Of a stretch of DNA of 64,000 nt, positions 1-64,000 are shown in pieces. A program made the position numbers and the translations under genes. This stretch comes from a virus. Location: the IMG/VR virus record IMGVR_UViG_3300042879_006196, positions 283,393 through 347,392 of that record; one strand, given 5' to 3'. Position 1 is the stretch's first letter. Each line of letters starts with the position of its first letter. Below the pieces are notes generated by a model. The model saw nothing but the letters and a program-made list of their open reading frames with translations. It was not told where the DNA came from and did not search any database.

Positions 1-605
1 ATTTTGTATTTCACTTGAAACCCTTAATGGGTGTATGCCTTTGTAATAGTGAGTTAATTTATTTACTTGATCAAAAAAATCATATGGATTTTCTTTTGAG
101 TAATTTAGAGATTCAAAATTCGCACCCCACATGTTTTCAATTTTAATTTGTTCAAAAAGCATTCTAAAGTAACTTCTAGTGTCCACGTCACAGAAATAAT
201 CTAAAAACGTTTCTATGCTAGGAATTCCTGTGTTAATCAATGGCGCATAGCAAGCAGTTTTGTTCCAATCAATTTTATCTGCATCAGACAAAAAATTATT
301 CCAAGCTTCAGTGGTTAGAAAAATGTCTTCGTCATACTTGATTATATAATCAGTTTTAGATTCAGACATTATTCTACATTTATCAATGTAACAAGGTTGC
401 AACTGTATGTAGTTATTGAAAACTATTCCAGATTGTCGAAATTTATTTTCTAATTCGTCAATGACATTTTTTTTACAAAATATATCATTCAACACATTGA
501 TTTGTATTTGAGATTTCAAATCATCATCAATTTTATAAATTTCCTCACAAATTCTTGTTAAATTTTCTTGTCTTGTATGTGCAATAAAATTAATCTGAAA
601 TTTCA
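1..605 (-). CDS. Hypothetical protein, N-terminal part only (the ORF runs off the window edge); sits beside the glycan locus
   Basis: The reverse-strand ATG at 603-605 opens a frame that stays open to position 1 (translation MKFQINFIAHTRQENLTRICEEIYK...). It is not in the ORF track because it is truncated by the window. Confidence 0.35.
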
Positions 606-1421
606 TTAATAATTCTTATACGTTTTTTCTTTGATATATTGCTTTAAATGACAGTCTTTCTTATAACCAACTCGCTTCACTGAACAATAATTTTCAATTA
701 ACTTTTGATCAATTTGTGATTCTGTAATGACTGAATTGTGATTATTTATTCTATTTGAAGGATCAAATGTGCCGAAAAATGGCGGAAACATCCAAGGTTG
801 ACCTGTTTTTAATGCCATGTAGCCTGGAAACAATTGTATTAAGTCTCTATTAGGGTATATATCGAATGCATTATCTAAATACATCTGGCACAATCTTACA
901 GCTTCATCAGTGAGAAATGCATACTCCCAGTTACTCACCATTGCATTTTCAACCTCTAAAAATAAGTTCATTCCTTTTTCATCCCAATTATGTGTTTCAT
1001 ATTGTATTAAAGGATTACCAATTGTAATGTTTGTAAAATCTTTTCCTGTATATGTAAAGTCCCAATTTGGGCAATTATAAAATTGCAAATAATTGACATT
1101 TCTTTCAGGATTAAAAGAATTGATCAAATATTGATTGGCTGAAAATAAACAAAGATGATCAAAATCTATAGGATTAGATCGTAAAAAATAAAGTAAATCA
1201 ACAAAAACTCCAAAAATAAATCTTGATTGATTTACAGGTTGCACCACATGTTTTAATTTTACATTTGGATGATCAACATATGGATGATTGATTATAATTT
1301 CGCAATTCTTGTCAAAATAATTAATATTTTCACACATGTCTTGCAAATCATCATAATCTTGATTTCTTGCATCTCCAAAAATCAAATACAGTGTTTTTGT
1401 TTTTTTTACACAATCTGACAT
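606..1421 (-). CDS. Hypothetical protein in the glycan-biosynthesis locus
   Basis: 271-aa ORF on the same strand as the neighbouring sugar-modifying genes and overlapping the next gene by 16 nt. No recognisable motif. Confidence 0.4.
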   Translation of the reverse strand: MSDCVKKTKTLYLIFGDARNQDYDDLQDMCENINYFDKNCEIIINHPYVDHPNVKLKHVVQPVNQSRFIFGVFVDLLYFLRSNPIDFDHLCLFSANQYLINSFNPERNVNYLQFYNCPNWDFTYTGKDFTNITIGNPLIQYETHNWDEKGMNLFLEVENAMVSNWEYAFLTDEAVRLCQMYLDNAFDIYPNRDLIQLFPGYMALKTGQPWMFPPFFGTFDPSNRINNHNSVITESQIDQKLIENYCSVKRVGYKKDCHLKQYIKEKTYKNY

Positions 1422-2296
1422 ATTTGTTCTAATCTTTCTCCCACAAGTGAAATTATGTCTTGCTCATATTTTACTACATATTCTTTCATTTTGTCATCTG
1501 AATCTAAATAATGCAAACAGCTTTTGATTGTTTTTTCTTCATTTTCTAGATTGTGTAACCATCTTCGCCAAGGAGCATTTTTTTCAATTTGTTCTAAGAA
1601 ATATGTTTTATCTTCAAGCTTTAAATTGTCAAAAATCACACTATTACTTATGTAAGTAAATTCAGGGGCGTAATTGTAAGCTGATATACCTAGATCGCAC
1701 AAGATTTTCAATTCTTCATCAGAATGAAAATCACAATTGTGTCTTTTCACTTTCACTTTATACTTTTCAGCTTTAGCCACGTAACATTTTGTTTTTTCAA
1801 TATCAATTGGCGAAATATTTTTACAATCAAAAACCACTGATCCTCCTTGGCACACAATATATTCAACTTTATCCAAAAAAGGTGTAATGTCGTTCAAAGC
1901 AATGTCAAACAACAATGTTGAAAATTTAGCAATAAAATCTTCTGTTCCAAATTCAAATTTTATATTTTTGTTAGCTTCAGTGAATTCATGCATCCATTTT
2001 ATACATTCTGAACTATAACGTCCAGAAAAGTACCAGGGATCTATATGAATCATATCAAATTTTTCAGCATCGAAGGCAATAATTTTTTTATCAAATTTTT
2101 CCATACAAAAATGATCTCTTTCAACTATTAGCTCAGATTTTAAGACTTGATCAATAATTGTTTTGCTTACATAACCATTTTCATGATTGAATTGCCGTTG
2201 TGAAAGAATAAAACCAATTGGTAATCCACTTTTTAAAATAGATTTAAGAATTGGTTCATTTACTGGAGATATAAATAGTTTAGGAAGTTTTTTCAT
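1406..2296 (-). CDS. Hypothetical protein in the glycan-biosynthesis locus
   Basis: 296-aa ORF tightly packed between the flanking locus genes. No confident motif. Confidence 0.4.
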   Translation of the reverse strand: MKKLPKLFISPVNEPILKSILKSGLPIGFILSQRQFNHENGYVSKTIIDQVLKSELIVERDHFCMEKFDKKIIAFDAEKFDMIHIDPWYFSGRYSSECIKWMHEFTEANKNIKFEFGTEDFIAKFSTLLFDIALNDITPFLDKVEYIVCQGGSVVFDCKNISPIDIEKTKCYVAKAEKYKVKVKRHNCDFHSDEELKILCDLGISAYNYAPEFTYISNSVIFDNLKLEDKTYFLEQIEKNAPWRRWLHNLENEEKTIKSCLHYLDSDDKMKEYVVKYEQDIISLVGERLEQICQIV

Positions 2297-2303
2297 TTGA
2301 TTT

Positions 2304-3842
2304 CTACTCGTTCATTGTCATAAGTTTATTTAAGTTGTACCAACCCATACAATAAAGCAATGTAGCTTCTTCACCTGTGTGTACTCCAGATGAAGATAAT
2401 TGTATTAGCGCCACTATAGTGTCAATAACATTCATGTTTATGTTTCTTTGTAAACAAAACGCCTCTAACGTTTTCATTAGTTCAAGATTTTTTTCTGGAG
2501 TTCCAGCATCAAAAAAACATTGATTGTTTTCAAGCTTCACATAAAATTTATTGTTTTTAATCGCTTCATGATCAAATATCAGATTGTGTTTCATTTTAGC
2601 AATATCATAATACCAATCACCTTTACTATTGCCAAAACCTTCTCTCCAATCAATTAAAATAAACCCTTCATTTGTTTTAATAACATTTTCAAAAACCAAA
2701 TCTCCATGAGCAATGCACTGTTGTGTTGGAAACTTTTCAAATAGTTCGCTTGCGATGTTTATAAGTTCCGATAAAGGTTTTACTTTTCTAAAGTTTATGT
2801 TTTGAATTTCAGAAAAATTGTTTTTTTTGTTTTTATGAAAGTTTTCTATTCTTTTGGAAGCTTTGTCAATGTAAAAATTTTTGAAAAAATTCAAACTAGT
2901 GTGTTTATATTTTTGCCATAAATTGTTTTCACACCAAATTAAAAAATTTTCAAGCAAATCTTGTGTTAATATTTTTGATAAAGTAATTCCCTTTACAAAA
3001 TTGTAGTAAATGAAATTATTTTTTGAATAACATTCAGGAGCACATGAAGATAACACCTTGCTTCTTTCATAAAGTTTTTTTACTTTTTCTTTATCACTGA
3101 AAAATTTAACAATTTTTTCATTAACATAATATGTTTCTTCATTCATTTTTGGCAACACGCAAATCTCTTGTTTGAATTGTTTTTGCGCACTTCTTAAAGC
3201 AATAAAATTACCAATATCTATCCAGTTTTTTGTTTCAACAAAGTCAATGTTCATTTGTTGAAGAATGTGTGCGTCAGATAAATTTTGTGTTTTATTTTTA
3301 TTCAATTCTTTTATTGTTAATTCTTTAAATAAATCTATATTTTCAATATAAGCCACACCTGTATAGCAAAATTCTCCCTCTTTGGCAGGCGTATCTTCGA
3401 TTTTTTTTGATTCATCATTCAATTCGCTTATTTTTCTATATTGGTTGCTTACAAATGTTTTTGAAAAAACGGCAAAATCATTACTTTTATGAGGCACATT
3501 TGAAATATAAGTATCACAAGCATTGTAATAAAAAGGTTTATCAATCACGTCGAATGTGCATGATAAAGAGTAAAGCAATGAAGATTGTGTGCTTTCATAG
3601 TCATCTACTTCAACAAATTCTATATTTAAATCAGAGTGGTTAATCTCAATATAATCTTTAACTTGCTCTTTTAAATACCCTAAAGTTATAATAAATTTTG
3701 AAGCTCCTGGATAACTATCAAATATGTGCGAAATTATAGCTTTATCGCCAAGTTTGATCAAAGCTTTGTTTAGGAAATCAGTAATTGGCTTCAATCTTGA
3801 ACCAGTTCCTGAGCAAGTAATTACCACGTCAAAATTTTTCAT
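2304..3842 (-). CDS. Two-domain sugar-phosphate/phosphocholine nucleotidyltransferase plus small-molecule kinase (LicC-like N-terminus, LicA/APH-like C-terminus)
   Basis: The N-terminus VVITCSGTGSRLKPIT is the G-x-G-x-R-L nucleotidyltransferase motif. The C-terminus HGDLVFENV...ILIDWREGFG resembles the Brenner motif and D-x-x-x-x-N of choline/aminoglycoside kinase-like folds. Confidence 0.6.
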   Translation of the reverse strand: MKNFDVVITCSGTGSRLKPITDFLNKALIKLGDKAIISHIFDSYPGASKFIITLGYLKEQVKDYIEINHSDLNIEFVEVDDYESTQSSLLYSLSCTFDVIDKPFYYNACDTYISNVPHKSNDFAVFSKTFVSNQYRKISELNDESKKIEDTPAKEGEFCYTGVAYIENIDLFKELTIKELNKNKTQNLSDAHILQQMNIDFVETKNWIDIGNFIALRSAQKQFKQEICVLPKMNEETYYVNEKIVKFFSDKEKVKKLYERSKVLSSCAPECYSKNNFIYYNFVKGITLSKILTQDLLENFLIWCENNLWQKYKHTSLNFFKNFYIDKASKRIENFHKNKKNNFSEIQNINFRKVKPLSELINIASELFEKFPTQQCIAHGDLVFENVIKTNEGFILIDWREGFGNSKGDWYYDIAKMKHNLIFDHEAIKNNKFYVKLENNQCFFDAGTPEKNLELMKTLEAFCLQRNINMNVIDTIVALIQLSSSGVHTGEEATLLYCMGWYNLNKLMTMNE

Positions 3843-3867
3843 TCATGCATATTATACATAAACTTCG

Positions 3868-4557
3868 ATGTACAATAAAATAATGATTGTAATTTGCACT
3901 CATAAAAGTCCAGATATTTTAGAAAGATTTTTATCTTCAATCAAAAACCATCAAACTGAAAATCATAAAATTTTGATTGTAGAAACATCTGATAGCCAAG
4001 ATTCTAAAGTTTTATCTGAAAAGTATCAATGCTTATTTTCAAATACAAATTTGAAATATGAAATTGGCGCTTATGTGCATGCAATTAATTTATATCCTGA
4101 TGAAGATGAATATTTTTTATTTCAAGACTCATTAGAAATAGTCAATGATAATTGGGAAGATAATTTCAGGAAATTGTCTCAAGGAGAAAAGCTTGTCACA
4201 TTGTGTGGATATTTTTTAAAAGATGATCCATGCCCTGGGTGCGGAGTTGAAGAATTTGAGTCGTTATTTAATTGTAAGTTTCCAACCGAAGAAGGCTATG
4301 CAGTGATGACGAATAGCTTTTATATTACACAATCTGCAAAACAAAAACTTAAAAATTTTGGTATTGATAGGTTATTTGCTCATGAAAAAAACGACACTTA
4401 TAAAACAGAAAGAATTTTAGGAGCAATGGCACACTATACTTGTGGTATAGCAGATTTATCAGAACTTTTAGGAAATTATATTTGGCAAGTAGATCAGTTT
4501 TTGCCTGGTTTTGGTTTTACAAAATTTATTTTAAAACATATCAGAAAAAGACAATGA
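3868..4557 (+). CDS. Putative glycosyltransferase (GT-A-like)
   Basis: The N-terminus IMIVICTHKSPDILERFLSSI resembles the start of a GT2 fold. It sits in the glycan locus and its stop overlaps the next start as ATGA. Confidence 0.4.
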   Translation: MYNKIMIVICTHKSPDILERFLSSIKNHQTENHKILIVETSDSQDSKVLSEKYQCLFSNTNLKYEIGAYVHAINLYPDEDEYFLFQDSLEIVNDNWEDNFRKLSQGEKLVTLCGYFLKDDPCPGCGVEEFESLFNCKFPTEEGYAVMTNSFYITQSAKQKLKNFGIDRLFAHEKNDTYKTERILGAMAHYTCGIADLSELLGNYIWQVDQFLPGFGFTKFILKHIRKRQ

Positions 4558-5693
4558 AAAATATAATCACAAGAAAAAATTGTTTAATTGATCAAAATGA
4601 AAATTTAGAAAATCTTCATGTATTTAAGAATGTTCCTGTCTTCATGGGTTGCGTAGACACTTGTCCAGAAGATGACCTTAAACATGACATGATTTGGCAA
4701 ATTGACAAAACTACAGGCTTTATACAATTGAAAGAATTAATTCCACTTGACATTCTGTATCCAGAAGCTCACAATGCAGGAGCTATAGGCAAAATATGGT
4801 CTGAACATCATCGCGCTTTTGCTAATTTTATCAGAAAAACAAATCCAAACCAAGTTTTGGAAATTGGTGGATCTCATGGAATTTTATATGAGAAATATTG
4901 TTCTGAAAAAACAATACCTTGGACAATTATAGATTTGAACCCTATTCCGATAGATAATTGTAAAGCTGTTTTCAAAAAAGATATTTTTGATGAAAATTTC
5001 GAATATGATGAAGATTTTGATTGTTTAATTCATAGTCATTTTTATGAACACATTTATGAACCAATGGCAATCATGAAAAAAATGGCATCTTTGATTAAAA
5101 AAGATAAAAAAATGATTTTTTCAGTACCAAACATGCAAAAAATGCTAGAAAAAAAATATAGTAATTGTTTAAATTTTGAACACACTTTCTTTTTGTCAGA
5201 ACCTTACACCGAATATTTATTATCATTATTTAATTTGAAAATATTAGAAAAAGAATATTTTTTAGAAGATCATAGCATTTTTTATTGCGTACAGCATGAT
5301 GAAAACTATGATATAATAGAATTGCCTAATGATTTGTATACTCACAATAAGAATGTTTTTGAAAGTTATGTTAACTATTACCAATCACTCATAATTGATA
5401 TAAATGAAAAAATTAAAAATTGTGGTCCAGAAAGCATATTTTTATTCGGTGCACATATTTTTTCACAAAACTTAATAATGTTTGGTCTCGATGTTTCAAA
5501 GATTCGCTGTATTATAGATAACGATGTAGCAAAGCAAGGCAAGAGGTTATATGGCACTCCTTTTGAAGTTTGCTCTCCAAATATTTTAAAAGATATTGAG
5601 AAACCTATAATAGTTTTGAAGGCTGGAGTATATAACGAAGAAATTAAAAACCAAATAAATGATCTTAACTCTGAAACACTTTTTTATGAATGA
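4554..5693 (+). CDS. Class I SAM-dependent methyltransferase
   Basis: VLEIGGSHGILYE matches methyltransferase motif I (E/D-x-G-x-G-x-G). The likely start is the ATG at 4554, which overlaps the upstream stop; the ORF-track start at 4440 is probably spurious. Confidence 0.55.
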   Translation: MKNIITRKNCLIDQNENLENLHVFKNVPVFMGCVDTCPEDDLKHDMIWQIDKTTGFIQLKELIPLDILYPEAHNAGAIGKIWSEHHRAFANFIRKTNPNQVLEIGGSHGILYEKYCSEKTIPWTIIDLNPIPIDNCKAVFKKDIFDENFEYDEDFDCLIHSHFYEHIYEPMAIMKKMASLIKKDKKMIFSVPNMQKMLEKKYSNCLNFEHTFFLSEPYTEYLLSLFNLKILEKEYFLEDHSIFYCVQHDENYDIIELPNDLYTHNKNVFESYVNYYQSLIIDINEKIKNCGPESIFLFGAHIFSQNLIMFGLDVSKIRCIIDNDVAKQGKRLYGTPFEVCSPNILKDIEKPIIVLKAGVYNEEIKNQINDLNSETLFYE

Positions 5694-6410
5694 TTAGACT
5701 CTACCAAATTGATCTTCATATCTTGTTATGTCATCTTCAGAGAATTTCTCTCCAGTTTGAATTTCAATAAAAATCAAATCTGTGTCTCCAGTGTTAACTA
5801 CTCTATGTTTTTCATTTTTTTTGACCTGACACACAGATCCTTTTTCAATTGGATGTTGATTATCTTCAAGAACAAAGATGCCATTCCCCTCAATAATTAA
5901 CCATAACTCATCACGATGCTGATGAGATTGTAAACTTGATGCTTTTCCTGGCAACACTTTTATTTCTTTCACGTGATATTTTTTATTATAAGCTAGAGTG
6001 GAAAAATTACCCCAAGGTCTTTCTTCACAAGGCTTGATTATTTTTTCAATTTCATCTTCAGTGATTCCATTTCTATTGGGAGTAAAACTGAAGGCTGTTT
6101 TCATGTTTGAGTTGGGCTTAAGATCATTAACAACAATTCTTTCACCTCTTCCGCAACCCATTACTAATTCATCATAAAATATATTTAACTTTCTTAATTG
6201 ATCTTCGGTTTGTTTTCTTGTTGAATTTCTTCTACCTGTCGTTAATACAATTTTAGCCCCGTTTTTTTCAATAGTATCTAAAAACTGCCTTGTCATCGTA
6301 ATCATTGATAAATTCTGGTCTGAAAGCTGTGCTCTAAGAGAACCATAATGCACCAATAGCACCCCATCTATGTCAAGAAAGTAAGTTTGTGTCATATAAT
6401 TGTTGTACAA
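5694..6410 (-). CDS. HAD-like hydrolase domain fused to a cupin domain (possible sugar-phosphate phosphatase/isomerase)
   Basis: The N-terminus YFLDIDGVLLV is HAD motif I (DxDG). The C-terminus HQHRDELWLIIEGNG...HRVVNTGD is a cupin two-His motif. Confidence 0.5.
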   Translation of the reverse strand: MYNNYMTQTYFLDIDGVLLVHYGSLRAQLSDQNLSMITMTRQFLDTIEKNGAKIVLTTGRRNSTRKQTEDQLRKLNIFYDELVMGCGRGERIVVNDLKPNSNMKTAFSFTPNRNGITEDEIEKIIKPCEERPWGNFSTLAYNKKYHVKEIKVLPGKASSLQSHQHRDELWLIIEGNGIFVLEDNQHPIEKGSVCQVKKNEKHRVVNTGDTDLIFIEIQTGEKFSEDDITRYEDQFGRV

Positions 6411-6417
6411 CTAATAG

Positions 6418-6960
6418 ATGCTTTGGGATTTAGCAATTAAAAACATTTGTAAAGAATCAAATTTAGTTTTAGAATTTGGCGTACACACAGGGAGCACAAT
6501 CACGTATTTTAGAAATAGACTACCTGCTTTTTATAATTTTTATGGATTTGATAGTTTTGAGGGTTTACCAGAAGATTGGACTGGAACAGATTTAGAAAAG
6601 GGATTTTTCAGTTTGAACGGAGAAGTGCCTGATATTGAAGGAGTTAATTTAGTAAAAGGTTGGTTCTCTGAAAGTTTACCTAAATGGCTTGAAGGACGTG
6701 AGCCTGAAAAAATTGCATTGCTACATATTGATTGTGATTTATATTCTAGCACAAAAACAGTTTTAGATAACCTCACTCATATGATTCAACCTGGCACTCT
6801 TATTTTATTTGACGAGTGGTTTTACCCAGCACCAGAAAAGTTGAATCAACATGAGCAAAAAGCATTTTTTGAATGGGTTTTAGCCAATCAAATCGATTTT
6901 ACTTTTATTGAAAGTAATTATCATGGCGATCAACCCAGAAAGCTAGTGAAGATTAAATAA
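6418..6960 (+). CDS. TylF/MycF-family O-methyltransferase (macrocin O-methyltransferase-like)
   Basis: LEFGVHTGSTI, DSFEGLPE and LLHIDCDLYSST...LILFDEW are the characteristic TylF-family blocks. Confidence 0.65.
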   Translation: MLWDLAIKNICKESNLVLEFGVHTGSTITYFRNRLPAFYNFYGFDSFEGLPEDWTGTDLEKGFFSLNGEVPDIEGVNLVKGWFSESLPKWLEGREPEKIALLHIDCDLYSSTKTVLDNLTHMIQPGTLILFDEWFYPAPEKLNQHEQKAFFEWVLANQIDFTFIESNYHGDQPRKLVKIK

Positions 6961-7825
6961 TCTTGCCGAATAATTCAACAAGATAATCTATATCAAAATA
7001 TTTATTATATGTGACATAAGGTTGCATCAAATAATAAATATATAGGTCTTTGTCGTTGTTAATTTCAATTACTTTATCTGCAAGTTCATCAAAATCTTTG
7101 AATGCTTTAACGTTAAGAAAACTTTCGCTATTAAAGTCATCATTAATCAAATCACTGCCCCAATAAATAGGAATACAATTTGCTATCATTGGTTCAAAAA
7201 TCTTTTCTGTAGTGTACCCTTTGTAGCCATTGAATTCATCATTGTTTTCAATAGCAAAGCAAAACTTGTATTGTCTAAGAAAATCAATTTTAGCTTGTGA
7301 TCCTGTAATGGCACCAGGCTCTCCTGGTATGACTGGGTGGTTGTTCATGTGTCTACCTGCACAGTCAACATGCATCCTGGTCAAAAAATGATTAACAATT
7401 GCTTCTCTGGGACATTTGCCACCCGCACCTTGTGAAATGTATGTAATCAGTTTAGATTTTTCATTTAAAATTTCTTTTGTGTAATCTCTTGTTAAAATTG
7501 ATTTATAAGATTTTGTTATTCCGAATTTCCATAAATCATAGGCATATAGCGGATACAAAGGTAGCCTTAAATGTGTCTCACTGTCCACATAAAATGAAGT
7601 AAGTGCATAATCACATGCGCCTGAGTTGAAAAAAGGCTCTCCGCTAAAATAGACAGCCTTAGCATTGCCATTTTTTTGGAAATTAGGTGAATCAGTGAAA
7701 ATAATATCAGGATTTTCACTTGTCACTTCTACGTCATGTGTTTGGCTTAAAACCCAAACAAAAAAGTTATCCTTCTTATCGAAGGTGCCCCAGAAACTAT
7801 CGAACCATACTTTTAATTTTTTCAT
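6953..7825 (-). CDS. GT10 alpha-1,3/4-fucosyltransferase
   Basis: FCFAIENN...GYTTEKIFEPMIANCIPIYWG closely matches the conserved alpha-1,3-fucosyltransferase motif of bacterial FucTs (FENS...GYVTEK...IPIYWG). Confidence 0.8.
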   Translation of the reverse strand: MKKLKVWFDSFWGTFDKKDNFFVWVLSQTHDVEVTSENPDIIFTDSPNFQKNGNAKAVYFSGEPFFNSGACDYALTSFYVDSETHLRLPLYPLYAYDLWKFGITKSYKSILTRDYTKEILNEKSKLITYISQGAGGKCPREAIVNHFLTRMHVDCAGRHMNNHPVIPGEPGAITGSQAKIDFLRQYKFCFAIENNDEFNGYKGYTTEKIFEPMIANCIPIYWGSDLINDDFNSESFLNVKAFKDFDELADKVIEINNDKDLYIYYLMQPYVTYNKYFDIDYLVELFGKII

Positions 7826-7827
7826 AT

Positions 7828-8457
7828 TTAATAAAACCCATTAACTATAATTGAAGGTGAGTCATCACAAGAACACACTGGAGGATAAACAGCATAAATC
7901 TTTTTATCACTCCTCATGATTACACCATCCGCTGTATTCATTTTTTTAACTTGCGATTCATAAAGATCACAAGCTATATTAGACGTTCTGATAACATAAG
8001 CTGAAGTTCCAGCTCTTGTATATTTATCAGTGTACGGACTTGCTAAATGCGGAGTAGTGTACAAATCACAATCAGCTGTGAACAATGCCAAAATATCATA
8101 ATCAGAATTTAAAGCAATTTCTAAATTTGATAATGTATTAAAAACAGAGTCGTCCTCTAAAATCAAACAATTACTTAAATTTTCATTAGCAATTATTTGA
8201 TAAATCAACATGTGTGCCAAAGCACAAGCAACTTGACCATCACTTAATGGATCAAGCAAAGGAATATCATTAGGTATACTTGGTAGATTATGTACGGCTA
8301 AGCCATCTTTAGAAACACAATTCAAACCTTGCATTACAAATTGACACAATCTATAATTTAAACCTTCCCATCTTTCATTAAATGCTTGAAATCTTTGAGA
8401 CTCAGGGTGAGCAATTACAAATACGTTTTCAAAATAATTATTGATTATATGATTCAT
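7828..8457 (-). CDS. Putative GT25-family LPS/LOS glycosyltransferase
   Basis: The N-terminal VFVIAHPESQRFQAF pattern resembles the GT25 family. It overlaps its neighbours as an operon would. Confidence 0.45.
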   Translation of the reverse strand: MNHIINNYFENVFVIAHPESQRFQAFNERWEGLNYRLCQFVMQGLNCVSKDGLAVHNLPSIPNDIPLLDPLSDGQVACALAHMLIYQIIANENLSNCLILEDDSVFNTLSNLEIALNSDYDILALFTADCDLYTTPHLASPYTDKYTRAGTSAYVIRTSNIACDLYESQVKKMNTADGVIMRSDKKIYAVYPPVCSCDDSPSIIVNGFY

Positions 8458-9164
8458 TGTTCACCGAAGTAATTATTATAAAAGTTTTTTACCAAATTTA
8501 ACGATTCTTTGCTCATTTCATTTAAAACATATTCTTTTTGTTTAAGAAATTTAACAGCAGAATGGGAATTCATAGTAAATTTATATTTACTCCTCACTCT
8601 TTTTGACCATTCAACATCTTCTGCCTCACCCCATATCAAATTTTCATTAAGCGGAAATTCTTGCATTACATTTTTTTTTGCCACCCAATAAAACCCAGGA
8701 ATGTACATAATTTTTGAAAACTCTTGATCATAAGGTAAGAGTTGTTCGGCATTTGGCAACTGATAATCTTGATAATAAACCAACCAATCTATATTTCTTT
8801 TTCCATCGAGATTGTGTACACGGTTCATGCACACTTGAAAGTCATTACCAAACTTTAAAAATCCTTCATACCAGCCATTTTCTAAAACAATATAATCATG
8901 CATTAAAACTATATTTTCATATTTTGCGTTTTCTACAATCAAATTTTTTTTCTTTGTGATCCATCCAGTTTTTTGTGTTTCGTCAAAATGAATATAATCA
9001 TCATAGAGGTTTTCACATAACCAATCTTTGTTCAAATTATCATAGATATCTCCAATGAATATTATTTGTTTATTTGGTATTTTCTGATTTTTAATTTGAT
9101 TATAAATAATTGGATGTAAGTGTTTATTTTCTTTAGTCACACAAATTCCAAAAGTAAAATCCAT
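8454..9164 (-). CDS. Hypothetical protein, possibly a glycosyltransferase, in the glycan locus
   Basis: 236-aa ORF co-oriented and overlapping with the GT25-like gene. No firm motif. Confidence 0.35.
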   Translation of the reverse strand: MDFTFGICVTKENKHLHPIIYNQIKNQKIPNKQIIFIGDIYDNLNKDWLCENLYDDYIHFDETQKTGWITKKKNLIVENAKYENIVLMHDYIVLENGWYEGFLKFGNDFQVCMNRVHNLDGKRNIDWLVYYQDYQLPNAEQLLPYDQEFSKIMYIPGFYWVAKKNVMQEFPLNENLIWGEAEDVEWSKRVRSKYKFTMNSHSAVKFLKQKEYVLNEMSKESLNLVKNFYNNYFGEQ

Positions 9165-9184
9165 TTACATATTGTACAATTTAC

Positions 9185-9814
9185 ATGATGAGCGAATTCT
9201 ACAGTCAATACGGTCAAGACCAATATATTTACGAAACTTTCTTCAAAAACAAAACGGACGGAGTATTTGTAGATATAGGAGCTTATGATGGAATAAAACT
9301 TTCTAATAGTTACTTTTTTGAAAAACTAGGTTGGACAGGTTTTTGTTTTGAGCCAGTAGATGACGCTTTTCAAAAATTAATATCGAATAGATCTCACTCT
9401 AAATGCTTTAACTGTGCAATTGGACATGAAAATAAAAAAGTACAATTCTTGAAAGTAGTTGGAAACGCAGATATGCTCAGTGGCGTATTAGATTATTATG
9501 ATGCAAATCATATGTTTAGAATAAACAAAGAAACTTATGAATCAAATGGAGAACAAATTGGAATTGAAGTTGAAATGTTCACGCTTGATCATTTCCTTCC
9601 TATAAATTCTCCAATTGATTATTTGTCAATTGATACTGAAGGTGGTGAATCTAAAATATTAAAAAATATTTTAGAAAATTTCAATCCAAAAATCATTTCT
9701 GTAGAAGTGAATTATGAAGCAGATTCAAAGAAACTTTTTGAAGTTCTTGACAAACAATATGAGGTAGTTAAAAATTTAGGATGCGATCTTATTTTAAAGG
9801 ATAAAAAATGGTAG
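9185..9814 (+). CDS. FkbM-family methyltransferase
   Basis: FVDIGAYDGIKLSNSYFF...GFCFEP...NCAIGHENKKVQF matches the FkbM methyltransferase signature. Confidence 0.6.
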   Translation: MMSEFYSQYGQDQYIYETFFKNKTDGVFVDIGAYDGIKLSNSYFFEKLGWTGFCFEPVDDAFQKLISNRSHSKCFNCAIGHENKKVQFLKVVGNADMLSGVLDYYDANHMFRINKETYESNGEQIGIEVEMFTLDHFLPINSPIDYLSIDTEGGESKILKNILENFNPKIISVEVNYEADSKKLFEVLDKQYEVVKNLGCDLILKDKKW

Positions 9815-10614
9815 TTACATATATAGAAGGCGGATTAGGCAACATGTTATTTCAACTTTGCTTCAGCTATGCTAAGGCAAAAGAAAATAACACGACATTT
9901 CATACATTGAATTATAGAGAAAATCTTGATATTATCAAGGATAAACATAAAGCTGATATTGAATCTTATGAAAAAACGATTCTCAGAAATTTCAGTATTT
10001 CTCCTCCTCCACTGCTGTATCAAGCACAAATTCAACATTTTTGCCCTTTTAATTTTGAAGAAATTCCTTATGAGCCAGATTGTTACAATTTGTATAAAGG
10101 GTATTTTCAATCAGAAAAGTATTTTGAAAAAAGCCAAGAAGATTTAGCACAAATTTTTCAACCAACCGAAGAAATCATTGACCACATGAAAGAAAAATAC
10201 CCTTTTCTTTTTACTTTAGATTGTGTGGCTTTGCACATTAGACGAGGAGATTATTTGCAATTACCAAATCATCATCCAATTGTTCCCACCGATCATTATC
10301 ATAAAGCATTAAAGAAACTTGGTGATTTTGAAAAAATCTTAGTGTTTACAAATGATATGGATTGGTGCTACAAGAATTTTGTAGAATCGCGAGCTATTTT
10401 CATTGAAGAGTCAGATTGGATGAGTTTATATCTTATGAGCTTTTGCACTAAGCATGTTATTGCTAATTCATCTTTTTCTTGGTGGGGTGCAAAATTAGCT
10501 GAGATGTTTTTCCCAGAAAAAAACATCGAAGTAGTTGCTCCTCCAGTGTGGTTTGGACCTGCTGTTGATGGCGATGAAAAAGATTTAGTTCCATCAAGAT
10601 GGATGAAAGTGTAA
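9808..10614 (+). CDS. GT11 alpha-1,2-fucosyltransferase
   Basis: GGLGNMLFQLCFSYAKAKE at the N-terminus and HIRRGDYL (the GT11 HxRRGD motif), plus the C-terminal block SFSWWGA. Confidence 0.8.
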   Translation: MVVTYIEGGLGNMLFQLCFSYAKAKENNTTFHTLNYRENLDIIKDKHKADIESYEKTILRNFSISPPPLLYQAQIQHFCPFNFEEIPYEPDCYNLYKGYFQSEKYFEKSQEDLAQIFQPTEEIIDHMKEKYPFLFTLDCVALHIRRGDYLQLPNHHPIVPTDHYHKALKKLGDFEKILVFTNDMDWCYKNFVESRAIFIEESDWMSLYLMSFCTKHVIANSSFSWWGAKLAEMFFPEKNIEVVAPPVWFGPAVDGDEKDLVPSRWMKV

Positions 10615-11258
10615 TGACTAAATTAGATTTGTTTAATAACACACATGTAATATCTTTAGCACATAGATTGGATAGAAGAAGTGTCATAGCTAAGCAATTT
10701 GAGTTATATCAAATTCCTTATTCTTTTTTTGATGCTATCAATGGACATGAATTAGATTATAATGGTCCGTTGTTAAAAGGCGAGGAGGGTGTAAGATTAT
10801 CACATATTGAGTTATTAAACAAATCAATCAAAAACAATGAAAAATCACTTTTTATTTTTGAAGATGATGTTGAGTTTTCAGAAAGCTTTAACGAAGATTT
10901 ACACAGAGCTTTAAATGTAGTTCCTGATAATTTTGATATGTTATATTTGGGGGCTTCACATCATCTAAAGCCAGAATTAGTAAAAGATAACTTATATAAA
11001 ATTTCACATTCTTACACCGCACATGCACTTTGTATAAAAAACAACCTTTTTGCACCACTCAGAGACACAATCTCAAACAATAAAAATTTACCAGTGGATG
11101 TAATTTATGCATTAGTTCAACCGCAAGTAAATGCATTTGCTATTTATCCACATCTTGCATGGCAATTCAACAGTTATTCAGACATACAAAACAAATTTGT
11201 TGATTATGAATTCCTTAAAAAAGAATTTGTTAGATTTGAAAATCAAACTATTCTTTGA
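10599..11258 (+). CDS. GT25-family glycosyltransferase
   Basis: THVISLAHRLDRRSVIAKQFELYQIPYSFFDAINGHE matches the GT25 N-terminal signature (VINL...RR...FFDAxDG). Confidence 0.6.
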   Translation: MDESVMTKLDLFNNTHVISLAHRLDRRSVIAKQFELYQIPYSFFDAINGHELDYNGPLLKGEEGVRLSHIELLNKSIKNNEKSLFIFEDDVEFSESFNEDLHRALNVVPDNFDMLYLGASHHLKPELVKDNLYKISHSYTAHALCIKNNLFAPLRDTISNNKNLPVDVIYALVQPQVNAFAIYPHLAWQFNSYSDIQNKFVDYEFLKKEFVRFENQTIL

Positions 11259-11878
11259 GCTTCCCAATTATGTTCTCTTGGCGCTAAATTCACAATATAT
11301 GTTGGAGAGTTCTGCATGAATTGGTATTGACACCCAGCATTTACGGCGTTCACAATAAATTCCCAATCATGACCATAATTTCTTGTGTGAGCTGGTAATT
11401 TTTTAACCATATCATTACTCACACATAATTCTGAATGCCCTATTTTGCTTGGGGCAAGCTCTGGAACTCTTAACTCAAGAATTCCATTACCTCTATCTAT
11501 ACTCGTGTTAAAAAGCCCAAAATCTTTTCCGCTTTTAGCAGACATCTCATAGTAAAGCTCAAAATGATTGTTGAAAATATTATCATCATTACTCAGAAAC
11601 ATAAAAAAATCACCAGTGCAATTTTTCATAGCGTAGTTAATTGCTTGACAAGAAGTGCCATCATGTGTGTCAAAGTTTTTAACAATCATTCTATCACCAA
11701 TAATTTTTTTAAAAAACGCAAAATCTTCACTTGCCACAATTTTATCAAAAACAGGGCATTTATCTCCTAAGAAAAAAAATTCATAGTCGTCTAAAGTTTG
11801 CAAACTTATAGAATTCAATAATCTAAGAGTAAGCATTTCTCTACCCCAACTTGGAAGAACTACACTTAATTTTGCCAT
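11243..11878 (-). CDS. GT2-family glycosyltransferase
   Basis: LSVVLPSWGREMLTLRLLNSISLQT resembles a GT-A N-terminal beta-strand followed by an acidic (DxD-like) region. Confidence 0.55.
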   Translation of the reverse strand: MAKLSVVLPSWGREMLTLRLLNSISLQTLDDYEFFFLGDKCPVFDKIVASEDFAFFKKIIGDRMIVKNFDTHDGTSCQAINYAMKNCTGDFFMFLSNDDNIFNNHFELYYEMSAKSGKDFGLFNTSIDRGNGILELRVPELAPSKIGHSELCVSNDMVKKLPAHTRNYGHDWEFIVNAVNAGCQYQFMQNSPTYIVNLAPREHNWEAQRIV

Positions 11879-11905
11879 TAAATTATTATACTGTAAAATA
11901 CATTC

Positions 11906-12841
11906 ATGATAAAACGAGAGTTCAAAAAAATTTTAGTTACAGGAGGGGCAGGATTTATTGGAAGTTATTTTGTTGATTTGTGCTTAGAAAAAAATATTTT
12001 TGTAATTAATTATGACGCATTAAAAACAGGAAGCATGCTTGAACATGGACCTCTTAAAAAACATCAAAATTATCATTTCATGCCATTTGATGTTTCAAAC
12101 CCACAATTAATTATTCCAGAAGACATTGAGGCAATTGTTCATTTTGCGGCTGAAACACATGTAGATAGAAGTGTAACAAACCCATTTTCATTTGTTCAAT
12201 CAAATGTTGTGGGGACATATAATCTTTTGGAAAAATGCAAAGACAAAAACATTTGGTTTCATTTAGTTTCTACTGATGAAGTGTATGGAGATATATGGGG
12301 AACAAAAAGGTCTACAGAAACTGATCCTATTAATTGCTCTTCTCCTTATTCTGCTACTAAGTCGGCCTCTGAGCAATTAGTTATTGCATATGGGCGCACC
12401 TATGGCTTAAAGTACACAATCACAAGAGGTTGCAACACTGTGGGTGGAAGACAGAACAACGAGAAATTAATTCCTAAATTTGTGTACAATGCTAAAAACA
12501 ATTTACCTTTGCCAGTTTATGGCAACGGAGAAGCAATTAGGCAGTACATTCATGTCACTGATCATGCAGAAGCAATTTACGCTGTTCTTACTAAAGGAAT
12601 GCTTAATAACATTTTTAATGTGGGCACAGATGCTAAGTTTTCAATTAATGAAATTGTTAATATCATAAAAGAATTTTATCCTAATTTAACTATCACAGAT
12701 AAAGAAAACAGACCTGGGCATGATCTGCGATATTGTATGAATTGTGGGCTCATTCAAGCCTGGGTAACATGGCAACCAAAAATAAAAGGCAAAGATATTA
12801 TTCTTAAATCTATTTCAGAATTGTGTAATTCTTACGTATAA
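11906..12841 (+). CDS. rmlB: dTDP-glucose 4,6-dehydratase-like NAD-dependent epimerase/dehydratase
   Basis: ILVTGGAGFIGS is the Rossmann GxxGxxG motif. YSATKSASEQL is the catalytic YxxxK. STDEVYG is conserved in 4,6-dehydratases. Confidence 0.8.
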   Translation: MIKREFKKILVTGGAGFIGSYFVDLCLEKNIFVINYDALKTGSMLEHGPLKKHQNYHFMPFDVSNPQLIIPEDIEAIVHFAAETHVDRSVTNPFSFVQSNVVGTYNLLEKCKDKNIWFHLVSTDEVYGDIWGTKRSTETDPINCSSPYSATKSASEQLVIAYGRTYGLKYTITRGCNTVGGRQNNEKLIPKFVYNAKNNLPLPVYGNGEAIRQYIHVTDHAEAIYAVLTKGMLNNIFNVGTDAKFSINEIVNIIKEFYPNLTITDKENRPGHDLRYCMNCGLIQAWVTWQPKIKGKDIILKSISELCNSYV

Positions 12842-12871
12842 TAAATATATCAATGAAAAAGGAGAAAAAAG

Positions 12872-13078
12872 ATGCAGACACAATTTTCAGGCTTAAGAGT
12901 TGGCTTAATGGTCAAAAACAAAAAAACATCCAAGAATTGGATGATAACAGATCTAATTACATCTTTTTCCTCTGTGAAAAAACAAATTCCTGACGAATTT
13001 AAGGTGCGTTTATCTAATGGTTCTGGAAAAACTTTAATCGTAACTGTTGATAATTTAAATAAAAACTACACCTGGTAA
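12872..13078 (+). CDS. Hypothetical small protein
   Basis: 68-aa ORF only. Confidence 0.25.
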   Translation: MQTQFSGLRVGLMVKNKKTSKNWMITDLITSFSSVKKQIPDEFKVRLSNGSGKTLIVTVDNLNKNYTW

Positions 13079-13084
13079 CCGCTT

Positions 13085-13483
13085 ATGCATTTAATAGACA
13101 AATCACATACAGAACATTTTAATTATTATGGTCCTTATCCCGCAAAACAAAAAACAAAAGATGGATATATATGGTATATGAATCGTGGGAATACTTATTT
13201 TTTAACTCATGATGGTTTAACTCGCAACATAGCTGATTTTTACTACAGAGAAGGTGGCTGGATACGTGAACCTATATCTGTCCAAGATTTAAGTGAAGCA
13301 AAATTTCCAGAAGGGTTTATATGCAAAGGCATTCCACCAGATTGTGCTAAAGGCACTCATACACAAGAATGGAATATTTTAGATTATCTTAACCATGAAT
13401 CAAGTACAGAGCTAATTGTTGATTTAATTATTACAGCACAAAAGATGATTAAAAATCAAGACAAAGAAACATCAAACATTTAA
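13085..13483 (+). CDS. Hypothetical protein
   Basis: 132-aa ORF. No motif. Confidence 0.3.
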   Translation: MHLIDKSHTEHFNYYGPYPAKQKTKDGYIWYMNRGNTYFLTHDGLTRNIADFYYREGGWIREPISVQDLSEAKFPEGFICKGIPPDCAKGTHTQEWNILDYLNHESSTELIVDLIITAQKMIKNQDKETSNI

Positions 13484-13557
13484 GTTTTCTCGTATAATAA
13501 TTATGTCAAAAAATTTTTCTTGTATTTGTTAAAATTTATTGATAATCGGTAAACATC

Positions 13558-14790
13558 ATGTCATTAATTGAAAAAGGAAAACTTAGAATTGAATGGGCAG
13601 CAAGAGAAATGCCTGTTCTTGAATCAATCTATCAAAAATTTCTCCAAGAACAACCTTTCACTGGGAAAAGTGTTGCTGCTTGTATGCATATCACCACTGA
13701 AACAGCAAATCTAATTAAAACTTTAGCTGCGGGAGGGGCTACAATTTATCTTTGTGCTTCCAATCCACTTTCTACACAAGATGACGTAGTTGAGGCTCTC
13801 AATTCTGAAGATAATATTCATGTATTTGCCAAACATGGTGATGACACTGAATCCTACTATTCTCATATCAAAAAAGTTTTGAGTTACAAGCCACATCTTG
13901 TTATGGATGATGGCTGCGATTTGGTCAATTATTTGTATACTCAAGAGCCACTTCTTTTAGAAAACGTAATTGGTGGAACCGAAGAAACTACTACAGGAGT
14001 TCAAAGACTCACTGCTATGGAAAAAGATGGCATTTTGAAATATCCAATTATTTGTGTTAATGATGCCCTCACAAAACATATGTTCGATAATCAGTATGGC
14101 ACAGGACAATCAACAATAGATGGTATTATACGTGCGACAAATATTCTTCTTGCTGGAAAAGTAGTGGTAGTGGCTGGGTATGGTTGGTGTGGAAAAGGTT
14201 TAGCTGCTAAAGCCAAAGGTATGGGCGCTAGAGTGGTTATTACTGAAGTGGATCCAATTAAAGCATTGCAAGCTCACATGGATGGATTTGATGTTTTAAC
14301 AATGGATGTAGCTTCTGCTTGTGGTGAAATATTCATTACTGTGACTGGTAACAAAAATGTTATTGACGTTAAACATTTCAAACAAATGAAAGATGGAGCA
14401 ATTTTATGCAATTCTGGTCATTTTGATTCTGAAATAAACATTAAAGGTTTAGAAGAATTTTCATTAAGCTTTAGACCTGTAAAAGATAATATAGAAGAAT
14501 ATACCTTAGAAGAAGGTAGAAAAATTTATGTACTTGGTGAAGGAAGGCTTGTAAATCTTGCGTGTGCAGAAGGACATCCGTCGTGCGTTATGGATATGTC
14601 TTTCGCTAACCAAGCTTTATGTGCACAATTTTTATGTGCAGATTCAAATTTGCAACCAGGCTTGTATACAGTGCCAGCGGATATTGATCAACTTGTTGCT
14701 GAACTTAAACTGCAATCCTTAGATTTGCAAATTGATGAACTTACTGAAGAGCAATTCAACTACATTAATAGCTGGCAAGAAGGCACTTAA
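13558..14790 (+). CDS. ahcY: S-adenosyl-L-homocysteine hydrolase (adenosylhomocysteinase)
   Basis: About 410 aa. EWAAREMPVL at the N-terminus, the NAD-binding VVVAGYGWCGKG motif, and HFDSEI/LVNLACAEGHPS are conserved AdoHcyase blocks. Confidence 0.9.
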   Translation: MSLIEKGKLRIEWAAREMPVLESIYQKFLQEQPFTGKSVAACMHITTETANLIKTLAAGGATIYLCASNPLSTQDDVVEALNSEDNIHVFAKHGDDTESYYSHIKKVLSYKPHLVMDDGCDLVNYLYTQEPLLLENVIGGTEETTTGVQRLTAMEKDGILKYPIICVNDALTKHMFDNQYGTGQSTIDGIIRATNILLAGKVVVVAGYGWCGKGLAAKAKGMGARVVITEVDPIKALQAHMDGFDVLTMDVASACGEIFITVTGNKNVIDVKHFKQMKDGAILCNSGHFDSEINIKGLEEFSLSFRPVKDNIEEYTLEEGRKIYVLGEGRLVNLACAEGHPSCVMDMSFANQALCAQFLCADSNLQPGLYTVPADIDQLVAELKLQSLDLQIDELTEEQFNYINSWQEGT

Positions 14791-14814
14791 TACAATACTA
14801 AAGAATAAAATATT

Positions 14815-15078
14815 ATGTCAGAATATCCGATTGTCACCTTACAAAATGAAGTAGAAGTACAAGCTGCTATTACCACAAACACTTTCAAGATTTTACAAGT
14901 CTTAGAAAATCCTGATGAAATGTGGGTAAATGCCTTTGTTTCTGGAGCTCCACAAAATTCATGGGTGTCTGTTTTAAATCCAGAAAATTACACTCATGAA
15001 TGGACAGATCAAACGGTAGTAGATGCTGTTACCTTATGGGCTGAAACTAATTTCCCTCCTGCTATAAAAAGATCATGA
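14815..15078 (+). CDS. Hypothetical small protein
   Basis: ORF in a run of short overlapping same-strand genes. Confidence 0.3.
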   Translation: MSEYPIVTLQNEVEVQAAITTNTFKILQVLENPDEMWVNAFVSGAPQNSWVSVLNPENYTHEWTDQTVVDAVTLWAETNFPPAIKRS

Positions 15079-15413
15079 CAAACCTTTACCATTTAAATAC
15101 AAAAAATTTTAGTACTCATTGTTTTGCTCATACTCCTGAGGAAGCTTTAGAGCACATTAAAGAAAATTGTAATTTTAGACCATGTTATTCATATGTAATC
15201 AAATTGGTAGAAGACGATACACTAAATGAAGATGGTGTTAGTTTTTTGAGAGAAAAGAATTTTATTGGTATACCAAAAGTAAAATTCTTTCTACTTAATG
15301 GCTCGGAAGCACATTGGTATGATCATTTTCACAATCAGAAAAAAACTCACTCTTTGTGGTGGTCTGAAAAAGTTCCTGGTTCAGAAAATCTTTGGAAGAA
15401 AGAAACCGTATAA
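15075..15413 (+). CDS. Hypothetical protein
   Basis: ORF overlapping the upstream stop as ATGA. Confidence 0.3.
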   Translation: MTNLYHLNTKNFSTHCFAHTPEEALEHIKENCNFRPCYSYVIKLVEDDTLNEDGVSFLREKNFIGIPKVKFFLLNGSEAHWYDHFHNQKKTHSLWWSEKVPGSENLWKKETV

Positions 15414-15419
15414 TTATTC

Positions 15420-15803
15420 ATGAATGTTAAAAAAGTGAAGTGGTTTACTGAAGAATTAGTAAAATCTAATCCAGATTGTGTATTTATTTTTGGTGACAAT
15501 CTTTTAAAAGTGGGTAAAGGTGGTCAAGCTATAATACGTGACCATTTCAACGCTTATGGAATTCCAACAAAAAAGCACCCTTCAATGTCACAAAATTCAT
15601 TTTTTTATGATAGTGAGTATGATGATAATTGCCAAATTATTTTATCTGCAATAGATAATATCCCAAAGAATTTTTCACAGATTGTGTTCCCTATAGATGG
15701 ACTGGGGACTGGACTTGCAAAACTTAATGTTACAGCTCCAAAAACATATAAATTTCTGATTGATACAATAAATAATAGATTCGGAGATATATATGAATAC
15801 TGA
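15420..15803 (+). CDS. Hypothetical protein with a conserved FIFGDNLLKVGKGGQA...YGIPTK block (unassigned family)
   Basis: 127-aa ORF. The motif resembles a small viral/bacterial family but cannot be named with confidence. Confidence 0.3.
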   Translation: MNVKKVKWFTEELVKSNPDCVFIFGDNLLKVGKGGQAIIRDHFNAYGIPTKKHPSMSQNSFFYDSEYDDNCQIILSAIDNIPKNFSQIVFPIDGLGTGLAKLNVTAPKTYKFLIDTINNRFGDIYEY

Positions 15804-16245
15804 TATGCGAGATAAACTGTGGGAATCATTCCCTGATTTAATTTTTTTTGATGGTCCAGTAAACGACACATCAATTGTTGGCTTAGCAATGATAGAAGAT
15901 GATGGGTACCACATTGTCACTGTTTATGACAAAGAAATGGTTTTAAGAGACCTAGTTAATTCTAGTGCTGCCGAATCAATAGAAGAAGCAGAGTTAGATG
16001 CAATTGAATGGTTTGATTTCAATATTATTGGCGCATATGTTGGGACATTCACTCCTCTTTTCATTTGTGAAGATTTAGATGAAGATTGTGCAGCTATGAG
16101 GTTTTCTGAAAGCTATAGTGATTATTTTAGCCTTAAAGATGTAAATACTTTACTTGAATGCTATGATTTAATTAATTCAACAAATAAATTTTTATTTGTT
16201 CCTTTGAATGATGCAAATAATTTAGCTGAATTTATAAAAATATGA
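15793..16245 (+). CDS. Hypothetical acidic protein
   Basis: 150-aa ORF overlapping its neighbours. Confidence 0.3.
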   Translation: MNTDMRDKLWESFPDLIFFDGPVNDTSIVGLAMIEDDGYHIVTVYDKEMVLRDLVNSSAAESIEEAELDAIEWFDFNIIGAYVGTFTPLFICEDLDEDCAAMRFSESYSDYFSLKDVNTLLECYDLINSTNKFLFVPLNDANNLAEFIKI

Positions 16246-16592
16246 AAGAAAGGTGGATTTTATATTTTGATGGTGCATGCCCTCTGTGTATCAAATCCCA
16301 AAATTCTTTGAAAAAGTATTTACCTGAACACATCAAACTCACTGCTGTAGATTTGAATAGTCAAATAGCTAAAAATAAAGGATATGATTTAAAACAGGTT
16401 GTGCTTGAGACTACAGAAGGTGTTTTCTTTGGGTACAATGCTTGGTTAAAGATTTTAGCCCAAACAAAATTTGCGTGGGCTACTTCTTTATTTTTCAGAC
16501 CGTGTTTTATTGTGTGTTATTTTTTAATATCAAAAAACAGAAAAATAATTTCAAAGTTTTTCATTAACTTTATCAAAAATTATACTTTTTAA
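16242..16592 (+). CDS. DCC-family thiol-disulfide oxidoreductase (DUF393)
   Basis: The N-terminal LYFDGACPLCIKS is the DUF393 F-D-G-x-C-x-x-C signature. Confidence 0.6.
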   Translation: MKERWILYFDGACPLCIKSQNSLKKYLPEHIKLTAVDLNSQIAKNKGYDLKQVVLETTEGVFFGYNAWLKILAQTKFAWATSLFFRPCFIVCYFLISKNRKIISKFFINFIKNYTF

Positions 16593-19055
16593 CTCGTCAT
16601 ATTTTTTACCTTGTTCAAGTTCTGGCAAAATATCTGAAAATTCACTTGAATTAATTACATCATACATCGCTTGTTCTTCTATTCCTCTAAGTTCTTGAGG
16701 CATATCACCTTGTGTTTTTAAATTATCATCTGTAGTTGGAGTGGGCACTCTTGGAAACAAATTTTCCGTATCTTCTGAATCAATAATTGTATCTGAAACT
16801 GGCATGTCATTTGCTAAGTTTCCTATTTCATCATCAATTAATTTTGTTGCTTCTGCTGATTCACTATCAGTATTTTCATCAAGTATATCTGCAATTCTTG
16901 AAAGTCGCACGATGTTTTTTAGAATATTTGCTTTTGTGATGTTGTACATTAATGTTTTATTCTCCAATAAATCAAAAGAACCTGTTTTTAAATTTTTACT
17001 CAAGTTAAAAGAAACCACTGTGTTTTCACAAAAAGTGAGTAGTTCTAATTCTTTATCATCTTTATTTTTGATATCATTGCACCACTGAATTATTTTTTCT
17101 AAATCATTATCTGATAATCTTAGTTGCTTGATACAATTTTTTAATTCGTTAATCTTTTGAAATTTAACTTTGAATGAAGGAGTACTTTGTCTCATTTTGT
17201 TTATTTCTTCTTTGAGAGAGCTTAGTTCTTGTTCATTTTCATTCAATGAATTGAGTTTAAATCTTATGTTTTTTTCTTGTTCAATTATAATTCTTTGCAG
17301 TTCTTGATTATAAATTGCATAATTTGATTCTCCAAGTACTGTTCTAATCAAATTAAGATATTTTGATTTCATTTCCTTTGGAGATAAATCAAAATAAAAA
17401 TTTCTCAACATAGATTTTATTTGATTTTTTTGATCTTTTATTGCTGGAAATGTTTTAGAAATTTTATCAATTACACTATCGTCAATCATCCAAGGTTTAG
17501 TTATTTTAATTGATTCTTCTAATATTTTTCTAGAAATTGCTGCATCCAGTTCTTTTTCTGTCGCAAGTATGAATGAAAGTGCACTAGATTTTATTTTTAT
17601 TTCAGCATTGTTAGGATTATTGATGTTTAAAAAATTGGATAAAAATTGTTTTTGTTCATCAGTTTGATTACATGATTTATACCAAGTGATTAATCTTCCC
17701 AAAGGGGTATCACGTTGTGGCGCTCTGTTTACCGTAAAAAGGATATTCTTTTTTGTTAATTCCTTTTGAATCATTTTTATAATTTCTTCTGGATTGTCGG
17801 TTTTTGGCTCAGTAAAATGTATTATGTTACAATTAATTGTTTTTGCGAAATTATCTTCTGCATTTACTTTGACTTTGTGTTTAAAATCATATTGAGCAAC
17901 TTTAAATTCATTTTTACTTAATGATTTATATTCATCAATGTTTGGGTTTTCAGATCTTTGTTGCAAAAAAGAATCAAATTTTCTTCGATCACTTTCACTT
18001 AAGGTGTATCCGAAATATTCACCAACAAGCATTATTTCCGTTTCAATTTCAGGAATTTCATTTTGTTTTATTTCATTCAAATCGCTTTTTAACACATCGC
18101 AAACCACAATGAAGTCAATTAAAAAGTATTCATAAATTGATTCTTCTGGTGATGGAATTTTCATTTTTGAGGGAATATATCTTATATTAAAAACTTCTTT
18201 TAAAGTAGATAAAACTTTTTTTTCTTTGAGTGATGAATATGTAAATTTAAATTTTTCTGGAAATTCTTCTACAAATAATTTATTTTCTTTTAATGGTTGA
18301 ATTCTTTCTTTCAAAAGTTTCAAATCTTCACCATATAAATCACACAAATATGCATAAAATTTTTCTTCATTTCTATCTGATTTATTATAGGCTGTATTTA
18401 GTTTTTGGAGTATTTTTGTATTATCATCTACCATAGAGCGATAGATTTGTTCAGGTGCTTCTTCAGACCAAAAATCAAAACCCAAGTCATTTAATTGTCT
18501 TTTAAAAGTTTCTTTTCCAAATTCAGTGTCAATTGTTTTTATTCGAGACATGTTTGTTTCTGAACTTCTTCCCAGCATCTCATTTAATTTATTTAGAACT
18601 TCAGATTTTTCCACTGACTTCATGTCTAATTTTTTTTCAAGATCTTCTCTGTTATATTTCACTGATAATTTTGCTAAAATTTCTTCAGGTAATTGACCAT
18701 TAATCAAAAATTTGTTCCACCATTGATCAGATTTATATTTAAAAACATTTTTTGACATTGTGCCAGCTAAATCTTTAATCTCGTCATCAGTGTAATTTTC
18801 TATGCCAGGTGTTTTATTTATTTTTTCTTTGACTTTTTCTTCTATTATTTTATTTCTTTCGAATCTTAAAAAATTTTGAATTATACTTAAATCAATATTG
18901 TTAATCAAATCATAAATAAAATTTTGTGTTATTGTAACTTTGTGTTCAATTATTTCTTTAAAAATTTCTTCTGTGATTACAGTAGCCCAATATTGTTTTT
19001 GAGCTTCGGTTAATTTTGTAGCTGCAAACAAAAGTTTATTTTTTATATCTAACAC
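16551..19055 (-). CDS. Large hypothetical protein (834 aa, Lys/Glu-rich)
   Basis: Long uninterrupted ORF with a GTG start at 19055 that overlaps the ACACAATCT motif. No known domain recognised. Confidence 0.5.
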   Translation of the reverse strand: MLDIKNKLLFAATKLTEAQKQYWATVITEEIFKEIIEHKVTITQNFIYDLINNIDLSIIQNFLRFERNKIIEEKVKEKINKTPGIENYTDDEIKDLAGTMSKNVFKYKSDQWWNKFLINGQLPEEILAKLSVKYNREDLEKKLDMKSVEKSEVLNKLNEMLGRSSETNMSRIKTIDTEFGKETFKRQLNDLGFDFWSEEAPEQIYRSMVDDNTKILQKLNTAYNKSDRNEEKFYAYLCDLYGEDLKLLKERIQPLKENKLFVEEFPEKFKFTYSSLKEKKVLSTLKEVFNIRYIPSKMKIPSPEESIYEYFLIDFIVVCDVLKSDLNEIKQNEIPEIETEIMLVGEYFGYTLSESDRRKFDSFLQQRSENPNIDEYKSLSKNEFKVAQYDFKHKVKVNAEDNFAKTINCNIIHFTEPKTDNPEEIIKMIQKELTKKNILFTVNRAPQRDTPLGRLITWYKSCNQTDEQKQFLSNFLNINNPNNAEIKIKSSALSFILATEKELDAAISRKILEESIKITKPWMIDDSVIDKISKTFPAIKDQKNQIKSMLRNFYFDLSPKEMKSKYLNLIRTVLGESNYAIYNQELQRIIIEQEKNIRFKLNSLNENEQELSSLKEEINKMRQSTPSFKVKFQKINELKNCIKQLRLSDNDLEKIIQWCNDIKNKDDKELELLTFCENTVVSFNLSKNLKTGSFDLLENKTLMYNITKANILKNIVRLSRIADILDENTDSESAEATKLIDDEIGNLANDMPVSDTIIDSEDTENLFPRVPTPTTDDNLKTQGDMPQELRGIEEQAMYDVINSSEFSDILPELEQGKKYDELKSIIFDKVNEKL

Positions 19056-19104
19056 AATCTTATTTTAAAAGAAATTTAATCAAAAACCTACCGTATATAT
19101 AATA

Positions 19105-19779
19105 ATGATTATAAGCTGTTCGTACAAAAAAAGAGTGGGCAAAGATACATTTTGCCGAATTGTTAAAGAACTTTATCCTGATAAGAAGGTGGAAAGAGTA
19201 GCTTTCGCTGATGAGCTCAAAAAAGAATTAGACACAATCTTACTTATACCTAATGGCTTATCAAGAAATATGTTTGAGGATGACAATGTAAAAGAAATTG
19301 CCAGACCTTTACTACAAGGATGGGGCACAATTCGTAGAGAGTTTTGTGATAAGAATTATTGGGTAAAACTGGCTTTTTGGAGAATGCAAGACCCAGACAC
19401 AATCTACATTATCACTGACGCAAGATATTTAAATGAAATCGAATTTATCAACTCTCAAGGTGGGCACACTGTTCATATTAAAAGGGATTTACACGGATAT
19501 AAGGCGTGGCTCAAAAGTCTTTCACATACTAAGTATTCTTGGGCTTCACACATTCTGCTCAGACCGTTTTTGATTGTGTTTTATCAGATTGTGTCTAGAA
19601 ATAAAAAGTTTTTGAGCAAATCTGCAGACCCATCATCTTCTCATTCTTCAGAAACTGAATTAGACAATTATCATCATTTGTTTAAATACACAATCGAGAA
19701 TAATGGAACAGAAGCTGAGTTCAAAGAAAAAATTAAAATAGTTGTAGAAGATATATTTAAGCAGGAAAAAAAAATTTAA
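19105..19779 (+). CDS. Phage-type dNMP-kinase-like P-loop N-terminus followed by a DCC/DUF393-like C-terminal fragment
   Basis: The N-terminus SCSYKKRVGKDT resembles the T4 gene-1 dNMP-kinase G-x-x-R-x-GKD loop. The C-terminus WLKSLSHTKYSWASHILLRPFLIVFYQIVSRNKKF is paralogous to the C-terminus of the 16242-16592 protein. Confidence 0.4.
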   Translation: MIISCSYKKRVGKDTFCRIVKELYPDKKVERVAFADELKKELDTILLIPNGLSRNMFEDDNVKEIARPLLQGWGTIRREFCDKNYWVKLAFWRMQDPDTIYIITDARYLNEIEFINSQGGHTVHIKRDLHGYKAWLKSLSHTKYSWASHILLRPFLIVFYQIVSRNKKFLSKSADPSSSHSSETELDNYHHLFKYTIENNGTEAEFKEKIKIVVEDIFKQEKKI

Positions 19780-19796
19780 ATACCTAAAAACAGATT

Positions 19797-22622
19797 GTGT
19801 GGTATCGGTATTGCAGATTAATTATAGCGAAAAAAGAACATATAATTGCCAAAATTTACAATCATTTTAGGGAAGAATATGAAAATTCTCCAAATGATTT
19901 ATATATTCTTGATGATATAAAAGAAAAATTATTAAAATTAGATGAAATAAATTTTTTTGATCAAAACATAATTGAATTAAACACTGATAAAAACACTAAT
20001 AAAAAAACTGTTAATTTTTTAGGAAAAGTTTGTGAAAGTTTAACTGATTTAGCAGAAGCTGTTGATCCCGTGTACGATGAAGTAATGTACAAAAAAGAAT
20101 ATAAACAAGAAAAGAAAAAACAACAAAGTTTACAAGCTTTAGAGTTTATTGCTGGAGAAGTTCAAGTATATCCCTGCAATGATGTCAATGATACAATAAG
20201 ATTTGGAAGGGGTACCACTTGGTGCATTTCTCAACCTGGTACAGGTATTAAAGCTTATAACTCATACAGACTTAATCACCAATCTACTTTTTACTATGTG
20301 CAAGATGGAACAAGAACAGACAATTTGAAAAGAGTGATGGTAGATATGCAAGCAAACGGTGTTGTCAAACTCACTGATTTTGGTAACACCACTGGTACAA
20401 TAGCTGAATTTGGTACAGATTGGCAAGCATATTTTGACTATTTGAAAGAAGAAAAAGAAGTAGATATTTCTCAATTTGTTAATAAACCATTAACAGAAGA
20501 AGAAAAAAAAGAAATCAATACACTTAGTGAAAGAAACACCGATTACGAATGGTTTAAAAAATTATCATCAGATTATAAATCTAAATATATTGGCATGGGT
20601 CATCTTTTGTCTGATGATCAACTAAGATATATTTTGAAAAGTTCTTTGAAAGACATTTTAATTCGGGAGTACTTGAATACAGGTACCTGTATTACAGAAA
20701 GCCAAAAAAATATGTTATTTACAAATAATCAATACAAAAATACTTATGAGTTTAGAAGAACAAATTATATTAATGAAATAAAAGCACAAGTTACTGAAGA
20801 TTACAAACTTAAAAATTTAGCACTGGGTTCAAATGATTTCGATTTAATCACAGAACTTATAAATGAAGGAAAAATTACAAAAGACCAATTCATGAAAGTT
20901 CAGTCTCCTGAAATGTTCTTTTTTTTGATGGATCAAGATTTTGATAAAAAGCGTTTAGTTGAATCTAATGCAGAACATAATTTTACAATTGACTATTTAA
21001 GTTCATTGCCTGCAAACGAGAGCAAAAATCTTTTATCTGGGGTTCTTTTAAGTAATCTGGCTGCAATTAGAAAACTTTATGCTAATGGTATGATAACTAG
21101 CAATAATATAAATTGGTATGCCGTATTTATATGGAATTATGGATTTGAATTTTCAGATATCGAATTGTTTAGTAACTTGTATAAACAAAGTGTTTTTCAG
21201 GAAGATATCGATCAAAAATTGAAACAAACTGAAGTTAAAACTCAATATAAAGCAGCTTTTTACCTTTCCAATAATATTAAAACAGATAAACCAATTGATT
21301 TCGCAACTATATTATCTATAGGTATTGATGAAAAGCTTAAAGCTTTTTATTATCAATATTTTGATACCTTAACGCCAGATCAAAAAAAATATATTCTTGA
21401 TAGAGTATCTTTTGGTTATGGAAATAATAATTTCTTAATATCATTGGGTAAAAAAATAGATTCTCTTGATGAAAAAGATCTATTTAGAGTCATAAACTCA
21501 GCTGACGCACAAGCAATGTTTGCTTTATCAAAACAACTTGCAAAAAATGATTTGCAAATTTTGATCAACGATGATAAAGCAAGATTCAGTAATCAACTTA
21601 CCATACAATGGCTTTTAAGTAATAATTTTGATGTGCAAGCCAAGAATATGGATTTTGCAGCACTTTTTTCTTCTGATCATGAAATAGCAGATTTTGTTTT
21701 TGAAAAATTTGAAAACTTAAGTAGTGAGGAACAAAAAAAACTGTTTGGTAGCTTTTACGTCCAACCAAAATCTATTAAAGTAGCAAAATATTTATTTGAA
21801 AAAGGCGCATCTTATTTCTTAAGGTTTGTTACATTCGACATCATTGATGCAATAATTAGTTCTATGACTAATCTGCCTTATGAAGCATGGGATAATATTT
21901 CAGGTAATGAAAAAATTTATAACAACAACGAATTTATTATGAAGTATATACCAAATTTAATTGGTAAATTTAGTTTTGCATATAGTGCTCCGTTAAGATT
22001 TTTTGACCTTATCTTTGAGAAATTTAACAATTTTGAACGTAATCAAGATTGGATAGTAAGACAATTTTGTTCTCATAATAAATCTTGCAATGAACAAGTG
22101 GCAGAAAAATATATAAAAAAATATCCTAGCTTAAAAGAAGTTATTATTCAAGCTTTTGTGGATAATTATAGCGGTAAAATTCCTTCAGAAGATTTTATAA
22201 ATAAATATTACGATGAAATTTCAGAATTTATTGGTTATCTTTATCGCTATAAAAATTTTACTGAAGATTACATAAGAAAATTTGCTGACAAAATAAAATT
22301 TGATAGAGTTCTTATGTCAACAAAAAATTTATCAAATGAATTTTTTGTTGATTTTGAAGAAAAAATTGCTGAGATTCCTGATCGTGAAATGAATGATATA
22401 CTAGAAAATACAACGTTACCTGAATATTTTTTGAGTAAATTTGCACATAAATTTAATGATTATAATTGGCGCCAAATATCAAGAAAATTTCAATTATCTG
22501 AAAATTTTATTATAAAATTTGCAGATAAATTAGATTTTCAATATATTAAATATAATGAAAATATTCCAGACGTAGTGAAACAAAATTTAAAAGTAAAAGG
22601 ATATGCAGTTGATATATTATGA
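19797..22622 (+). CDS. Large hypothetical protein (941 aa)
   Basis: Long ORF. The annotated start is a GTG inside an AGATTGTGT motif, so the true start may be a downstream ATG. Confidence 0.5.
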   Translation: MWYRYCRLIIAKKEHIIAKIYNHFREEYENSPNDLYILDDIKEKLLKLDEINFFDQNIIELNTDKNTNKKTVNFLGKVCESLTDLAEAVDPVYDEVMYKKEYKQEKKKQQSLQALEFIAGEVQVYPCNDVNDTIRFGRGTTWCISQPGTGIKAYNSYRLNHQSTFYYVQDGTRTDNLKRVMVDMQANGVVKLTDFGNTTGTIAEFGTDWQAYFDYLKEEKEVDISQFVNKPLTEEEKKEINTLSERNTDYEWFKKLSSDYKSKYIGMGHLLSDDQLRYILKSSLKDILIREYLNTGTCITESQKNMLFTNNQYKNTYEFRRTNYINEIKAQVTEDYKLKNLALGSNDFDLITELINEGKITKDQFMKVQSPEMFFFLMDQDFDKKRLVESNAEHNFTIDYLSSLPANESKNLLSGVLLSNLAAIRKLYANGMITSNNINWYAVFIWNYGFEFSDIELFSNLYKQSVFQEDIDQKLKQTEVKTQYKAAFYLSNNIKTDKPIDFATILSIGIDEKLKAFYYQYFDTLTPDQKKYILDRVSFGYGNNNFLISLGKKIDSLDEKDLFRVINSADAQAMFALSKQLAKNDLQILINDDKARFSNQLTIQWLLSNNFDVQAKNMDFAALFSSDHEIADFVFEKFENLSSEEQKKLFGSFYVQPKSIKVAKYLFEKGASYFLRFVTFDIIDAIISSMTNLPYEAWDNISGNEKIYNNNEFIMKYIPNLIGKFSFAYSAPLRFFDLIFEKFNNFERNQDWIVRQFCSHNKSCNEQVAEKYIKKYPSLKEVIIQAFVDNYSGKIPSEDFINKYYDEISEFIGYLYRYKNFTEDYIRKFADKIKFDRVLMSTKNLSNEFFVDFEEKIAEIPDREMNDILENTTLPEYFLSKFAHKFNDYNWRQISRKFQLSENFIIKFADKLDFQYIKYNENIPDVVKQNLKVKGYAVDIL

Positions 22623-23132
22623 GCTCAAAATATGCTTTTTAAATTTATCTAAATCATCTTTGAAATATAAATTAAATATGGGGATTTTTTTATTCTTAGC
22701 TATTCTTAAAGCTTGCCCTGTTCCCCCTTGCCAATTTTCTTCATCATCTACTTCACAATAGCAGATAATAAAATCAGATTTTGTTCGGCAATTTTTACCA
22801 AGCACTTGATATGTGTTTCTCGCCATTAGTTTTTGTACGCCTTCACTTGTGCCAAATAAGTTTGGATGAAATTGAAAAGCAATTTCATAAGCTTTTTCAC
22901 ATTGTGCGTAGAGGTCAGAATTATTTCCATTGAAACCTTTCCAGGGGAGATAAATTTCTTTGAGCCCACAGGCTTTATCACAGCCTTTTTCAAATGCTTT
23001 ATCAGCTCCATCAGCCCCTCCTGATCTTAAAACATAACCTTTTTTAGCTAAAACAGCGCCAAGTTTTTCCATTATAACAAGAACGTTTTCTGGTGTTGAT
23101 CTTGACCCTATTCCTGCATAATATTTTTCCAT
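22617..23132 (-). CDS. SLOG-superfamily (DprA/Smf- or LOG-like) Rossmann-fold protein
   Basis: GIGSRSTPENV...LRSGGADGADKAFEKG is the glycine-rich nucleotide-binding pattern of DprA/LOG-like folds. CGTATATAA lies 7 nt upstream of the start on the minus strand. Confidence 0.4.
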   Translation of the reverse strand: MEKYYAGIGSRSTPENVLVIMEKLGAVLAKKGYVLRSGGADGADKAFEKGCDKACGLKEIYLPWKGFNGNNSDLYAQCEKAYEIAFQFHPNLFGTSEGVQKLMARNTYQVLGKNCRTKSDFIICYCEVDDEENWQGGTGQALRIAKNKKIPIFNLYFKDDLDKFKKHILSS

Positions 23133-23219
23133 TAATTTATATACGAAAAAAGAATTGTCATTTTTTATTAGAAATAGAAACTATACGATAAATTTATCGT
23201 CTAAAAAATAAGGTCAAAA

Positions 23220-23789
23220 ATGAAAAAAAAAATTTTTAAAATAATCTTTACTGTTGTAACCGTTTTTATGCTGGCATCAATTTCTTTTGCACAATTCGAT
23301 GGAGCTGATAAAAAACTCACTGTGGAATACAAAAATTCAGATGTGAGAGAAGTGGTGATTTCAATTCTGAAATCCGTAAATTTGAGCTACACTCTTTTTC
23401 CAGAAGTACAAGGACAAGTGACTGTATCAGTAAAGGACGTGCCTCTTTTAACAGTATTAGAGAACATTCTTCAGCAAGTGGACTGTACATGGTCTTATGC
23501 AGGTGGAGTTGTTGTTATCAAAAAAAGAGAATTACCTCCTACCGAACCACAATCTCAAGAAATTACTTCAACACAATCTGGAAAACCTGCAAAAGTAATC
23601 AGAAAACTTATCATTCGCAGTAGTGACCCTTTGCTTATTGCTATGCTGTTAAGTGGAAGCCAAAATTATTTTGGTTCACCTGAGCCAACACAATCTTCAT
23701 ATTCTTTTGGTGGCTTTGGAAACAATATGATGGGTGGTTTTGGTGGATTTAGTGGGCAGGGCGGTTTTGGAGGAAATAACCTTAGATAA
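23220..23789 (+). CDS. Secreted protein with an STN/secretin-N-like region and a Gly-rich C-terminus
   Basis: N-terminal signal peptide KIIFTVVTVFMLASISFAQ. The block VTVSVKDVPLLTVLENILQ resembles STN/secretin N-terminal domains. The C-terminus is a GGFGG repeat region. Confidence 0.4.
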   Translation: MKKKIFKIIFTVVTVFMLASISFAQFDGADKKLTVEYKNSDVREVVISILKSVNLSYTLFPEVQGQVTVSVKDVPLLTVLENILQQVDCTWSYAGGVVVIKKRELPPTEPQSQEITSTQSGKPAKVIRKLIIRSSDPLLIAMLLSGSQNYFGSPEPTQSSYSFGGFGNNMMGGFGGFSGQGGFGGNNLR

Positions 23790-23790
23790 A

Positions 23791-23818
23791 AAAGGCTTCC
23801 ATTATGGAAGCCTTTCAA
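23791..23818. terminator. Bidirectional intrinsic terminator between convergent genes
   Basis: AGGCTTCCA-TTA-TGGAAGCCT, a perfect 9-bp stem flanked by A-run/T-run. Confidence 0.6.
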
Positions 23819-23819
23819 A

Positions 23820-24143
23820 TTAGTTGTTTAGATTAGCTATCTCTTCAGCTTGCTCTAATGTATAAGAATCAACTAAGCCAAGTGCTGGTTGTTCCAGAGC
23901 TTCTGTCGCAGCTTTAACTTTTTCAAGTTCTGACAATATATTACTTAAGTGTTTTTCCACTTCTGTAAGTTTTGTCTCAGACCATGTGCCAGCTCTTCCC
24001 ATTAAAAAGTTCAAATTCATGAATTGTACTTTGTTGTGGAATTTGTTGACAATAATATCTATCTTGTAAACGTGCAAAAGCACTTCTTTTAATTTTTCGA
24101 CTTTTAATTTTTCGTCCATGTTTATTTTATACATTTTTTTCAA
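23820..24143 (-). CDS. Hypothetical coiled-coil protein
   Basis: 107-aa ORF convergent with 23220-23789; the two share a bidirectional terminator. Confidence 0.35.
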   Translation of the reverse strand: MKKMYKINMDEKLKVEKLKEVLLHVYKIDIIVNKFHNKVQFMNLNFLMGRAGTWSETKLTEVEKHLSNILSELEKVKAATEALEQPALGLVDSYTLEQAEEIANLNN

Positions 24144-24210
24144 AAGCTTAATTGTTTCTTAACATAATTAAGAAGATTATAGTAACCAAAAAATGTAAAT
24201 AAATAATGTT

Positions 24211-25242
24211 ATGCTAAAATCTAAAGCTTTCACTTTAATAGAGCTTTTGGTGGTAATTGCCATCATAGCCATTCTCGCCGCAATTCTGTTCCCTGTTTTC
24301 GCTCAAGCAAAATTAGCCGCTAAAAAAGCGTCTGATTTAAGCAATGTTAAACAAATGGGTCTTGGTATTACTTTATATACAGGTGACAATGATGATATGT
24401 ATCCTTCTGCTTACTATCACAGAGCTTTTAATCCTGCTCTTGGTGGAACCAACGCTGGATATATTCACTGGTCAGGCATGGTGATGCCTTATGTTAAAAA
24501 CGTACAAATGTTTGTATCACCTGGTGATACCATTCGTGGTCATGCTCCAACATGTTTCTCTTCAGCTGATAACAATAGTGGCGCAGGTGCTCCAGGCGGA
24601 CAGGCAGCAAACGTATGTACAGCTAACCCTGCAATTGTTCCACCTCAATTTGTACGAGGTGGTGCGATTGTGGATGAGCAAGTTCCCCGCATTTCTTACA
24701 CTGTTAATTCTTTGGTAATTCCTAGATACCGAAATATTGGTGATGTCAATAGAGGCATTTCTTTGGTGAGCCAAACTCAGTTGGATAATGTTTCAAACAT
24801 CATCTTGCTTGCTGGATTTACAAGAAATCTTCCCTGTCTTTCATCAGCTTCTATCACTTCAACGACTAGAAGTGCATCGCACCGATCAACCAATGCAGTC
24901 ACAAGAGACTCAGCAAATACTCAGGTTTATTTTGGTAGTCAAGAAGACGGGGCTTCACGACCTTCTAGTTTGTTTGCTCTGAATTGGAACAATCTTGCTT
25001 CTAGTAATATTTTCAATTTATGTGCAACAAATCCACGAACAGATTACCCTCTCATTGTGTATCATGGTTATAACAATTGGAATAACTCTGGTGATAATTA
25101 TGGCATGGCAGATGGTTCTGCTAAATATCGACCATTCAGACAAACAATTGCTCCAACAAACTATCTTTGGGGGACAAGAGCGTATACTGATGGCAATCTT
25201 CCTATCTTAGATCCAGTGTCTGGCTTGCCAGTGCAAGGTTAA
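24211..25242 (+). CDS. Prepilin-type N-terminal cleavage/methylation protein (DUF1559-like pseudopilin)
   Basis: FTLIELLVVIAIIAILAAILFPVF is the class III signal sequence with the +5 Glu. The C-terminus contains YGMADGS, as in H-X9-DG/DUF1559 proteins typical of the Planctomycetes-Verrucomicrobia-Chlamydiae superphylum. Confidence 0.7.
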   Translation: MLKSKAFTLIELLVVIAIIAILAAILFPVFAQAKLAAKKASDLSNVKQMGLGITLYTGDNDDMYPSAYYHRAFNPALGGTNAGYIHWSGMVMPYVKNVQMFVSPGDTIRGHAPTCFSSADNNSGAGAPGGQAANVCTANPAIVPPQFVRGGAIVDEQVPRISYTVNSLVIPRYRNIGDVNRGISLVSQTQLDNVSNIILLAGFTRNLPCLSSASITSTTRSASHRSTNAVTRDSANTQVYFGSQEDGASRPSSLFALNWNNLASSNIFNLCATNPRTDYPLIVYHGYNNWNNSGDNYGMADGSAKYRPFRQTIAPTNYLWGTRAYTDGNLPILDPVSGLPVQG

Positions 25243-25243
25243 T

Positions 25244-25269
25244 AAAAAGCCCTCAATTGAGGGCTTTAA
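25244..25269. terminator. Bidirectional intrinsic terminator between convergent genes
   Basis: AAAGCCCTC-AATT-GAGGGCTTT. Confidence 0.6.
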
Positions 25270-25721
25270 GCATCTTGAAAAACTAATTTTTGAATTCCAT
25301 CTTCCTTAACTGTTCCAACCTGAACAGCACCTGCAGAATTTATAAGTTGGTCTGCTCCTCCAGAAGATCGATTAATTTTTGAGCCATTACATGAAATATA
25401 TGGCAAATCTGGATAACCATTTGATCTCAGCCAATCTTTGAAAGCATTTGCATCTCCTGCGATAAGGTTTCCTCTTTCTCCAAAAACTAATTTTCCATCT
25501 TCAGTGCCGTGTAGCAACCAAATACTCCTTTGTGTTCCATCGCTTGTTTTGATTTGCACTTGTTTAGGTGGGTCATCAGGTCCCATAAAAAACTGACCTC
25601 CTACCAATTCTACTTCAAGCCTTCCTTCACTTCCTGAGGGAATCATTTGCCTATAAGAATTGGGATCTAATTCTTGAACATTAGGATTTTGTGAACTGAG
25701 TTTGCTGAATTTGTACCACAC
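25266..25721 (-). CDS. Hypothetical protein
   Basis: 151-aa ORF. Confidence 0.3.
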   Translation of the reverse strand: MWYKFSKLSSQNPNVQELDPNSYRQMIPSGSEGRLEVELVGGQFFMGPDDPPKQVQIKTSDGTQRSIWLLHGTEDGKLVFGERGNLIAGDANAFKDWLRSNGYPDLPYISCNGSKINRSSGGADQLINSAGAVQVGTVKEDGIQKLVFQDA

Positions 25722-25732
25722 AATTTATATTT

Positions 25733-26269
25733 TCAGCTAAAAAAAGTAAAATCCTTGTCGGTAAATTTTTCACATTCTTCAAAAGGTTTACCAAGTTTGT
25801 CTTTATCTGACACAATCTGAGGAAAATCTTTCCAAGGAATGTCAAGACTGTTGTAAAGTAAAGATCTGTCATTTTCTTGACAATAATAATTAGAGCATTT
25901 GTAATAAACCACGCTATTATCTTCTAGCGATTGAAATCCATGTGCAAAGCCTTCTGGAATAAATATAGCCAAATGATTTTCGCTTGATAATTCGATGTCA
26001 AACCATTTACCAAAATAGGGCGATTGCTCTCTTAAATCTACAGCAACATCATATATTTTTCCTGCCAAACAATACACTAATTTTGCTTGTGGAATTTGAA
26101 CTTGATAATGCATGCCTCTAATCACTCCTTGTTTAGAAATTGAACAATTATCTTGAACAAATTTAACAGGAAAAATTTTATCTTTATGCAAAAAAGTTTC
26201 AGTGAATTGTCCTCTATAATCTTGGAAACATTTTAAATTAACTATTTTAATTCCACCAAAAGGCTCCAT
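25733..26269 (-). CDS. rmlC: dTDP-4-dehydrorhamnose 3,5-epimerase-like cupin
   Basis: FQDYRGQFTETF and GMHYQ...AKLVYCLAGKIYDVAVDLR match RmlC signature blocks. Confidence 0.75.
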   Translation of the reverse strand: MEPFGGIKIVNLKCFQDYRGQFTETFLHKDKIFPVKFVQDNCSISKQGVIRGMHYQVQIPQAKLVYCLAGKIYDVAVDLREQSPYFGKWFDIELSSENHLAIFIPEGFAHGFQSLEDNSVVYYKCSNYYCQENDRSLLYNSLDIPWKDFPQIVSDKDKLGKPFEECEKFTDKDFTFFS

Positions 26270-26319
26270 ACACTATTTATACACCAGGAAAATATTGATG
26301 ATAAGTTTAAATTAATAAA

Positions 26320-27114
26320 ATGGATAGAATTTCAATGATCAAATGCTGCAATGATCTTGATAAAAATGGTTTTTTTAAAGAATCTGAGTTGATAGAAAAT
26401 TTCATAAAACTATCCGCTATGCCTTTAGGAAATGATTTAAAAGATACAATCAGGAATTTATTACCTCCCTCTGCAAAAGCAATCTTTGATAAATACTTAC
26501 CTCCTAAAAAAACACAAGCCCCTGCACCAAAACAAAACCAAAAATCACTAAGAGAGAAAATATTACAACAAAGAAACAATCCTCAAATACCTTGGGGTAA
26601 TTATGGCAAATTTAAAACAAAGCTTGAAAAGTATGAGGGCGGTTTATCTAATAGACCACTTAAAGATGACCCTGGTGGATTAACTAACAAAGGCGTGACA
26701 GATGTAACATATAACAGATGGAGAAAAAGTAAAGGGCTAGGATATAAATCTGTTAGATATATCACTGACGAAGAAGTTAATCTTATCACTAAAAACTTAT
26801 ATTGGGATCAAATTAAAGGCGATTTTATTCCTCATCCAATTGCAATAGTTTTAGCAGATTGGAAATTCCTTGGTGGTAGTCCTGTACAAGAATTACAAAA
26901 ATTGATTGGAGTAAGCCCTGATGGTTTAATGGGCACAGCAACTGTGAAAGCTTTGTGGAGATACACTGGTCGTGATAATGAAAAAGCTAAACAGCTTGCT
27001 TTGAAATTATTAGATTCAAGAGAAAAATATATGAGAAAACTTCCAAATGCAGCCACTAATGGAGGTTGGTGGATAAGATTGGATGACATGAGAAAAACAA
27101 TTAGGGCTTTGTAG
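26320..27114 (+). CDS. GH108 N-acetylmuramidase with a peptidoglycan-binding domain (endolysin-like)
   Basis: KYEGGLSNRPLKDDPGGLTNKGVT matches the GH108 E-G-G...D-P-G-G-x-T-x-x-G-I/V-T block. The C-terminal region resembles a PG_binding_3 domain. Confidence 0.65.
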   Translation: MDRISMIKCCNDLDKNGFFKESELIENFIKLSAMPLGNDLKDTIRNLLPPSAKAIFDKYLPPKKTQAPAPKQNQKSLREKILQQRNNPQIPWGNYGKFKTKLEKYEGGLSNRPLKDDPGGLTNKGVTDVTYNRWRKSKGLGYKSVRYITDEEVNLITKNLYWDQIKGDFIPHPIAIVLADWKFLGGSPVQELQKLIGVSPDGLMGTATVKALWRYTGRDNEKAKQLALKLLDSREKYMRKLPNAATNGGWWIRLDDMRKTIRAL

Positions 27115-27269
27115 AAGTTTTTTTGAGTGCTTCGCTAATTTGTTTAAAAATCTCATCTATATCTTCTGGCTCAACATCCTCAAAAGTGTTGTCATTTAAG
27201 GTTATTGAAATTTTAACATTCTTGTCTTTTTTTCTAAATATATTTTTAATTTTTTCCCACATGATGTAA

Positions 27270-27578
27270 TTGTACAATCATAACATGGAAAGTTTTCAGA
27301 AAGATAGAAATATTACTGAAATTCCCATTCACCCCACTTATGAAAAAAAAACTGATGGTCATCTTGAGTGGTATAATCATTTAGATTCTATTTACTTTTT
27401 TAAAAACCAAAATGAACTTTTTGATTGTTTTTTTATTATCTTGAACAAAAAAATTTATATATCCTATAATGTTAGAAATAATCTTTCAATAGATTTCATG
27501 AAATTTGTGAAAATCACCGCCCCCACTAATATCAAAGATAAAAAAAGAAGAATATATAAACCCACAAAATTAATGTAA
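27270..27578 (+). CDS. Hypothetical protein
   Basis: 102-aa ORF. Confidence 0.3.
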   Translation: MYNHNMESFQKDRNITEIPIHPTYEKKTDGHLEWYNHLDSIYFFKNQNELFDCFFIILNKKIYISYNVRNNLSIDFMKFVKITAPTNIKDKKRRIYKPTKLM

Positions 27579-27597
27579 AAAAATTGTATAAAAGATA

Positions 27598-28101
27598 GTG
27601 ATGAATCAAATCTGTATCGCTAAAAAACTTTCATATAACAACGTCGAGTTTTTAGATTTTGCAATCAATTCGCAAGATCAAGACAAGCTAATGACTTTTG
27701 CCACTTACAAAGAGGCTCATGAATACTTAAAAAGTGAGGTTGAAAAACCTGAGGAATTGCTTGATTTCATAATTACAACTATTGACGCTCAAAAAGACAA
27801 TCCTCGAATGAAAGAGCTGTTGGCATTGGGTACTTCAAACCAAGCTCCAACTACTGCCACTCCTCCATCAGCACCAGTAGCTGATGTATCAAGCACCACT
27901 GAGGAAGTGGAATGTTATTTTCTTTTAGATTGTTCAAATTTTGAAATTCTTAATAATGATTCAATTATCGAAAGAGCGACCAATCGTCAGCTTATTCCTG
28001 TATTAGCTTTTGTTGACGCCACTAATCCAGAATCTTTAGTACAAGCTCCAAATTTCAAGCTCAAACAAGCATACATTGGTGTTGCTAAAGACCCTCAATA
28101 A
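27598..28101 (+). CDS. Hypothetical protein, probably co-transcribed with the PurA-like gene
   Basis: 167-aa ORF that ends 3 nt before the PurA-like start. Confidence 0.35.
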   Translation: MMNQICIAKKLSYNNVEFLDFAINSQDQDKLMTFATYKEAHEYLKSEVEKPEELLDFIITTIDAQKDNPRMKELLALGTSNQAPTTATPPSAPVADVSSTTEEVECYFLLDCSNFEILNNDSIIERATNRQLIPVLAFVDATNPESLVQAPNFKLKQAYIGVAKDPQ

Positions 28102-28104
28102 TAA

Positions 28105-29064
28105 ATGATTGAAGCCGTTGATGTAATTTTTGGTGCTTCTTGGGGAGACGAAGGTAAAGGGAAAATCTCCTCAAGAATTGCCAAAAACTATGATTATGTT
28201 TGTAGGTTTAATGGTGGCTCAAATGCTGGTCATACATTTTATGTCAATGACAAAAAAGTAATCACTCATGTCATCCCATCAGGAATTGCATTTAATATAC
28301 CATCAATCATTGGACCAAATTGTGTAGTTTGCATTGAAGAATTCTTTGCAGAGCTATCATATTTAGAGCATTTAGGCTTTAATCCTAAGCTAGTGAAGAT
28401 AAGTCCAAAAGCACATATTGTCACGCCTCATCATAAAGAACAAGATGCTAATTATTATTCAAAATTAATAGGTACCACTTCTAAAGGCATTGGTTTGTGT
28501 TATGCTGACAAGGCGCTTAGAACAGGTGTAAGAGCAGATACTGTTATGCCAAAGGAGTATCTCTGGGATGAAAAACTTGATGGTCATGTTCTTTGTGAGG
28601 GCGCACAATCGTTCTGGTTAGATATTAATCAGGGTTCATATCCTTATGTTACATCTTCAGAGTGTTTGCCATATGCTTCTTGTTCGTTGGGATTTTCTCC
28701 CAAAAAAATTCGTGACATTATAGCAGTAGCAAAAATGTATGATACACGATCTGGAGTGGATCCTTATTTTGATTTAGACGATGAAGAGACACAGTTGGTG
28801 GCTAAATTAGGAAATGAGTACGGAACCACCACAGGAAGAGCAAGACAGGTAAAATGGTTAAATCTTGATAAGTTGTCTTATGCTATTGAGAAAGCTGGCG
28901 CAAATATATTATATATGAACAAAGGCGATATTTTAGAAGAAGCAAAAATCTTTAAATTATATCATAATTCAGAATTATTGTCTTTCAGCGATATAGAAGA
29001 AATGAAAGCTTTTATACTTGAAAAAGTCAAAGAAGTTCAGATTGTGTGGGATTTTCAAGCTTAA
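28105..29064 (+). CDS. Adenylosuccinate-synthetase-family enzyme, shortened to 319 aa (PurA-like, possible PurZ-type)
   Basis: It retains the PurA blocks WGDEGKGK (P-loop), GGSNAGHT, GTTSKGIG, EGAQ, YPYVTSS and GTTTGRAR. It lacks roughly 100 residues from the middle of canonical 430-aa PurA. Confidence 0.8.
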   Translation: MIEAVDVIFGASWGDEGKGKISSRIAKNYDYVCRFNGGSNAGHTFYVNDKKVITHVIPSGIAFNIPSIIGPNCVVCIEEFFAELSYLEHLGFNPKLVKISPKAHIVTPHHKEQDANYYSKLIGTTSKGIGLCYADKALRTGVRADTVMPKEYLWDEKLDGHVLCEGAQSFWLDINQGSYPYVTSSECLPYASCSLGFSPKKIRDIIAVAKMYDTRSGVDPYFDLDDEETQLVAKLGNEYGTTTGRARQVKWLNLDKLSYAIEKAGANILYMNKGDILEEAKIFKLYHNSELLSFSDIEEMKAFILEKVKEVQIVWDFQA

Positions 29065-29082
29065 AATCCGTATATTAAATGT

Positions 29083-29919
29083 ATGGACATTAACGAACAA
29101 CTTTTTGAAATTAAAAAGCCCTATCTTAAAACTATCAATTGTCTCGACAAAGGTTTTGTCAGATTGGTGGATTGGATGGGTTCTGATCAAAGAATTGTTC
29201 AATCAGCTCGCGTGTCCTATGGCGATGGAACAAAAACTGTTCGTGAAGATAAAGGGTTAATTGATTATCTTATGCGACACGCACACACTTCGCCTTTTGA
29301 GCAAGTGAATTTCACTTTCCATGCTAAGATGCCAATCTTTGTGGCAAGGCAGATTGTCAGACACAGGACTGCCAAGTTAAATGAGATTTCAGGAAGATAT
29401 TCAATACTCAAGGACGAGTTTTATGAGCCCGATGTTTCTAGAATGGTAAAACAATCTAAAGACAACAAACAGGGCTCTTCTCAAGAATTACTTGAAGATG
29501 CTGAAAGCTTTCTGCAATCATTTAAGGATGAGCAATTTGAAATGTATGATAATTATGAAGAATACATTCAAGGTGGAATGGCAAAAGAAATGGCTCGTAT
29601 AAATCTTCCTTTGTCAATTTATACAGAGTGGTATTGGACTATTGATTTACACAATCTGTTTCATTTCTTAAAACTTAGAATGGATTCTCACGCTCAATAT
29701 GAAGTGAGAGTGTATGCAGACGCTAAATACAACCTGATAAAAGATATTGTGCCATTTGCTTGCGAATCATTTGAGCAACATGTGATCAATGGCAAAAAGT
29801 TTTCAAAAGATGAATTAGACATAATGAAAGAATTGATTCAGCACGAAGACATTAAAAGGTTAGCTGATCAAAGAAATTGGAAAGAATCTAAGGTAAATGA
29901 ATTCCTTAAAAAGATATAA
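29083..29919 (+). CDS. thyX: Flavin-dependent thymidylate synthase
   Basis: The ThyX motif RHRTAKLNEIS (RHR-x7-S) plus the surrounding conserved blocks. Confidence 0.85.
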   Translation: MDINEQLFEIKKPYLKTINCLDKGFVRLVDWMGSDQRIVQSARVSYGDGTKTVREDKGLIDYLMRHAHTSPFEQVNFTFHAKMPIFVARQIVRHRTAKLNEISGRYSILKDEFYEPDVSRMVKQSKDNKQGSSQELLEDAESFLQSFKDEQFEMYDNYEEYIQGGMAKEMARINLPLSIYTEWYWTIDLHNLFHFLKLRMDSHAQYEVRVYADAKYNLIKDIVPFACESFEQHVINGKKFSKDELDIMKELIQHEDIKRLADQRNWKESKVNEFLKKI

Positions 29920-30757
29920 AATAATTTTTTTAGTTCCTATATTTGAAAGAGAAGATTGTGTGGAAGATCTTATTCAAAATATACACACAATCTGCCCTAA
30001 TTCTGCAATTCTTTTTCACATAAATAGCAATTGCTCGCAAACATTTGTAGACAATATAAACAAGCTTAAAAACCATTATGATTTTTGTTACATTTTGCCC
30101 GAAAAATATCCATCTGAATGGGCTTCTGGTTTTTTAACAAACATTTACATACAAATGATGAATTGGTGTATTGAAAATGACATTTCAGATTATATTTACA
30201 TTACTCATTCTAATTCATTATTAATAAACCCAAAATTAGAATCATTCATTTATTCACATGAAATATTTTTTCCCTTACCTGGAACTAAACATTCTGGAGA
30301 TTGGTGGGAGAAAATATTATTAGATCAAAATATATTAGATTATGTGAAACCTTTAGGCGACATAATATATGTAACATCTATTGAAGGTGCTGCTATGAAT
30401 TTGAAAGTGGCTCAACATTTTGTTGATGATTTAATTAAAGTTATTCCTAATATTAATGTAGAGTATCCTTCGGAGGAATATTATATACCCACGTCATTTA
30501 TGAAAATCAAAGATAGATACAGATACATGAATTGTGCTTTGGAAAGGTGGGGGCATACAGTTGACCATGTTGTAAATGGATATAAGCTTGGAGTGAGTAA
30601 AAATGAGGAATACATTTTAAATATAGTTTTAAACAATCAATTTGATGTTTTATCTAAATTAAATCTTTATTCAATTAAAAAAATAGAAAGAAAATATAAT
30701 TACCCTTTTAGAGAGCTTTTAAGGAATCATTTTGGTTATAACAACGTAATATTTTAA
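29897..30757 (+). CDS. Hypothetical protein
   Basis: 286-aa ORF. It contains an inverted pair of the ACACAATCT motif near its 5' end. Confidence 0.35.
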   Translation: MNSLKRYKIIFLVPIFEREDCVEDLIQNIHTICPNSAILFHINSNCSQTFVDNINKLKNHYDFCYILPEKYPSEWASGFLTNIYIQMMNWCIENDISDYIYITHSNSLLINPKLESFIYSHEIFFPLPGTKHSGDWWEKILLDQNILDYVKPLGDIIYVTSIEGAAMNLKVAQHFVDDLIKVIPNINVEYPSEEYYIPTSFMKIKDRYRYMNCALERWGHTVDHVVNGYKLGVSKNEEYILNIVLNNQFDVLSKLNLYSIKKIERKYNYPFRELLRNHFGYNNVIF

Positions 30758-30762
30758 GGCGC

Positions 30763-31695
30763 ATGATATATCATCAAATTACATCACAAAACCCACTTGA
30801 AATTTATTTAAATTTAGAAGAGCTATTATGCTTAAAAAACATCACAAACACTGAATGTTTCATACAACCAAATGATGTGGCTAAAAAATATTTTGATTTT
30901 TCACATTTCCAAGTAGTCACTGAATTAAAAAAAGATGCTCTTACAATGGACATTGCAGATTATGTCTGTATGTACAATTTTGATTTTATTGACATTGAAG
31001 GCTCTGAGTTTTTAGAATACAAAAGAAACCAAGAAAAAAAATATCTGCGATTAGATAAATTTGAATTGAATGATTTTCATGTAAGGTTTTCAAAACCTAA
31101 TTATTACGAAACAAAATATTTTCATTCGAATAAGAATATATATAGGAATGCGATTAAACAATCTTCTATTTTTTTGTTCAATAAAAAATTTCAAGAAGAG
31201 TATGATTTTTTGAAACAAATTACTCCAAAGCTTCCATTGTTATGCCTCAAAGAATCAGAAGTGAATAGTATACCAAAATTACCAATCACAGATTGTGTTC
31301 ATGTAGCTGATAAATACAACTATGATTTTGGAAAAATTCTTAAAGAGTCTCAAGGAATTAATTCTCTCAATTTACATGATTACATTCGTGATTATCATTC
31401 TTCATTAAAAAACGTGGACATCAATATGTTACTTTTAATCATCAGTGAGAATTTTAAGGACATTTATGGTTACACTCAAGATTATGTTTTTGGCGCATTA
31501 TGTAAGCAAATGTTTTTAAAAGATAAAGATTTTAAAGTTAATTTGCTTAATGTTCCAGATTGTGGTTTATTGGAAAACTTTAACTTTAGAATTGTAGATT
31601 CCAGCGCATGTTTTTCTTTTTCAAAAATGAAATTGAATTGTCACAGATCTGATTTAATGTCACTTATCCGATTCAATGAGTGTGTTATTGATTAA
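30763..31695 (+). CDS. Hypothetical protein
   Basis: 310-aa ORF. Confidence 0.35.
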   Translation: MIYHQITSQNPLEIYLNLEELLCLKNITNTECFIQPNDVAKKYFDFSHFQVVTELKKDALTMDIADYVCMYNFDFIDIEGSEFLEYKRNQEKKYLRLDKFELNDFHVRFSKPNYYETKYFHSNKNIYRNAIKQSSIFLFNKKFQEEYDFLKQITPKLPLLCLKESEVNSIPKLPITDCVHVADKYNYDFGKILKESQGINSLNLHDYIRDYHSSLKNVDINMLLLIISENFKDIYGYTQDYVFGALCKQMFLKDKDFKVNLLNVPDCGLLENFNFRIVDSSACFSFSKMKLNCHRSDLMSLIRFNECVID

Positions 31696-31951
31696 TTTTT
31701 CAATTCTTTCAATAATTGGCGCCAAACCAGTATAGTTGCAATTAAACTCTCCTTTGAATTTTTTTGTAGAATCCACAAAGTTCGTTAAATCATACATGCA
31801 TCTAGCATTTTCTCCAGCCAAATCAATAGTTAGTTCTCCTGTGTATTCTGCCTCTTCATCAAACTTAATTACACTGATGTTTGTTTTACTAGCCATAGGT
31901 TATATTGTACATAAATAAGAAATATAAAACAGTCTGGAGAAAATTCTTAAA

Positions 31952-32458
31952 ATGAAAAATCAAAAAACATCACTAAAAGATACAATTTTAAAACTTGCAA
32001 AAATTGCAGATGATTTTGATTCAATTAAGCTACACAAAGAAGCGAACATTATAACAAATACAATGTTAAAATTAGCACAAACAGAATCATTGTTGATGCA
32101 AACCATTCCAAATTACATCAAAACATCCTTTGGCACTGTTGATGCATTTATTCAAAAATTCCCAGCTTTGGCAGGGTTAAAACAAGTGTTGACAAAGTTA
32201 GTAAGCGGACAACCACTTAATGAATTAGAAAAAGATCAACTAAGGAAATCAATTTTACAATCAGGATTAGGAAATTTGGAAGTATTACCAGCTGTGGAAG
32301 AAGCGAAAAAAATGAAAGCCGCCAATCCAACAATGAAATTAATTGATATCAGAAATTCTTTAGCTCAAAAATACACATGGCTTAATAATGGTCAAGATCC
32401 AAGATTTCAATCATTTAATCAGCAATTGTTAGCTATGTCGAGAAATAATATTGCTTAA
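31952..32458 (+). CDS. Hypothetical protein
   Basis: 168-aa ORF. Confidence 0.3.
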   Translation: MKNQKTSLKDTILKLAKIADDFDSIKLHKEANIITNTMLKLAQTESLLMQTIPNYIKTSFGTVDAFIQKFPALAGLKQVLTKLVSGQPLNELEKDQLRKSILQSGLGNLEVLPAVEEAKKMKAANPTMKLIDIRNSLAQKYTWLNNGQDPRFQSFNQQLLAMSRNNIA

Positions 32459-32478
32459 ATCCTGTATAATAATAGTGT

Positions 32479-33702
32479 ATGACACCAGGTGTCCGAATAC
32501 TTTTTATTGACATGAATTCCTTCTACGCCTCTGTAGAAGAGCAAGATAACCCAGGATTTCGTGGGAAACCCACTATTGTAGTGCCAGTTATGGCAGACAC
32601 ATCATGTGCAATCGCCGCTTCTTATCAAGCTAAAAAATTGGGCATCAAAACTGGCACACCTGTAGCTGAAGCTAAACGTATCGCACCCAATCTTAATGTA
32701 GTGCTTGCCAGACCTTCAAGATATGTTGACATTCACAATAAAATCCTCACAATTCTTAACACAATCTTCACGAAAGTAAAACCCTTATCTATTGACGAGT
32801 TTGCATGTTACCTTCCTGTAGATAATGCATCAGAGGAGTTTTGCTTACAATTGAGAGATAAAATTAATAAGCAAATCCAAAACACAATCGGGCATGAAGT
32901 AAAAGCTTCTTTTGGAGCTTCGTCTAATATTTTTCTAGCCAAAATTGCTTCAGAAATTATTAAGCCTGATGGCTTTGTTTATTTTGAAGCAAAAGATGCT
33001 CAAGAGAAAATGAAACATCTTAAATTAACAGATTTGCCAGGAATTGCCAGCAAAATGAATGCAAGACTTGGTTCAAGATTTGTTTATACTATAGATGATT
33101 TGTTTTCCAAATCCGCAAGTGAGCTTAAAGCTATATTTGGATCAATAATTGGCGAACAATGGTGGAGCATGCTTAGGGGAACTTTGAATCCAGATTATGG
33201 CATGTGGTATGGAAAAAAATTAAAATCCATTGGTCACTCACATGTTATTCCTCCACAAATGCGAAATGTGCCTCACACTTATGAAATTTACAAATCACTG
33301 GTGGAAAAATCATTCAATCGAATGAACACACACAATCTATATCCAAGTAAATTACATGTTGGCATATCATGTTATAAGCCAAAGCACAAATCTATTTATA
33401 TTGAAGCTGAAACCAAACATTTTAAACACACCGATAATTCAGATTCTCTTCGCGTGTATGCCGAAAGTGAATGGAATTGCATAGCACAAGGAATACCTGA
33501 TGATTATTATCCAAGAAAAGTGAGCGTAAGATGGACTAATCTATGTAATAAACAGGACATAATTCAACCATTGTTTGATTCAGATTGTGTTGAAAAATAC
33601 AAAAGTATCTACGACATTCCAGATAGAATTACATTTGGTGATCCACAAAGGATTTTTAAAGAAACCTGCAAGAATTCCCCATCCGCTTGTCGGTGGGGAT
33701 GA
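32479..33702 (+). CDS. dinB: Y-family translesion DNA polymerase (DinB/Pol IV-like)
   Basis: ILFIDMNSFYASVE is the Y-family catalytic N-terminus, and the downstream blocks SIDEF...LPGI follow. The last ~12 codons lie inside the left end of the TnpB element. Confidence 0.8.
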   Translation: MTPGVRILFIDMNSFYASVEEQDNPGFRGKPTIVVPVMADTSCAIAASYQAKKLGIKTGTPVAEAKRIAPNLNVVLARPSRYVDIHNKILTILNTIFTKVKPLSIDEFACYLPVDNASEEFCLQLRDKINKQIQNTIGHEVKASFGASSNIFLAKIASEIIKPDGFVYFEAKDAQEKMKHLKLTDLPGIASKMNARLGSRFVYTIDDLFSKSASELKAIFGSIIGEQWWSMLRGTLNPDYGMWYGKKLKSIGHSHVIPPQMRNVPHTYEIYKSLVEKSFNRMNTHNLYPSKLHVGISCYKPKHKSIYIEAETKHFKHTDNSDSLRVYAESEWNCIAQGIPDDYYPRKVSVRWTNLCNKQDIIQPLFDSDCVEKYKSIYDIPDRITFGDPQRIFKETCKNSPSACRWG

Positions 33703-35010
33703 ATTGCAGTAATTAGAAAATATTCTACTATTTTTCTAAAACATGTAGGTGATAGCAAATATTAAACTGTAAAAGAACTATATGTTGAAAGCATATAAGT
33801 TTTTGATAAAACCTGCGAAAGAGCAAAGTGAGATGTTTGAAAAACATTTTGGCGCTGCTAGGTTTGTCTATAACTGGGGCTTAGAACAAAAAACAAAATC
33901 TTATCAAGAAGGAAAGAAAACATTGACTTTTCTTGGATTAGGACCAGAACTTGTTAAACTTAAAAAAGAAAACATCTGGATGAAAGAAGTTAATAGCCAA
34001 TCACTATTGGCTTCTCTAAAGAATTTAGACAATGCCTACACTAGATTCTTTCGAGAAAAGAAAGGATTTCCTAAATTTAAATCAAAATACAATCCAAAAC
34101 AATCCTTCCAATGCCCTCAACATTGTACTGTAGATTTTGAAAAAGGATTGCTAAATATCCCTAAAGTTAAAAATATCAAAACTGTATTCCACAGACAATT
34201 TGAAGGAGATATCAAAACTGTAACGATTTCTAAAGTGCCTTCTGGAAAATATTATGTTTCTATCCTTGTGGAAGATGGAAAGTCTTTACAAATTAAACCC
34301 AAACTTGACAGAAACGATGCAATAGGTATTGACATGGGATTGAAAGATTTTGTAGTTACTTCAGATGGAGATAAGATTGCTAATCCGAAATATCTCAGAA
34401 AATCCGAAGAACGACTTGCAAGAAGACAAAGAAAATTAAGTGTAAAAAAGAAAGGGAGCAATAATAGAAATAAACAACGTAAAAAAGTAGCAAAGCTACA
34501 TAAAAAAATAGCTAATCAAAGAAAAGACTTTCTGCATAAAGTATCTCATCAAATAGTTCACAAGAATCACGGAACGATTTGTGTTGAAGACTTGTGTGTT
34601 AAAGGGATGGTCAAAAATAGAAAATTAGCTAAATCAATATCTGATGCAGGATGGGGAATGTTCTATAATTTTCTGAAATACAAATCAGAATGGCATGGAA
34701 AGAATTTCCTTGATATTGGAAGATTTGAACCATCGAGCAAGATGTGTTCAGTCTGCGGGAATATCAAATCAGATTTGACATTATCTGATAGAGAATGGAT
34801 ATGTTCTAAATGTGAAACAAAACACGATAGAGATATCAATGCTTCAATTAATATTCGGAACATGGCATTCACTAATCAGAATTTGGTAAGATGTATAGGA
34901 CTGGAACAGCCCGAATCAACGCCTGTGGAGAAGAAAGCTCTGGTTAGAAATAATGAAACTATCTTCTGCGAAGCAGGAAGCCTCACCCCTTGTGGGTGAG
35001 GTAGTTCACT
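33664..35010 (+). mobile_element. IS200/IS605-family TnpB-only insertion element (IS1341-like), copy 1
   Basis: The left end ACCTGCAAGAA-tt-CCCCATCCGCTTGTCGGTGGGG (imperfect hairpin) and the right end GAAGCCTCACCCCTTGTGGGTGAGGTAGTTCAC (perfect hairpin) are both conserved with copy 2 at 57990-59319. Confidence 0.7.
33782..34999 (+). CDS. tnpB: TnpB (OrfB) RNA-guided-nuclease-family transposon protein
   Basis: 405 aa. Has the N-terminal OrfB_IS605 region, RuvC-I GIDMGL, Glu in CVEDL, the zinc finger CSVCG...CSKC and RuvC-III DRDINASINI. Confidence 0.85.
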   Translation: MLKAYKFLIKPAKEQSEMFEKHFGAARFVYNWGLEQKTKSYQEGKKTLTFLGLGPELVKLKKENIWMKEVNSQSLLASLKNLDNAYTRFFREKKGFPKFKSKYNPKQSFQCPQHCTVDFEKGLLNIPKVKNIKTVFHRQFEGDIKTVTISKVPSGKYYVSILVEDGKSLQIKPKLDRNDAIGIDMGLKDFVVTSDGDKIANPKYLRKSEERLARRQRKLSVKKKGSNNRNKQRKKVAKLHKKIANQRKDFLHKVSHQIVHKNHGTICVEDLCVKGMVKNRKLAKSISDAGWGMFYNFLKYKSEWHGKNFLDIGRFEPSSKMCSVCGNIKSDLTLSDREWICSKCETKHDRDINASINIRNMAFTNQNLVRCIGLEQPESTPVEKKALVRNNETIFCEAGSLTPCG

Positions 35011-35033
35011 AATTAATTTTCGTATACATTATT

Positions 35034-35642
35034 ATGCCACAATTTAATCTTCTAGGGGAAACACCATCCACTTATGTAAATGGACCTGGAAATAGATATA
35101 TGATTCATCTTCAAGGTTGCAATCTTGGGTGCAAAAATTGTTTCAATCCTGAATCTTGGTCATTTAAGACTAAAAATCTTGTGTCAGTGGAATCACTTGC
35201 AAATAAAATCTTAGAAAACAATGTTGATGGATTAACTATTTCTGGCGGTGAACCCTTTCTTCAATCAGAATCTCTGCTTCATTTCTTGCAGTATTTGCAT
35301 AGCAGTGAAATGCCATTTCCAAAAGGCATTTTAATATATTCAGGTTACACCGAAGAAGAACTTCAAAAAATCCCCGAATATTCTCAGATAATTAAATTAG
35401 TGGATGTAATTGTTTCAGGAAGATACAAAGAAGAATTAAGAGTGTACGAATCTTTGCTGAGCAGTAGTAATCAAAAATTTATTTGGGGTGAACAAAAAAA
35501 TATCAAAGAAGAAGAATTGATAAATCAAAATTGCGAAATTATTATTGAAGAAAACGGTTTAAAACTTACAGGATTTCCAAATTTAACAGCTGAGATGAAA
35601 CAAACTATGAAAGATTTAGGCGTGGAAATCAAGGTAATTTGA
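35034..35642 (+). CDS. Radical-SAM activating enzyme, anaerobic ribonucleotide reductase activase (NrdG)-like
   Basis: VNGPGNRYMIHLQGCNLGCKNCFNPESW parallels the NrdG N-terminus (NGPG...GC-x3-C-x2-C-xNP). Confidence 0.6.
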   Translation: MPQFNLLGETPSTYVNGPGNRYMIHLQGCNLGCKNCFNPESWSFKTKNLVSVESLANKILENNVDGLTISGGEPFLQSESLLHFLQYLHSSEMPFPKGILIYSGYTEEELQKIPEYSQIIKLVDVIVSGRYKEELRVYESLLSSSNQKFIWGEQKNIKEEELINQNCEIIIEENGLKLTGFPNLTAEMKQTMKDLGVEIKVI

Positions 35643-35709
35643 TCATAAAACTAGAAATAACAAATAGGCTCCGCAGAATCATTGATTCGTTTTTGAGTCG
35701 AGGAAAAAA

Positions 35710-36408
35710 ATGAAAAATATTCTATCTACATTATCAGATCATGAGTTGGTGGCTATTTACCAATCCAATTCAAATGAAACATACCTGGAAACACTTATTT
35801 CTAGATACGAAAAAATGCTTCGCAAGCTGTCTCATGCGCACACCTTGAAGCATCCAAATACAAATTTAGAAGATAACTTACAAAATGCCAAACATGGGGC
35901 GATTATTGCTTTCAACAGATTCAATACACAATCTTCAACAGCATTATCTACATTTTTACATACAACGGTGTATTATCATTTGCTAACATGTAGTGAAAAT
36001 GAATCATTTGTAAATTGCCCCAGCAATTTAAGAGAAGTGAAATCATATTGCGCTGGTAAATATGATTCAGATTTAAACAAAAAAAATAAATTCGAAGAAA
36101 AATATCGTTTATTCAATGAAAAAGATATTGAAGAATTTAAAAAAACTAATATTGTTTTGTCTAATCCAATTTGTGTCACTGAAAAACTACCAGACTTAAC
36201 TGTTTTCGATGAAAATTCTACAATTGATGAGATTCAAGTCAAATTATTTATTGAAACACTACCCGAAGATGATAAACAGATTGTGTGTATGTTAATGGAA
36301 GGCTATTCTATTTCAAAAATTTCAAAAATTCTTTCATCATCGCATCAAAAAATCTCAGATAAACAAATTAAAAAGAAATTGCAATCAATCCAAACATTAT
36401 TCGTATAA
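35710..36408 (+). CDS. Putative sigma-factor-like protein (divergent)
   Basis: Region-2-like N-terminus, and a C-terminal HTH-like block QIVCMLMEGYSISKISKIL that resembles sigma region 4. Confidence 0.45.
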   Translation: MKNILSTLSDHELVAIYQSNSNETYLETLISRYEKMLRKLSHAHTLKHPNTNLEDNLQNAKHGAIIAFNRFNTQSSTALSTFLHTTVYYHLLTCSENESFVNCPSNLREVKSYCAGKYDSDLNKKNKFEEKYRLFNEKDIEEFKKTNIVLSNPICVTEKLPDLTVFDENSTIDEIQVKLFIETLPEDDKQIVCMLMEGYSISKISKILSSSHQKISDKQIKKKLQSIQTLFV

Positions 36409-36415
36409 TACTATT

Positions 36416-36946
36416 ATGGTTAATTATTATGCTATTCACGTTATGTCTGGTCGTGAAAATAAAACCAGAGATTTGTTGTTAAGTAGAGCTGTGGCTCAAA
36501 AACAATGGCAAGATACAATACTAGACATTATTATTCCTACTGAAAAAGAATATATAACTAGAAGAGGCAAAAGAGTGATTGCAGACAAAAAAGTTTTTCC
36601 AGGCTATATTTTTGTTAAAATGCACTTAGATGAAAATTCTGAAAAACTTGTGCAAGGAACAGATGGTGTCACTGGTTTTGTTAGGTCAGGTAGCAAACCT
36701 GTACCTGTCGCAGAAAGAGAAATAGAACAAATCTTAAAAAATCTTGAAAATTCACAAGAAGATTCTCCGAAATCTAATTTTAAAGCCAATGATATTATTT
36801 CGATTATTTCTGGCGCATTTGCAGATTTTTCTGGAAAAGTTGAATCTATTGATGAATCAAAAGGAAAAGTGAAGGCTTATGTTAATATCTTTGGACGAGA
36901 TACTCTTGTTGAACTTGCAATACAAGATGTTGAGCCTATGAAATAA
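36416..36946 (+). CDS. NusG-like transcription antitermination protein (NGN plus KOW domains)
   Basis: The N-terminus YAIHVMSGRENK is NGN-like. The C-terminus NDIISIISGAFADFSGKV...KGKVKAYVNIFGR is a KOW motif. CGTATAAT lies 6 nt upstream of the ATG. Confidence 0.7.
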   Translation: MVNYYAIHVMSGRENKTRDLLLSRAVAQKQWQDTILDIIIPTEKEYITRRGKRVIADKKVFPGYIFVKMHLDENSEKLVQGTDGVTGFVRSGSKPVPVAEREIEQILKNLENSQEDSPKSNFKANDIISIISGAFADFSGKVESIDESKGKVKAYVNIFGRDTLVELAIQDVEPMK

Positions 36947-37007
36947 TTTTCCAGGTTTAACAATTCTTAAATATAATCTTTTGTGTATTTACACATAAAA
37001 GATAATT

Positions 37008-37595
37008 ATGAAAAAAAATAACGATAATATAAGTGGAATGAATGATACCACAAATAGAGAAAAATTCGAAAAACTTTACAAGCAATCCCGTAGCAAACTT
37101 TACGGGATTGCTTTGTCTGTTGCAAGGGATGCAGATTTAGCAAATGATGTGTTGCAATTAGCCTATCTTAAAGCTTGGCGTAATTTTGATGAATATGATC
37201 AAAACAAAAAGTTTTTAAATTGGATGACAACAATTGTTAGAAATGCTGGCATTGATCAAACAAGACAAAAGAAAAAACACAATCTTGCATTTTCAATTGA
37301 TAGTTTGACTAATCCCACTGATGATAACAAATATCAAGAAATGTATATCGAAGATAAATCTTCTGATATAATGCAAAATTATGAAAGAAAAGAATTAATG
37401 CAAGCAATACAAAAAGAAATCTCTAAAATGCCTGAAGAGCTCAAGCTGGTTTTTATACCATTTGTCAAAGGTTTAACTTATGAAGAAATTTCTCAAGAAA
37501 CAAATGTAACCCTTGCTACAGTAAGAGCTAGAGTTCACCGAGCAAAACAAATTTTAAGAAACAATGAAAATCTTGAAAACTTAGCAAGTTTTTAA
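37008..37595 (+). CDS. Sigma-70-family (ECF-type) RNA polymerase sigma factor
   Basis: Region 2 YLKAWRNFDEYD...FLNWMTTIVRNAGIDQ and region 4 LTYEEISQETNVTLATVRARVHRAKQILR. Confidence 0.75.
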   Translation: MKKNNDNISGMNDTTNREKFEKLYKQSRSKLYGIALSVARDADLANDVLQLAYLKAWRNFDEYDQNKKFLNWMTTIVRNAGIDQTRQKKKHNLAFSIDSLTNPTDDNKYQEMYIEDKSSDIMQNYERKELMQAIQKEISKMPEELKLVFIPFVKGLTYEEISQETNVTLATVRARVHRAKQILRNNENLENLASF

Positions 37596-37619
37596 CGTAT
37601 AATAAAGTAGGTAATAGAA

Positions 37620-38063
37620 ATGAAGAAAATTCTAACAATTATTCCAGCTCTCGCCGTTTTAGCTTCAGTCGCTCCTGCACAGGAAAAGATTGGGCTTCGA
37701 CCAATTAAGCCACAAGTAAAGTCGCAATCAATGGCTACTTCCGTTTCAGATGGTAGTTTGTCTTTCTTGTATCTTAGGGATGGCTTGGATACAAGCTACA
37801 CAGCTGTCTCCTACCCATTGTTCAACGTAAGTGGTCTTGGAAACAGGGTTCAAATCGTTGCACTTGGTGCATTTGACAGCAATTTCACAAAGACTAACAT
37901 GTATCTCGGTACAGGTGTGTCTGTGAGCGTTCTTCGTAATTCTGGTTGGGAAGTTAAAGCATACGCTGGTTATAAAGGCTTCAACCTTGGACAAAACTTT
38001 AATGCCGCTCAAGGCTCAGAAGGAGTAGTTCTTGGTCTTGGTCTGACCATTCCTGTGCGATAA
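37620..38063 (+). CDS. Small secreted beta-barrel-like outer-membrane protein
   Basis: Signal peptide KKILTIIPALAVLASVAPAQE, alternating hydrophobic strands, and a terminator hairpin immediately downstream. Confidence 0.45.
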   Translation: MKKILTIIPALAVLASVAPAQEKIGLRPIKPQVKSQSMATSVSDGSLSFLYLRDGLDTSYTAVSYPLFNVSGLGNRVQIVALGAFDSNFTKTNMYLGTGVSVSVLRNSGWEVKAYAGYKGFNLGQNFNAAQGSEGVVLGLGLTIPVR

Positions 38064-38085
38064 TCCATTCGGCATTTCGTTTCTC

Positions 38086-38120
38086 CTAGTCCTCATAGCA
38101 ATGTGAGGACTTTTTCTTTC
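38086..38120 (+). terminator. Intrinsic terminator downstream of 37620-38063, immediately upstream of ssrA
   Basis: AGTCCTCA-TAGCAATG-TGAGGACT followed by TTTTTCTTTC. Confidence 0.6.
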
Positions 38121-38141
38121 AAACTTTGTATATATTAATAT

Positions 38142-38525
38142 GGGGCGCCCAGGCATTCGACAGAAGAGTATGGGTGTGCGTTGCATGTAGTGGGTGATTC
38201 TCCGGCCACTTCAAAAGAGAATCAAAAAATAAATGGCAAAAATGCTAAAAAGAATCGCAGAAATGGCTTTGGCTCTGCCCAAGCTGGCTTTGCAATGGTA
38301 GCCTAAGTGCTTCCTGGGGATACGTACAACCAAGCTAGTAGGGTGTCTATCTCTTAGAATAAAGTCTAGCTAAAAAACATCTATGATCGAATGATGTAAA
38401 AGCGATATGCAGATTGTGTGGATTTGTTATTTGTTCCTAACAATTTAAGAAAAAACAATAAACTAAACATGTAGTAACGTATATGACAGCTATTTTGGAA
38501 AGGGGTTCGACTCCCCTGCGCTCCA
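38142..38525 (+). ncRNA. ssrA: tmRNA (ssrA), one-piece form
   Basis: The 5' end GGGGCGCCCAGGCATTCGACAG matches the tmRNA consensus GGGG...GG.UUCGAC. The 3' end GGGGTTCGACTCCCC is a T-arm followed by GCGCTCC-A, which pairs with the 5' GGGGCGC and gives the G3:U70 wobble read by AlaRS. An internal ORF ending FAMVA-TAA could be the tag; the tag frame is not certain. Confidence 0.75.
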
Positions 38526-38599
38526 AACTTTATTAAGGTATTTTCAGAAATACTTAGATTCAAATAGGTTCAAATTGTGAATTTCCTTAATATAGGTTT

Positions 38600-39154
38600 G
38601 TGAACCACAAAAATTTAACACCTATATTCAAATTAAATAATCAGCTTTCACAAATAGAGAAAGTTAGTTTGGCTAATTTAATTGCTTTTCCAAATGATGT
38701 GGCACAAGATTTGTATGATGATATATTTAATACAAATGAAAACACTGCCATTGGCATGATTGTATTAAGCACTGGTTTTATTATTGGTGGATTTGTTATA
38801 AAAATAATCCCAGGCTACCAATCAATAGCGTTAAAAGAAATTATAATAAATCCAAAACTTAAATCACCGAAGCACACATCAAGAATGATTGACTATATAG
38901 GTGATTATGGTCTAGAAATTTTTGGGGAAAATTTCAAAGGCATATTTACAACCACGCTTTGTAATAAAAACAAAAAAGATCTGAATAACAAAAATTTTGT
39001 AAAAAGAAAAAGTATGTTAAATTCAGGAGCTATCACAGTTAAAGAATGTGCAAGAGTAAAAAATAATTTCATGCATTTCATTTACATTCCTTTCAATGGA
39101 GGACATGAATCGGATGAAGTTAAAGAAATTTTCTGGCAAATTGCGAAGAGCTAA
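38600..39154 (+). CDS. Hypothetical protein (possible acyltransferase fold)
   Basis: 184-aa ORF. Only a weak GNAT-like pattern. Confidence 0.3.
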   Translation: MNHKNLTPIFKLNNQLSQIEKVSLANLIAFPNDVAQDLYDDIFNTNENTAIGMIVLSTGFIIGGFVIKIIPGYQSIALKEIIINPKLKSPKHTSRMIDYIGDYGLEIFGENFKGIFTTTLCNKNKKDLNNKNFVKRKSMLNSGAITVKECARVKNNFMHFIYIPFNGGHESDEVKEIFWQIAKS

Positions 39155-39590
39155 CGTTCTCAAAGGAATAGCAATAATTTTGCTAGTTTGTTTATATAAC
39201 AGGCAACAACACCAATTTTTTATTATTGTCAATGGCACATCTATGGAACCCACCCTCAAAAACCACTCTTTAGTTTATGTTAATCACGATTTTAAATCTA
39301 TTGAAAAAGAAGACATAATTGTTGCTAATTGGAATAACGAGACTATAGTTAAAAGGGTTGTGGGTGTTGCTGGAGATAAATATGTTGCCAGTCTGTTTGG
39401 AGATTCTTTCACTCTTATTACCCAAGAATCACAATCTTCATTAAATTTCAAGCCATCAACAAATTTAATTCTTTCAACAATTCCTACAGGATATTATTTT
39501 GTCGAAGGCGATAATATTGATACCTCCTATGATTCGCAAGATTTCGGGTTGATTCCTAGATCAAATATCATTGCAAAAGTAATTTTATAA
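39096..39590 (+). CDS. lepB: Signal peptidase I (S26 family)
   Basis: N-terminal TM segment ILKGIAIILLVCLY, then NGTSMEPTL (the catalytic Ser box) and VKRVVGVAGD (box D). The true start probably lies downstream of 39096. Confidence 0.65.
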   Translation: MEDMNRMKLKKFSGKLRRANVLKGIAIILLVCLYNRQQHQFFIIVNGTSMEPTLKNHSLVYVNHDFKSIEKEDIIVANWNNETIVKRVVGVAGDKYVASLFGDSFTLITQESQSSLNFKPSTNLILSTIPTGYYFVEGDNIDTSYDSQDFGLIPRSNIIAKVIL

Positions 39591-39901
39591 TGTACAAAGT
39601 AATTATGTGGATAGAATTAGATTCAGAAGAATTAGATGTAATAACTGAAGCTTTGAAGCATTGTAATTTACATGGTATGAATTTTTTACTAAAATCGCAA
39701 TTAAATTCGCTTTCACCGCGTAATATAAAACATAGCAAAAAAAATGCTGTTAAAGCTGCTCAGATATATTTTTCTGCTGATGATTTGATGGTTGAAGATG
39801 ATTATGTTAAATGGACTGAAGAAGGTGATGCTCTTGTTATGTGCTGGCAAAAAGTTCCTAAAGAATTTATCGTGGAAGAAGATTGTGGTTGCGGTAAGTA
39901 A
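39590..39901 (+). CDS. Hypothetical protein
   Basis: 103-aa ORF. Confidence 0.3.
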   Translation: MYKVIMWIELDSEELDVITEALKHCNLHGMNFLLKSQLNSLSPRNIKHSKKNAVKAAQIYFSADDLMVEDDYVKWTEEGDALVMCWQKVPKEFIVEEDCGCGK

Positions 39902-40052
39902 ACACAAATTTACAATCTTAGGGTTGTTGGCATTGAGTCTTTTATTCATTGAAGATAAAGATTTATTTGTTGTCCTTTTAATTGGCTCAATGATTGCTAT
40001 TATTTACTCTTTTGTCAGGAATAAGCTTCATTGAATTAGAAATAAGTAAGAT

Positions 40053-40823
40053 ATGTCAATATTCATTAAGCCTTATACTCGTGAATATAGTGTTATTGAC
40101 CCAATTAAATCTGAATTTGATTCAAGTATAATCGTAAATAATAAAATTAAACCAGAATTAAGAGAAAAAATTTTAAAAGCTACAGAAAAAATTTCAGATT
40201 ATGTTGGACATGAGATAGATAAAATTTGGATTTTAGGTTCTTTACTTACTCATCAATATTCTGAAGATTCAGATTTAGATGTAACTTTTTTTTTGAAGGA
40301 TTCTCTAAACCCAGAAGATTACAAAGAGCTAAATAAAACGTGTGCTGATAAATTTAATGATAAGCTTTTTGTTGAAAAACATCCTATAAATTTCTTTTTT
40401 GCAAAACCAAAATTCTTGAAGTACAAATCAGATGCAATTTATGACTTGATTAATGAAAATTGGATTAAAAAGCCAGAAATTTTGTCAGAAGATGACGTTG
40501 AGGAAATAATTCGCAATTGCTCTTCGCTAGATGAATTTAATACAATATTAGAAGAATACACTAATTTAAAAAATCTATTAGAAAACTTTGAAGGTGACTC
40601 CTCACAAATGACTGAGATTTTGAAGCAAACAGTAAAAGTCTCTAAAATGTTCAATGAATTAAAAGACATCAGAAGAAAAGATTTTGAAAAAAAACCTGAT
40701 CCTAATTTGCCTTCAGCAAATTTCAGATGCAGTAATATAATTTTTAAATTATTAGAGCAATATGGTTTAGGGGATATCGTTAATGATGTCAGTGAGTTTA
40801 TTTCTTTTAGACTCAAAAATTAA
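40053..40823 (+). CDS. Nucleotidyltransferase-fold (Pol-beta superfamily) protein
   Basis: ILGSLLTHQYSEDSDLDVTFF matches the minimal nucleotidyltransferase motif hG[GS]-x9-13-DhD. Confidence 0.5.
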   Translation: MSIFIKPYTREYSVIDPIKSEFDSSIIVNNKIKPELREKILKATEKISDYVGHEIDKIWILGSLLTHQYSEDSDLDVTFFLKDSLNPEDYKELNKTCADKFNDKLFVEKHPINFFFAKPKFLKYKSDAIYDLINENWIKKPEILSEDDVEEIIRNCSSLDEFNTILEEYTNLKNLLENFEGDSSQMTEILKQTVKVSKMFNELKDIRRKDFEKKPDPNLPSANFRCSNIIFKLLEQYGLGDIVNDVSEFISFRLKN

Positions 40824-41363
40824 AACCACTGGAGCTGGAAATACACCTTGTTGAATTGTTTTGTTTTTTGTTCTAATAAAAAAACAGCATGATGCTAAAC
40901 CTGGCAATTTTATTGCATCATCAACCTTAAAATCTAAATATTCAGATATCATTTGATTGAAAGTGTGTTTGCTTGTAAATCCTAAAATGTAATTGCCATT
41001 TTTTTTTCTGCCAATATGAGAATGTGGTCCAGATAATATGTAATGGCTTGAAAACCCTTCTTCTTTGAAATTTTTTGTAGCCTGAAAATCTCTCACCAAT
41101 GTTGGACCTGCTTGAATCATTGTTTCGGTTTCTTCAATTTGAAAAATTGCTCTTTTTTTGTTGCCACTTATTTGACTTTTTATCTTTCCATTGTCTTTAA
41201 GGAAACCCAACGGATGTCCTTTGAAATTGTAGTTACAAGCTACAGCTAAACCTATAAAATTTTCATCTGGTGTCCAGTCGTATTCAATTCTATTTCTAAA
41301 AGTGTTTTTTGTAATTTCAATAAAACATTCTTCATCAGAATTTGTAATAATCTTGCACTCCAT
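40767..41363 (-). CDS. Hypothetical protein
   Basis: 198-aa ORF. Its start is divergent from clpP with an 18-bp gap. Confidence 0.35.
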
Positions 41364-41381
41364 GCGTATAATTATACAGAA

Positions 41382-41957
41382 ATGCTAATACCTTACGTTA
41401 TTGAAAAAACTGGCGAGAACGAACGCTCGTATGATTTATTTTCCAGATTGCTGAAAGATAGAATTATTATGCTTGGAAGTGGAGTGAATGAGCAAACTGC
41501 TAATGTTATCATTGCTCAAATGCTCTTTCTTGAAAAGGAAGATCCAAAAGCTGACATTCATTTTTACATAAACTCACCAGGTGGCTCAGTGTATGATGGA
41601 CTTGCAATTTATGATGTCATGCAGTTTGTATCTTGCCCTGTTGCTACCACTTGTTTTGGAGTTGCGGCGTCTATGGGAGCTGTACTCTTAGCTGGTGGAG
41701 AAAAAGGCAAAAGAAGAATTTTACCTAATTCTCGTGTGATGATTCATCAAGTTTCATCAGGATTTAGAGGCACTACCGCAGATATCAATGTCCAAGCGAA
41801 AGAAACTAATTTTCTCATGGATAAACTTATGCAAATACTTTCTGGTCATACTGGAAAAACTACCGAGCAAGTAAGAATAGATTGCGACCGTGATTATTGG
41901 ATGAGTGCTGAAGAAGCTCTTGAGTATGGTATTATAGACGAGATTATAAAGAAATGA
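41382..41957 (+). CDS. clpP: ATP-dependent Clp protease proteolytic subunit
   Basis: The ClpP blocks [32 protein letters not shown] (catalytic Ser), MIHQ (catalytic His) and the Asp region are all present. Confidence 0.85.
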
Positions 41958-42031
41958 AAAAAGCAATAATTTTTGATTTAAATCTTTGATAAAATAAAGG
42001 ATTATTGCTATAATGTCAGAAAATATGAAGA

Positions 42032-43153
42032 ATGAAAGAAATTTTTTCAAAAATATCTGAACAAATAATGCATTCGCCAAATTTAAAACATTTAATTTTA
42101 GCCATTGGATTGAAATATAATACTTCAAATTACATTAAAGTTTCAAATTATATTAAAAACAATAATATTAATGATAGTCATTTCCCTCACCCAAAAGATA
42201 AATTAAAATATATTTCGAATGAAGTGTTTATAGAAGCATATCACAAATCAAAATCTCTTGGTGAACTTTTGTCTCAACTTGGATTAAATCACTCTTACTA
42301 TAAAAAATTGCATAAAAAAATTTTTGATTTGAAATTAGATGTTTCAAAATTTCAATTTGTTAAATGGTCTGAAGCTGAAATTGAGTGTCTCAAAGAAAAT
42401 TATCCTACTAAAACAGAAGATGAATTAAAAATTTTATTTCCTAACAGAACAATTGAAGGACTACAAAGATATGCTTGTTATTATAAAATTAAAAAAACAA
42501 AAAATAATGTTTCTTCTAATTTACGTATTCTTTTAAATAATAATTTAGAATCTTTATATTGGATAGGTTTTATTATGGCTGATGGTACAATTGATTTAAA
42601 ACGTGGCAGGTTGAAAATTTCTGTTGACAAAAAAGATGCAGAACATTTATTCAAGTTTAAATCCTATATTGAATGCGAAAATTCTGTGAAAAATTATTGT
42701 CAATCAAAAAACGCTTTTGGCATTAGTGATTTAAGTGAAATTTCTTTATACAATAAAAATGTTATTGAGAAAATCTCTGACAAATTTAATCTTAAACCAA
42801 AAAAAACATATAATCCTCCTGATTGTAAAATTTTTGAACAATTCGAAATTAATCAAATTTTGTCTTTGATTATAGGCTACATAGATGGAGATGGATGTAT
42901 TTATAAAAATAAAAATGGAAACATTGACATTAAAATAGTTAGTCACGAAAGTTGGATTTTTGTTTTTGAGTTTTGGCAAAAATGTATTGAAAAAAAATTC
43001 AAAACAAAAATTCCTTTTGCGAAAATAAATAGTTCAAAATTGTCACAAATAAATTTTAGCAAAAAACAAATTATTTTTGAATTAAAAAAGTTTGTTGAAG
43101 AAAATAATTTACCTGTACTCGAAAGAAAATGGAATAAAATTTCGTATAGTTAA
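42032..43153 (+). CDS. LAGLIDADG-family homing endonuclease (free-standing, two motifs)
   Basis: WIGFIMADGTI and IIGYIDGDGCI are two LAGLIDADG motifs about 100 aa apart. The N-terminal extension is very AT- and N/K-rich. Confidence 0.7.
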   Translation: MKEIFSKISEQIMHSPNLKHLILAIGLKYNTSNYIKVSNYIKNNNINDSHFPHPKDKLKYISNEVFIEAYHKSKSLGELLSQLGLNHSYYKKLHKKIFDLKLDVSKFQFVKWSEAEIECLKENYPTKTEDELKILFPNRTIEGLQRYACYYKIKKTKNNVSSNLRILLNNNLESLYWIGFIMADGTIDLKRGRLKISVDKKDAEHLFKFKSYIECENSVKNYCQSKNAFGISDLSEISLYNKNVIEKISDKFNLKPKKTYNPPDCKIFEQFEINQILSLIIGYIDGDGCIYKNKNGNIDIKIVSHESWIFVFEFWQKCIEKKFKTKIPFAKINSSKLSQINFSKKQIIFELKKFVEENNLPVLERKWNKISYS

Positions 43154-43155
43154 AT

Positions 43156-43677
43156 ATGAAAAATAATTTAAAAGCAATAGTTATGGACCTGGATGGAGTG
43201 GTTGTAAATAGCTCATCAAGGTTTAAAAGATTGAATCTTGATGCCTTTATTCGCAGAGATGCAAAAGCTTGGATAAAATCAGTGGAATGGTACAATGCTG
43301 ATTGCAGAGGCGATGAAGTGATTGATTTGGGTGTTGATTTACTTGAAATGCTATGCACATTTTACAAACCAGATTGTGTGTTTTTTATCACAGCTAGAGG
43401 GCATGGCGGATATAAACCCACTTTGCAATGGCTTAAAGATGAAGGGATTTGGAAAGAAGATTGTGTTTTGATTATGCAACCAGAAGATTTTGATAATTAC
43501 CACTTCTACACACAATCTGACCATGCTTCATATAAGAAAAAAGAAGCTCTGAAAATTATGGAAAATTATGAGATTGTGTATGCTGTGGACGATAGCGAAG
43601 ACAATGTTCAGGCATACAGAGATTTAAAAATTCCCACGCTGAAGTTTTGTGTGCCTATCGGAAGAGTGCTGGTTTAA
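43156..43677 (+). CDS. HAD-superfamily hydrolase (possible 5'-deoxynucleotidase-like)
   Basis: AIVMDLDGVVVNSS is HAD motif I. The protein is small and single-domain. The gene carries four copies of the ACACAATCT/AGATTGTGT motif. Confidence 0.5.
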   Translation: MKNNLKAIVMDLDGVVVNSSSRFKRLNLDAFIRRDAKAWIKSVEWYNADCRGDEVIDLGVDLLEMLCTFYKPDCVFFITARGHGGYKPTLQWLKDEGIWKEDCVLIMQPEDFDNYHFYTQSDHASYKKKEALKIMENYEIVYAVDDSEDNVQAYRDLKIPTLKFCVPIGRVLV

Positions 43678-43697
43678 TTTTTAATTTGGGTGAATGG

Positions 43698-44042
43698 ATG
43701 AGAAGAAAGATTAAAGATAGTGTGATTGAAAATTTAGAATGCGTTTGCCATTGTTTTTTAGCGCTATCTATGCTGATTAGTTTCTTCATTTCAATATTTT
43801 CTCTCCCTTCTTTTTTGCTAAGAGATATAGGACCTTTTACAAGAGACGTAGGAATAATTGCATTTATATGGTTCTTGATATCGCTTATATGTTTTAAAGT
43901 TAATGATACAAAAGGCTTCTTAAAATTTTTGCATAAAAGAAATGACAAAATAGATGAAGAAGAAAAAGCTAGACAGCAGGCTCTGCTTCTAGAAGCCGAA
44001 GAAAGAAACAGGGCTGAACTTCAGATTTGGGTGAATGGATGA
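43698..44042 (+). CDS. Small two-TM plus coiled-coil protein, tandem paralog 1
   Basis: MRRKIKDSVIEN..., two hydrophobic helices, a C-terminal EEEKARQQALLLEAEERNRAELQIWVNG, and a stop that overlaps the next start as ATGA. Confidence 0.5.
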   Translation: MRRKIKDSVIENLECVCHCFLALSMLISFFISIFSLPSFLLRDIGPFTRDVGIIAFIWFLISLICFKVNDTKGFLKFLHKRNDKIDEEEKARQQALLLEAEERNRAELQIWVNG

Positions 44043-44362
44043 GAAGAAAGATTAAAGATAGTGTGATTGATACTTTAGCAACCGTTTTGTTTTGCTTTCT
44101 TTTTCTATCTTGTCCGATTAGCTTTGTCATCTTTCTATGGTATGCCTCTGGGGACGTTTCTCCGTACATAACAGGAATTGCATTTATATATTTCTTGATA
44201 TCGCTTATAGGTAGTGCATTTTATAATATAGATGGCTCACTAAACTTTTTGCGTAAACGAAATGGCAAAATTGATGAAGAAGAAAAAGCTCAACTTCAAG
44301 CTAAAGCTCAAGCTGAAGCAGAAAGAACTAGAATTGAATCTCAGATTTGGGTGAGCGAATGA
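44039..44362 (+). CDS. Small two-TM plus coiled-coil protein, tandem paralog 2
   Basis: MRRKIKDSVIDT...AERTRIESQIWVSE. Same architecture as paralog 1 and an ATGA overlap at both ends. Confidence 0.5.
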   Translation: MRRKIKDSVIDTLATVLFCFLFLSCPISFVIFLWYASGDVSPYITGIAFIYFLISLIGSAFYNIDGSLNFLRKRNGKIDEEEKAQLQAKAQAEAERTRIESQIWVSE

Positions 44363-44685
44363 AAAGAAAGTTAACTGAAAAGACAGAAGCTGCTTTAATT
44401 CTCTTTCTTTTTATTTTCCTTTTGCTATCTATTTTGATTAGCTTTTGCATCTCTGTACGTTGGTTCTTTTGGTGCAATAACTGGAACGTAGCACTAATTG
44501 CATTTATATGGTTCTTGATATCGTACAAATGTTTTGTAGGTTTTATATGGAACGATGGCATCTCAGACTTTTTGCATTCAAGAAATGACAAAATAGATGA
44601 AGAAGAAAAAGCTAGACAGCAGGCTCTGCTTCTGGAAGCTGAAGAAAGAAACAGGGCTGAACTTCAGATTTGGGTGAATGAATGA
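44359..44685 (+). CDS. Small two-TM plus coiled-coil protein, tandem paralog 3
   Basis: MKRKLTEKTEAAL...EEEKARQQALLLEAEERNRAELQIWVNE. Its C-terminus is near-identical to that of paralog 1. Confidence 0.5.
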   Translation: MKRKLTEKTEAALILFLFIFLLLSILISFCISVRWFFWCNNWNVALIAFIWFLISYKCFVGFIWNDGISDFLHSRNDKIDEEEKARQQALLLEAEERNRAELQIWVNE

Positions 44686-44993
44686 AAGACGGAAAGTATA
44701 CAAAAGAAGATAAAAGATATATGGAAAGTATGTGGATTGACTTTGGTGTTATACTTGTGTTTGCTATTCCATGCTGTTCTAATATACCTGGATTAGAAAA
44801 TTATGGGATTATTACAGGAATAATTCCTATCGTACTTTTTTTTGGTGTGATATTTTTAATTCGAAAGTATGTGCGCACACACAATCAAAAGATAGATAAA
44901 GAATTTCAAGCTGAACAGGAGAAAAAGGAAGCTGAACTTCAAGCTAAAGCAGACAAAGAAAAAGCTAATTCTCAGATTTGGGTGATCGAATGA
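44682..44993 (+). CDS. Small TM plus coiled-coil protein, tandem paralog 4
   Basis: MKDGKYTKED...KEKANSQIWVIE, with ATGA overlaps. Confidence 0.5.
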   Translation: MKDGKYTKEDKRYMESMWIDFGVILVFAIPCCSNIPGLENYGIITGIIPIVLFFGVIFLIRKYVRTHNQKIDKEFQAEQEKKEAELQAKADKEKANSQIWVIE

Positions 44994-45382
44994 ATGAAAC
45001 TATTTGCTATATTTTTGTACCTATTTCTTTTTCTTTATTTTTTATTATTTTAGTAGGTTTTCTAAATCACTTTTCATTAATGGAAAACATTGAAGAAGAA
45101 GAAAAGAAAAAAACAATTAAAATGAGAGCAGAGGAAGAGAGAAAAAGACTTGAAATAGAAGCCGAAAAACTAAACTTGCACAACAAGCAATTAAAGCTTC
45201 ACCTAAAGATTTTGTTGAGCCAGTTCATGGAAAAAAGAATTAAAATAGAAGGAGAGAAAGCTCAACAGAAAGCTCGCCAGATTGCTCAACTTCAAGAAGA
45301 ACAACAAAGTCTTAGAATAAAGGCAGAAGAAGCTGAAGCAGAAAGAACTAGAACACAATCTCAGATTTGGGTGAATGAATGA
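44990..45382 (+). CDS. Small TM plus coiled-coil protein, tandem paralog 5
   Basis: MNETICYIFVPISF...AEAERTRTQSQIWVNE. The in-frame ATG at 44990 overlaps the preceding TGA. Confidence 0.5.
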   Translation: MNETICYIFVPISFSLFFIILVGFLNHFSLMENIEEEEKKKTIKMRAEEERKRLEIEAEKLNLHNKQLKLHLKILLSQFMEKRIKIEGEKAQQKARQIAQLQEEQQSLRIKAEEAEAERTRTQSQIWVNE

Positions 45383-45615
45383 TTTCGGAATTGTATTCTG
45401 TATTTTCGGAGATGGACTTCTTTTCTAAGTTTTGCTTTTGTTTTGCTCTCTTTATGCTTGCATTACTCGTGTGGTGTTTCTTTATAACATTTATTCGAGA
45501 AGAAGCAGAAGAAGCAGAAGAGAGAAAAAGACTTGAAAAACAGGCAGAAGAAGAAAAACTTAAAATTGAAGCCGAAGAAAGAATAAGAGCTAATTCTCAA
45601 ATATGGGTGATTTGA
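45379..45615 (+). CDS. Small TM plus coiled-coil protein, tandem paralog 6
   Basis: MISELYSVF...EERIRANSQIWVI. Last member of the array. Confidence 0.45.
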   Translation: MISELYSVFSEMDFFSKFCFCFALFMLALLVWCFFITFIREEAEEAEERKRLEKQAEEEKLKIEAEERIRANSQIWVI

Positions 45616-45657
45616 TTATGCAATTTTTCAATTTCAAGCGTATAAATAGGTGAGCAT

Positions 45658-46632
45658 ATGTTGAACAAAAATTTTTCAAACGAAGAGCTTCTTGAGCTTA
45701 GACGAAAGCACAAAGAAAAACTTGCACTTCAGGAGCAAGAAACCCAGGAATTGCAAAGAAGAAAAATAGAAGCAGAAAAAAAAGAAGAAGCTGACCGATT
45801 GACATTAACAATTAACAAACTCGTTAATTCATTATTTATTGAGTTTAACAAATCCTTTCAAAGATTTATCCTTACTGAGGATAAAAAATTTGCAATTCAA
45901 GTGGATAGTTCACATGCTGTTTCAACTCTGCTTCCTGGTAGTGAAAAATATAGCAATGTACCTTTTTTGATGCATGAAGCACTAGTTCGAAAAATCAACG
46001 ATACTTACCCAAAGCTCAAATTTTTGAGCTACGTACAACAAAACGCAAATAATACCTACTTTTCAATAGTTTTCGAGCCAATATTGCATAACATTATTCC
46101 CTGTGACATAATCTCAGAAACTCTGCCGAGATGGAAATCTATAAAGACTCTGCCACAATCTGGAAGTGTGTATGTATGTTACACTAATGTAACTGGCGAA
46201 ATAAGTATTCATAAATTTGAAGGAATTGATTTAAGTTCTTTAATCAAAAAGCCAGATTTGCTTCCCACTTTTTGGTTAGAAAAATTACCCAGTTTTAAGG
46301 CAAACATTTTAAGTGCTATAAACATAGTTGGTATGTTGTCATTATTATCAAATATTCCTTTGGTTGTAATTTCAAAGAATTTATTCATCGGGCTTGCTCT
46401 TGGCGCTATTGAAAGTATTGCAATGTTTGTTGCCAATCAAGTGCTCAAAAGCGACAGTATTGAGTCACAATATTCAGAAGATTTATCAAACTACCTTAAA
46501 AGTAATGAATATCTGGCTAATAAAGAGATTGTGTCTTGGTATGATGAATTACCAAAAGATTTTGTAGTAGATGAAAAAACAACCAAACAAAAAGCCTTAG
46601 CTGAGTTTGATAACATCGCAAACACAATCTAA
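45658..46632 (+). CDS. Coiled-coil N-terminus plus C-terminal membrane region protein (larger relative of the array proteins)
   Basis: 324 aa. CGTATAAAT lies 11 nt upstream of the ATG. The N-terminal E/K-rich coiled coil has the same composition as the array proteins' C-termini. Confidence 0.45.
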   Translation: MLNKNFSNEELLELRRKHKEKLALQEQETQELQRRKIEAEKKEEADRLTLTINKLVNSLFIEFNKSFQRFILTEDKKFAIQVDSSHAVSTLLPGSEKYSNVPFLMHEALVRKINDTYPKLKFLSYVQQNANNTYFSIVFEPILHNIIPCDIISETLPRWKSIKTLPQSGSVYVCYTNVTGEISIHKFEGIDLSSLIKKPDLLPTFWLEKLPSFKANILSAINIVGMLSLLSNIPLVVISKNLFIGLALGAIESIAMFVANQVLKSDSIESQYSEDLSNYLKSNEYLANKEIVSWYDELPKDFVVDEKTTKQKALAEFDNIANTI

Positions 46633-46642
46633 TCTTGCTTTG

Positions 46643-46673
46643 TTTTCCAGGTTTAACATTTTTCTAGTATAAT
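46643..46673 (+). promoter_or_regulatory. Repeated promoter-like element TTTTCCAGGTTTAACA-N9-TATAAT (also at 36947-36979 and 52297-52329)
   Basis: Three copies, each 25-60 nt upstream of a + strand gene start: the sigma factor gene, the OMP-like gene, and 52334. Confidence 0.45.
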
Positions 46674-46697
46674 TAACCAGGAAGTCAGAATTAAATA

Positions 46698-48110
46698 ATG
46701 TTGAAGCCCATTTACACAATCTCATTAATATCTATTACAGCTATGTCAAATGCTCAATCTGCAGATTTGTCGTTGCCTGTTGGTAAATCTTCCTTTACCA
46801 TAGATTCAAATAAAAAAATAAATTGGGCTGGATCAAATATGAAATATGATTTTGGCAATTTGAAATATGCTGGGACATTTGCAAATAATTCTCAAGTGCA
46901 CAATTTCAATGCAAAGCTAAGTGATGTCACAATGAGCTATACAAGTTCTGCTCCAAAAAACACAGTGGGTATCACTTATCGCGGACTTACATTCACTTCC
47001 GAGGATTTCAATCGAAATGAAGTGCAGAATGTATTTGCCTCAAAAGTATTGGTAGATAACAAAAATACATTATCTTATCAACAAAAACAATTGTCTATTT
47101 CAATGTCAAAGACTATAGGTAGAAATTTTAATTATGATAGCTATTCTTTTGCTTCCAAGGGGACAAAGATTGATTATGTGGCGTCTGAGAAGCCTTTAAT
47201 GATGACAGACGCTTGGAATCGCCCCTATGCCTCAGAAACGTCTATTATGTTTCAATCTCCTACATTCTCAGCACGAATAATGGACAATTATGATGATGTT
47301 CTTTATTCAACAAAAGGTTTCTCCATTAGGACTATTCATCATCCTAAAAGATTTGAGAATACATTAAACTATTCTAATAAAAACTATAATCTATCTTACG
47401 TTCAATTTAATGATGGATACTCTAAAAATTTCTTGAATATAAATGGCAAAGATTTCAAGTTTAAAATGGCAAACGATGGTGAAACTAATATTAGTCAATT
47501 AGAAACAAAAGACACCACAATAGCACATGGTAACAATCAAAACTTTGTTCAATCAAAAATTGATAAAATTGAATATAGATTGTCTGAAAGTACAGGCAAA
47601 ATTAACTATGATGTTAAAGTGGGAAATATTGGCGTAAGAGATGGCGACACATATGGAATTGTCCAACCGATTAAAAATGTTTCTGTAAAAGCATCATCTG
47701 AAAACGGTGTGGAACAAGTAAGTTATAATACATCTGTAAATAAAACAAATATATCTTTAAAATACAATAATCAATTTGATGTTTATGATTTTTATTTCAA
47801 ACAAAATGCATTTAGTGTTTATGAAAACTCATTCTCTTTGATAGGTCAGAATAGATCACAATTTAAAGATTCGTTTTCTTTCAGTTTGGTTAATCCAAAA
47901 TTTAATTTTGCGTCGGATGTTATTAATGACATTTACGCTTTGACATTCAAAAACAGCAATAATTTTGTGCTATCAATGATTAAAGATCAAAAACAAAATT
48001 TTCTTGGATTGACAAATACAGGTAAATTTGGAAATCTTGGCGTTCAGTATAATATGAACACGCAAATGTTCGACAGATTGTCATTTAACTATGTTATCAA
48101 ATTTCATTGA
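46698..48110 (+). CDS. Secreted N/S/Y-rich protein, possibly an outer-membrane beta-barrel
   Basis: Signal peptide PIYTISLISITAMSNAQSADL and an amphipathic beta-strand-like composition. A TTTTCCAGGTTTAACA...TATAAT promoter-like element sits upstream. Confidence 0.45.
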   Translation: MLKPIYTISLISITAMSNAQSADLSLPVGKSSFTIDSNKKINWAGSNMKYDFGNLKYAGTFANNSQVHNFNAKLSDVTMSYTSSAPKNTVGITYRGLTFTSEDFNRNEVQNVFASKVLVDNKNTLSYQQKQLSISMSKTIGRNFNYDSYSFASKGTKIDYVASEKPLMMTDAWNRPYASETSIMFQSPTFSARIMDNYDDVLYSTKGFSIRTIHHPKRFENTLNYSNKNYNLSYVQFNDGYSKNFLNINGKDFKFKMANDGETNISQLETKDTTIAHGNNQNFVQSKIDKIEYRLSESTGKINYDVKVGNIGVRDGDTYGIVQPIKNVSVKASSENGVEQVSYNTSVNKTNISLKYNNQFDVYDFYFKQNAFSVYENSFSLIGQNRSQFKDSFSFSLVNPKFNFASDVINDIYALTFKNSNNFVLSMIKDQKQNFLGLTNTGKFGNLGVQYNMNTQMFDRLSFNYVIKFH

Positions 48111-48198
48111 TACCAACGTTTGAGCAAAAATACTCTTCTTCTTAAATCTGGTGCTGGTTGTATTTTTGGTGAAAGTAAAGTTAAAAACATTAGATTTC

Positions 48199-48351
48199 CT
48201 TAAGTTTGGTAATTGTCTCATTCACTGAATTGATTTCTGTAAGAAGGTGATTCAGTTGATCAAAATCACCAATATTTTCAGCTTGTGTATATAGGCTTGT
48301 CAAATTTGCCAGTTTTTTTTCAGATAAAGAAATTAGATCTTGTATGCTCAT
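48199..48351 (-). CDS. Small hypothetical protein (MSIQDLISLSEKKLANL...)
   Basis: About 50-aa ORF starting 1 nt after the stop of the upstream gene on the minus strand. It is below the ORF-track length cutoff. Confidence 0.3.
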
Positions 48352-48352
48352 A

Positions 48353-49789
48353 TTATATCACCATTTGTCTTAACGTAATTGTCGAAGTGTTCAATAAAAT
48401 ATATACATAATTTATCATTGTGCCACCATCTTTGTAAACAATATTAAACGCAGTGTCTCCAAGTAAAGCTGCGCCGTTCGGATAAAACATTGTGGTCCAA
48501 CCTGTCATGTTTGATCTAGGAATATTGAAATCGAACCATCGTCCAGTAGCATCTTTCTGAATATATAGGCTATTATCAACATAAGAATATTTTGTTCCAG
48601 TAGTAAATGTTTCTACAGCAGGAGAATATGTTACAGCACTCCATATTCCTAAAGGAATATCATATCTGTCAAGGAGAGCTCCAGCCGCTCCTCTAAACGA
48701 ATAGATATATTTTCCATTAAGAATAGCAGATTGATTCGTCCAATCAGAATCTGTGCAATCATCAATGAAATGAGCTGACATACCTGTACCTGGAGCACCA
48801 CCTCTTGCCACGCCTGGATTAAGTTGTATCCATGTATTTATACCTATAGAATATCTGTAAAGCTGAACTGAGTTGTTTCCTAAAAAGTAAAGAAAATCAT
48901 CATTGGCTTCAATAGAGTAAATTGATGTTGTATCAGGTGTTGTTATCCATGTGGCAACACCTAAAGATGTTGCAGTATTTGAAATAATTGTTCTGATTTG
49001 CCCTGCTCCTGCTCCACCCTTTAATCTTACTTGATAATTTACCCATTGGTTGGTTGTCCATGTTTTTGTATTATCAGAAATCGTAGTTGTAGTTGCGGCT
49101 GAAGCTAAACCTACTGAAAAAGAATTATAGTCTGTAGCATGACCATGCCAAGCTGCTGTAGGAACTAATTTTGCATCAGTACCCACTGTTGCTGGAAAAT
49201 TAACAATGCTTAAAGAAATGTAAGTGTTTGTAGCGTAGTCATAAACCCTATATGAACCTGCGGCAAGAGTACCAGCACTTAAAAGGTAAAAGCGAGGCGT
49301 TATGAGTCTGTATCGAGTTTCTGTACTGAAACCACTCGCTTGTGGAGCAACAAAAATTGTTGCATTGGCTCCAACTGTGTTTGATACAATACCCAAGGTC
49401 AAACCAGAATTTGGTCCTGATAAAATATTAACATGGTATCCTCTTAGATCTCTAGCCAAGCTTTGGTTTGTAATTATTGTTTGATTGCTTCCACCAAGAG
49501 CAGACAATGACGTAATACCTACAGATGATCCAAAAGATATGGGGTGACCAGCTCCACACGCTCCAGCGCCAAATGCACCTGTAAGTGCAGGTGAGGGCAC
49601 TTGTACCCAGCCATCTTCATAAGGGTTATATAAATATGCCACAGTAGCTGAGACCACATATAATTGTTGTTGATTGACTCCATTACTACTTACAATATGT
49701 GCTCCAGCGACTGTAGCCGTTGGAGCAGGTGTTACCATTTCCCATCTTTTCAAATCAAGTATTTTTCGATTTCCATTTGTGGTAGCCAT
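48353..49789 (-). CDS. Thr/Gly/Ala/Ser-rich beta-rich protein, candidate virion structural/fibre protein
   Basis: 478 aa with a composition and local GC clearly different from the flanking genes. No enzyme motif; a structural role is inferred from composition only. Confidence 0.4.
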   Translation of the reverse strand: MATTNGNRKILDLKRWEMVTPAPTATVAGAHIVSSNGVNQQQLYVVSATVAYLYNPYEDGWVQVPSPALTGAFGAGACGAGHPISFGSSVGITSLSALGGSNQTIITNQSLARDLRGYHVNILSGPNSGLTLGIVSNTVGANATIFVAPQASGFSTETRYRLITPRFYLLSAGTLAAGSYRVYDYATNTYISLSIVNFPATVGTDAKLVPTAAWHGHATDYNSFSVGLASAATTTTISDNTKTWTTNQWVNYQVRLKGGAGAGQIRTIISNTATSLGVATWITTPDTTSIYSIEANDDFLYFLGNNSVQLYRYSIGINTWIQLNPGVARGGAPGTGMSAHFIDDCTDSDWTNQSAILNGKYIYSFRGAAGALLDRYDIPLGIWSAVTYSPAVETFTTGTKYSYVDNSLYIQKDATGRWFDFNIPRSNMTGWTTMFYPNGAALLGDTAFNIVYKDGGTMINYVYILLNTSTITLRQMVI

Positions 49790-49790
49790 A

Positions 49791-50231
49791 TTAATTCACT
49801 GTTATATTCCTTCTTAAATTGTCTGCCGCAAATTGCATTATAGCTGGGATCTGAGGGACAGCTGATAAACCTCCCATTTGCGATTGGTTAGTCAAAGTAG
49901 TTACAGTAGTTACAGTAGTTACAGTAGTTACAGTAGCAAGCGTAAGGTTTGCTGTTATTGAATCTAAAAGTATCCTCAAACGTCCTGATGTATCAGGATA
50001 AGCTAAACCAATTGTTCGGTTCAAGGATTGCACACTCATCCTAATTGCCTCTAAACATTCAACAATTTCTCCTTGTGTAATTGTAGCAGGTAATGGATTT
50101 GTCAAAGAGACATCTGTGGCAGTGCCATCCTCACCAAATGATTGTTTTACTCTTTGGTATTGAATACCTCCAACATCATCTGAGGCTATGAGTGTAGAAC
50201 CGCTAGGTGCATAGTTTACATTATCTGGCAT
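49791..50231 (-). CDS. Hypothetical protein with an internal TVTTVTTVTTVTT repeat, candidate structural protein
   Basis: 146 aa. Contains a 9-bp tandem DNA repeat (GTAGTTACA x4) and shares the higher-GC composition of its upstream partner. Confidence 0.4.
   Translation of the reverse strand: MPDNVNYAPSGSTLIASDDVGGIQYQRVKQSFGEDGTATDVSLTNPLPATITQGEIVECLEAIRMSVQSLNRTIGLAYPDTSGRLRILLDSITANLTLATVTTVTTVTTVTTLTNQSQMGGLSAVPQIPAIMQFAADNLRRNITVN
49887..49927. repeat. Perfect 9-bp tandem repeat (GTAGTTACA x4 plus a partial copy) inside a coding sequence
   Basis: Direct reading of the sequence. It encodes TVTTVTTVTTVTT in the minus-strand ORF. Confidence 0.8.
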
Positions 50232-50269
50232 TATTTATATTTTACATCTAAAACACAATCTCACCTTTT

Positions 50270-50302
50270 TTAAATAAAAAAGGGAGGCGTTGTAGCCTCC
50301 CT
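50270..50302 (-). terminator. Intrinsic terminator of dnaK
   Basis: GGGAGGC-(6 nt)-GCCTCCC followed, on the minus strand, by TTTTTTATTT. Confidence 0.65.
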
Positions 50303-50324
50303 TCTATTTTAGTTCAATTGATGA

Positions 50325-52205
50325 TTAATCAACTACTTCAGCGTCCACAACATTAGGATCTATCACTTCTTCATTAGACCCTTGAACATTTTGGTACAAT
50401 ACTTCTGAAAGTTTATGTGAAACTTGCAGTAGGTTGTCTTTAGCTGTTTGAATTTGATTTTTGTCATTTGTTTTTAAAGCTTCTTTAGTTTTTTCTAAAG
50501 CTTCTTGAACATCATCAATCAAGTTTTGCTCTGCTTTATCTTTCGACATTTCAATCGTGGTTTCTATACTAGAGCACAAAGTTTCAGTCTCATTCTTCAA
50601 GAGAATAAACTCTTTTGCTTCTTTATCTGCTTCAGCATATTCTTCAGCCTCTTTGATCATTCGATCAATTTCATCTTTTTCCAAGTTCGAAGATTGTGTG
50701 ATTGTGATACTTTGCTCTTTGCCAGTTCCAAGATCTTTTGCTTTCACACTTAAAATACCATTGGCATCTAAAGAAAACTCCACTTCGATTTGTGGGATTC
50801 TTGCTGGCGCAGGAGCAATCCCCGAAAGATTGAACATACCCAAGCTTTTGTTGTCTTTGGCAATAGGTCTTTCGCCTTGTAAGATATGAATAGTAACCTC
50901 AGTCTGATTATTAACAGCAGTGGTATATACACTCTTTTTCTGTGTCGGAATAGTCGTGTTTTTTTCAATAAGCACATCAACCATTCCTCCATTTACTTCA
51001 ACACCCAAACTCAAAGGAGTGACATCTAAAAGAATAATGTCCTTGACATCTCCTGCCAAAATGCCTCCTTGAACTGCCGCTCCAAGAGCCACTGCCTCAT
51101 CAGGATTCACACCTTTAGATGGCTCTAAGCCTGTAATTTCCTTAATCAAACTTTGAACACAAGGGATTCGTGAACTACCACCAACAAGAATTACTTCATT
51201 AATCTTAGATTTGTCCACACCTTCCTTGAGAGCATTTAGCAATGGTTTTTTGATTCGATCCAAGAGGGGTTTCACCATAGATTCAAAATTAGCCTTAGTC
51301 AATTCTAAATCAACATGCAATGGATTTCCATCCACTGCTGTAATGTAAGGAAGATTTATTGATGTGGTTGCCTGTGAAGAAAGTTCAATTTTAGCTTTTT
51401 CTGAAGCTTCTTTCACTCTTTGCATTGCCGCTGAATCTTTGCTGATATCTACACCAGTAGATTTTTTTGTTTCAGAAACAATCCATTCCGATACTTTATT
51501 ATCAAAATCATCTCCACCTAAATGACTATCTCCTGAAGTGCTCAAAACCTCAAATGTTCCATCACCAATATCGAGAATAGAAACATCAAAAGTTCCTCCA
51601 CCAAGGTCGAAAACCAAAATATAACCTTCTTTATCCTTGCTTACACCATAAGCCAAAGCCGCAGCTGTTGGCTCATTGATGATTCTCACTACTTCAAGCC
51701 CAGCAATTTCTCCTGCATTTTTTGTAGCTTGTCTTTGTGAGTCATCAAAGTAAGCAGGGACAGTAATCACTGCTTTACTAACAGTGGTTCCTAAGTAACT
51801 TTCAGCATCCACTTTAATTTTTTGAAGAACTGCCGCTGAAATTTCTTCTGGTGTAAAATCTTTACCCACCGCAGGAATTTCAATTACAGCTAAGCCCTTT
51901 TTGTTTTTCTTAACCTTATAACTAACTTTACCCACTTCATTAGAAATCTCATCATACTTGTGTCCCATAAAACGCTTGACAGATGAGATTGTGTTTTTGT
52001 GATTAGTGACAGCACTCCGTTTTGCAGAAATGCCAACAATCCGCTCACCATCTTTTTTCCACGATACTACGGAAGGAATAGTTCTATTTCCTTCAGATGA
52101 CGAAATCACTTTAGCTTCACCAGCTTCCATGATAGCAACGCACGAATTAGTCGTGCCAAGGTCGATTCCTAATATGTATTCTTTTGCCATATAAATAATA
52201 TACAA
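50325..52205 (-). CDS. dnaK: Molecular chaperone DnaK (Hsp70), bacterial type
   Basis: 626 aa with IDLGTTNS, DLGGGTFDVSIL, GDSHLGGDDFD and a substrate-binding domain. The C-terminus lacks EEVD. A rho-independent terminator follows on the minus strand. Confidence 0.95.
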   Translation of the reverse strand: MYIIYMAKEYILGIDLGTTNSCVAIMEAGEAKVISSSEGNRTIPSVVSWKKDGERIVGISAKRSAVTNHKNTISSVKRFMGHKYDEISNEVGKVSYKVKKNKKGLAVIEIPAVGKDFTPEEISAAVLQKIKVDAESYLGTTVSKAVITVPAYFDDSQRQATKNAGEIAGLEVVRIINEPTAAALAYGVSKDKEGYILVFDLGGGTFDVSILDIGDGTFEVLSTSGDSHLGGDDFDNKVSEWIVSETKKSTGVDISKDSAAMQRVKEASEKAKIELSSQATTSINLPYITAVDGNPLHVDLELTKANFESMVKPLLDRIKKPLLNALKEGVDKSKINEVILVGGSSRIPCVQSLIKEITGLEPSKGVNPDEAVALGAAVQGGILAGDVKDIILLDVTPLSLGVEVNGGMVDVLIEKNTTIPTQKKSVYTTAVNNQTEVTIHILQGERPIAKDNKSLGMFNLSGIAPAPARIPQIEVEFSLDANGILSVKAKDLGTGKEQSITITQSSNLEKDEIDRMIKEAEEYAEADKEAKEFILLKNETETLCSSIETTIEMSKDKAEQNLIDDVQEALEKTKEALKTNDKNQIQTAKDNLLQVSHKLSEVLYQNVQGSNEEVIDPNVVDAEVVD

Positions 52206-52333
52206 AAAAATAATAAAAAAAGTTGCTTTTTTTTCATACTTAAATCAATTGCACTTAAATGACTTGAGTGTTATATTATCAATAGTCTTATGTTATTTTT
52301 TTCCAGGTTTAACATTTTTGATTTATAATAGTC

Positions 52334-52573
52334 ATGAATAATTCGTATAATTCTTATAAAGAGTACTCAGATGATTTTATCACAAATCATCCTGAGCTTT
52401 TCGACAGAGTGATGCTTAAAGTAAATGCTACAATTAAGCTAAGTTTTGAAGCACACAGTGATTCCACTGAAGAAGATTTGTTAAAAATGGCGCGACAATT
52501 CATCGCAGATGGTGGCGAGATTGTGTGTGAGATGGATTTTACAAATCCTAATGATGAGGTTTGGGAGAAATAA
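52334..52573 (+). CDS. Hypothetical small protein
   Basis: 79-aa ORF. The start is uncertain because CGTATAAT lies inside the annotated 5' end. Confidence 0.3.
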   Translation: MNNSYNSYKEYSDDFITNHPELFDRVMLKVNATIKLSFEAHSDSTEEDLLKMARQFIADGGEIVCEMDFTNPNDEVWEK

Positions 52574-52577
52574 AACT

Positions 52578-52976
52578 ATGAAAGAAACAGAAAAAATTGC
52601 AAAAGATATGGCACAGACAAATGAAAATACATTAACTGCCGAAGAAGAACTAGAACTTAGGTTCCTTACCGCTTATTCAGAAGGTATGGATTCTTTCATC
52701 AAGTTTATTTTAAGCTATATTGGCATCTCGGCAATAATCATAACTTCTATCAATCTTTATAATTTGTATACTGGCAAGCTTATAAGTAGCGTAGCTGGTC
52801 AACAACTTTTTGTTTTTTCTGAAGAATTTTTTGAAGTAAATACTTTTGAAATACTTAATTGGTGTATTATTACTGGATTTCCTCTTGGCTTGTTAAGTCC
52901 ATTTTTATTTAACTTTTGGGATGAATTGAAAAACTTTTGGGATAAATTGAAAAAAAGTAAGGAGAAAAACTCATGA
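52578..52976 (+). CDS. Hypothetical membrane protein
   Basis: MKETEKIAKD... with two predicted TM helices. It is the inner ATG of the 52509-52976 ORF. Confidence 0.4.
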   Translation: MKETEKIAKDMAQTNENTLTAEEELELRFLTAYSEGMDSFIKFILSYIGISAIIITSINLYNLYTGKLISSVAGQQLFVFSEEFFEVNTFEILNWCIITGFPLGLLSPFLFNFWDELKNFWDKLKKSKEKNS

Positions 52977-53317
52977 AAAATACATTTTTAATTGTAACAA
53001 TATTAGCTTTTAATCTAGTTGGATGTGGCAATTTGAAGCAATCAAGTTCAAAGACCACTGTCTTACCAAGTGGAATTAAACTTAAAATTGAAAATAAACC
53101 TAACAATTCAATAACTGAACCATATCTTACATTCGCTACCTATTACATACCCGCAGACCAAAAATTTGTTCACTTCAGAAAATATGAGTTTTCTTATGAG
53201 GGTCAAATGACAACCAGAATGCGGAGACAGGATGATGCTTATGATGTCTATACAATTGCTTCATGTGGTCCTAAAATAACTATTGTAGAGGAAAAGCCCA
53301 TTGGAGAAATAAAATGA
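52973..53317 (+). CDS. Lipoprotein (paralog A)
   Basis: MKNTFLIVTILAFNLVGCGN is a lipobox (LVGC). It is paralogous to 54070-54462. Confidence 0.5.
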   Translation: MKNTFLIVTILAFNLVGCGNLKQSSSKTTVLPSGIKLKIENKPNNSITEPYLTFATYYIPADQKFVHFRKYEFSYEGQMTTRMRRQDDAYDVYTIASCGPKITIVEEKPIGEIK

Positions 53318-53622
53318 CACAATCTGAATTTTTAGAAGAAAAACAAAAAAAGAAAAAAAAATTTGAGAAACTTTTTTTGGAGGAATTTAATTCTGAATTG
53401 GCAAAATACTTCAGAACAGCATGCCCTAGAATTTATGTTGACACAAGTTATTATTTCAGTAAAAAAGAAGCGCTTGCAATTATTGCGTCTGAGCATCCTG
53501 ATTTAAAATTAAGATTGCGATTTTATCGTCAAGTTGATAACATGTACACACGACATAGTTTACAGTATAAATTTACTCCAAAAAGAAAATTCACAATCTT
53601 TGGGCGTGAGGTTTGGATTTAA
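53314..53622 (+). CDS. Hypothetical basic protein
   Basis: The start ATGACACAATCTGAA embeds the 9-mer. A truncated duplicate of this start occurs at 54459. Confidence 0.4.
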   Translation: MTQSEFLEEKQKKKKKFEKLFLEEFNSELAKYFRTACPRIYVDTSYYFSKKEALAIIASEHPDLKLRLRFYRQVDNMYTRHSLQYKFTPKRKFTIFGREVWI

Positions 53623-53639
53623 TTTTGTATAAATAGTTT

Positions 53640-53936
53640 ATGACAGAAAAAACTTCAATTTCAGATACATCAGAAACTCTATCCACAGCCCGAAACTTTG
53701 AGGGTACATTAGCTTTTGGCTCTTGGGCATATAATGATATGCAAAAACTTTTCTTAGGAAATGCTGAAGGGTGTGTTGGCTATTGGGTTTTGCATGATAA
53801 ATTGGGATTTTATACTAAAAGAAGACCAAATTGGATACAAAAACTTGCTGGAAAATTCTTCTTCGGTTTGAAGTGGGTTGATGATGCAGAAACACCAAAA
53901 AAACTTATGGATAAATTCAAAGCACAAAACGCATGA
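53640..53936 (+). CDS. Hypothetical protein
   Basis: 98-aa ORF. Confidence 0.3.
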   Translation: MTEKTSISDTSETLSTARNFEGTLAFGSWAYNDMQKLFLGNAEGCVGYWVLHDKLGFYTKRRPNWIQKLAGKFFFGLKWVDDAETPKKLMDKFKAQNA

Positions 53937-54069
53937 TTGTTTTTACCTATTTTGTTTTAGCTGTATTTTTTTTAACCATTTTTTTTCTTATAATTGAGTT
54001 TGAGCCAGAAATAATACAACAAATGGATTAGTGGTTTCGTATATTCTTTTTGTGAAAACAGAAAAACTC

Positions 54070-54462
54070 ATGAAAAATACCTTTTTAATTATAGCAACAC
54101 TGGCTTTTACTTTGGTTGGGTGTGAAAATACAAGGCAATCAAGTTCAAAAACCATTGACTTACCCACGGGAATCAAACTTAAACTTGAAAAGATACCCAA
54201 CAAGTGTAATTCATATGATCCATATGTTATAGTTGCTACGTATTACATTCCTTCAGACCAAAAATTTGTTAATTTCAAACAATTTGAGCTTTCTTGGAGA
54301 GGCGAAAAATATTATGAGGATTATGAGGGTCAAATCACAACCAGAAAACGAACAAAGGATGATGGCTATGATACCTATACAATTGCTACAGGAGCTCAAT
54401 TTGAAGCTGCATGCAGTCCTGCGATAACGATAATAGAAGAAAAGCCTTTTGGAGAAAAATGA
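54070..54462 (+). CDS. Lipoprotein (paralog B)
   Basis: MKNTFLIIATLAFTLVGCEN lipobox. It aligns along its length with the 52973-53317 protein. Confidence 0.5.
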   Translation: MKNTFLIIATLAFTLVGCENTRQSSSKTIDLPTGIKLKLEKIPNKCNSYDPYVIVATYYIPSDQKFVNFKQFELSWRGEKYYEDYEGQITTRKRTKDDGYDTYTIATGAQFEAACSPAITIIEEKPFGEK

Positions 54463-54522
54463 CACAATCTGAATTATTTATTACTTAAAGACCGTATATG
54501 GAAAGAGGAATGAGAACAAATC

Positions 54523-55131
54523 ATGAAAAAATTTATCGGATTGTATTGGAAAATTGAAAAAAGCAAAGATGGACTTTGGGCTAACTATGACAAAAGTGGG
54601 CATAAAATAAATCATGTCGTAGCTTGTCAAGTAGCCAAAGAAAGTGACATTAAAGCTTTCGTATTCATTTTAGGAAAGTATATGCTCATAGTGGCTAAGT
54701 TAATTGATGTCACAACTGGTAAACAAAAGGCATTTGGTGCCAAAGATAGACCAGTTACAGAAGCAATCAAAAGAAAGCCTGAAAGAGTCAGGGAAGTAGG
54801 AGTGATGCATCTTAATATTCCAGAGGTTAAGCCTCCTATGCCGACAGCACCTGCACAACCTCCCCAGAAAAAAGACAAATTAGAAGAAGAATTGAAACGA
54901 ATTGAGTCTTTAGACGCTGAAATCAAGCGACTTAGATTGCAAGAAGCCAATAACATTTTGCTTGCTTGGGGTGGGGTATGCCCTTCTGATTGGGCAATTT
55001 CTGGTGACCCAACACAAATGGCTGAAATTATTAGGCAAAGAGGTGACGAATTGCAAACAGAGAATTTACGACTCAAATCCGAGTTGATTGAGGTCACCAA
55101 AATTCTTAAGATTTTGGAGGATGAGGAATGA
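54523..55131 (+). CDS. Hypothetical protein with a C-terminal coiled coil
   Basis: 202 aa. An SD-like GGAGG lies upstream. Confidence 0.35.
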   Translation: MKKFIGLYWKIEKSKDGLWANYDKSGHKINHVVACQVAKESDIKAFVFILGKYMLIVAKLIDVTTGKQKAFGAKDRPVTEAIKRKPERVREVGVMHLNIPEVKPPMPTAPAQPPQKKDKLEEELKRIESLDAEIKRLRLQEANNILLAWGGVCPSDWAISGDPTQMAEIIRQRGDELQTENLRLKSELIEVTKILKILEDEE

Positions 55132-55415
55132 GCGAACAAAAAGCCCAGCGAGAAGCCTATATTCGAGCTTCTGACCAACGAATTGCAAATTGGACAGAAG
55201 CTAAACGTGAAGCGTTTCAAAAGGCTGTCGAAAAAATTAAGCCATTGGAAGAAGTCAAACCGTTGGAAGAAGTCAAACCAGAACCGATTGAGTTTGAGTT
55301 CATTCCGTCCCTAGAGATGGTAAAAGATTCGTGGTTAGGAGAGCATATTCCGATGGAAGCTATTGGCAAAAAATTCAAGTGCATCCAGATTTTGGAGGAG
55401 GAGGAAGAAAAATGA
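55128..55415 (+). CDS. Hypothetical acidic protein with a KPLEEV tandem repeat
   Basis: 95 aa, preceded by ATTTTGGAGGATGAGGA-ATG. Confidence 0.35.
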   Translation: MSEQKAQREAYIRASDQRIANWTEAKREAFQKAVEKIKPLEEVKPLEEVKPEPIEFEFIPSLEMVKDSWLGEHIPMEAIGKKFKCIQILEEEEEK

Positions 55416-55729
55416 AAAAAGCAAGTCGTGCACCAATATATACGGCGTGTGTATATCCAGATTTGGCTGAAATTTGTCGCGAGGCTGGCTATGCATTAGC
55501 AGTGCATGGTTCACTTGCCAGAGATTTTGACCTTGTTGCTATACCTTGGGTAGAAAATGTTATTATCCCAGAAATAGTTGTGCAGGAAATAACAAAAAAA
55601 TTCTCTGTCAAACAAATAGGCGAGCCAGAGTGTAAATTACATGGGAGATTGTGTTATACCTTAGCATGGATGGGTGAAGCGTTTATAGATTTTTCGTTCA
55701 TGCCTGTGCAAACACAAGAATTAAAATGA
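55413..55729 (+). CDS. Hypothetical protein
   Basis: MKKASRAPIYTA..., preceded by the strong SD GGAGGAGGAGGAAGAAAA-ATG. This is the inner start of the 55331-55729 ORF. Confidence 0.4.
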
Positions 55730-55779
55730 ATACAAGCATGACAGTTCGTTGCGTTCAGATTTTGGAGGAAGAGAAGAAA

Positions 55780-55905
55780 TGACCTTCTTTCAAGGTTTAC
55801 TAATGTTTCTATATGTCGTTTGTATTTTGGAAAGTGCGAGCCTCATAGTGACCGTTTTATATCATGAATTGTGTCCTCGTAGCACAGAGGAGTTTCGATG
55901 AGCAA
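55780..55905 (+). CDS. Small hydrophobic protein (41 aa)
   Basis: MTFFQGLLMFLYVVCILESASLIVTVLYHELC. Preceded by ATTTTGGAGGAAGAGAAGAA-ATG and paralogous to the next small ORF. Confidence 0.3.
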
Positions 55906-55906
55906 A

Positions 55907-56008
55907 ATGACATTCTTCCAAAGTTCGATGGACGCTTTAGTATTCCTATTAGCCATAATCTGTGTCTTAATCTGCATTGTTGGGCATTTGCTAACGCGGA
56001 GGAGATGA
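55907..56008 (+). CDS. Small hydrophobic protein (33 aa)
   Basis: MTFFQSSMDALVFLLAIICVLICIVGHLLTRRR. A paralog of the 55780-55905 peptide. Confidence 0.3.
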   Translation: MTFFQSSMDALVFLLAIICVLICIVGHLLTRRR

Positions 56009-56278
56009 ATGAGTATGAGTAGGATTATTATTGACAACAAAAGCAGTTTGCCAGATTATGATGCAGTAACAATGGTGCGAAGAGTAATGTCTGATGGATT
56101 TCAAAGCACAGAAACAATTCAAGGAGAAAAAAATGTTCCTAAGTATTGCCATGCAACTGCTTTCAAACGTGAATTCAACGGTAAGAAAACTATCGTTTGG
56201 GCAAGACCACGAAAGACAAAACAAAGTGCATATTCTTTCTTGGTTTACGATGAACAGGAGAAGAAAGAGCATGAGTGA
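56009..56278 (+). CDS. Hypothetical protein (paralog of 57688-57955)
   Basis: MSMSRIIIDNKSSLPDYDAV...VMSDGFQSTETIQGEKNVPKYCH. Preceded by a GGAGGAG SD. Confidence 0.4.
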   Translation: MSMSRIIIDNKSSLPDYDAVTMVRRVMSDGFQSTETIQGEKNVPKYCHATAFKREFNGKKTIVWARPRKTKQSAYSFLVYDEQEKKEHE

Positions 56279-56591
56279 CGCTGAAATTAAAAGACTTACT
56301 TATGATGAAATCATTGATTTAAGAAACAAACGGCAACAAGAAGAAATCAACAAAGAGCTTGAAAAAATTGCAGAAAAAGTAGCAAAAAAAATTGAATATT
56401 TTATATGCGGTCTTAATTGGGACCCTAAAATTGAAAGTGGACTAAAAGAACGGTTACCTTTAACTATGATTGAGGAATATTTGAGTGCACAATTTACAGT
56501 TCAGTTTAAGGTTCAAGTGCTCCACGGATTACCTGGGGGTAAAGATACATTATATGTTGATCTATGTGGTGGGGTGAATGAGCATGAGTAA
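56271..56591 (+). CDS. Hypothetical protein
   Basis: MSDAEIKRLTYDEI... This is the inner start of the 56094-56591 ORF, since the 56094 start would overlap the previous gene. Confidence 0.35.
   Translation: MSDAEIKRLTYDEIIDLRNKRQQEEINKELEKIAEKVAKKIEYFICGLNWDPKIESGLKERLPLTMIEEYLSAQFTVQFKVQVLHGLPGGKDTLYVDLCGGVNEHE

Positions 56592-64000: not shown

Follow-up and report, generated by a model that had tools for sequence, protein, structure and literature searches.

A glycan-biosynthesis island with GT10 and GT11 fucosyltransferase genes in a putative freshwater huge phage

Genes for a GT10 and a GT11 fucosyltransferase are present in a glycan-biosynthesis island of approximately 22 kb and 29 genes, which reaches about 9.2 kb beyond position 1 of the window (the whole 64-kb stretch of DNA analysed here). 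A preliminary description of this DNA had put the locus at 12 kb, which is true only of the part inside the window. The replicon looks like an uncultured freshwater huge phage and not a bacterium. Our overall explanation, advanced tentatively, is that the soluble enzymes of the island would make a fucosylated, methylated glycan, most likely on virion proteins.

The two fucosyltransferases in the window

The GT10 protein, GT10a (positions 6953-7825, minus strand; 290 aa), matches the Pfam families Glyco_transf_10 (PF00852; 59.8 bits against a cutoff of 23.9, E 3.5e-16) and FucT_N (PF18025; 39 bits). The closest solved structure is that of H. pylori FucT, which GT10a matches at E 2.9e-18, and a fold search with the AF2 model (pLDDT 94.2) gave 2NZW as the best match (TM 0.77). 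Five residues are invariant in the alignment: E63, the catalytic Glu, and N194, Y204, E207 and K208, the GDP-fucose residues. Pfam profiles, catalytic residues and predicted fold thus agree on the GT10 assignment. Two of the motifs originally quoted for it, GYTTEK and IPIYWG, are found at residues 203 and 218, but the third, FENS, is not in the protein, the actual string at residues 192-195 being IENN. No TM segment was found in GT10a, and the chain stops at residue 290, directly past the catalytic domain, so that it is, as predicted from its sequence, a minimal soluble catalytic domain. This differs from the Helicobacter enzyme, which carries heptad repeats and a membrane(-binding) tail; the phage protein has neither. 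In every relative examined, GT10a is adjoined by the GT25 gene GT25a. By homology, this protein and the second GT10 of the island would transfer fucose with inversion and have a GT-B fold, with Glu63 as the base while Asn194, Tyr204, Glu207 and Lys208 would hold GDP-fucose.

The GT11 protein (9808-10614, plus strand; 268 aa) matches Glyco_transf_11 (Pfam PF01531) with 68.6 bits (cutoff 23.9, E 7e-19). It has 6053 homologues, and PF01531 is present in 120 of 120 among the matches listed. It carries the motifs HxRRGD and SFSWW; its invariant residues are G8, G9, N12, H143, R145, R146, G147, D148, N220, S221, S224, W225 and W226, and HIRRGDYL, quoted earlier as the GT11 signature, is indeed there, at residue 143. 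The AF2 model (pLDDT 95.1) has a NodZ/FUT8-type fold, its best matches being NodZ, FUT8, AtFUT1 and POFUT1/2. Here too, profile search, conserved catalytic residues and predicted fold agree, and the HxRRGD motif suggests by homology that this enzyme would likewise transfer fucose with inversion. No profile search placed the two ORFs outside the fucosyltransferase families, and both assignments stand.

Gene content and recurrence of the island

The part of the island outside the window encodes the second GT10, a GDP-mannose 4,6-dehydratase (GMD; TIGR01472, 373.6 bits, cutoff 415), an Fcl-like protein (NF047922, 223.9 bits over the full length, cutoff 500), an RfbH-like enzyme (361 bits, cutoff 423) and further methyltransferases; a fusion of HAD and NTP-transferase domains is also encoded in the island. 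As these scores, and that of the RmlB-like protein below, do not reach the NCBI equivalog cutoffs, the exact products of the GMD, Fcl-like, RmlB-like and RfbH-like enzymes are uncertain. The occurrence of GMD and an Fcl-like GDP-fucose synthase in the same island supports the fucose reading of both transferases. Of 80 IMG/VR viral loci, 58 have GMD or Fcl no more than 10 kb from GT10; at bacterial GT10 loci, GMD is near in 3 of 80 and Fcl in 6 of 80.

Within the window, three consecutive genes on the minus strand encode conserved cassette members. The first (1-606; no Pfam match) runs beyond the window, which holds about 202 codons of its 307, and corresponds to positions 10816-11739 of contig L004, to which the window is 100% identical; its orthologues in L024, L032, L033, L035 and L036 are 51-71% identical. 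The second (606-1421; 271 aa; no Pfam or PDB match) is 66-79% identical to its orthologues in relatives and 41-51% identical to those in IMG/VR contigs. The third (1406-2296; 296 aa) has orthologues but no database match, and is broken into ORFs of 158 and 124 aa in the variant contig L006. They are followed by a 512-aa fusion (2304-3842, minus) of a LicC-like sugar/alcohol-phosphate nucleotidyltransferase and a C-terminal kinase-like domain. Its N-terminus matches Pfam NTP_transferase (E 3.6e-6), the N-terminal regions of the NCBIfam Arch_glmU, AglF and MurU models and, as the best PDB match, LicC (1JYK, E 6e-6); its C-terminal half has the motif HGDLxxxN..IDW and an APH match (E 0.016) below threshold. 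This fusion is a putative salvage "kinase + pyrophosphorylase". A weakly GT2-like (GT-A) protein (3868-4557, plus; 229 aa; Glycos_transf_2, 20 bits, E 7e-4) does not reach the Pfam cutoff of 23.3; it is conserved in relatives at 49-57% identity.

The remaining genes listed in the preliminary description were all confirmed. Its methyltransferases are a class-I enzyme with a C-terminal domain of the C-methyltransferase type (4554-5693, plus; 379 aa; Pfam Methyltransf_23, E 1e-10, and Methyltransf_14, E 7e-4), a TylF/Methyltransf_24-type sugar O-methyltransferase (6418-6960, plus; 180 aa; TylF, E 2e-12, and Methyltransf_24, E 6e-11) and an FkbM-family enzyme (9185-9814, plus; 209 aa; PF05050, E 1.6e-18; TIGR01444, 53.9 bits, above cutoff). 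The whole island has four or five: two of the TylF type, one FkbM and one or two of class I. The HAD-cupin protein (5694-6395, minus; 233 aa) joins a HAD phosphatase/mutase-like part to a type-II mannose-6-phosphate isomerase cupin (Pfam MannoseP_isomer, E 6e-25, Cupin_2 and HAD families; NCBIfam GMP_PMI, C-terminal region). Both GT25 enzymes, GT25a (7828-8457, minus; 209 aa; PF01755, 45.8 bits, E 9e-12) and GT25b (10599-11258, plus; 219 aa; PF01755, 67.9 bits, E 1.4e-18), are present, as is the GT2 (11243-11878, minus; 211 aa; PF00535, 25.8 bits, above the cutoff of 23.3), which also has weak WcaA and PglI N-terminal matches. The RmlB is best called an RmlB-like NDP-hexose 4,6-dehydratase (11906-12841, plus; 311 aa; TIGR01181, 307 bits, cutoff 365; also Pfam GDP_Man_Dehyd and Epimerase); its gene is accessory, the orthologue being missing from the more distant relatives (L032-L036). 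RmlC, a dTDP-4-dehydrorhamnose 3,5-epimerase (25733-26269, minus; 178 aa; TIGR01221, 184.5 bits, above the cutoff of 155.75; Pfam dTDP_sugar_isom, E 3e-55), lies 13 kb away from the island.

Two further genes deserve mention. A 236-aa protein (8454-9164, minus) of an uncharacterised family, with a 48% identical paralogue in the island (L004 15143-15829), is a candidate GT-A-like transferase; a Pfam domain was found in 0 of its 383 homologues, a profile search gave no PDB match, and HHalign against GT2 proteins aligned only 27-40 N-terminal columns at a probability of 3-13%. An S-adenosylhomocysteine (SAH) hydrolase (13558-14790, plus; 410 aa; TIGR00936, 613.6 bits, cutoff 497.6; Pfam AdoHcyase) is missing from the relatives' loci; we infer from its position that it belongs to the island, where it probably clears SAH from the methyltransferases.

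By homology, GMD and the Fcl-like reductase/epimerase would yield GDP-L-fucose, the island's own donor, and the type-II PMI cupin and the HAD-mutase/nucleotidyltransferase fusion plausibly supply this pathway from hexose phosphates. The RmlB-like, RmlC, RmlD-like and RfbH-like enzymes would make other 6-deoxy and 3,6-dideoxy hexoses. Two GT25, two GT2-type and several conserved proteins with no assigned family would complete the oligosaccharide, SAM methyltransferases would O-methylate it, and the adjacent SAH hydrolase would lift product inhibition.

Comparison across genomes, proposed in the preliminary description, revealed the same gene set in shuffled order in related contigs (GT10 54-62% identical) and in IMG/VR UViGs (L118-L124), including one of 232 kb.

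Target of the glycan

Except for a Rossmann N-terminus, no hydrophobic 19-mer occurs in the island proteins checked, and all are predicted to be soluble. Pfam searches and the hydrophobicity check found no Wzx/flippase, Wzy/polymerase, ABC transporter, ligase or phosphoglycosyl (priming) transferase among the island genes. As the island apparently cannot prime, flip, polymerise or ligate a lipid-linked glycan, and as its enzyme set co-travels across diverged viruses, assembly on phage proteins appears most likely: the glycan would be built in the cytoplasm directly on phage-encoded (virion) proteins, and the particle would thus gain a fucosylated, methylated coat. We infer with considerable reservation that phage proteins are the target, in preference to remodelling of the host envelope.

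The latter is a serious possibility, and only slightly less favored. The same soluble transferases might act on lipid-linked O-antigen, LOS or other intermediates at the cytoplasmic face, and host priming, flipping and ligation would export the fucosylated, methylated glycan. Characterised bacterial GT10, GT11 and GT25 enzymes use LPS, LOS or O-antigen intermediates, peripheral LOS transferases are also free of membrane segments, and the structure nearest to GT10a is an LPS fucosyltransferase of H. pylori. O-antigen sugars are classically made with RfbH-, RmlB-, RmlC- and RmlD-like genes, and the LicC-like fusion is reminiscent of LOS or teichoic-acid decoration. However, at least nine transferase-type genes with full donor pathways go far beyond the needs of known seroconversion modules, membrane components are entirely missing, GT10a lacks the membrane-binding tail, and the cassette is kept across diverged viruses from many habitats with presumably differing hosts and acceptors. 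Host-surface modification has been favored for similar cyanophage/cyanomyovirus and pelagiphage/pelagimyophage clusters, but without experiments (PMC9602691, PMC12801897, PMC7029224). If it occurred here, the surface would change in infection, for example excluding superinfecting phages or stopping progeny from adsorbing to debris.

Replicon identity and known systems

The contigs bearing the island measure 174-232 kb. Its context includes a tmRNA, DnaK, TnpB, a GH108 lysozyme, GatB, an aaRS and many ORFans, with PHROG matches to DprA, sigma and antiterminator proteins and a ClpP/head-protease match. Signal peptidase I and prepilin-like genes also occur there, and dNMP kinase, ThyX and a PurA/PurZ-like gene are close by. 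Neither the window nor its flanks showed a gene for capsid, portal or terminase, so that the case for a phage rests on this context.

The absence of those genes so far, the cellular-type genes (DnaK, tmRNA, GatB, aaRS, signal peptidase I, prepilin-like) and a gene content resembling a bacterial polysaccharide locus would suit a non-viral origin, namely a variable region for O-antigen, LOS or capsule in an AT-rich bacterial genome or on a megaplasmid. This is very improbable, as the export, polymerisation, ligation and priming genes are all missing, no bacterial genome has a GT10 above 39% identity, the best value in 185,579 species representatives, and no rRNA, tRNA or ribosomal-protein genes were found in the 64 kb plus flanks. 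The PHROG matches and the lysozyme, the contig sizes and the cassette's presence in viral contigs also argue against it, and huge phages are known to carry genes for tmRNA, chaperones and translation (PMC7162821, PMC12619734). Of the two settings considered originally, phage or bacterium, the former appears to apply.

Lewis- or H-type epitopes, as in Helicobacter mimicry, had also been proposed, with alpha-1,3 and alpha-1,2 linkages; these are extrapolations from family names, since family membership does not reveal linkage or acceptor. On that route, a GT25-type galactosyltransferase would make LacNAc for subsequent alpha-1,3 and alpha-1,2 fucosylation. In H. pylori, the GT25, GT10 and GT11 families do serve LacNAc galactosylation and Lewis fucosylation, and all three occur in the island alongside GDP-fucose synthesis genes. 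Nevertheless, such an epitope is very doubtful: host mimicry would be of no benefit in the freshwater from which these metagenomes come, no GlcNAc-transferase for LacNAc building was identified in the island, and the fut genes contain no phase-variable homopolymer (poly-C/poly-G) tracts. The methyltransferases and deoxy/dideoxy-sugar genes point, as far as gene content can tell, to a different, methylated glycan of bacterial or giant-virus style, and not to a mammalian mimic. It is equally doubtful that the glycan decorates phage DNA (hypermodified bases), a small molecule or a natural product: enzymes that would activate a base, such as a hydroxymethylase, were not found in the island or next to it, GT10 and GT11 have no known role in DNA modification, and polyketide, NRPS and aglycone genes are missing from the island by Pfam. 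In favor of this reading, dNMP kinase, ThyX and the PurA/PurZ-like gene are near, TylF and FkbM enzymes are typical of macrolide-sugar tailoring, and, according to Pyle 2024, as cited in PMC12619734, glycosyltransferases of phages can attach glycans to DNA as hypermodifications.

Sets of GT10, GT11 and GT25 have already been annotated in cyanomyoviruses, and the present island is a further member. Direct glycosylation of virion proteins, which we tentatively favor for this putative phage, would liken it to chloroviruses, mimiviruses and mycobacteriophages: the capsid glycans of PBCV-1 are made by its own glycosyltransferases and methyltransferases, CroV carries a 38-kb glyco cluster (PMC9614988), and mycobacteriophage virion glycans have been summarised (PMC12619734).

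GT10 and GT11 fucosyltransferases

The ORF at 6953-7825(-), referred to as GT10a, encodes a 290-aa protein carrying the Pfam domains PF00852 (Glyco_transf_10; 59.8 bits, cutoff 23.9, E 3.5e-16) and PF18025 (FucT_N; 39 bits, cutoff 27.2), the former being present in 78 of 78 GT10a homologues among the matches listed. Its best PDB sequence match is the alpha-1,3-fucosyltransferase (FucT) of Helicobacter pylori (E 2.9e-18), and residues E63, N194, Y204, E207 and K208 of GT10a align to E95, N240, Y246, E249 and K250 of that enzyme. In the Helicobacter enzyme Glu95 is the catalytic residue, and Asn240, Tyr246, Glu249 and Lys250 are the ligands of GDP-fucose. None of the five GT10a residues varies among 45 aligned homologues (30-62% identity), and R140, the putative counterpart of H. 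pylori R195, is conserved at 90% or more. The AlphaFold (AF2) model of GT10a (pLDDT 94.2) retrieved H. pylori FucT as the first Foldseek match (E 6e-17, TM 0.77), and ranks 1 to 18 were all GT10 enzymes, including human FUT9, mango FucT13 and Arabidopsis FUT11. H. pylori FucT/FutA, an alpha-1,3/4-fucosyltransferase (PDB 2NZW, 2NZX, 2NZY and 5ZOI) and the best match in both sequence and fold, thus shares the GT-B fold and the FucT_N domain with GT10a, but the identity is only ~23%, and whereas the Helicobacter enzyme has C-terminal heptad repeats and a basic/amphipathic membrane tail, the phage protein is a bare catalytic domain whose chain terminates directly after it, with neither heptad repeats nor a membrane-binding tail.

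GT11 (9808-10614(+), 268 aa) matches PF01531 (Glyco_transf_11) at 68.6 bits (cutoff 23.9, E 7e-19) over residues 94-231, corresponding to profile positions 124-266 of 298. It has 6053 homologues, and PF01531 was found in all 120 examined among the matches listed. In an alignment of 46 sequences, three motifs contain invariant residues: HxRRGD (H143, R145, R146, G147, D148), NSSFSWW (N220, S221, S224, W225, W226) and the N-terminal GGLGN (G8, G9, N12). No PDB relative was detectable by sequence search, and no GT11 structure was among the Foldseek/PDB matches of the AF2 model (pLDDT 95.1). The first 31 Foldseek ranks were all fucosyltransferases (NodZ, FUT8, AtFUT1, POFUT1), with POFUT2 a few ranks below (E 1e-6 to 3e-4, TM ~0.5). 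The predicted fold is therefore that of the GDP-fucose-dependent alpha-2/alpha-6/O-fucosyltransferase superfamily.

The preliminary description had assigned these two ORFs to GT10 and GT11 from their motifs. Profile and fold evidence place both in these families rather than in others: GT10 by its Pfam domains, invariant residues and GT10 fold matches, and GT11 by PF01531, its invariant motifs and the superfamily fold. Among the motifs quoted, HIRRGDYL of GT11 is literally present, as are GYTTEK and IPIYWG of GT10a, but "FENS" is absent, the protein reading IENN.

The glycan-biosynthesis island and its relatives

Both genes are embedded in a cluster of glycan-biosynthesis genes (the island), and every other gene named in the preliminary description was recovered with Pfam and NCBIfam. 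These are two GT25 genes (Pfam; GT25a, 7828-8457(-), and GT25b, 10599-11258(+)), a GT2 gene (Pfam; 11243-11878(-)), methyltransferases of the TylF type (6418-6960(+)), the FkbM type (9185-9814(+)) and class I (4554-5693(+)), a fusion of HAD and PMI-cupin domains (5694-6395(-)), an RmlB-like dehydratase (11906-12841(+)) and RmlC (25733-26269(-)). A bona fide S-adenosylhomocysteine (SAH) hydrolase gene (13558-14790(+), ~613 bits) lies directly after this methyltransferase-rich island and is missing from the loci of more distant relatives.

Seven conserved island proteins have no Pfam family, and for the family-less proteins neither a PDB search nor a Pfam search relaxed to E 5 returned anything credible. 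One of them, the 236-aa product of 8454-9164(-), has a 48% identical paralogue beyond the window (15143-15829(-) on L004, a metagenome locus 100% identical to the window that carries the rest of the island). Their family, with 383 metagenomic homologues, has no Pfam domain and no PDB relative. Invariant throughout are HDY, an N-terminal FxFGI and the E-D pair in a conserved stretch reading WGEGEDVEW, which in the window protein is WGEAEDVEW. HHalign comparison with the island GT2 proteins aligned only 27-40 N-terminal columns, at a probability of 3-13%. It could be an undescribed glycosyltransferase family of the GT-A type.

The window is 100% identical to the 174-kb metagenome contig Ga0453733_0000010, and its proteins recur in dozens of assemblies, on contigs of up to 231.7 kb. 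The island extends ~9.2 kb past window position 1. The gene order there starts at the window edge with the remainder of a 307-aa protein without a family, followed by a second GT10 gene, GT10b (270 aa; PF00852, E 5e-11), whose product is 29% identical to GT10a and retains IEN..YFTEK..IPIYWG; a DUF8361 protein; an RfbH-like PLP 3-dehydratase (361 bits); an RmlD-like reductase; the paralogue of the 236-aa protein; a 262-aa protein without a family; a second TylF methyltransferase; an Fcl-like GDP-fucose synthase (L004 17349-18251; full length, NF047922, 223.9 bits, cutoff 500); GDP-mannose 4,6-dehydratase (GMD; L004 18248-19213; TIGR01472 gmd, 373.6 bits, cutoff 415); and, last, a fusion of a beta-phosphoglucomutase-type HAD domain with a sugar-1-phosphate nucleotidyltransferase. 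As only unrelated ORFs follow this fusion, the island comprises ~22 kb and ~29 genes, or ~24 kb when the SAH hydrolase gene is counted. The genes of the "12-kb locus" of the preliminary description are thus real, but its extent is not, the cluster being cut by the window edge.

With GMD and the Fcl-like enzyme in the island, the donor pathway for both fucosyltransferases is probably encoded on site. No other feature of the context supports the fucose reading as strongly, and the gene context supports GDP-L-fucose as the probable donor of GT10a. The GMD and Fcl models are the best families for the respective proteins, both of which score under the NCBI cutoffs, and the Fcl-like reductase could yield a different 6-deoxyhexose. 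Because GMD and the Fcl-like, RmlB-like and RfbH-like proteins all score somewhat under their NCBI equivalog cutoffs, the exact sugars are uncertain.

The island is ~99% coding. There are eight strand changes across 12.8 kb (window 606-12841), with intergenic gaps of -16 to +30 bp, and divergent gene starts in this interval are separated by about 20-27 bp. With gaps this small, the island promoters must lie within neighbouring coding sequence. The GC content is 30.0%, against 32.7% in the remaining window, and because it matches its surroundings in this way the island is not a recent import. No membrane segments were predicted in the island proteins checked, and Pfam searches and membrane-segment prediction found no priming phosphoglycosyl transferase, flippase, polymerase, ABC exporter or ligase in the island. 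In a variant contig that is otherwise identical (L006 9143-10016, equivalent to window 1406-2296), a 296-aa ORF is split into ORFs of 158 and 124 aa, which suggests population-level inactivation of one cassette gene.

The preliminary description had proposed comparing the locus across related genomes; its core order is kept in closer relatives, while accessory genes vary and distant contigs are shuffled. In relatives with a 54-62% identical GT10, the core runs FkbM, GT11, the 236-aa protein, GT25, GT10, methyltransferase and HAD-cupin, then methyltransferase, GT2-like, NTP-transferase/kinase, three family-less proteins, second GT10 and DUF8361. Among these relatives GMD and Fcl change position, RfbH, RmlD, RmlB and SAH hydrolase are variably present, and in one the GT11 slot is occupied by an unrelated ORF. 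In more distant IMG/VR contigs the families recur but their order is shuffled, and GT11 is often present twice. At least 499 GT10 relatives occur on IMG/VR viral contigs, among them contigs (L118-L124, one of 232 kb) that bear the same cassette. GMD or Fcl neighbours GT10 in 58 of 80 viral loci, whereas the neighbours in bacterial GT10 loci include GT11 in 2, GMD in 3 and Fcl in 6 of 80. Genes for TnpB (OrfB_IS605/Cas12f-like) occur in the window at 33782-34999(+) and 58037-59200(-), in the right flank (L117 17736-19136) and in two relatives, within the glycan island in one (L032 11672-12937) and at its edge in the other (L035 17175-18275), so TnpB may drive island shuffling.

The replicon and its host

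We conclude from its gene context that the replicon is probably a huge phage. The 64-kb window (~31% GC) has no rRNA or tRNA genes, and carries a full-length tmRNA gene (38142-38526(+); Rfam RF00023, 108 bits) and a complete Hsp70/DnaK gene (50325-52205(-), 781 bits); a GroEL-type chaperonin (L024 17747-19366(-); Cpn60_TCP1, E 5e-68) is present in a relative, 75% identical, whose contig measures 239.5 kb. To the right of the window (L117) are genes for GatB, the aspartyl/glutamyl-tRNA amidotransferase subunit B, and a class-Ib aminoacyl-tRNA synthetase (12357-13805 and 14436-15632), together with many small ORFans. Translation, chaperone and tmRNA genes are established traits of huge phages (PMC7162821; PMC12619734). 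The window also encodes a GH108 lysozyme, ThyX (29083-29919(+)), a Y-family (ImpB/UmuC-type) DNA polymerase (32479-33702(+)), a radical-SAM activase-like protein (Fer4_12; 35034-35642(+)), a DprA-like protein (22617-23132(-); phrog_768, E 4e-62) and a ClpP-like homologue of head-maturation proteases (41382-41957(+); phrog_94, E 4e-46) directly followed by a LAGLIDADG homing endonuclease (42032-43153(+)), and further PHROG matches include sigma factors and an antiterminator. Adjoining thyX, a short adenylosuccinate-synthetase-like protein (28105-29064(+), 319 aa) scores ~250 bits against PurA models (cutoff 402) and 104 bits against PurZ (cutoff 300), and may be either a truncated PurA or a PurZ-like protein (2-aminoadenine DNA).

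A huge phage would be expected to have a genome of at least 200 kb and virion hallmark genes. PHROG and Pfam searches of the large unannotated ORFs (e.g., 45658-49789) detected neither a capsid nor a portal nor a terminase, whether in the window or in the flanks, and the assignment to a huge phage therefore remains contextual. In tblastn searches of phage records, an 834-aa ORF had no match and a 941-aa ORF one weak match, to a Listeria phage; megablast of window positions 1-13000 against 50,697 phage records gave none. No GTDB representative bacterial genome encodes a GT10 more than 39% identical, and the nearest bacterial relatives, at 39% or less, are scattered over Verrucomicrobiota, Hyphomicrobiales, Bacteroidota and others.

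A possible hint towards a host in the PVC superphylum comes from a 343-aa protein with a prepilin-type N-terminal methylation motif (weak match to "Verru_Chthon cassette protein D"), secretin-N-like proteins and a signal peptidase I (Peptidase_S26, E 7e-23), a group of genes at 24211-25242(+), 23220-23789(+), 39096-39590(+) and L117 16226-17101. However, this Verrucomicrobia-type hint conflicts with the ORF at 48353-49789, which resembles freshwater cyanophage proteins; cyanobacterial signature genes were not seen in the window. The tmRNA tag predicted by ARAGORN, AKKNRRNGFGSAQAGFAMVA, ends in an unusual ...AMVA and is uninformative as to the host.

Proposed function and comparison with known systems

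From the predicted enzymes, a series of reactions may be proposed. The donor enzymes would supply GDP-fucose and 6-deoxy-, possibly 3,6-dideoxy-, hexoses, with a LicC-like/kinase fusion providing a further donor-side product. Two GT10 enzymes and one GT11 would perform inverting fucosyl transfer, while the GT25, GT2-type and family-less proteins would carry out the remaining glycosyl transfers. Four or five methyltransferases would O-methylate the product with SAM, and the SAH hydrolase beside the island would remove the resulting SAH. This enzyme-level description, common to glycosylation of the virion and of the host envelope, is very probably correct.

With at least nine transferase-type genes and all donors supplied, the island looks designed to build a glycan de novo rather than to tailor an existing one. 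Because the gene set is of this type, lacks functions for a lipid-linked start or for export, and is shared as a unit across diverged viruses, we tentatively favour direct glycosylation of phage proteins in the cytoplasm, the glycan being placed on what we infer to be the virion coat. Virion protein glycosylation has been demonstrated in chloroviruses and mimiviruses (PMC9614988) and, as summarised in PMC12619734, in mycobacteriophages. The main rival, remodelling of host envelope glycans by way of the host's own lipid-carrier machinery, is quite possible, and is the reading offered, without experiment, in the cyanophage and pelagiphage literature (PMC9602691, PMC7029224, PMC12801897).

The preliminary description had also proposed that the two fucosyltransferases build Lewis- or H-type epitopes as in Helicobacter. 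This is very improbable, even though the island encodes all three of GT25, GT10 and GT11. These are families used by Helicobacter, where a GlcNAc-transferase and a galactosyltransferase build LacNAc, the fut genes are phase-variable and the glycan is assembled on a lipid carrier by WecA, Wzk and WaaL. Neither linkage nor acceptor can be read from family membership, however, and the island has no identified GlcNAc-transferase, no lipid-carrier enzymes and no heptad-repeat tail on GT10a. Moreover, the methyltransferase and dideoxy-sugar genes predict a methylated, non-mammalian glycan, and mimicry would be of no obvious use to a freshwater phage. Helicobacter-style phase variation is also rejected, as the GT10a and GT11 genes contain no C/G homopolymer of 6 or more and no A/T homopolymer of 8 or more.

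Seroconversion modules of temperate phages comprise a membrane GtrA flippase, a GtrB bactoprenol glucosyltransferase and a serotype-specific Gtr, or O-acetylases; a GtrABC-type module was rejected, there being no membrane segment in the checked island proteins and no Gtr-type Pfam match. A bacterial O-antigen, LOS or capsule cluster was rejected on the lack of TM proteins and of Wzx, Wzy, ABC and priming families, on GT10 identities of 39% or less in GTDB and on the phage-like context, and DNA glycosylation is set aside because no base-hydroxymethylase and no known DNA-glycosyltransferase family was found.

Stated in full, the virion-coat reading holds that a widespread lineage of large aquatic phages carries a self-contained, giant-virus-like factory (enzymes for donor synthesis, four or five methyltransferases of sugars and at least nine transferases, several of which belong to families with no relative in Pfam or the PDB) that coats its own virion proteins with a fucosylated, O-methylated glycan; this whole is possible but rather doubtful. 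Sugar clusters of large aquatic phages are routinely labelled as "host cell-wall modification" without evidence, and the island is one such cluster, compact, complete and conserved across many viruses. Its predicted GDP-fucose pathway, two GT10 enzymes and single GT11, its lack of membrane machinery and its seven family-less proteins open the question of the target to direct test: are the glycans of big bacteriophages meant for their own particles, as in giant viruses, or for the surface of the host? If the virion is the target, autonomous virion glycosylation, so far a trait of actinobacteriophages and of the giant viruses of eukaryotes, would be extended to the huge phages that infect aquatic bacteria, and there would be several new glycosyltransferase families; if it is ordinary host-surface tailoring, one more uncultured lineage would be added to a known phenomenon. 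The soluble GT10 and GT11 enzymes are small, at 290 and 268 aa, and like the family-less cassette proteins they are candidates for new fucosyltransferase or glycosyltransferase tools.

Among known systems, giant viruses, namely chlorovirus PBCV-1 (GMD/GMER, A064R, A061L, A075L), the Megavirinae with their fibril clusters and CroV with its 38-kb cluster, have autonomous glycosylation machinery and, like the island, encode nucleotide-sugar synthesis, soluble glycosyltransferases and O-methyltransferases for sugars in gene clusters that are specific to each clade; mimiviruses and Solivirus also have GT10-fold proteins. These clusters make fucose- and rhamnose-containing methylated glycans on virion proteins (PMC9614988; PMC10117803), an attachment that is proven there but only inferred for the island. 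Giant viruses infect eukaryotes, whereas this replicon has bacterial-type genes (tmRNA, TnpB, sigma factors, GH108), and the resemblance is functional, not ancestral. In actinobacteriophages, as summarised in PMC12619734, soluble phage glycosyltransferases act in the cytoplasm on subunits of the capsid and tail tube and need no lipid carrier. In these systems ~2-4 glycosyltransferase genes lie beside structural genes, with no donor synthesis and in Gram-positive, high-GC hosts, in contrast to the ~29 genes here. The bacterial GT11 enzymes FutC, WbgL and WbsJ share the Pfam family and the HxRRGD and SFSWW motifs with the phage GT11, and a prophage futC makes 2'-fucosyllactose in vitro (PMC12748750); unlike these, the closest homologues of the phage protein among the matches listed are all uncharacterised metagenomic proteins.

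The "Cell wall synthesis and modification" gene sets of the cyanomyoviruses S-SCSM2R, S-SCSM1, P-SSM2 and S-SKS1 are comparable to the island, the functions in both cases being predicted ones. S-SCSM2R is annotated with GT10, two GT11, GT25, GT2, RmlC and NDP-sugar epimerases (PMC12801897, 2025), and S-SCSM1 with GMD, GDP-fucose synthase (Fcl) and three fucosyltransferase types, alpha-1,2-FucT, NodZ and POFUT-like (PMC9602691). In tblastn searches, GT11 had matches of 32-35% identity in 103 GenBank phage records, mostly Synechococcus phages, and GT10 had matches in only 3 records of phage isolates (S-SKS1 at 32%); GT11 is thus common in cyanomyoviruses, whereas GT10 is rare among isolates but common in IMG/VR. 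The cyanomyovirus sets have no nucleotide similarity to the island and protein identities of at most 35%, and the island differs from them in being one compact unit of ~22 kb with fused enzymes, four or five methyltransferases, an adjoining SAH hydrolase and seven conserved proteins without Pfam families. It is an unusually complete case of the already known phage sugar clusters, from an uncharacterised phage lineage.

Follow-up and report, generated by a model that had tools for sequence, protein, structure and literature searches.

A strain-variable cassette array encoding interchangeable heads on a constant SQIWV tail in an apparent huge freshwater phage

Introduction

Why would a virus carry six small genes end to end, each closing on the same few amino acids and opening on a different protein? 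An earlier note on this DNA described the run as a tandem array of translationally coupled paralogs, small two-TM proteins with a coiled-coil tail and a conserved C-terminus, and listed among candidate roles membrane-anchored scaffolds, holin- or spanin-like proteins, superinfection exclusion and polymorphic partners of a common interactor. Here we re-examine the array in the window, by which we mean the whole 64-kb stretch of DNA that was analysed, and compare it with the corresponding loci of sister strains.

Results

Genomic context

The window appears to derive from a huge, uncultivated phage of a freshwater lake rather than from a cell, an aspect of the genome that was absent from the earlier note. 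Phage-type genes include those for a PurZ-like adenylosuccinate synthetase, ThyX and a GH108 endolysin together with PHROG matches, and there are similarities to Synechococcus phage S-SKS1 and to jumbo-phage proteins. The DnaK is also found in phage records of 630-735 kb and, when compared with GTDB species representatives, is at most 62% identical among the matches listed; cassette 3 of the array has no relative among those representatives. Tad3 and DUF551 occur in sister loci. Some genes of the window are cell-like (those for a type IV pilin-like protein, an STN-domain protein, NusG and sigma factors), its 64 kb contain neither a capsid nor a terminase gene, and a search against Rfam returned tmRNA only.

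Anatomy of the array

Re-translation of the plus strand yielded six open reading frames of 78-130 aa that span 43698-45615, reproducing the gene boundaries originally described:

43698-44042, + strand: cassette 1, 114 aa; basic N-terminus, 2-TM hairpin (head cluster H1), charged helix, tail end ERNRAELQIWVNG
44039-44362, + strand: cassette 2, 107 aa; 2-TM hairpin (H1), tail end ERTRIESQIWVSE
44359-44685, + strand: cassette 3, 108 aa; 2-TM hairpin (H1), tail DNA almost matching that of cassette 1
44682-44993, + strand: cassette 4, 103 aa; distinct 2-TM head (H3), tail end DKEKANSQIWVIE
44990-45382, + strand: cassette 5, 130 aa; one N-terminal TM segment (H5), 96-aa charged helix, tail end ERTRTQSQIWVNE
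45379-45615, + strand: cassette 6, 78 aa; one TM segment (H2), tail end ERIRANSQIWVI

The recurring motif of the array exceeds chance. Allowing at most one mismatch, CARATWTGGGTGA is found at 7 sites in the window against 0.46 expected (0 of 100 shuffles); six of the seven, those of the array, match exactly, and the seventh, at 55458, carries one mismatch. QIWV is present in all six proteins, which end in QIWV(N/S/I)(G/E) in cassettes 1-5 and in QIWVI in cassette 6, where the codons CAA ATA TGG GTG are synonymous with those of the other cassettes. The longer consensus first proposed holds for QIWV itself and fails three residues before the glutamine, where copy 2 has I and copy 5 has T. Stop and start overlap as ATGA at all five internal junctions, as had been claimed; two of the junctions read GTGAGCGAATGA and GTGATCGAATGA rather than either of the two sequence forms quoted for them. 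The near-identical 3' segment reported for paralogs 1 and 3 was likewise recovered, with three differences across the last ~112 nt and only 25-40% identity upstream of that, and the first 30 nt of cassettes 1 and 2 are identical.

Topology analysis gave cassettes 1-4 a basic N-terminus, two hydrophobic segments and a charged tail. Cassettes 5 and 6 have a single TM segment followed by a charged helix, their orientation being ambiguous by charge alone, so that the two-TM architecture suggested for the whole family applies to four of the six copies. An AF2 model of cassette 1 (pLDDT 77.5) contains helices at residues 7-40, 46-70 and 73-113. Throughout the family the tail forms an alpha-helix, charged and 20-95 residues long, that ends in R-x-x-S/L-Q-I-W-V plus zero to two further residues, which vary (N/S/I, then E/G/V, or missing). 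The tails consist of 57-71% E/K/R/Q/A/D, in keeping with the charged tail of the earlier description; heptad analysis placed hydrophobic residues at only 0.27-0.42 of the a/d positions, and since this heptad character is weak the coiled coil of that description is not established. Cassettes 1-4, together with LRR-bearing relatives from sister strains that have no signal peptide, place the shared tail in the cytoplasm. From the positive-inside rule and these LRR forms we infer that all of the tails are cytoplasmic.

Coding and translation signals at the junctions

The DNA that encodes the end of each tail also abuts the start of the next gene, and its features are as follows:

43688-43700, + strand: GGGTGAATGGATG, a junction-like initiation context (GGGTGA-ATGG-ATG) before cassette 1, encoding no tail
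44022-44042, + strand: junction 1/2, CAGATTTGGGTGAATGGATGA, encoding QIWVNG and a stop, with a Shine-Dalgarno (SD)-like GGGTGA inside it and overlapping the next ATG
44342-44362, 44665-44685, 44973-44993 and 45362-45382, + strand: equivalent junctions
45598-45615, + strand: terminal copy of the junction

The first of these had already been noticed as a mimic of the junction, and the GGGTGA-N4-ATG arrangement before gene 1 proved invariant in six strains; in one sister locus, L084, a complete CAGATTTGGGTGAATGAATAG relic follows the HAD stop. Codon choice at the junctions is unusual, with CAG accounting for 70% of Gln codons there against 12% genome-wide and GTG for 96% of Val codons against 26%. 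The internal stops are all UGA, few other genes in the window have an SD, RNA folding predicts the junction RNA to be unstructured, and no inverted repeats were found at the junctions. Across 26 positionally defined slot genes, the QIWV codons (CAR, ATH, GTR) vary at third positions and synonymously only.

Since CAG and GTG are held at the junction, and since GGGTGA-N4-ATG also stands ahead of gene 1, the junction reads as dual-coded, joining a peptide end, an SD-like element and an overlap. The tail codons TGG GTG A.. double as the SD-like GGGTGA, and the last codon with its TGA stop overlaps the following ATG. With these signals built into its own end, every cassette is a self-contained unit and is probably coupled in translation to its neighbour. 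On this nucleotide-level role beside peptide coding the earlier note was silent.

Conserved flanks and a fixed slot

The array occupies a slot between two conserved genes:

43143-43150, + strand: CGTATAGT box, 5 nt upstream of the phosphatase ATG
43156-43677, + strand: HAD/PNKP-like phosphatase gene, the conserved upstream flank, its place constant among all syntenic loci
45618-45653, + strand: spacer with an 11-codon mini-ORF (MQFFNFKRINR) and a CGTATAAAT box at 45639-45647
45658-46632, + strand: 324-aa membrane protein, whose gene invariably comes next after the array
46698-48110, + strand: 470-aa conserved protein with a signal-peptide-like N-terminus, flanking the downstream side wherever the locus is syntenic (context only)

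The phosphatase scores slightly under the curated cut-offs of both Pfam Acid_phosphat_B and HAD_PNKP and matches phrog_415, a polynucleotide kinase (1.7e-16). No CGTATAWW box was found between the phosphatase gene and 45639, and scans of the same interval for sigma-70 promoters and terminators stayed at chance level. The phosphatase gene is the probable first gene of the array-bearing transcript. At the other end, the promoter-like element noted ahead of the larger downstream gene is the CGTATAAAT box of the spacer. The stop of the mini-ORF falls within AGGTGA ahead of the 324-aa gene, and the L084 spacer keeps the box and not the mini-ORF; the box is the conserved core of the spacer, and the mini-ORF is probably incidental.

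The 324-aa protein starts with a long charged helix, followed by a small alpha/beta domain and then by two hydrophobic helices (~217-260); its C-terminal region is helical. Of its 92 invariant columns 42 fall within residues 1-82, making the N-terminal charged helix its best conserved part. It is represented by 32 clusters and has no Pfam family, no fold match and no signal peptide. For the 470-aa protein no family match was obtained, and its signal-like N-terminus is without a lipobox cysteine. Further neighbours are ClpP (two genes upstream; full-length Pfam match, 5e-75), a LAGLIDADG gene and, a few genes downstream, DnaK; ClpP and DnaK keep their positions in every syntenic locus. Identity across loci is 76-90% for the HAD protein and 49-85% for the 324-aa protein. 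When array copy number was compared across the related genomes, the slot between these two genes was found to hold one to nine genes, in an order that differs by sister strain.

Heads and tails in sister strains

In all, 110 distinct QIWV-tail proteins were collected, and the family is confined to one lineage. We defined the family by a charged helix with an R-x-x-S/L-Q-I-W-V end, location in the HAD-to-324-aa slot and the GGGTGA/ATGA junction, and these features are present in all six window genes and in 26 of 26 positionally defined genes from five sister loci. The 110 proteins combine 15 unrelated head types with 11 tail variants in many-to-many pairing. The heads are either TM anchors, of 14 kinds (2-TM hairpins or single-TM anchors), or a soluble LRR domain of 23-residue units in variable number, carried on the same SQIWV tail. 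The LRR assignment is exemplified by a 287-aa protein of L084 (LRR_14, 5.1e-16, 58.8 bits against a cut-off of 40), which also passes the cut-offs for LRR_1 and LRR_8. These LRR proteins with the same kind of tail had been overlooked in the earlier note; the window itself has no LRR gene. Many arrays hold TM and LRR forms together. The window array is TM only, and the contig fragments L101 and L147 have LRR forms only, so the two kinds of head are not obligatorily co-dependent.

Comparison across strains thus shows a strain-variable cassette array whose predicted proteins have two parts, an interchangeable head and a constant tail. Between window cassette 1 and its L102 counterpart, for example, pS is 0.02 in the head and 0.31 in the tail. 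By simple Nei-Gojobori estimates on recombining, AT-rich genes, dN/dS was 0.5-1.2 over those TM head clusters that offered five or more comparable pairs (medians of 0.79, 0.78, 0.94 and 1.24 in four clusters) and 0.26-0.35 in the tails. The contrast between diversified N-termini and a conserved C-terminal module, as first proposed, is borne out by these values (0.78-1.24 against 0.26-0.35); diversifying selection is one fit to the high head values, which are equally compatible with relaxed constraint. P0101 (257 aa), which clusters with a family member, had raised the idea of a programmed frameshift or fusion; the idea was dropped once P0101 proved to be a chimeric assembly with unrelated sequence.

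Searches for homologs

That the family matches nothing known was upheld by every search employed. The six cassette proteins gave nothing significant against Pfam, PHROGs or PADLOC, PDB sequence searches with the family and 324-aa profiles returned noise (best ZapD, E 0.031), and a BFVD fold search of the cassettes produced no match at E <= 1e-3. Neither a cassette nor the 324-aa protein matched INPHARED phages, searches of IMG/VR by protein and by junction DNA were without a match, and the lineage is missing from both collections. When 1.84 billion proteins were searched exhaustively with an HMM, 18 relatives were retrieved, all of them from this lineage. A search of the literature for precedents found no comparable phage array.

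Discussion

We propose, as a plausible reading that still falls somewhat short of probable, that the locus is a set of recombination-shuffled cassettes with a role in an arms race, in which the cytoplasmic tail serves as a shared docking or assembly element and the 324-aa membrane protein is the candidate partner. The tail and junction DNA, conserved over ~20-120 nt, offers a substrate for homologous recombination, and recombination has duplicated, deleted and reordered cassettes and swapped tails among heads. The constant tail would couple variable heads, which provide either membrane location or LRR target binding, to a single partner on the inner side of the membrane. Of the roles listed earlier, polymorphic partners of a common interactor is thus the one that the sequence data favour. 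Constant adjacency makes the 324-aa protein the first candidate for that partner; synteny within a single lineage carries little weight, however, and profile-profile comparison of the tails with its N-terminal helix was not significant (9% probability). The arms-race-like behaviour of the array points to host takeover, counter-defence or exclusion as its probable role. Eukaryotic F-box/LRR proteins and bacterial LRR effectors such as IpaH, SspH and YopM offer a comparison as substrate-receptor adaptors that join a constant docking motif to a variable LRR. The sister-strain LRR proteins resemble them in joining an LRR to a short constant module, an arrangement compatible with a binder plus a docking handle; they differ in having no F-box or NEL, in that their constant module is a helix with SQIWV, and in that the same handle is found on bare anchors. 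Taken further along this analogy, SQIWV could be a portable address tag that plugs TM hairpins and LRRs into one effector machine (the 324-aa protein, or ClpP with a host unfoldase), forming a phage-encoded adaptor system, reprogrammable by recombination, with F-box/LRR-like logic whose tag codons, as ribosome-binding site and overlap, would make the cassettes mobile and self-expressing. We regard this extension as unlikely as it stands.

Several other explanations were weighed against a docking tail. The conserved end might be a nucleic-acid device, combining an SD-like element, a site of ATGA termination-reinitiation and a recombination site, with QIWV a by-product, or a nascent peptide that tunes how ribosomes terminate and reinitiate at the UGA, and with no role in the mature protein. 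The use of rare CAG and GTG, the invariant GGGTGA-N4-ATG before the first cassette where tail coding is absent, the lack of an SD in most other window genes, the open and accessible junction RNA and the uniform UGA all fit such a device. However, the QIWV amino acids are unchanged in the positionally defined set while their codons differ synonymously, conservation extends past the needs of an SD to R-x-x-S and the helix (dN/dS about 0.3), and the final gene of each array retains SQIWV with no cassette after it, all of which leaves this account quite unlikely. That the tails instead associate with one another, building homo- or hetero-oligomeric helical bundles at the inner membrane as membrane-perturbing or exclusion proteins, with LRR tethering in some strains, also seems unlikely. 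Translational coupling would favour co-production of the members, the long helical tails carry a terminal hydrophobic IWV patch, many arrays hold both forms, and there is weak, sub-threshold PHROG similarity to 'membrane protein' moron families; yet the a/d occupancy is poor for a coiled coil, a roughly five-fold spread in tail length is awkward for a common bundle, and there are both TM-only arrays, such as that of the window, and contig fragments with LRR forms alone. A lysis function, with the 2-TM proteins as class II holins or antiholins and the 1-TM proteins with a helical domain as i-spanin-like proteins, is very improbable. In its favour are the small size of the proteins, their one or two TM segments and the high charge of their C-terminal domain, and cassettes 1-4 have the class II architecture, which is generic rather than diagnostic; cassette 4 has sub-threshold PHROG similarity to a holin (E 0.014) and an Rz-like spanin (E 0.072), and a Rhodococcus phage holin appears among the non-significant fold matches (E 1.0). 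No family or fold match was significant, however, and the endolysin (GH108 + PG_binding_3, 26320-27114) lies 16.6 kb upstream instead of adjacent. No further plus-strand ORF of at least 40 aa exists in 43698-45615 to serve as an o-spanin, and the 470-aa neighbour does not have the cysteine of a lipoprotein partner. Lysis genes would not normally be present in one to nine shuffled copies per strain, the tail is predicted to be cytoplasmic, and soluble LRR proteins bear the same tail. The holin or spanin role suggested earlier therefore finds little place here.

Two further alternatives were considered. The virions of huge phages are known to contain many internal proteins, and an LRR domain is a typical feature of the effectors that bacteria inject. 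The tail could accordingly be a virion-packaging (capsid-targeting) peptide, and the cassettes a polymorphic set of packaged and ejected proteins, with membrane-inserting pilot proteins and LRR effectors among them, by analogy with T4 internal proteins and encapsulin cargo. The T4 capsid-targeting sequence (CTS) is a short conserved terminal peptide, a portable address, on unrelated, strain-polymorphic proteins from a variable locus (PMC7697877), and in encapsulin cargo a short C-terminal peptide docks diverse proteins to one constant partner. The differences are considerable. The CTS is N-terminal, ~10 aa long and cleaved by the prohead protease, whereas the constant part of the cassettes is C-terminal after a long charged helix and their N-termini are of at least 15 unrelated types; the cassette proteins share no sequence similarity with T4 internal proteins and are mostly integral-membrane. 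Unlike encapsulin cargo they have no adjacent shell gene, are membrane-anchored or LRR proteins rather than enzymes, and carry an unrelated motif. Membrane hairpins with a basic N-terminus are unlikely as soluble capsid cargo, the surrounding genes (ClpP, phosphatase, DnaK) are non-structural, and no capsid or protease gene is nearby, so that we consider packaging rather improbable. Alternatively, the tail may be a tether or degron that engages either DnaK or the phage ClpP, the latter working with a host unfoldase. The family would then comprise protease or chaperone adaptors, or proteins of timed turnover, with LRR heads that deliver host targets for degradation. ClpP and DnaK flank the array in every syntenic locus, and both F-box/LRR receptors and the SspB XB tether work by pairing a variable binder with a short docking motif that stays constant. 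Against this, synteny inside one lineage is weak evidence, we know of no likeness between the tail and established ClpX, ClpA or SspB motifs, and the last one or two residues vary. Because of that variation recognition of a free C-terminus is unlikely, and the PDZ, ssrA and HbYX types were ruled out; the tether or degron is decidedly doubtful as a whole. A beta-clamp-binding motif (QL[SD]LF) was also considered and fits poorly.

As to the shuffling itself, two cassette systems offer partial parallels. In polymorphic toxin loci, tandem orphan cassettes recombine through a conserved segment and proteins have constant and hypervariable parts (PMC3482391); the present array likewise exchanges cassettes via a conserved segment and encodes modular proteins at an arms-race-type locus. 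Its polarity is reversed, with the C-terminal part constant and the N-terminal part variable, its cassettes are complete, translated, phage-encoded genes rather than silent 3' cassettes, and searches of Pfam and PADLOC found no toxin or immunity domains in them. Integrons also carry promoterless cassettes head to tail, in variable number and order, with a conserved junction between them. Here the junction lies within coding sequence, there are neither attC-like inverted repeats at the junctions nor an integrase among the neighbours, and homologous recombination best explains the exchange.

Whatever its function, the junction offers a clean example of overlapping constraints in a genome that rarely uses an SD, and its dual coding may help account for the growth of the array and its continued expression. 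If the tail is a docking handle, the family, limited as it is to one uncultivated lineage, would represent a compact viral form of 'binder plus handle' modularity that is re-sorted by recombination at the level of strains, and the tail and its partner could provide a small transferable tag-partner pair. The accessory genes of huge phages are mostly uncharacterised, and such a handle, if real, could point to a new mechanism of host takeover or counter-defence among them.

A tandem array of QIWV-tailed cassettes

Re-translation of the window reproduced six consecutive plus-strand ORFs, which we refer to as cassettes, each composed of an N-terminal head and a C-terminal charged helix, the tail.

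Cassettes of the array, from re-translation
43698-44042, +, cassette 1, 114 aa
44039-44362, +, cassette 2, 107 aa
44359-44685, +, cassette 3, 108 aa
44682-44993, +, cassette 4, 103 aa
44990-45382, +, cassette 5, 130 aa
45379-45615, +, cassette 6, 78 aa

As the earlier note had described, QIWV closes all six proteins, followed by NG, SE, NE, IE, NE or I, and ATGA stop/start overlaps were seen at each of the five internal junctions; two of these, however, read GTGAGCGAATGA and GTGATCGAATGA rather than the forms quoted there. When the six proteins were aligned, the only invariant columns were M1, one Ser and Q-I-W-V. The near-identical 3' segment of cassettes 1 and 3 was recovered as well, with 3 differences across the last ~112 nt, beyond which identity drops to 25-40%. 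The first 30 nt are identical between cassettes 1 and 2, and the junction mimic ahead of the first gene is GGGTGAATGGATG, at 43688-43700. Allowing at most one mismatch, the window contains CARATWTGGGTGA, the junction pattern, 7 times against 0.46 expected. None of the shuffles reached this count, and the exact matches are the six array copies. The window itself contains no leucine-rich-repeat (LRR) member and no additional family copies outside the array.

Two transmembrane (TM) segments had been proposed for every cassette. This layout applies to cassettes 1-4, in which a basic N-terminus is followed by two hydrophobic helices, with a K/R-rich stretch after TM2, and which are therefore predicted to be N-in/C-in; cassettes 5 and 6 have a single hydrophobic segment followed by the charged helix. 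An AF2 model of cassette 1 (pLDDT 77.5) agrees with the two-TM layout and places residues 73-113 in one unbroken helix. The tails, previously called coiled coils, are charged helices of poor heptad character (a/d hydrophobic occupancy 0.27-0.42), and given this occupancy and the single continuous helix of the model we do not regard a coiled coil as established.

The cassette junction is dual-coded

The array occupies a slot between two conserved genes, and a third, also conserved, is invariably the second gene after the array.

The slot and its flanks
43156-43677, HAD/PNKP-like phosphatase gene
43698-45615, +, six-cassette array
45658-46632, gene for a 324-aa protein
46698-48110, +, gene for a conserved 470-aa protein, N/S/F/Y-rich, with a signal-peptide-like N-terminus

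When slot genes were defined by position, from database gene calls and without use of the motif, the QIWV end was present in 26 of 26, and its codons varied only synonymously (CAG/CAA, ATT/ATA, GTG/GTA). Among the listed family sequences there are three amino-acid changes in the motif: QIGV (P0031), QIWS (P0015) and QIWA (P0097). Codon choice is strongly skewed, CAG making up 70% of Gln codons at junctions versus 12% genome-wide, and GTG 96% of Val codons versus 26%. The sequence GGGTGA arises from TGG GTG A and sits 4 nt ahead of the overlapping ATG; GGTGA(TC) is complementary to the conserved 3' end of 16S rRNA. Before the first cassette, GGGTGA-N4-ATG is invariant in six strains without a tail being encoded there. 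RNA structure at the junctions was not above shuffled controls (z -0.7 to +1.7), and no attC-like inverted repeats were found at them. Judged from these sequences, the junction is dual-coded, combining peptide end, Shine-Dalgarno (SD) sequence, stop and start, so that each cassette forms a start-head-tail-stop/SD unit whose 3' end gives the initiation context of the next gene. The conserved tail and leader DNA in addition supplies homology for recombination.

Shine-Dalgarno sequences are missing from most genes of the window. A CGTATAAT-like box (CGTATAWW) occurs 21 times in the window versus 4 expected, just upstream of ATG, typically by 5-15 nt (for example at 12835, 13491, 36402, 37596, 41365, 45639 and 52344), and probably acts as a promoter specific to the phage, from which very short leaders would result. 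The promoter-like element reported ahead of the 324-aa gene is indeed present (CGTATAAAT, 45639-45647). Between the box of the HAD gene (43143) and 45639 there is no further CGTATAAT-like box, and promoter- or terminator-like sites are not in excess; the array is therefore probably co-transcribed with the phosphatase gene. An 11-codon mini-ORF (MQFFNFKRINR, 45618-45653, +) begins 2 nt past the last cassette's stop and terminates within the AGGTGA of the 324-aa gene; because it is kept in four strains but not in the sister locus L084, it probably arises incidentally from conservation of the promoter box.

Cassettes are shuffled among sister strains

Neighbourhoods were recovered from many lake metagenomes by exact-protein look-ups and by a metagenome scan for the junction. 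Gene order is conserved: S26 peptidase, nucleotidyltransferase, ClpP, HAD, array, 324-aa protein, ~470-aa protein, 0-3 further genes, and DnaK. The six-gene layout of the window was found in five independent JGI samples; elsewhere copy number differs, the slot holding 1-9 genes in differing order between flanks sharing 76-90% (HAD) and 49-85% (324-aa protein) identity with their window counterparts. Soluble LRR proteins of 172-311 aa are encoded in the slot of many strains as well (Pfam LRR_14, 5.1e-16, above threshold, on one such protein); they have no signal peptide and carry the same charged helix and SQIWV(I/N)(G/E) at their C-terminus. Relics of cassette turnover were noted in two strains: in L083 (7918-8243) the first cassette is apparently frameshifted, gene calling having recovered only its C-terminal 49 aa, and in L084 (9106-9126) a complete junction, CAGATTTGGGTGAATGAATAG, stands geneless right after the HAD stop.

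The family is modular. Its 110 distinct full-length tail-bearing proteins combine 15 head clusters with 11 tail-core clusters, many-to-many, the heads comprising the LRR type and 14 kinds of one- or two-TM anchor. The tail ending in ...EEMIRFKSQIWV is carried by LRR heads and by two unrelated TM heads. Different tails can occur on near-identical heads, as shown by the L102 protein and window cassette 1 (pS 0.31 in the tail versus 0.02 in the head); P0031 and P0022 have a common body and different tails, and P0007 and P0019 a common body with both leader and tail different. The smallest common element is approximately E-E-x-R-x-x-S-Q-I-W-V, preceded by ~20 to ~95 residues of helix.

Median pairwise dN/dS (Nei-Gojobori) of heads and tails
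Head H1 (TM), 0.79
Head H2 (TM), 0.78
Head H5 (TM), 0.54
Head H6 (TM), 0.94
Head H9 (TM), 1.24
LRR heads, 0.38
Tails (clusters with at least 6 same-tail pairs), 0.26-0.35

These values identify the tail as the constrained, constant part, under purifying selection. The TM heads may either be diversifying or be required merely as generic anchors.

A word-indexed search returned 61 family clusters. When 1.84 billion representatives were searched exhaustively with an HMM, no more than 18 proteins passed E <= 1e-3; they are 49-124 aa long, 17 with the QIWV end and one (P0097) with QIWA. Within these searches, the family is restricted to a single lineage. Pfam, PHROG, PADLOC, PDB and BFVD gave nothing significant, in keeping with the first impression that no known family was involved.

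The neighbouring 324-aa protein has an N-terminal charged helix (8-72), a small alpha/beta domain and two hydrophobic helices. Its N-terminal helix is the most conserved part, with 42 of 92 invariant columns falling within residues 1-82, and no relative was found in Pfam, PHROG, PDB or fold searches. The 470-aa protein matched nothing in Pfam, PHROG or PADLOC; it may be secreted or located in the envelope.

Genomic context of the array

The window has ~31% G+C, one tmRNA and no tRNA.

Other features of the window
19797-22622, +, 941-aa orphan ORF; C-terminal ~230 residues resemble multi-copy jumbo-phage proteins
23220-23789, 24211-25242, 25733-26269, 26320-27114, envelope-related cluster
26320-27114, GH108 + PG_binding_3 endolysin, phage-typical
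28105-29064, +, short (319 aa) adenylosuccinate synthetase homologue, PurZ/PurA-like (Pfam 8.6e-78; phrog_1211 3.5e-62)
29083-29919, +, ThyX, directly downstream of the synthetase homologue
33782-34999 (+) and 58037-59200 (-), two TnpB, IS200/IS605-type RNA-guided endonuclease genes
35710-36408, possible second sigma-like gene (weak Sigma70_r2 match, in sister loci only)
36416-36946, NusG homologue
37008-37595, clear sigma factor
38142-38526, +, full-length tmRNA (Rfam 108 bits)
41382-41957, +, full-length ClpP (Pfam 5e-75)
42032-43153, +, free-standing LAGLIDADG homing-endonuclease gene, between ClpP and HAD phosphatase
48353-49789 and 49791-50231, -, two ORFs downstream of dnaK, no family match
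50325-52205, -, DnaK (NCBIfam 4e-264)

The genome quite likely belongs to a huge (jumbo) phage of fresh water, although the window includes neither a capsid nor a terminase gene. Locus-bearing contigs reach 356 kb, and the lineage had no match in INPHARED or IMG/VR searches. The 941-aa ORF matches Bacillus phage G gp563, Listeria phage LPJP1 (10 places) and the BpSp 'tryptophan repeat gene family', and a methyltransferase in the window is 37% identical to a Synechococcus phage S-SKS1 protein. The methyltransferase, this ORF, the endolysin, the synthetase homologue next to ThyX, the two TnpB genes and the LAGLIDADG gene count as phage-typical. Cell-like genes include DnaK, ClpP, sigma factors, NusG, a type IV pilin-like gene and an STN-domain protein; the envelope cluster groups the STN (secretin/TonB N-terminal) protein and the protein with a prepilin-type N-terminus with the dTDP-sugar epimerase RmlC and the endolysin. 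In all strains the array region lies between ClpP and DnaK. DnaK is also present in 630-735 kb huge-phage records; of the matches to it returned from 185,579 species-representative genomes, the best reaches only 62% identity.

We read the 319-aa synthetase as PurZ-type from the PHROG 1211 label '2-aminooxy adenylosuccinate synthetase', and its position next to ThyX is a hint that the genome contains 2-aminoadenine (Z-base) or is modified in some other way; neither DatZ nor MazZ was recognised in the ORFs adjoining this pair. The tmRNA tag peptide, AKKNRRNGFGSAQAGFAMVA, ends in MVA instead of the usual LAA. TnpB copies occur at other near-array positions in sister strains, and the element is therefore mobile within the phage lineage. 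The LAGLIDADG insertion is shared with L091-L095, the site being empty in L081, L083, L084, L087 and L090. Sister loci also carry DUF551, a Tad3 (anti-Thoeris) homologue downstream of dnaK, and a ThyX split by an HNH-domain intein (L087 18228-18674; L090 16799-17236; L090 1-465).

Possible roles of the common tail

We tentatively favor a recombination-shuffled array in which a common cytoplasmic tail docks or assembles with one constant partner, while the heads would provide membrane anchoring or target binding through LRRs. Because its LRR relatives lack signal peptides, the cytoplasm is the most likely site of action of the tail. By adjacency only, the 324-aa protein is a candidate docking partner. 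F-box/LRR adaptors, which join a binder to a docking motif, and encapsulin cargo-loading peptides resemble this arrangement in logic only. The same holds for T4 internal proteins, with their portable capsid-targeting sequence (PMC7697877), and for polymorphic toxin cassette arrays, relative to which polarity is reversed here (PMC3482391).

Other explanations were weighed against this docking role. The dual-coded junction might suggest that the conserved end is purely a nucleic-acid or nascent-peptide coupling device, but this is improbable, as the QIWV codons vary only synonymously, the constrained helix extends more widely, and terminal genes keep the tail. It is rather unlikely that tail-tail oligomers serve as membrane or exclusion proteins, and the chance that the tail is a virion-packaging tag is slim. 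ClpP and DnaK lie nearby, yet a tether or degron for either is a still slimmer prospect, since the variable last 1-2 residues speak against recognition of a free C-terminus. The holin/spanin role raised in the earlier note found no homology in its favor; the endolysin is 16.6 kb distant, there is no lipoprotein partner, and soluble LRR proteins have the same tail, all of which makes lysis proteins highly implausible.

The QIWV-tail family, by contrast with these uncertain roles, is genuine, well-defined, unusual and lineage-specific, and its anatomy and evolutionary dynamics are clear. Modular and recombining accessory-gene cassettes are already known from phages; the uncommon additions are the use of one tail on both membrane anchors and LRR binders and the four-in-one junction. 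If the tail is a reprogrammable docking handle, the interest of this family for phage biologists would rise substantially.
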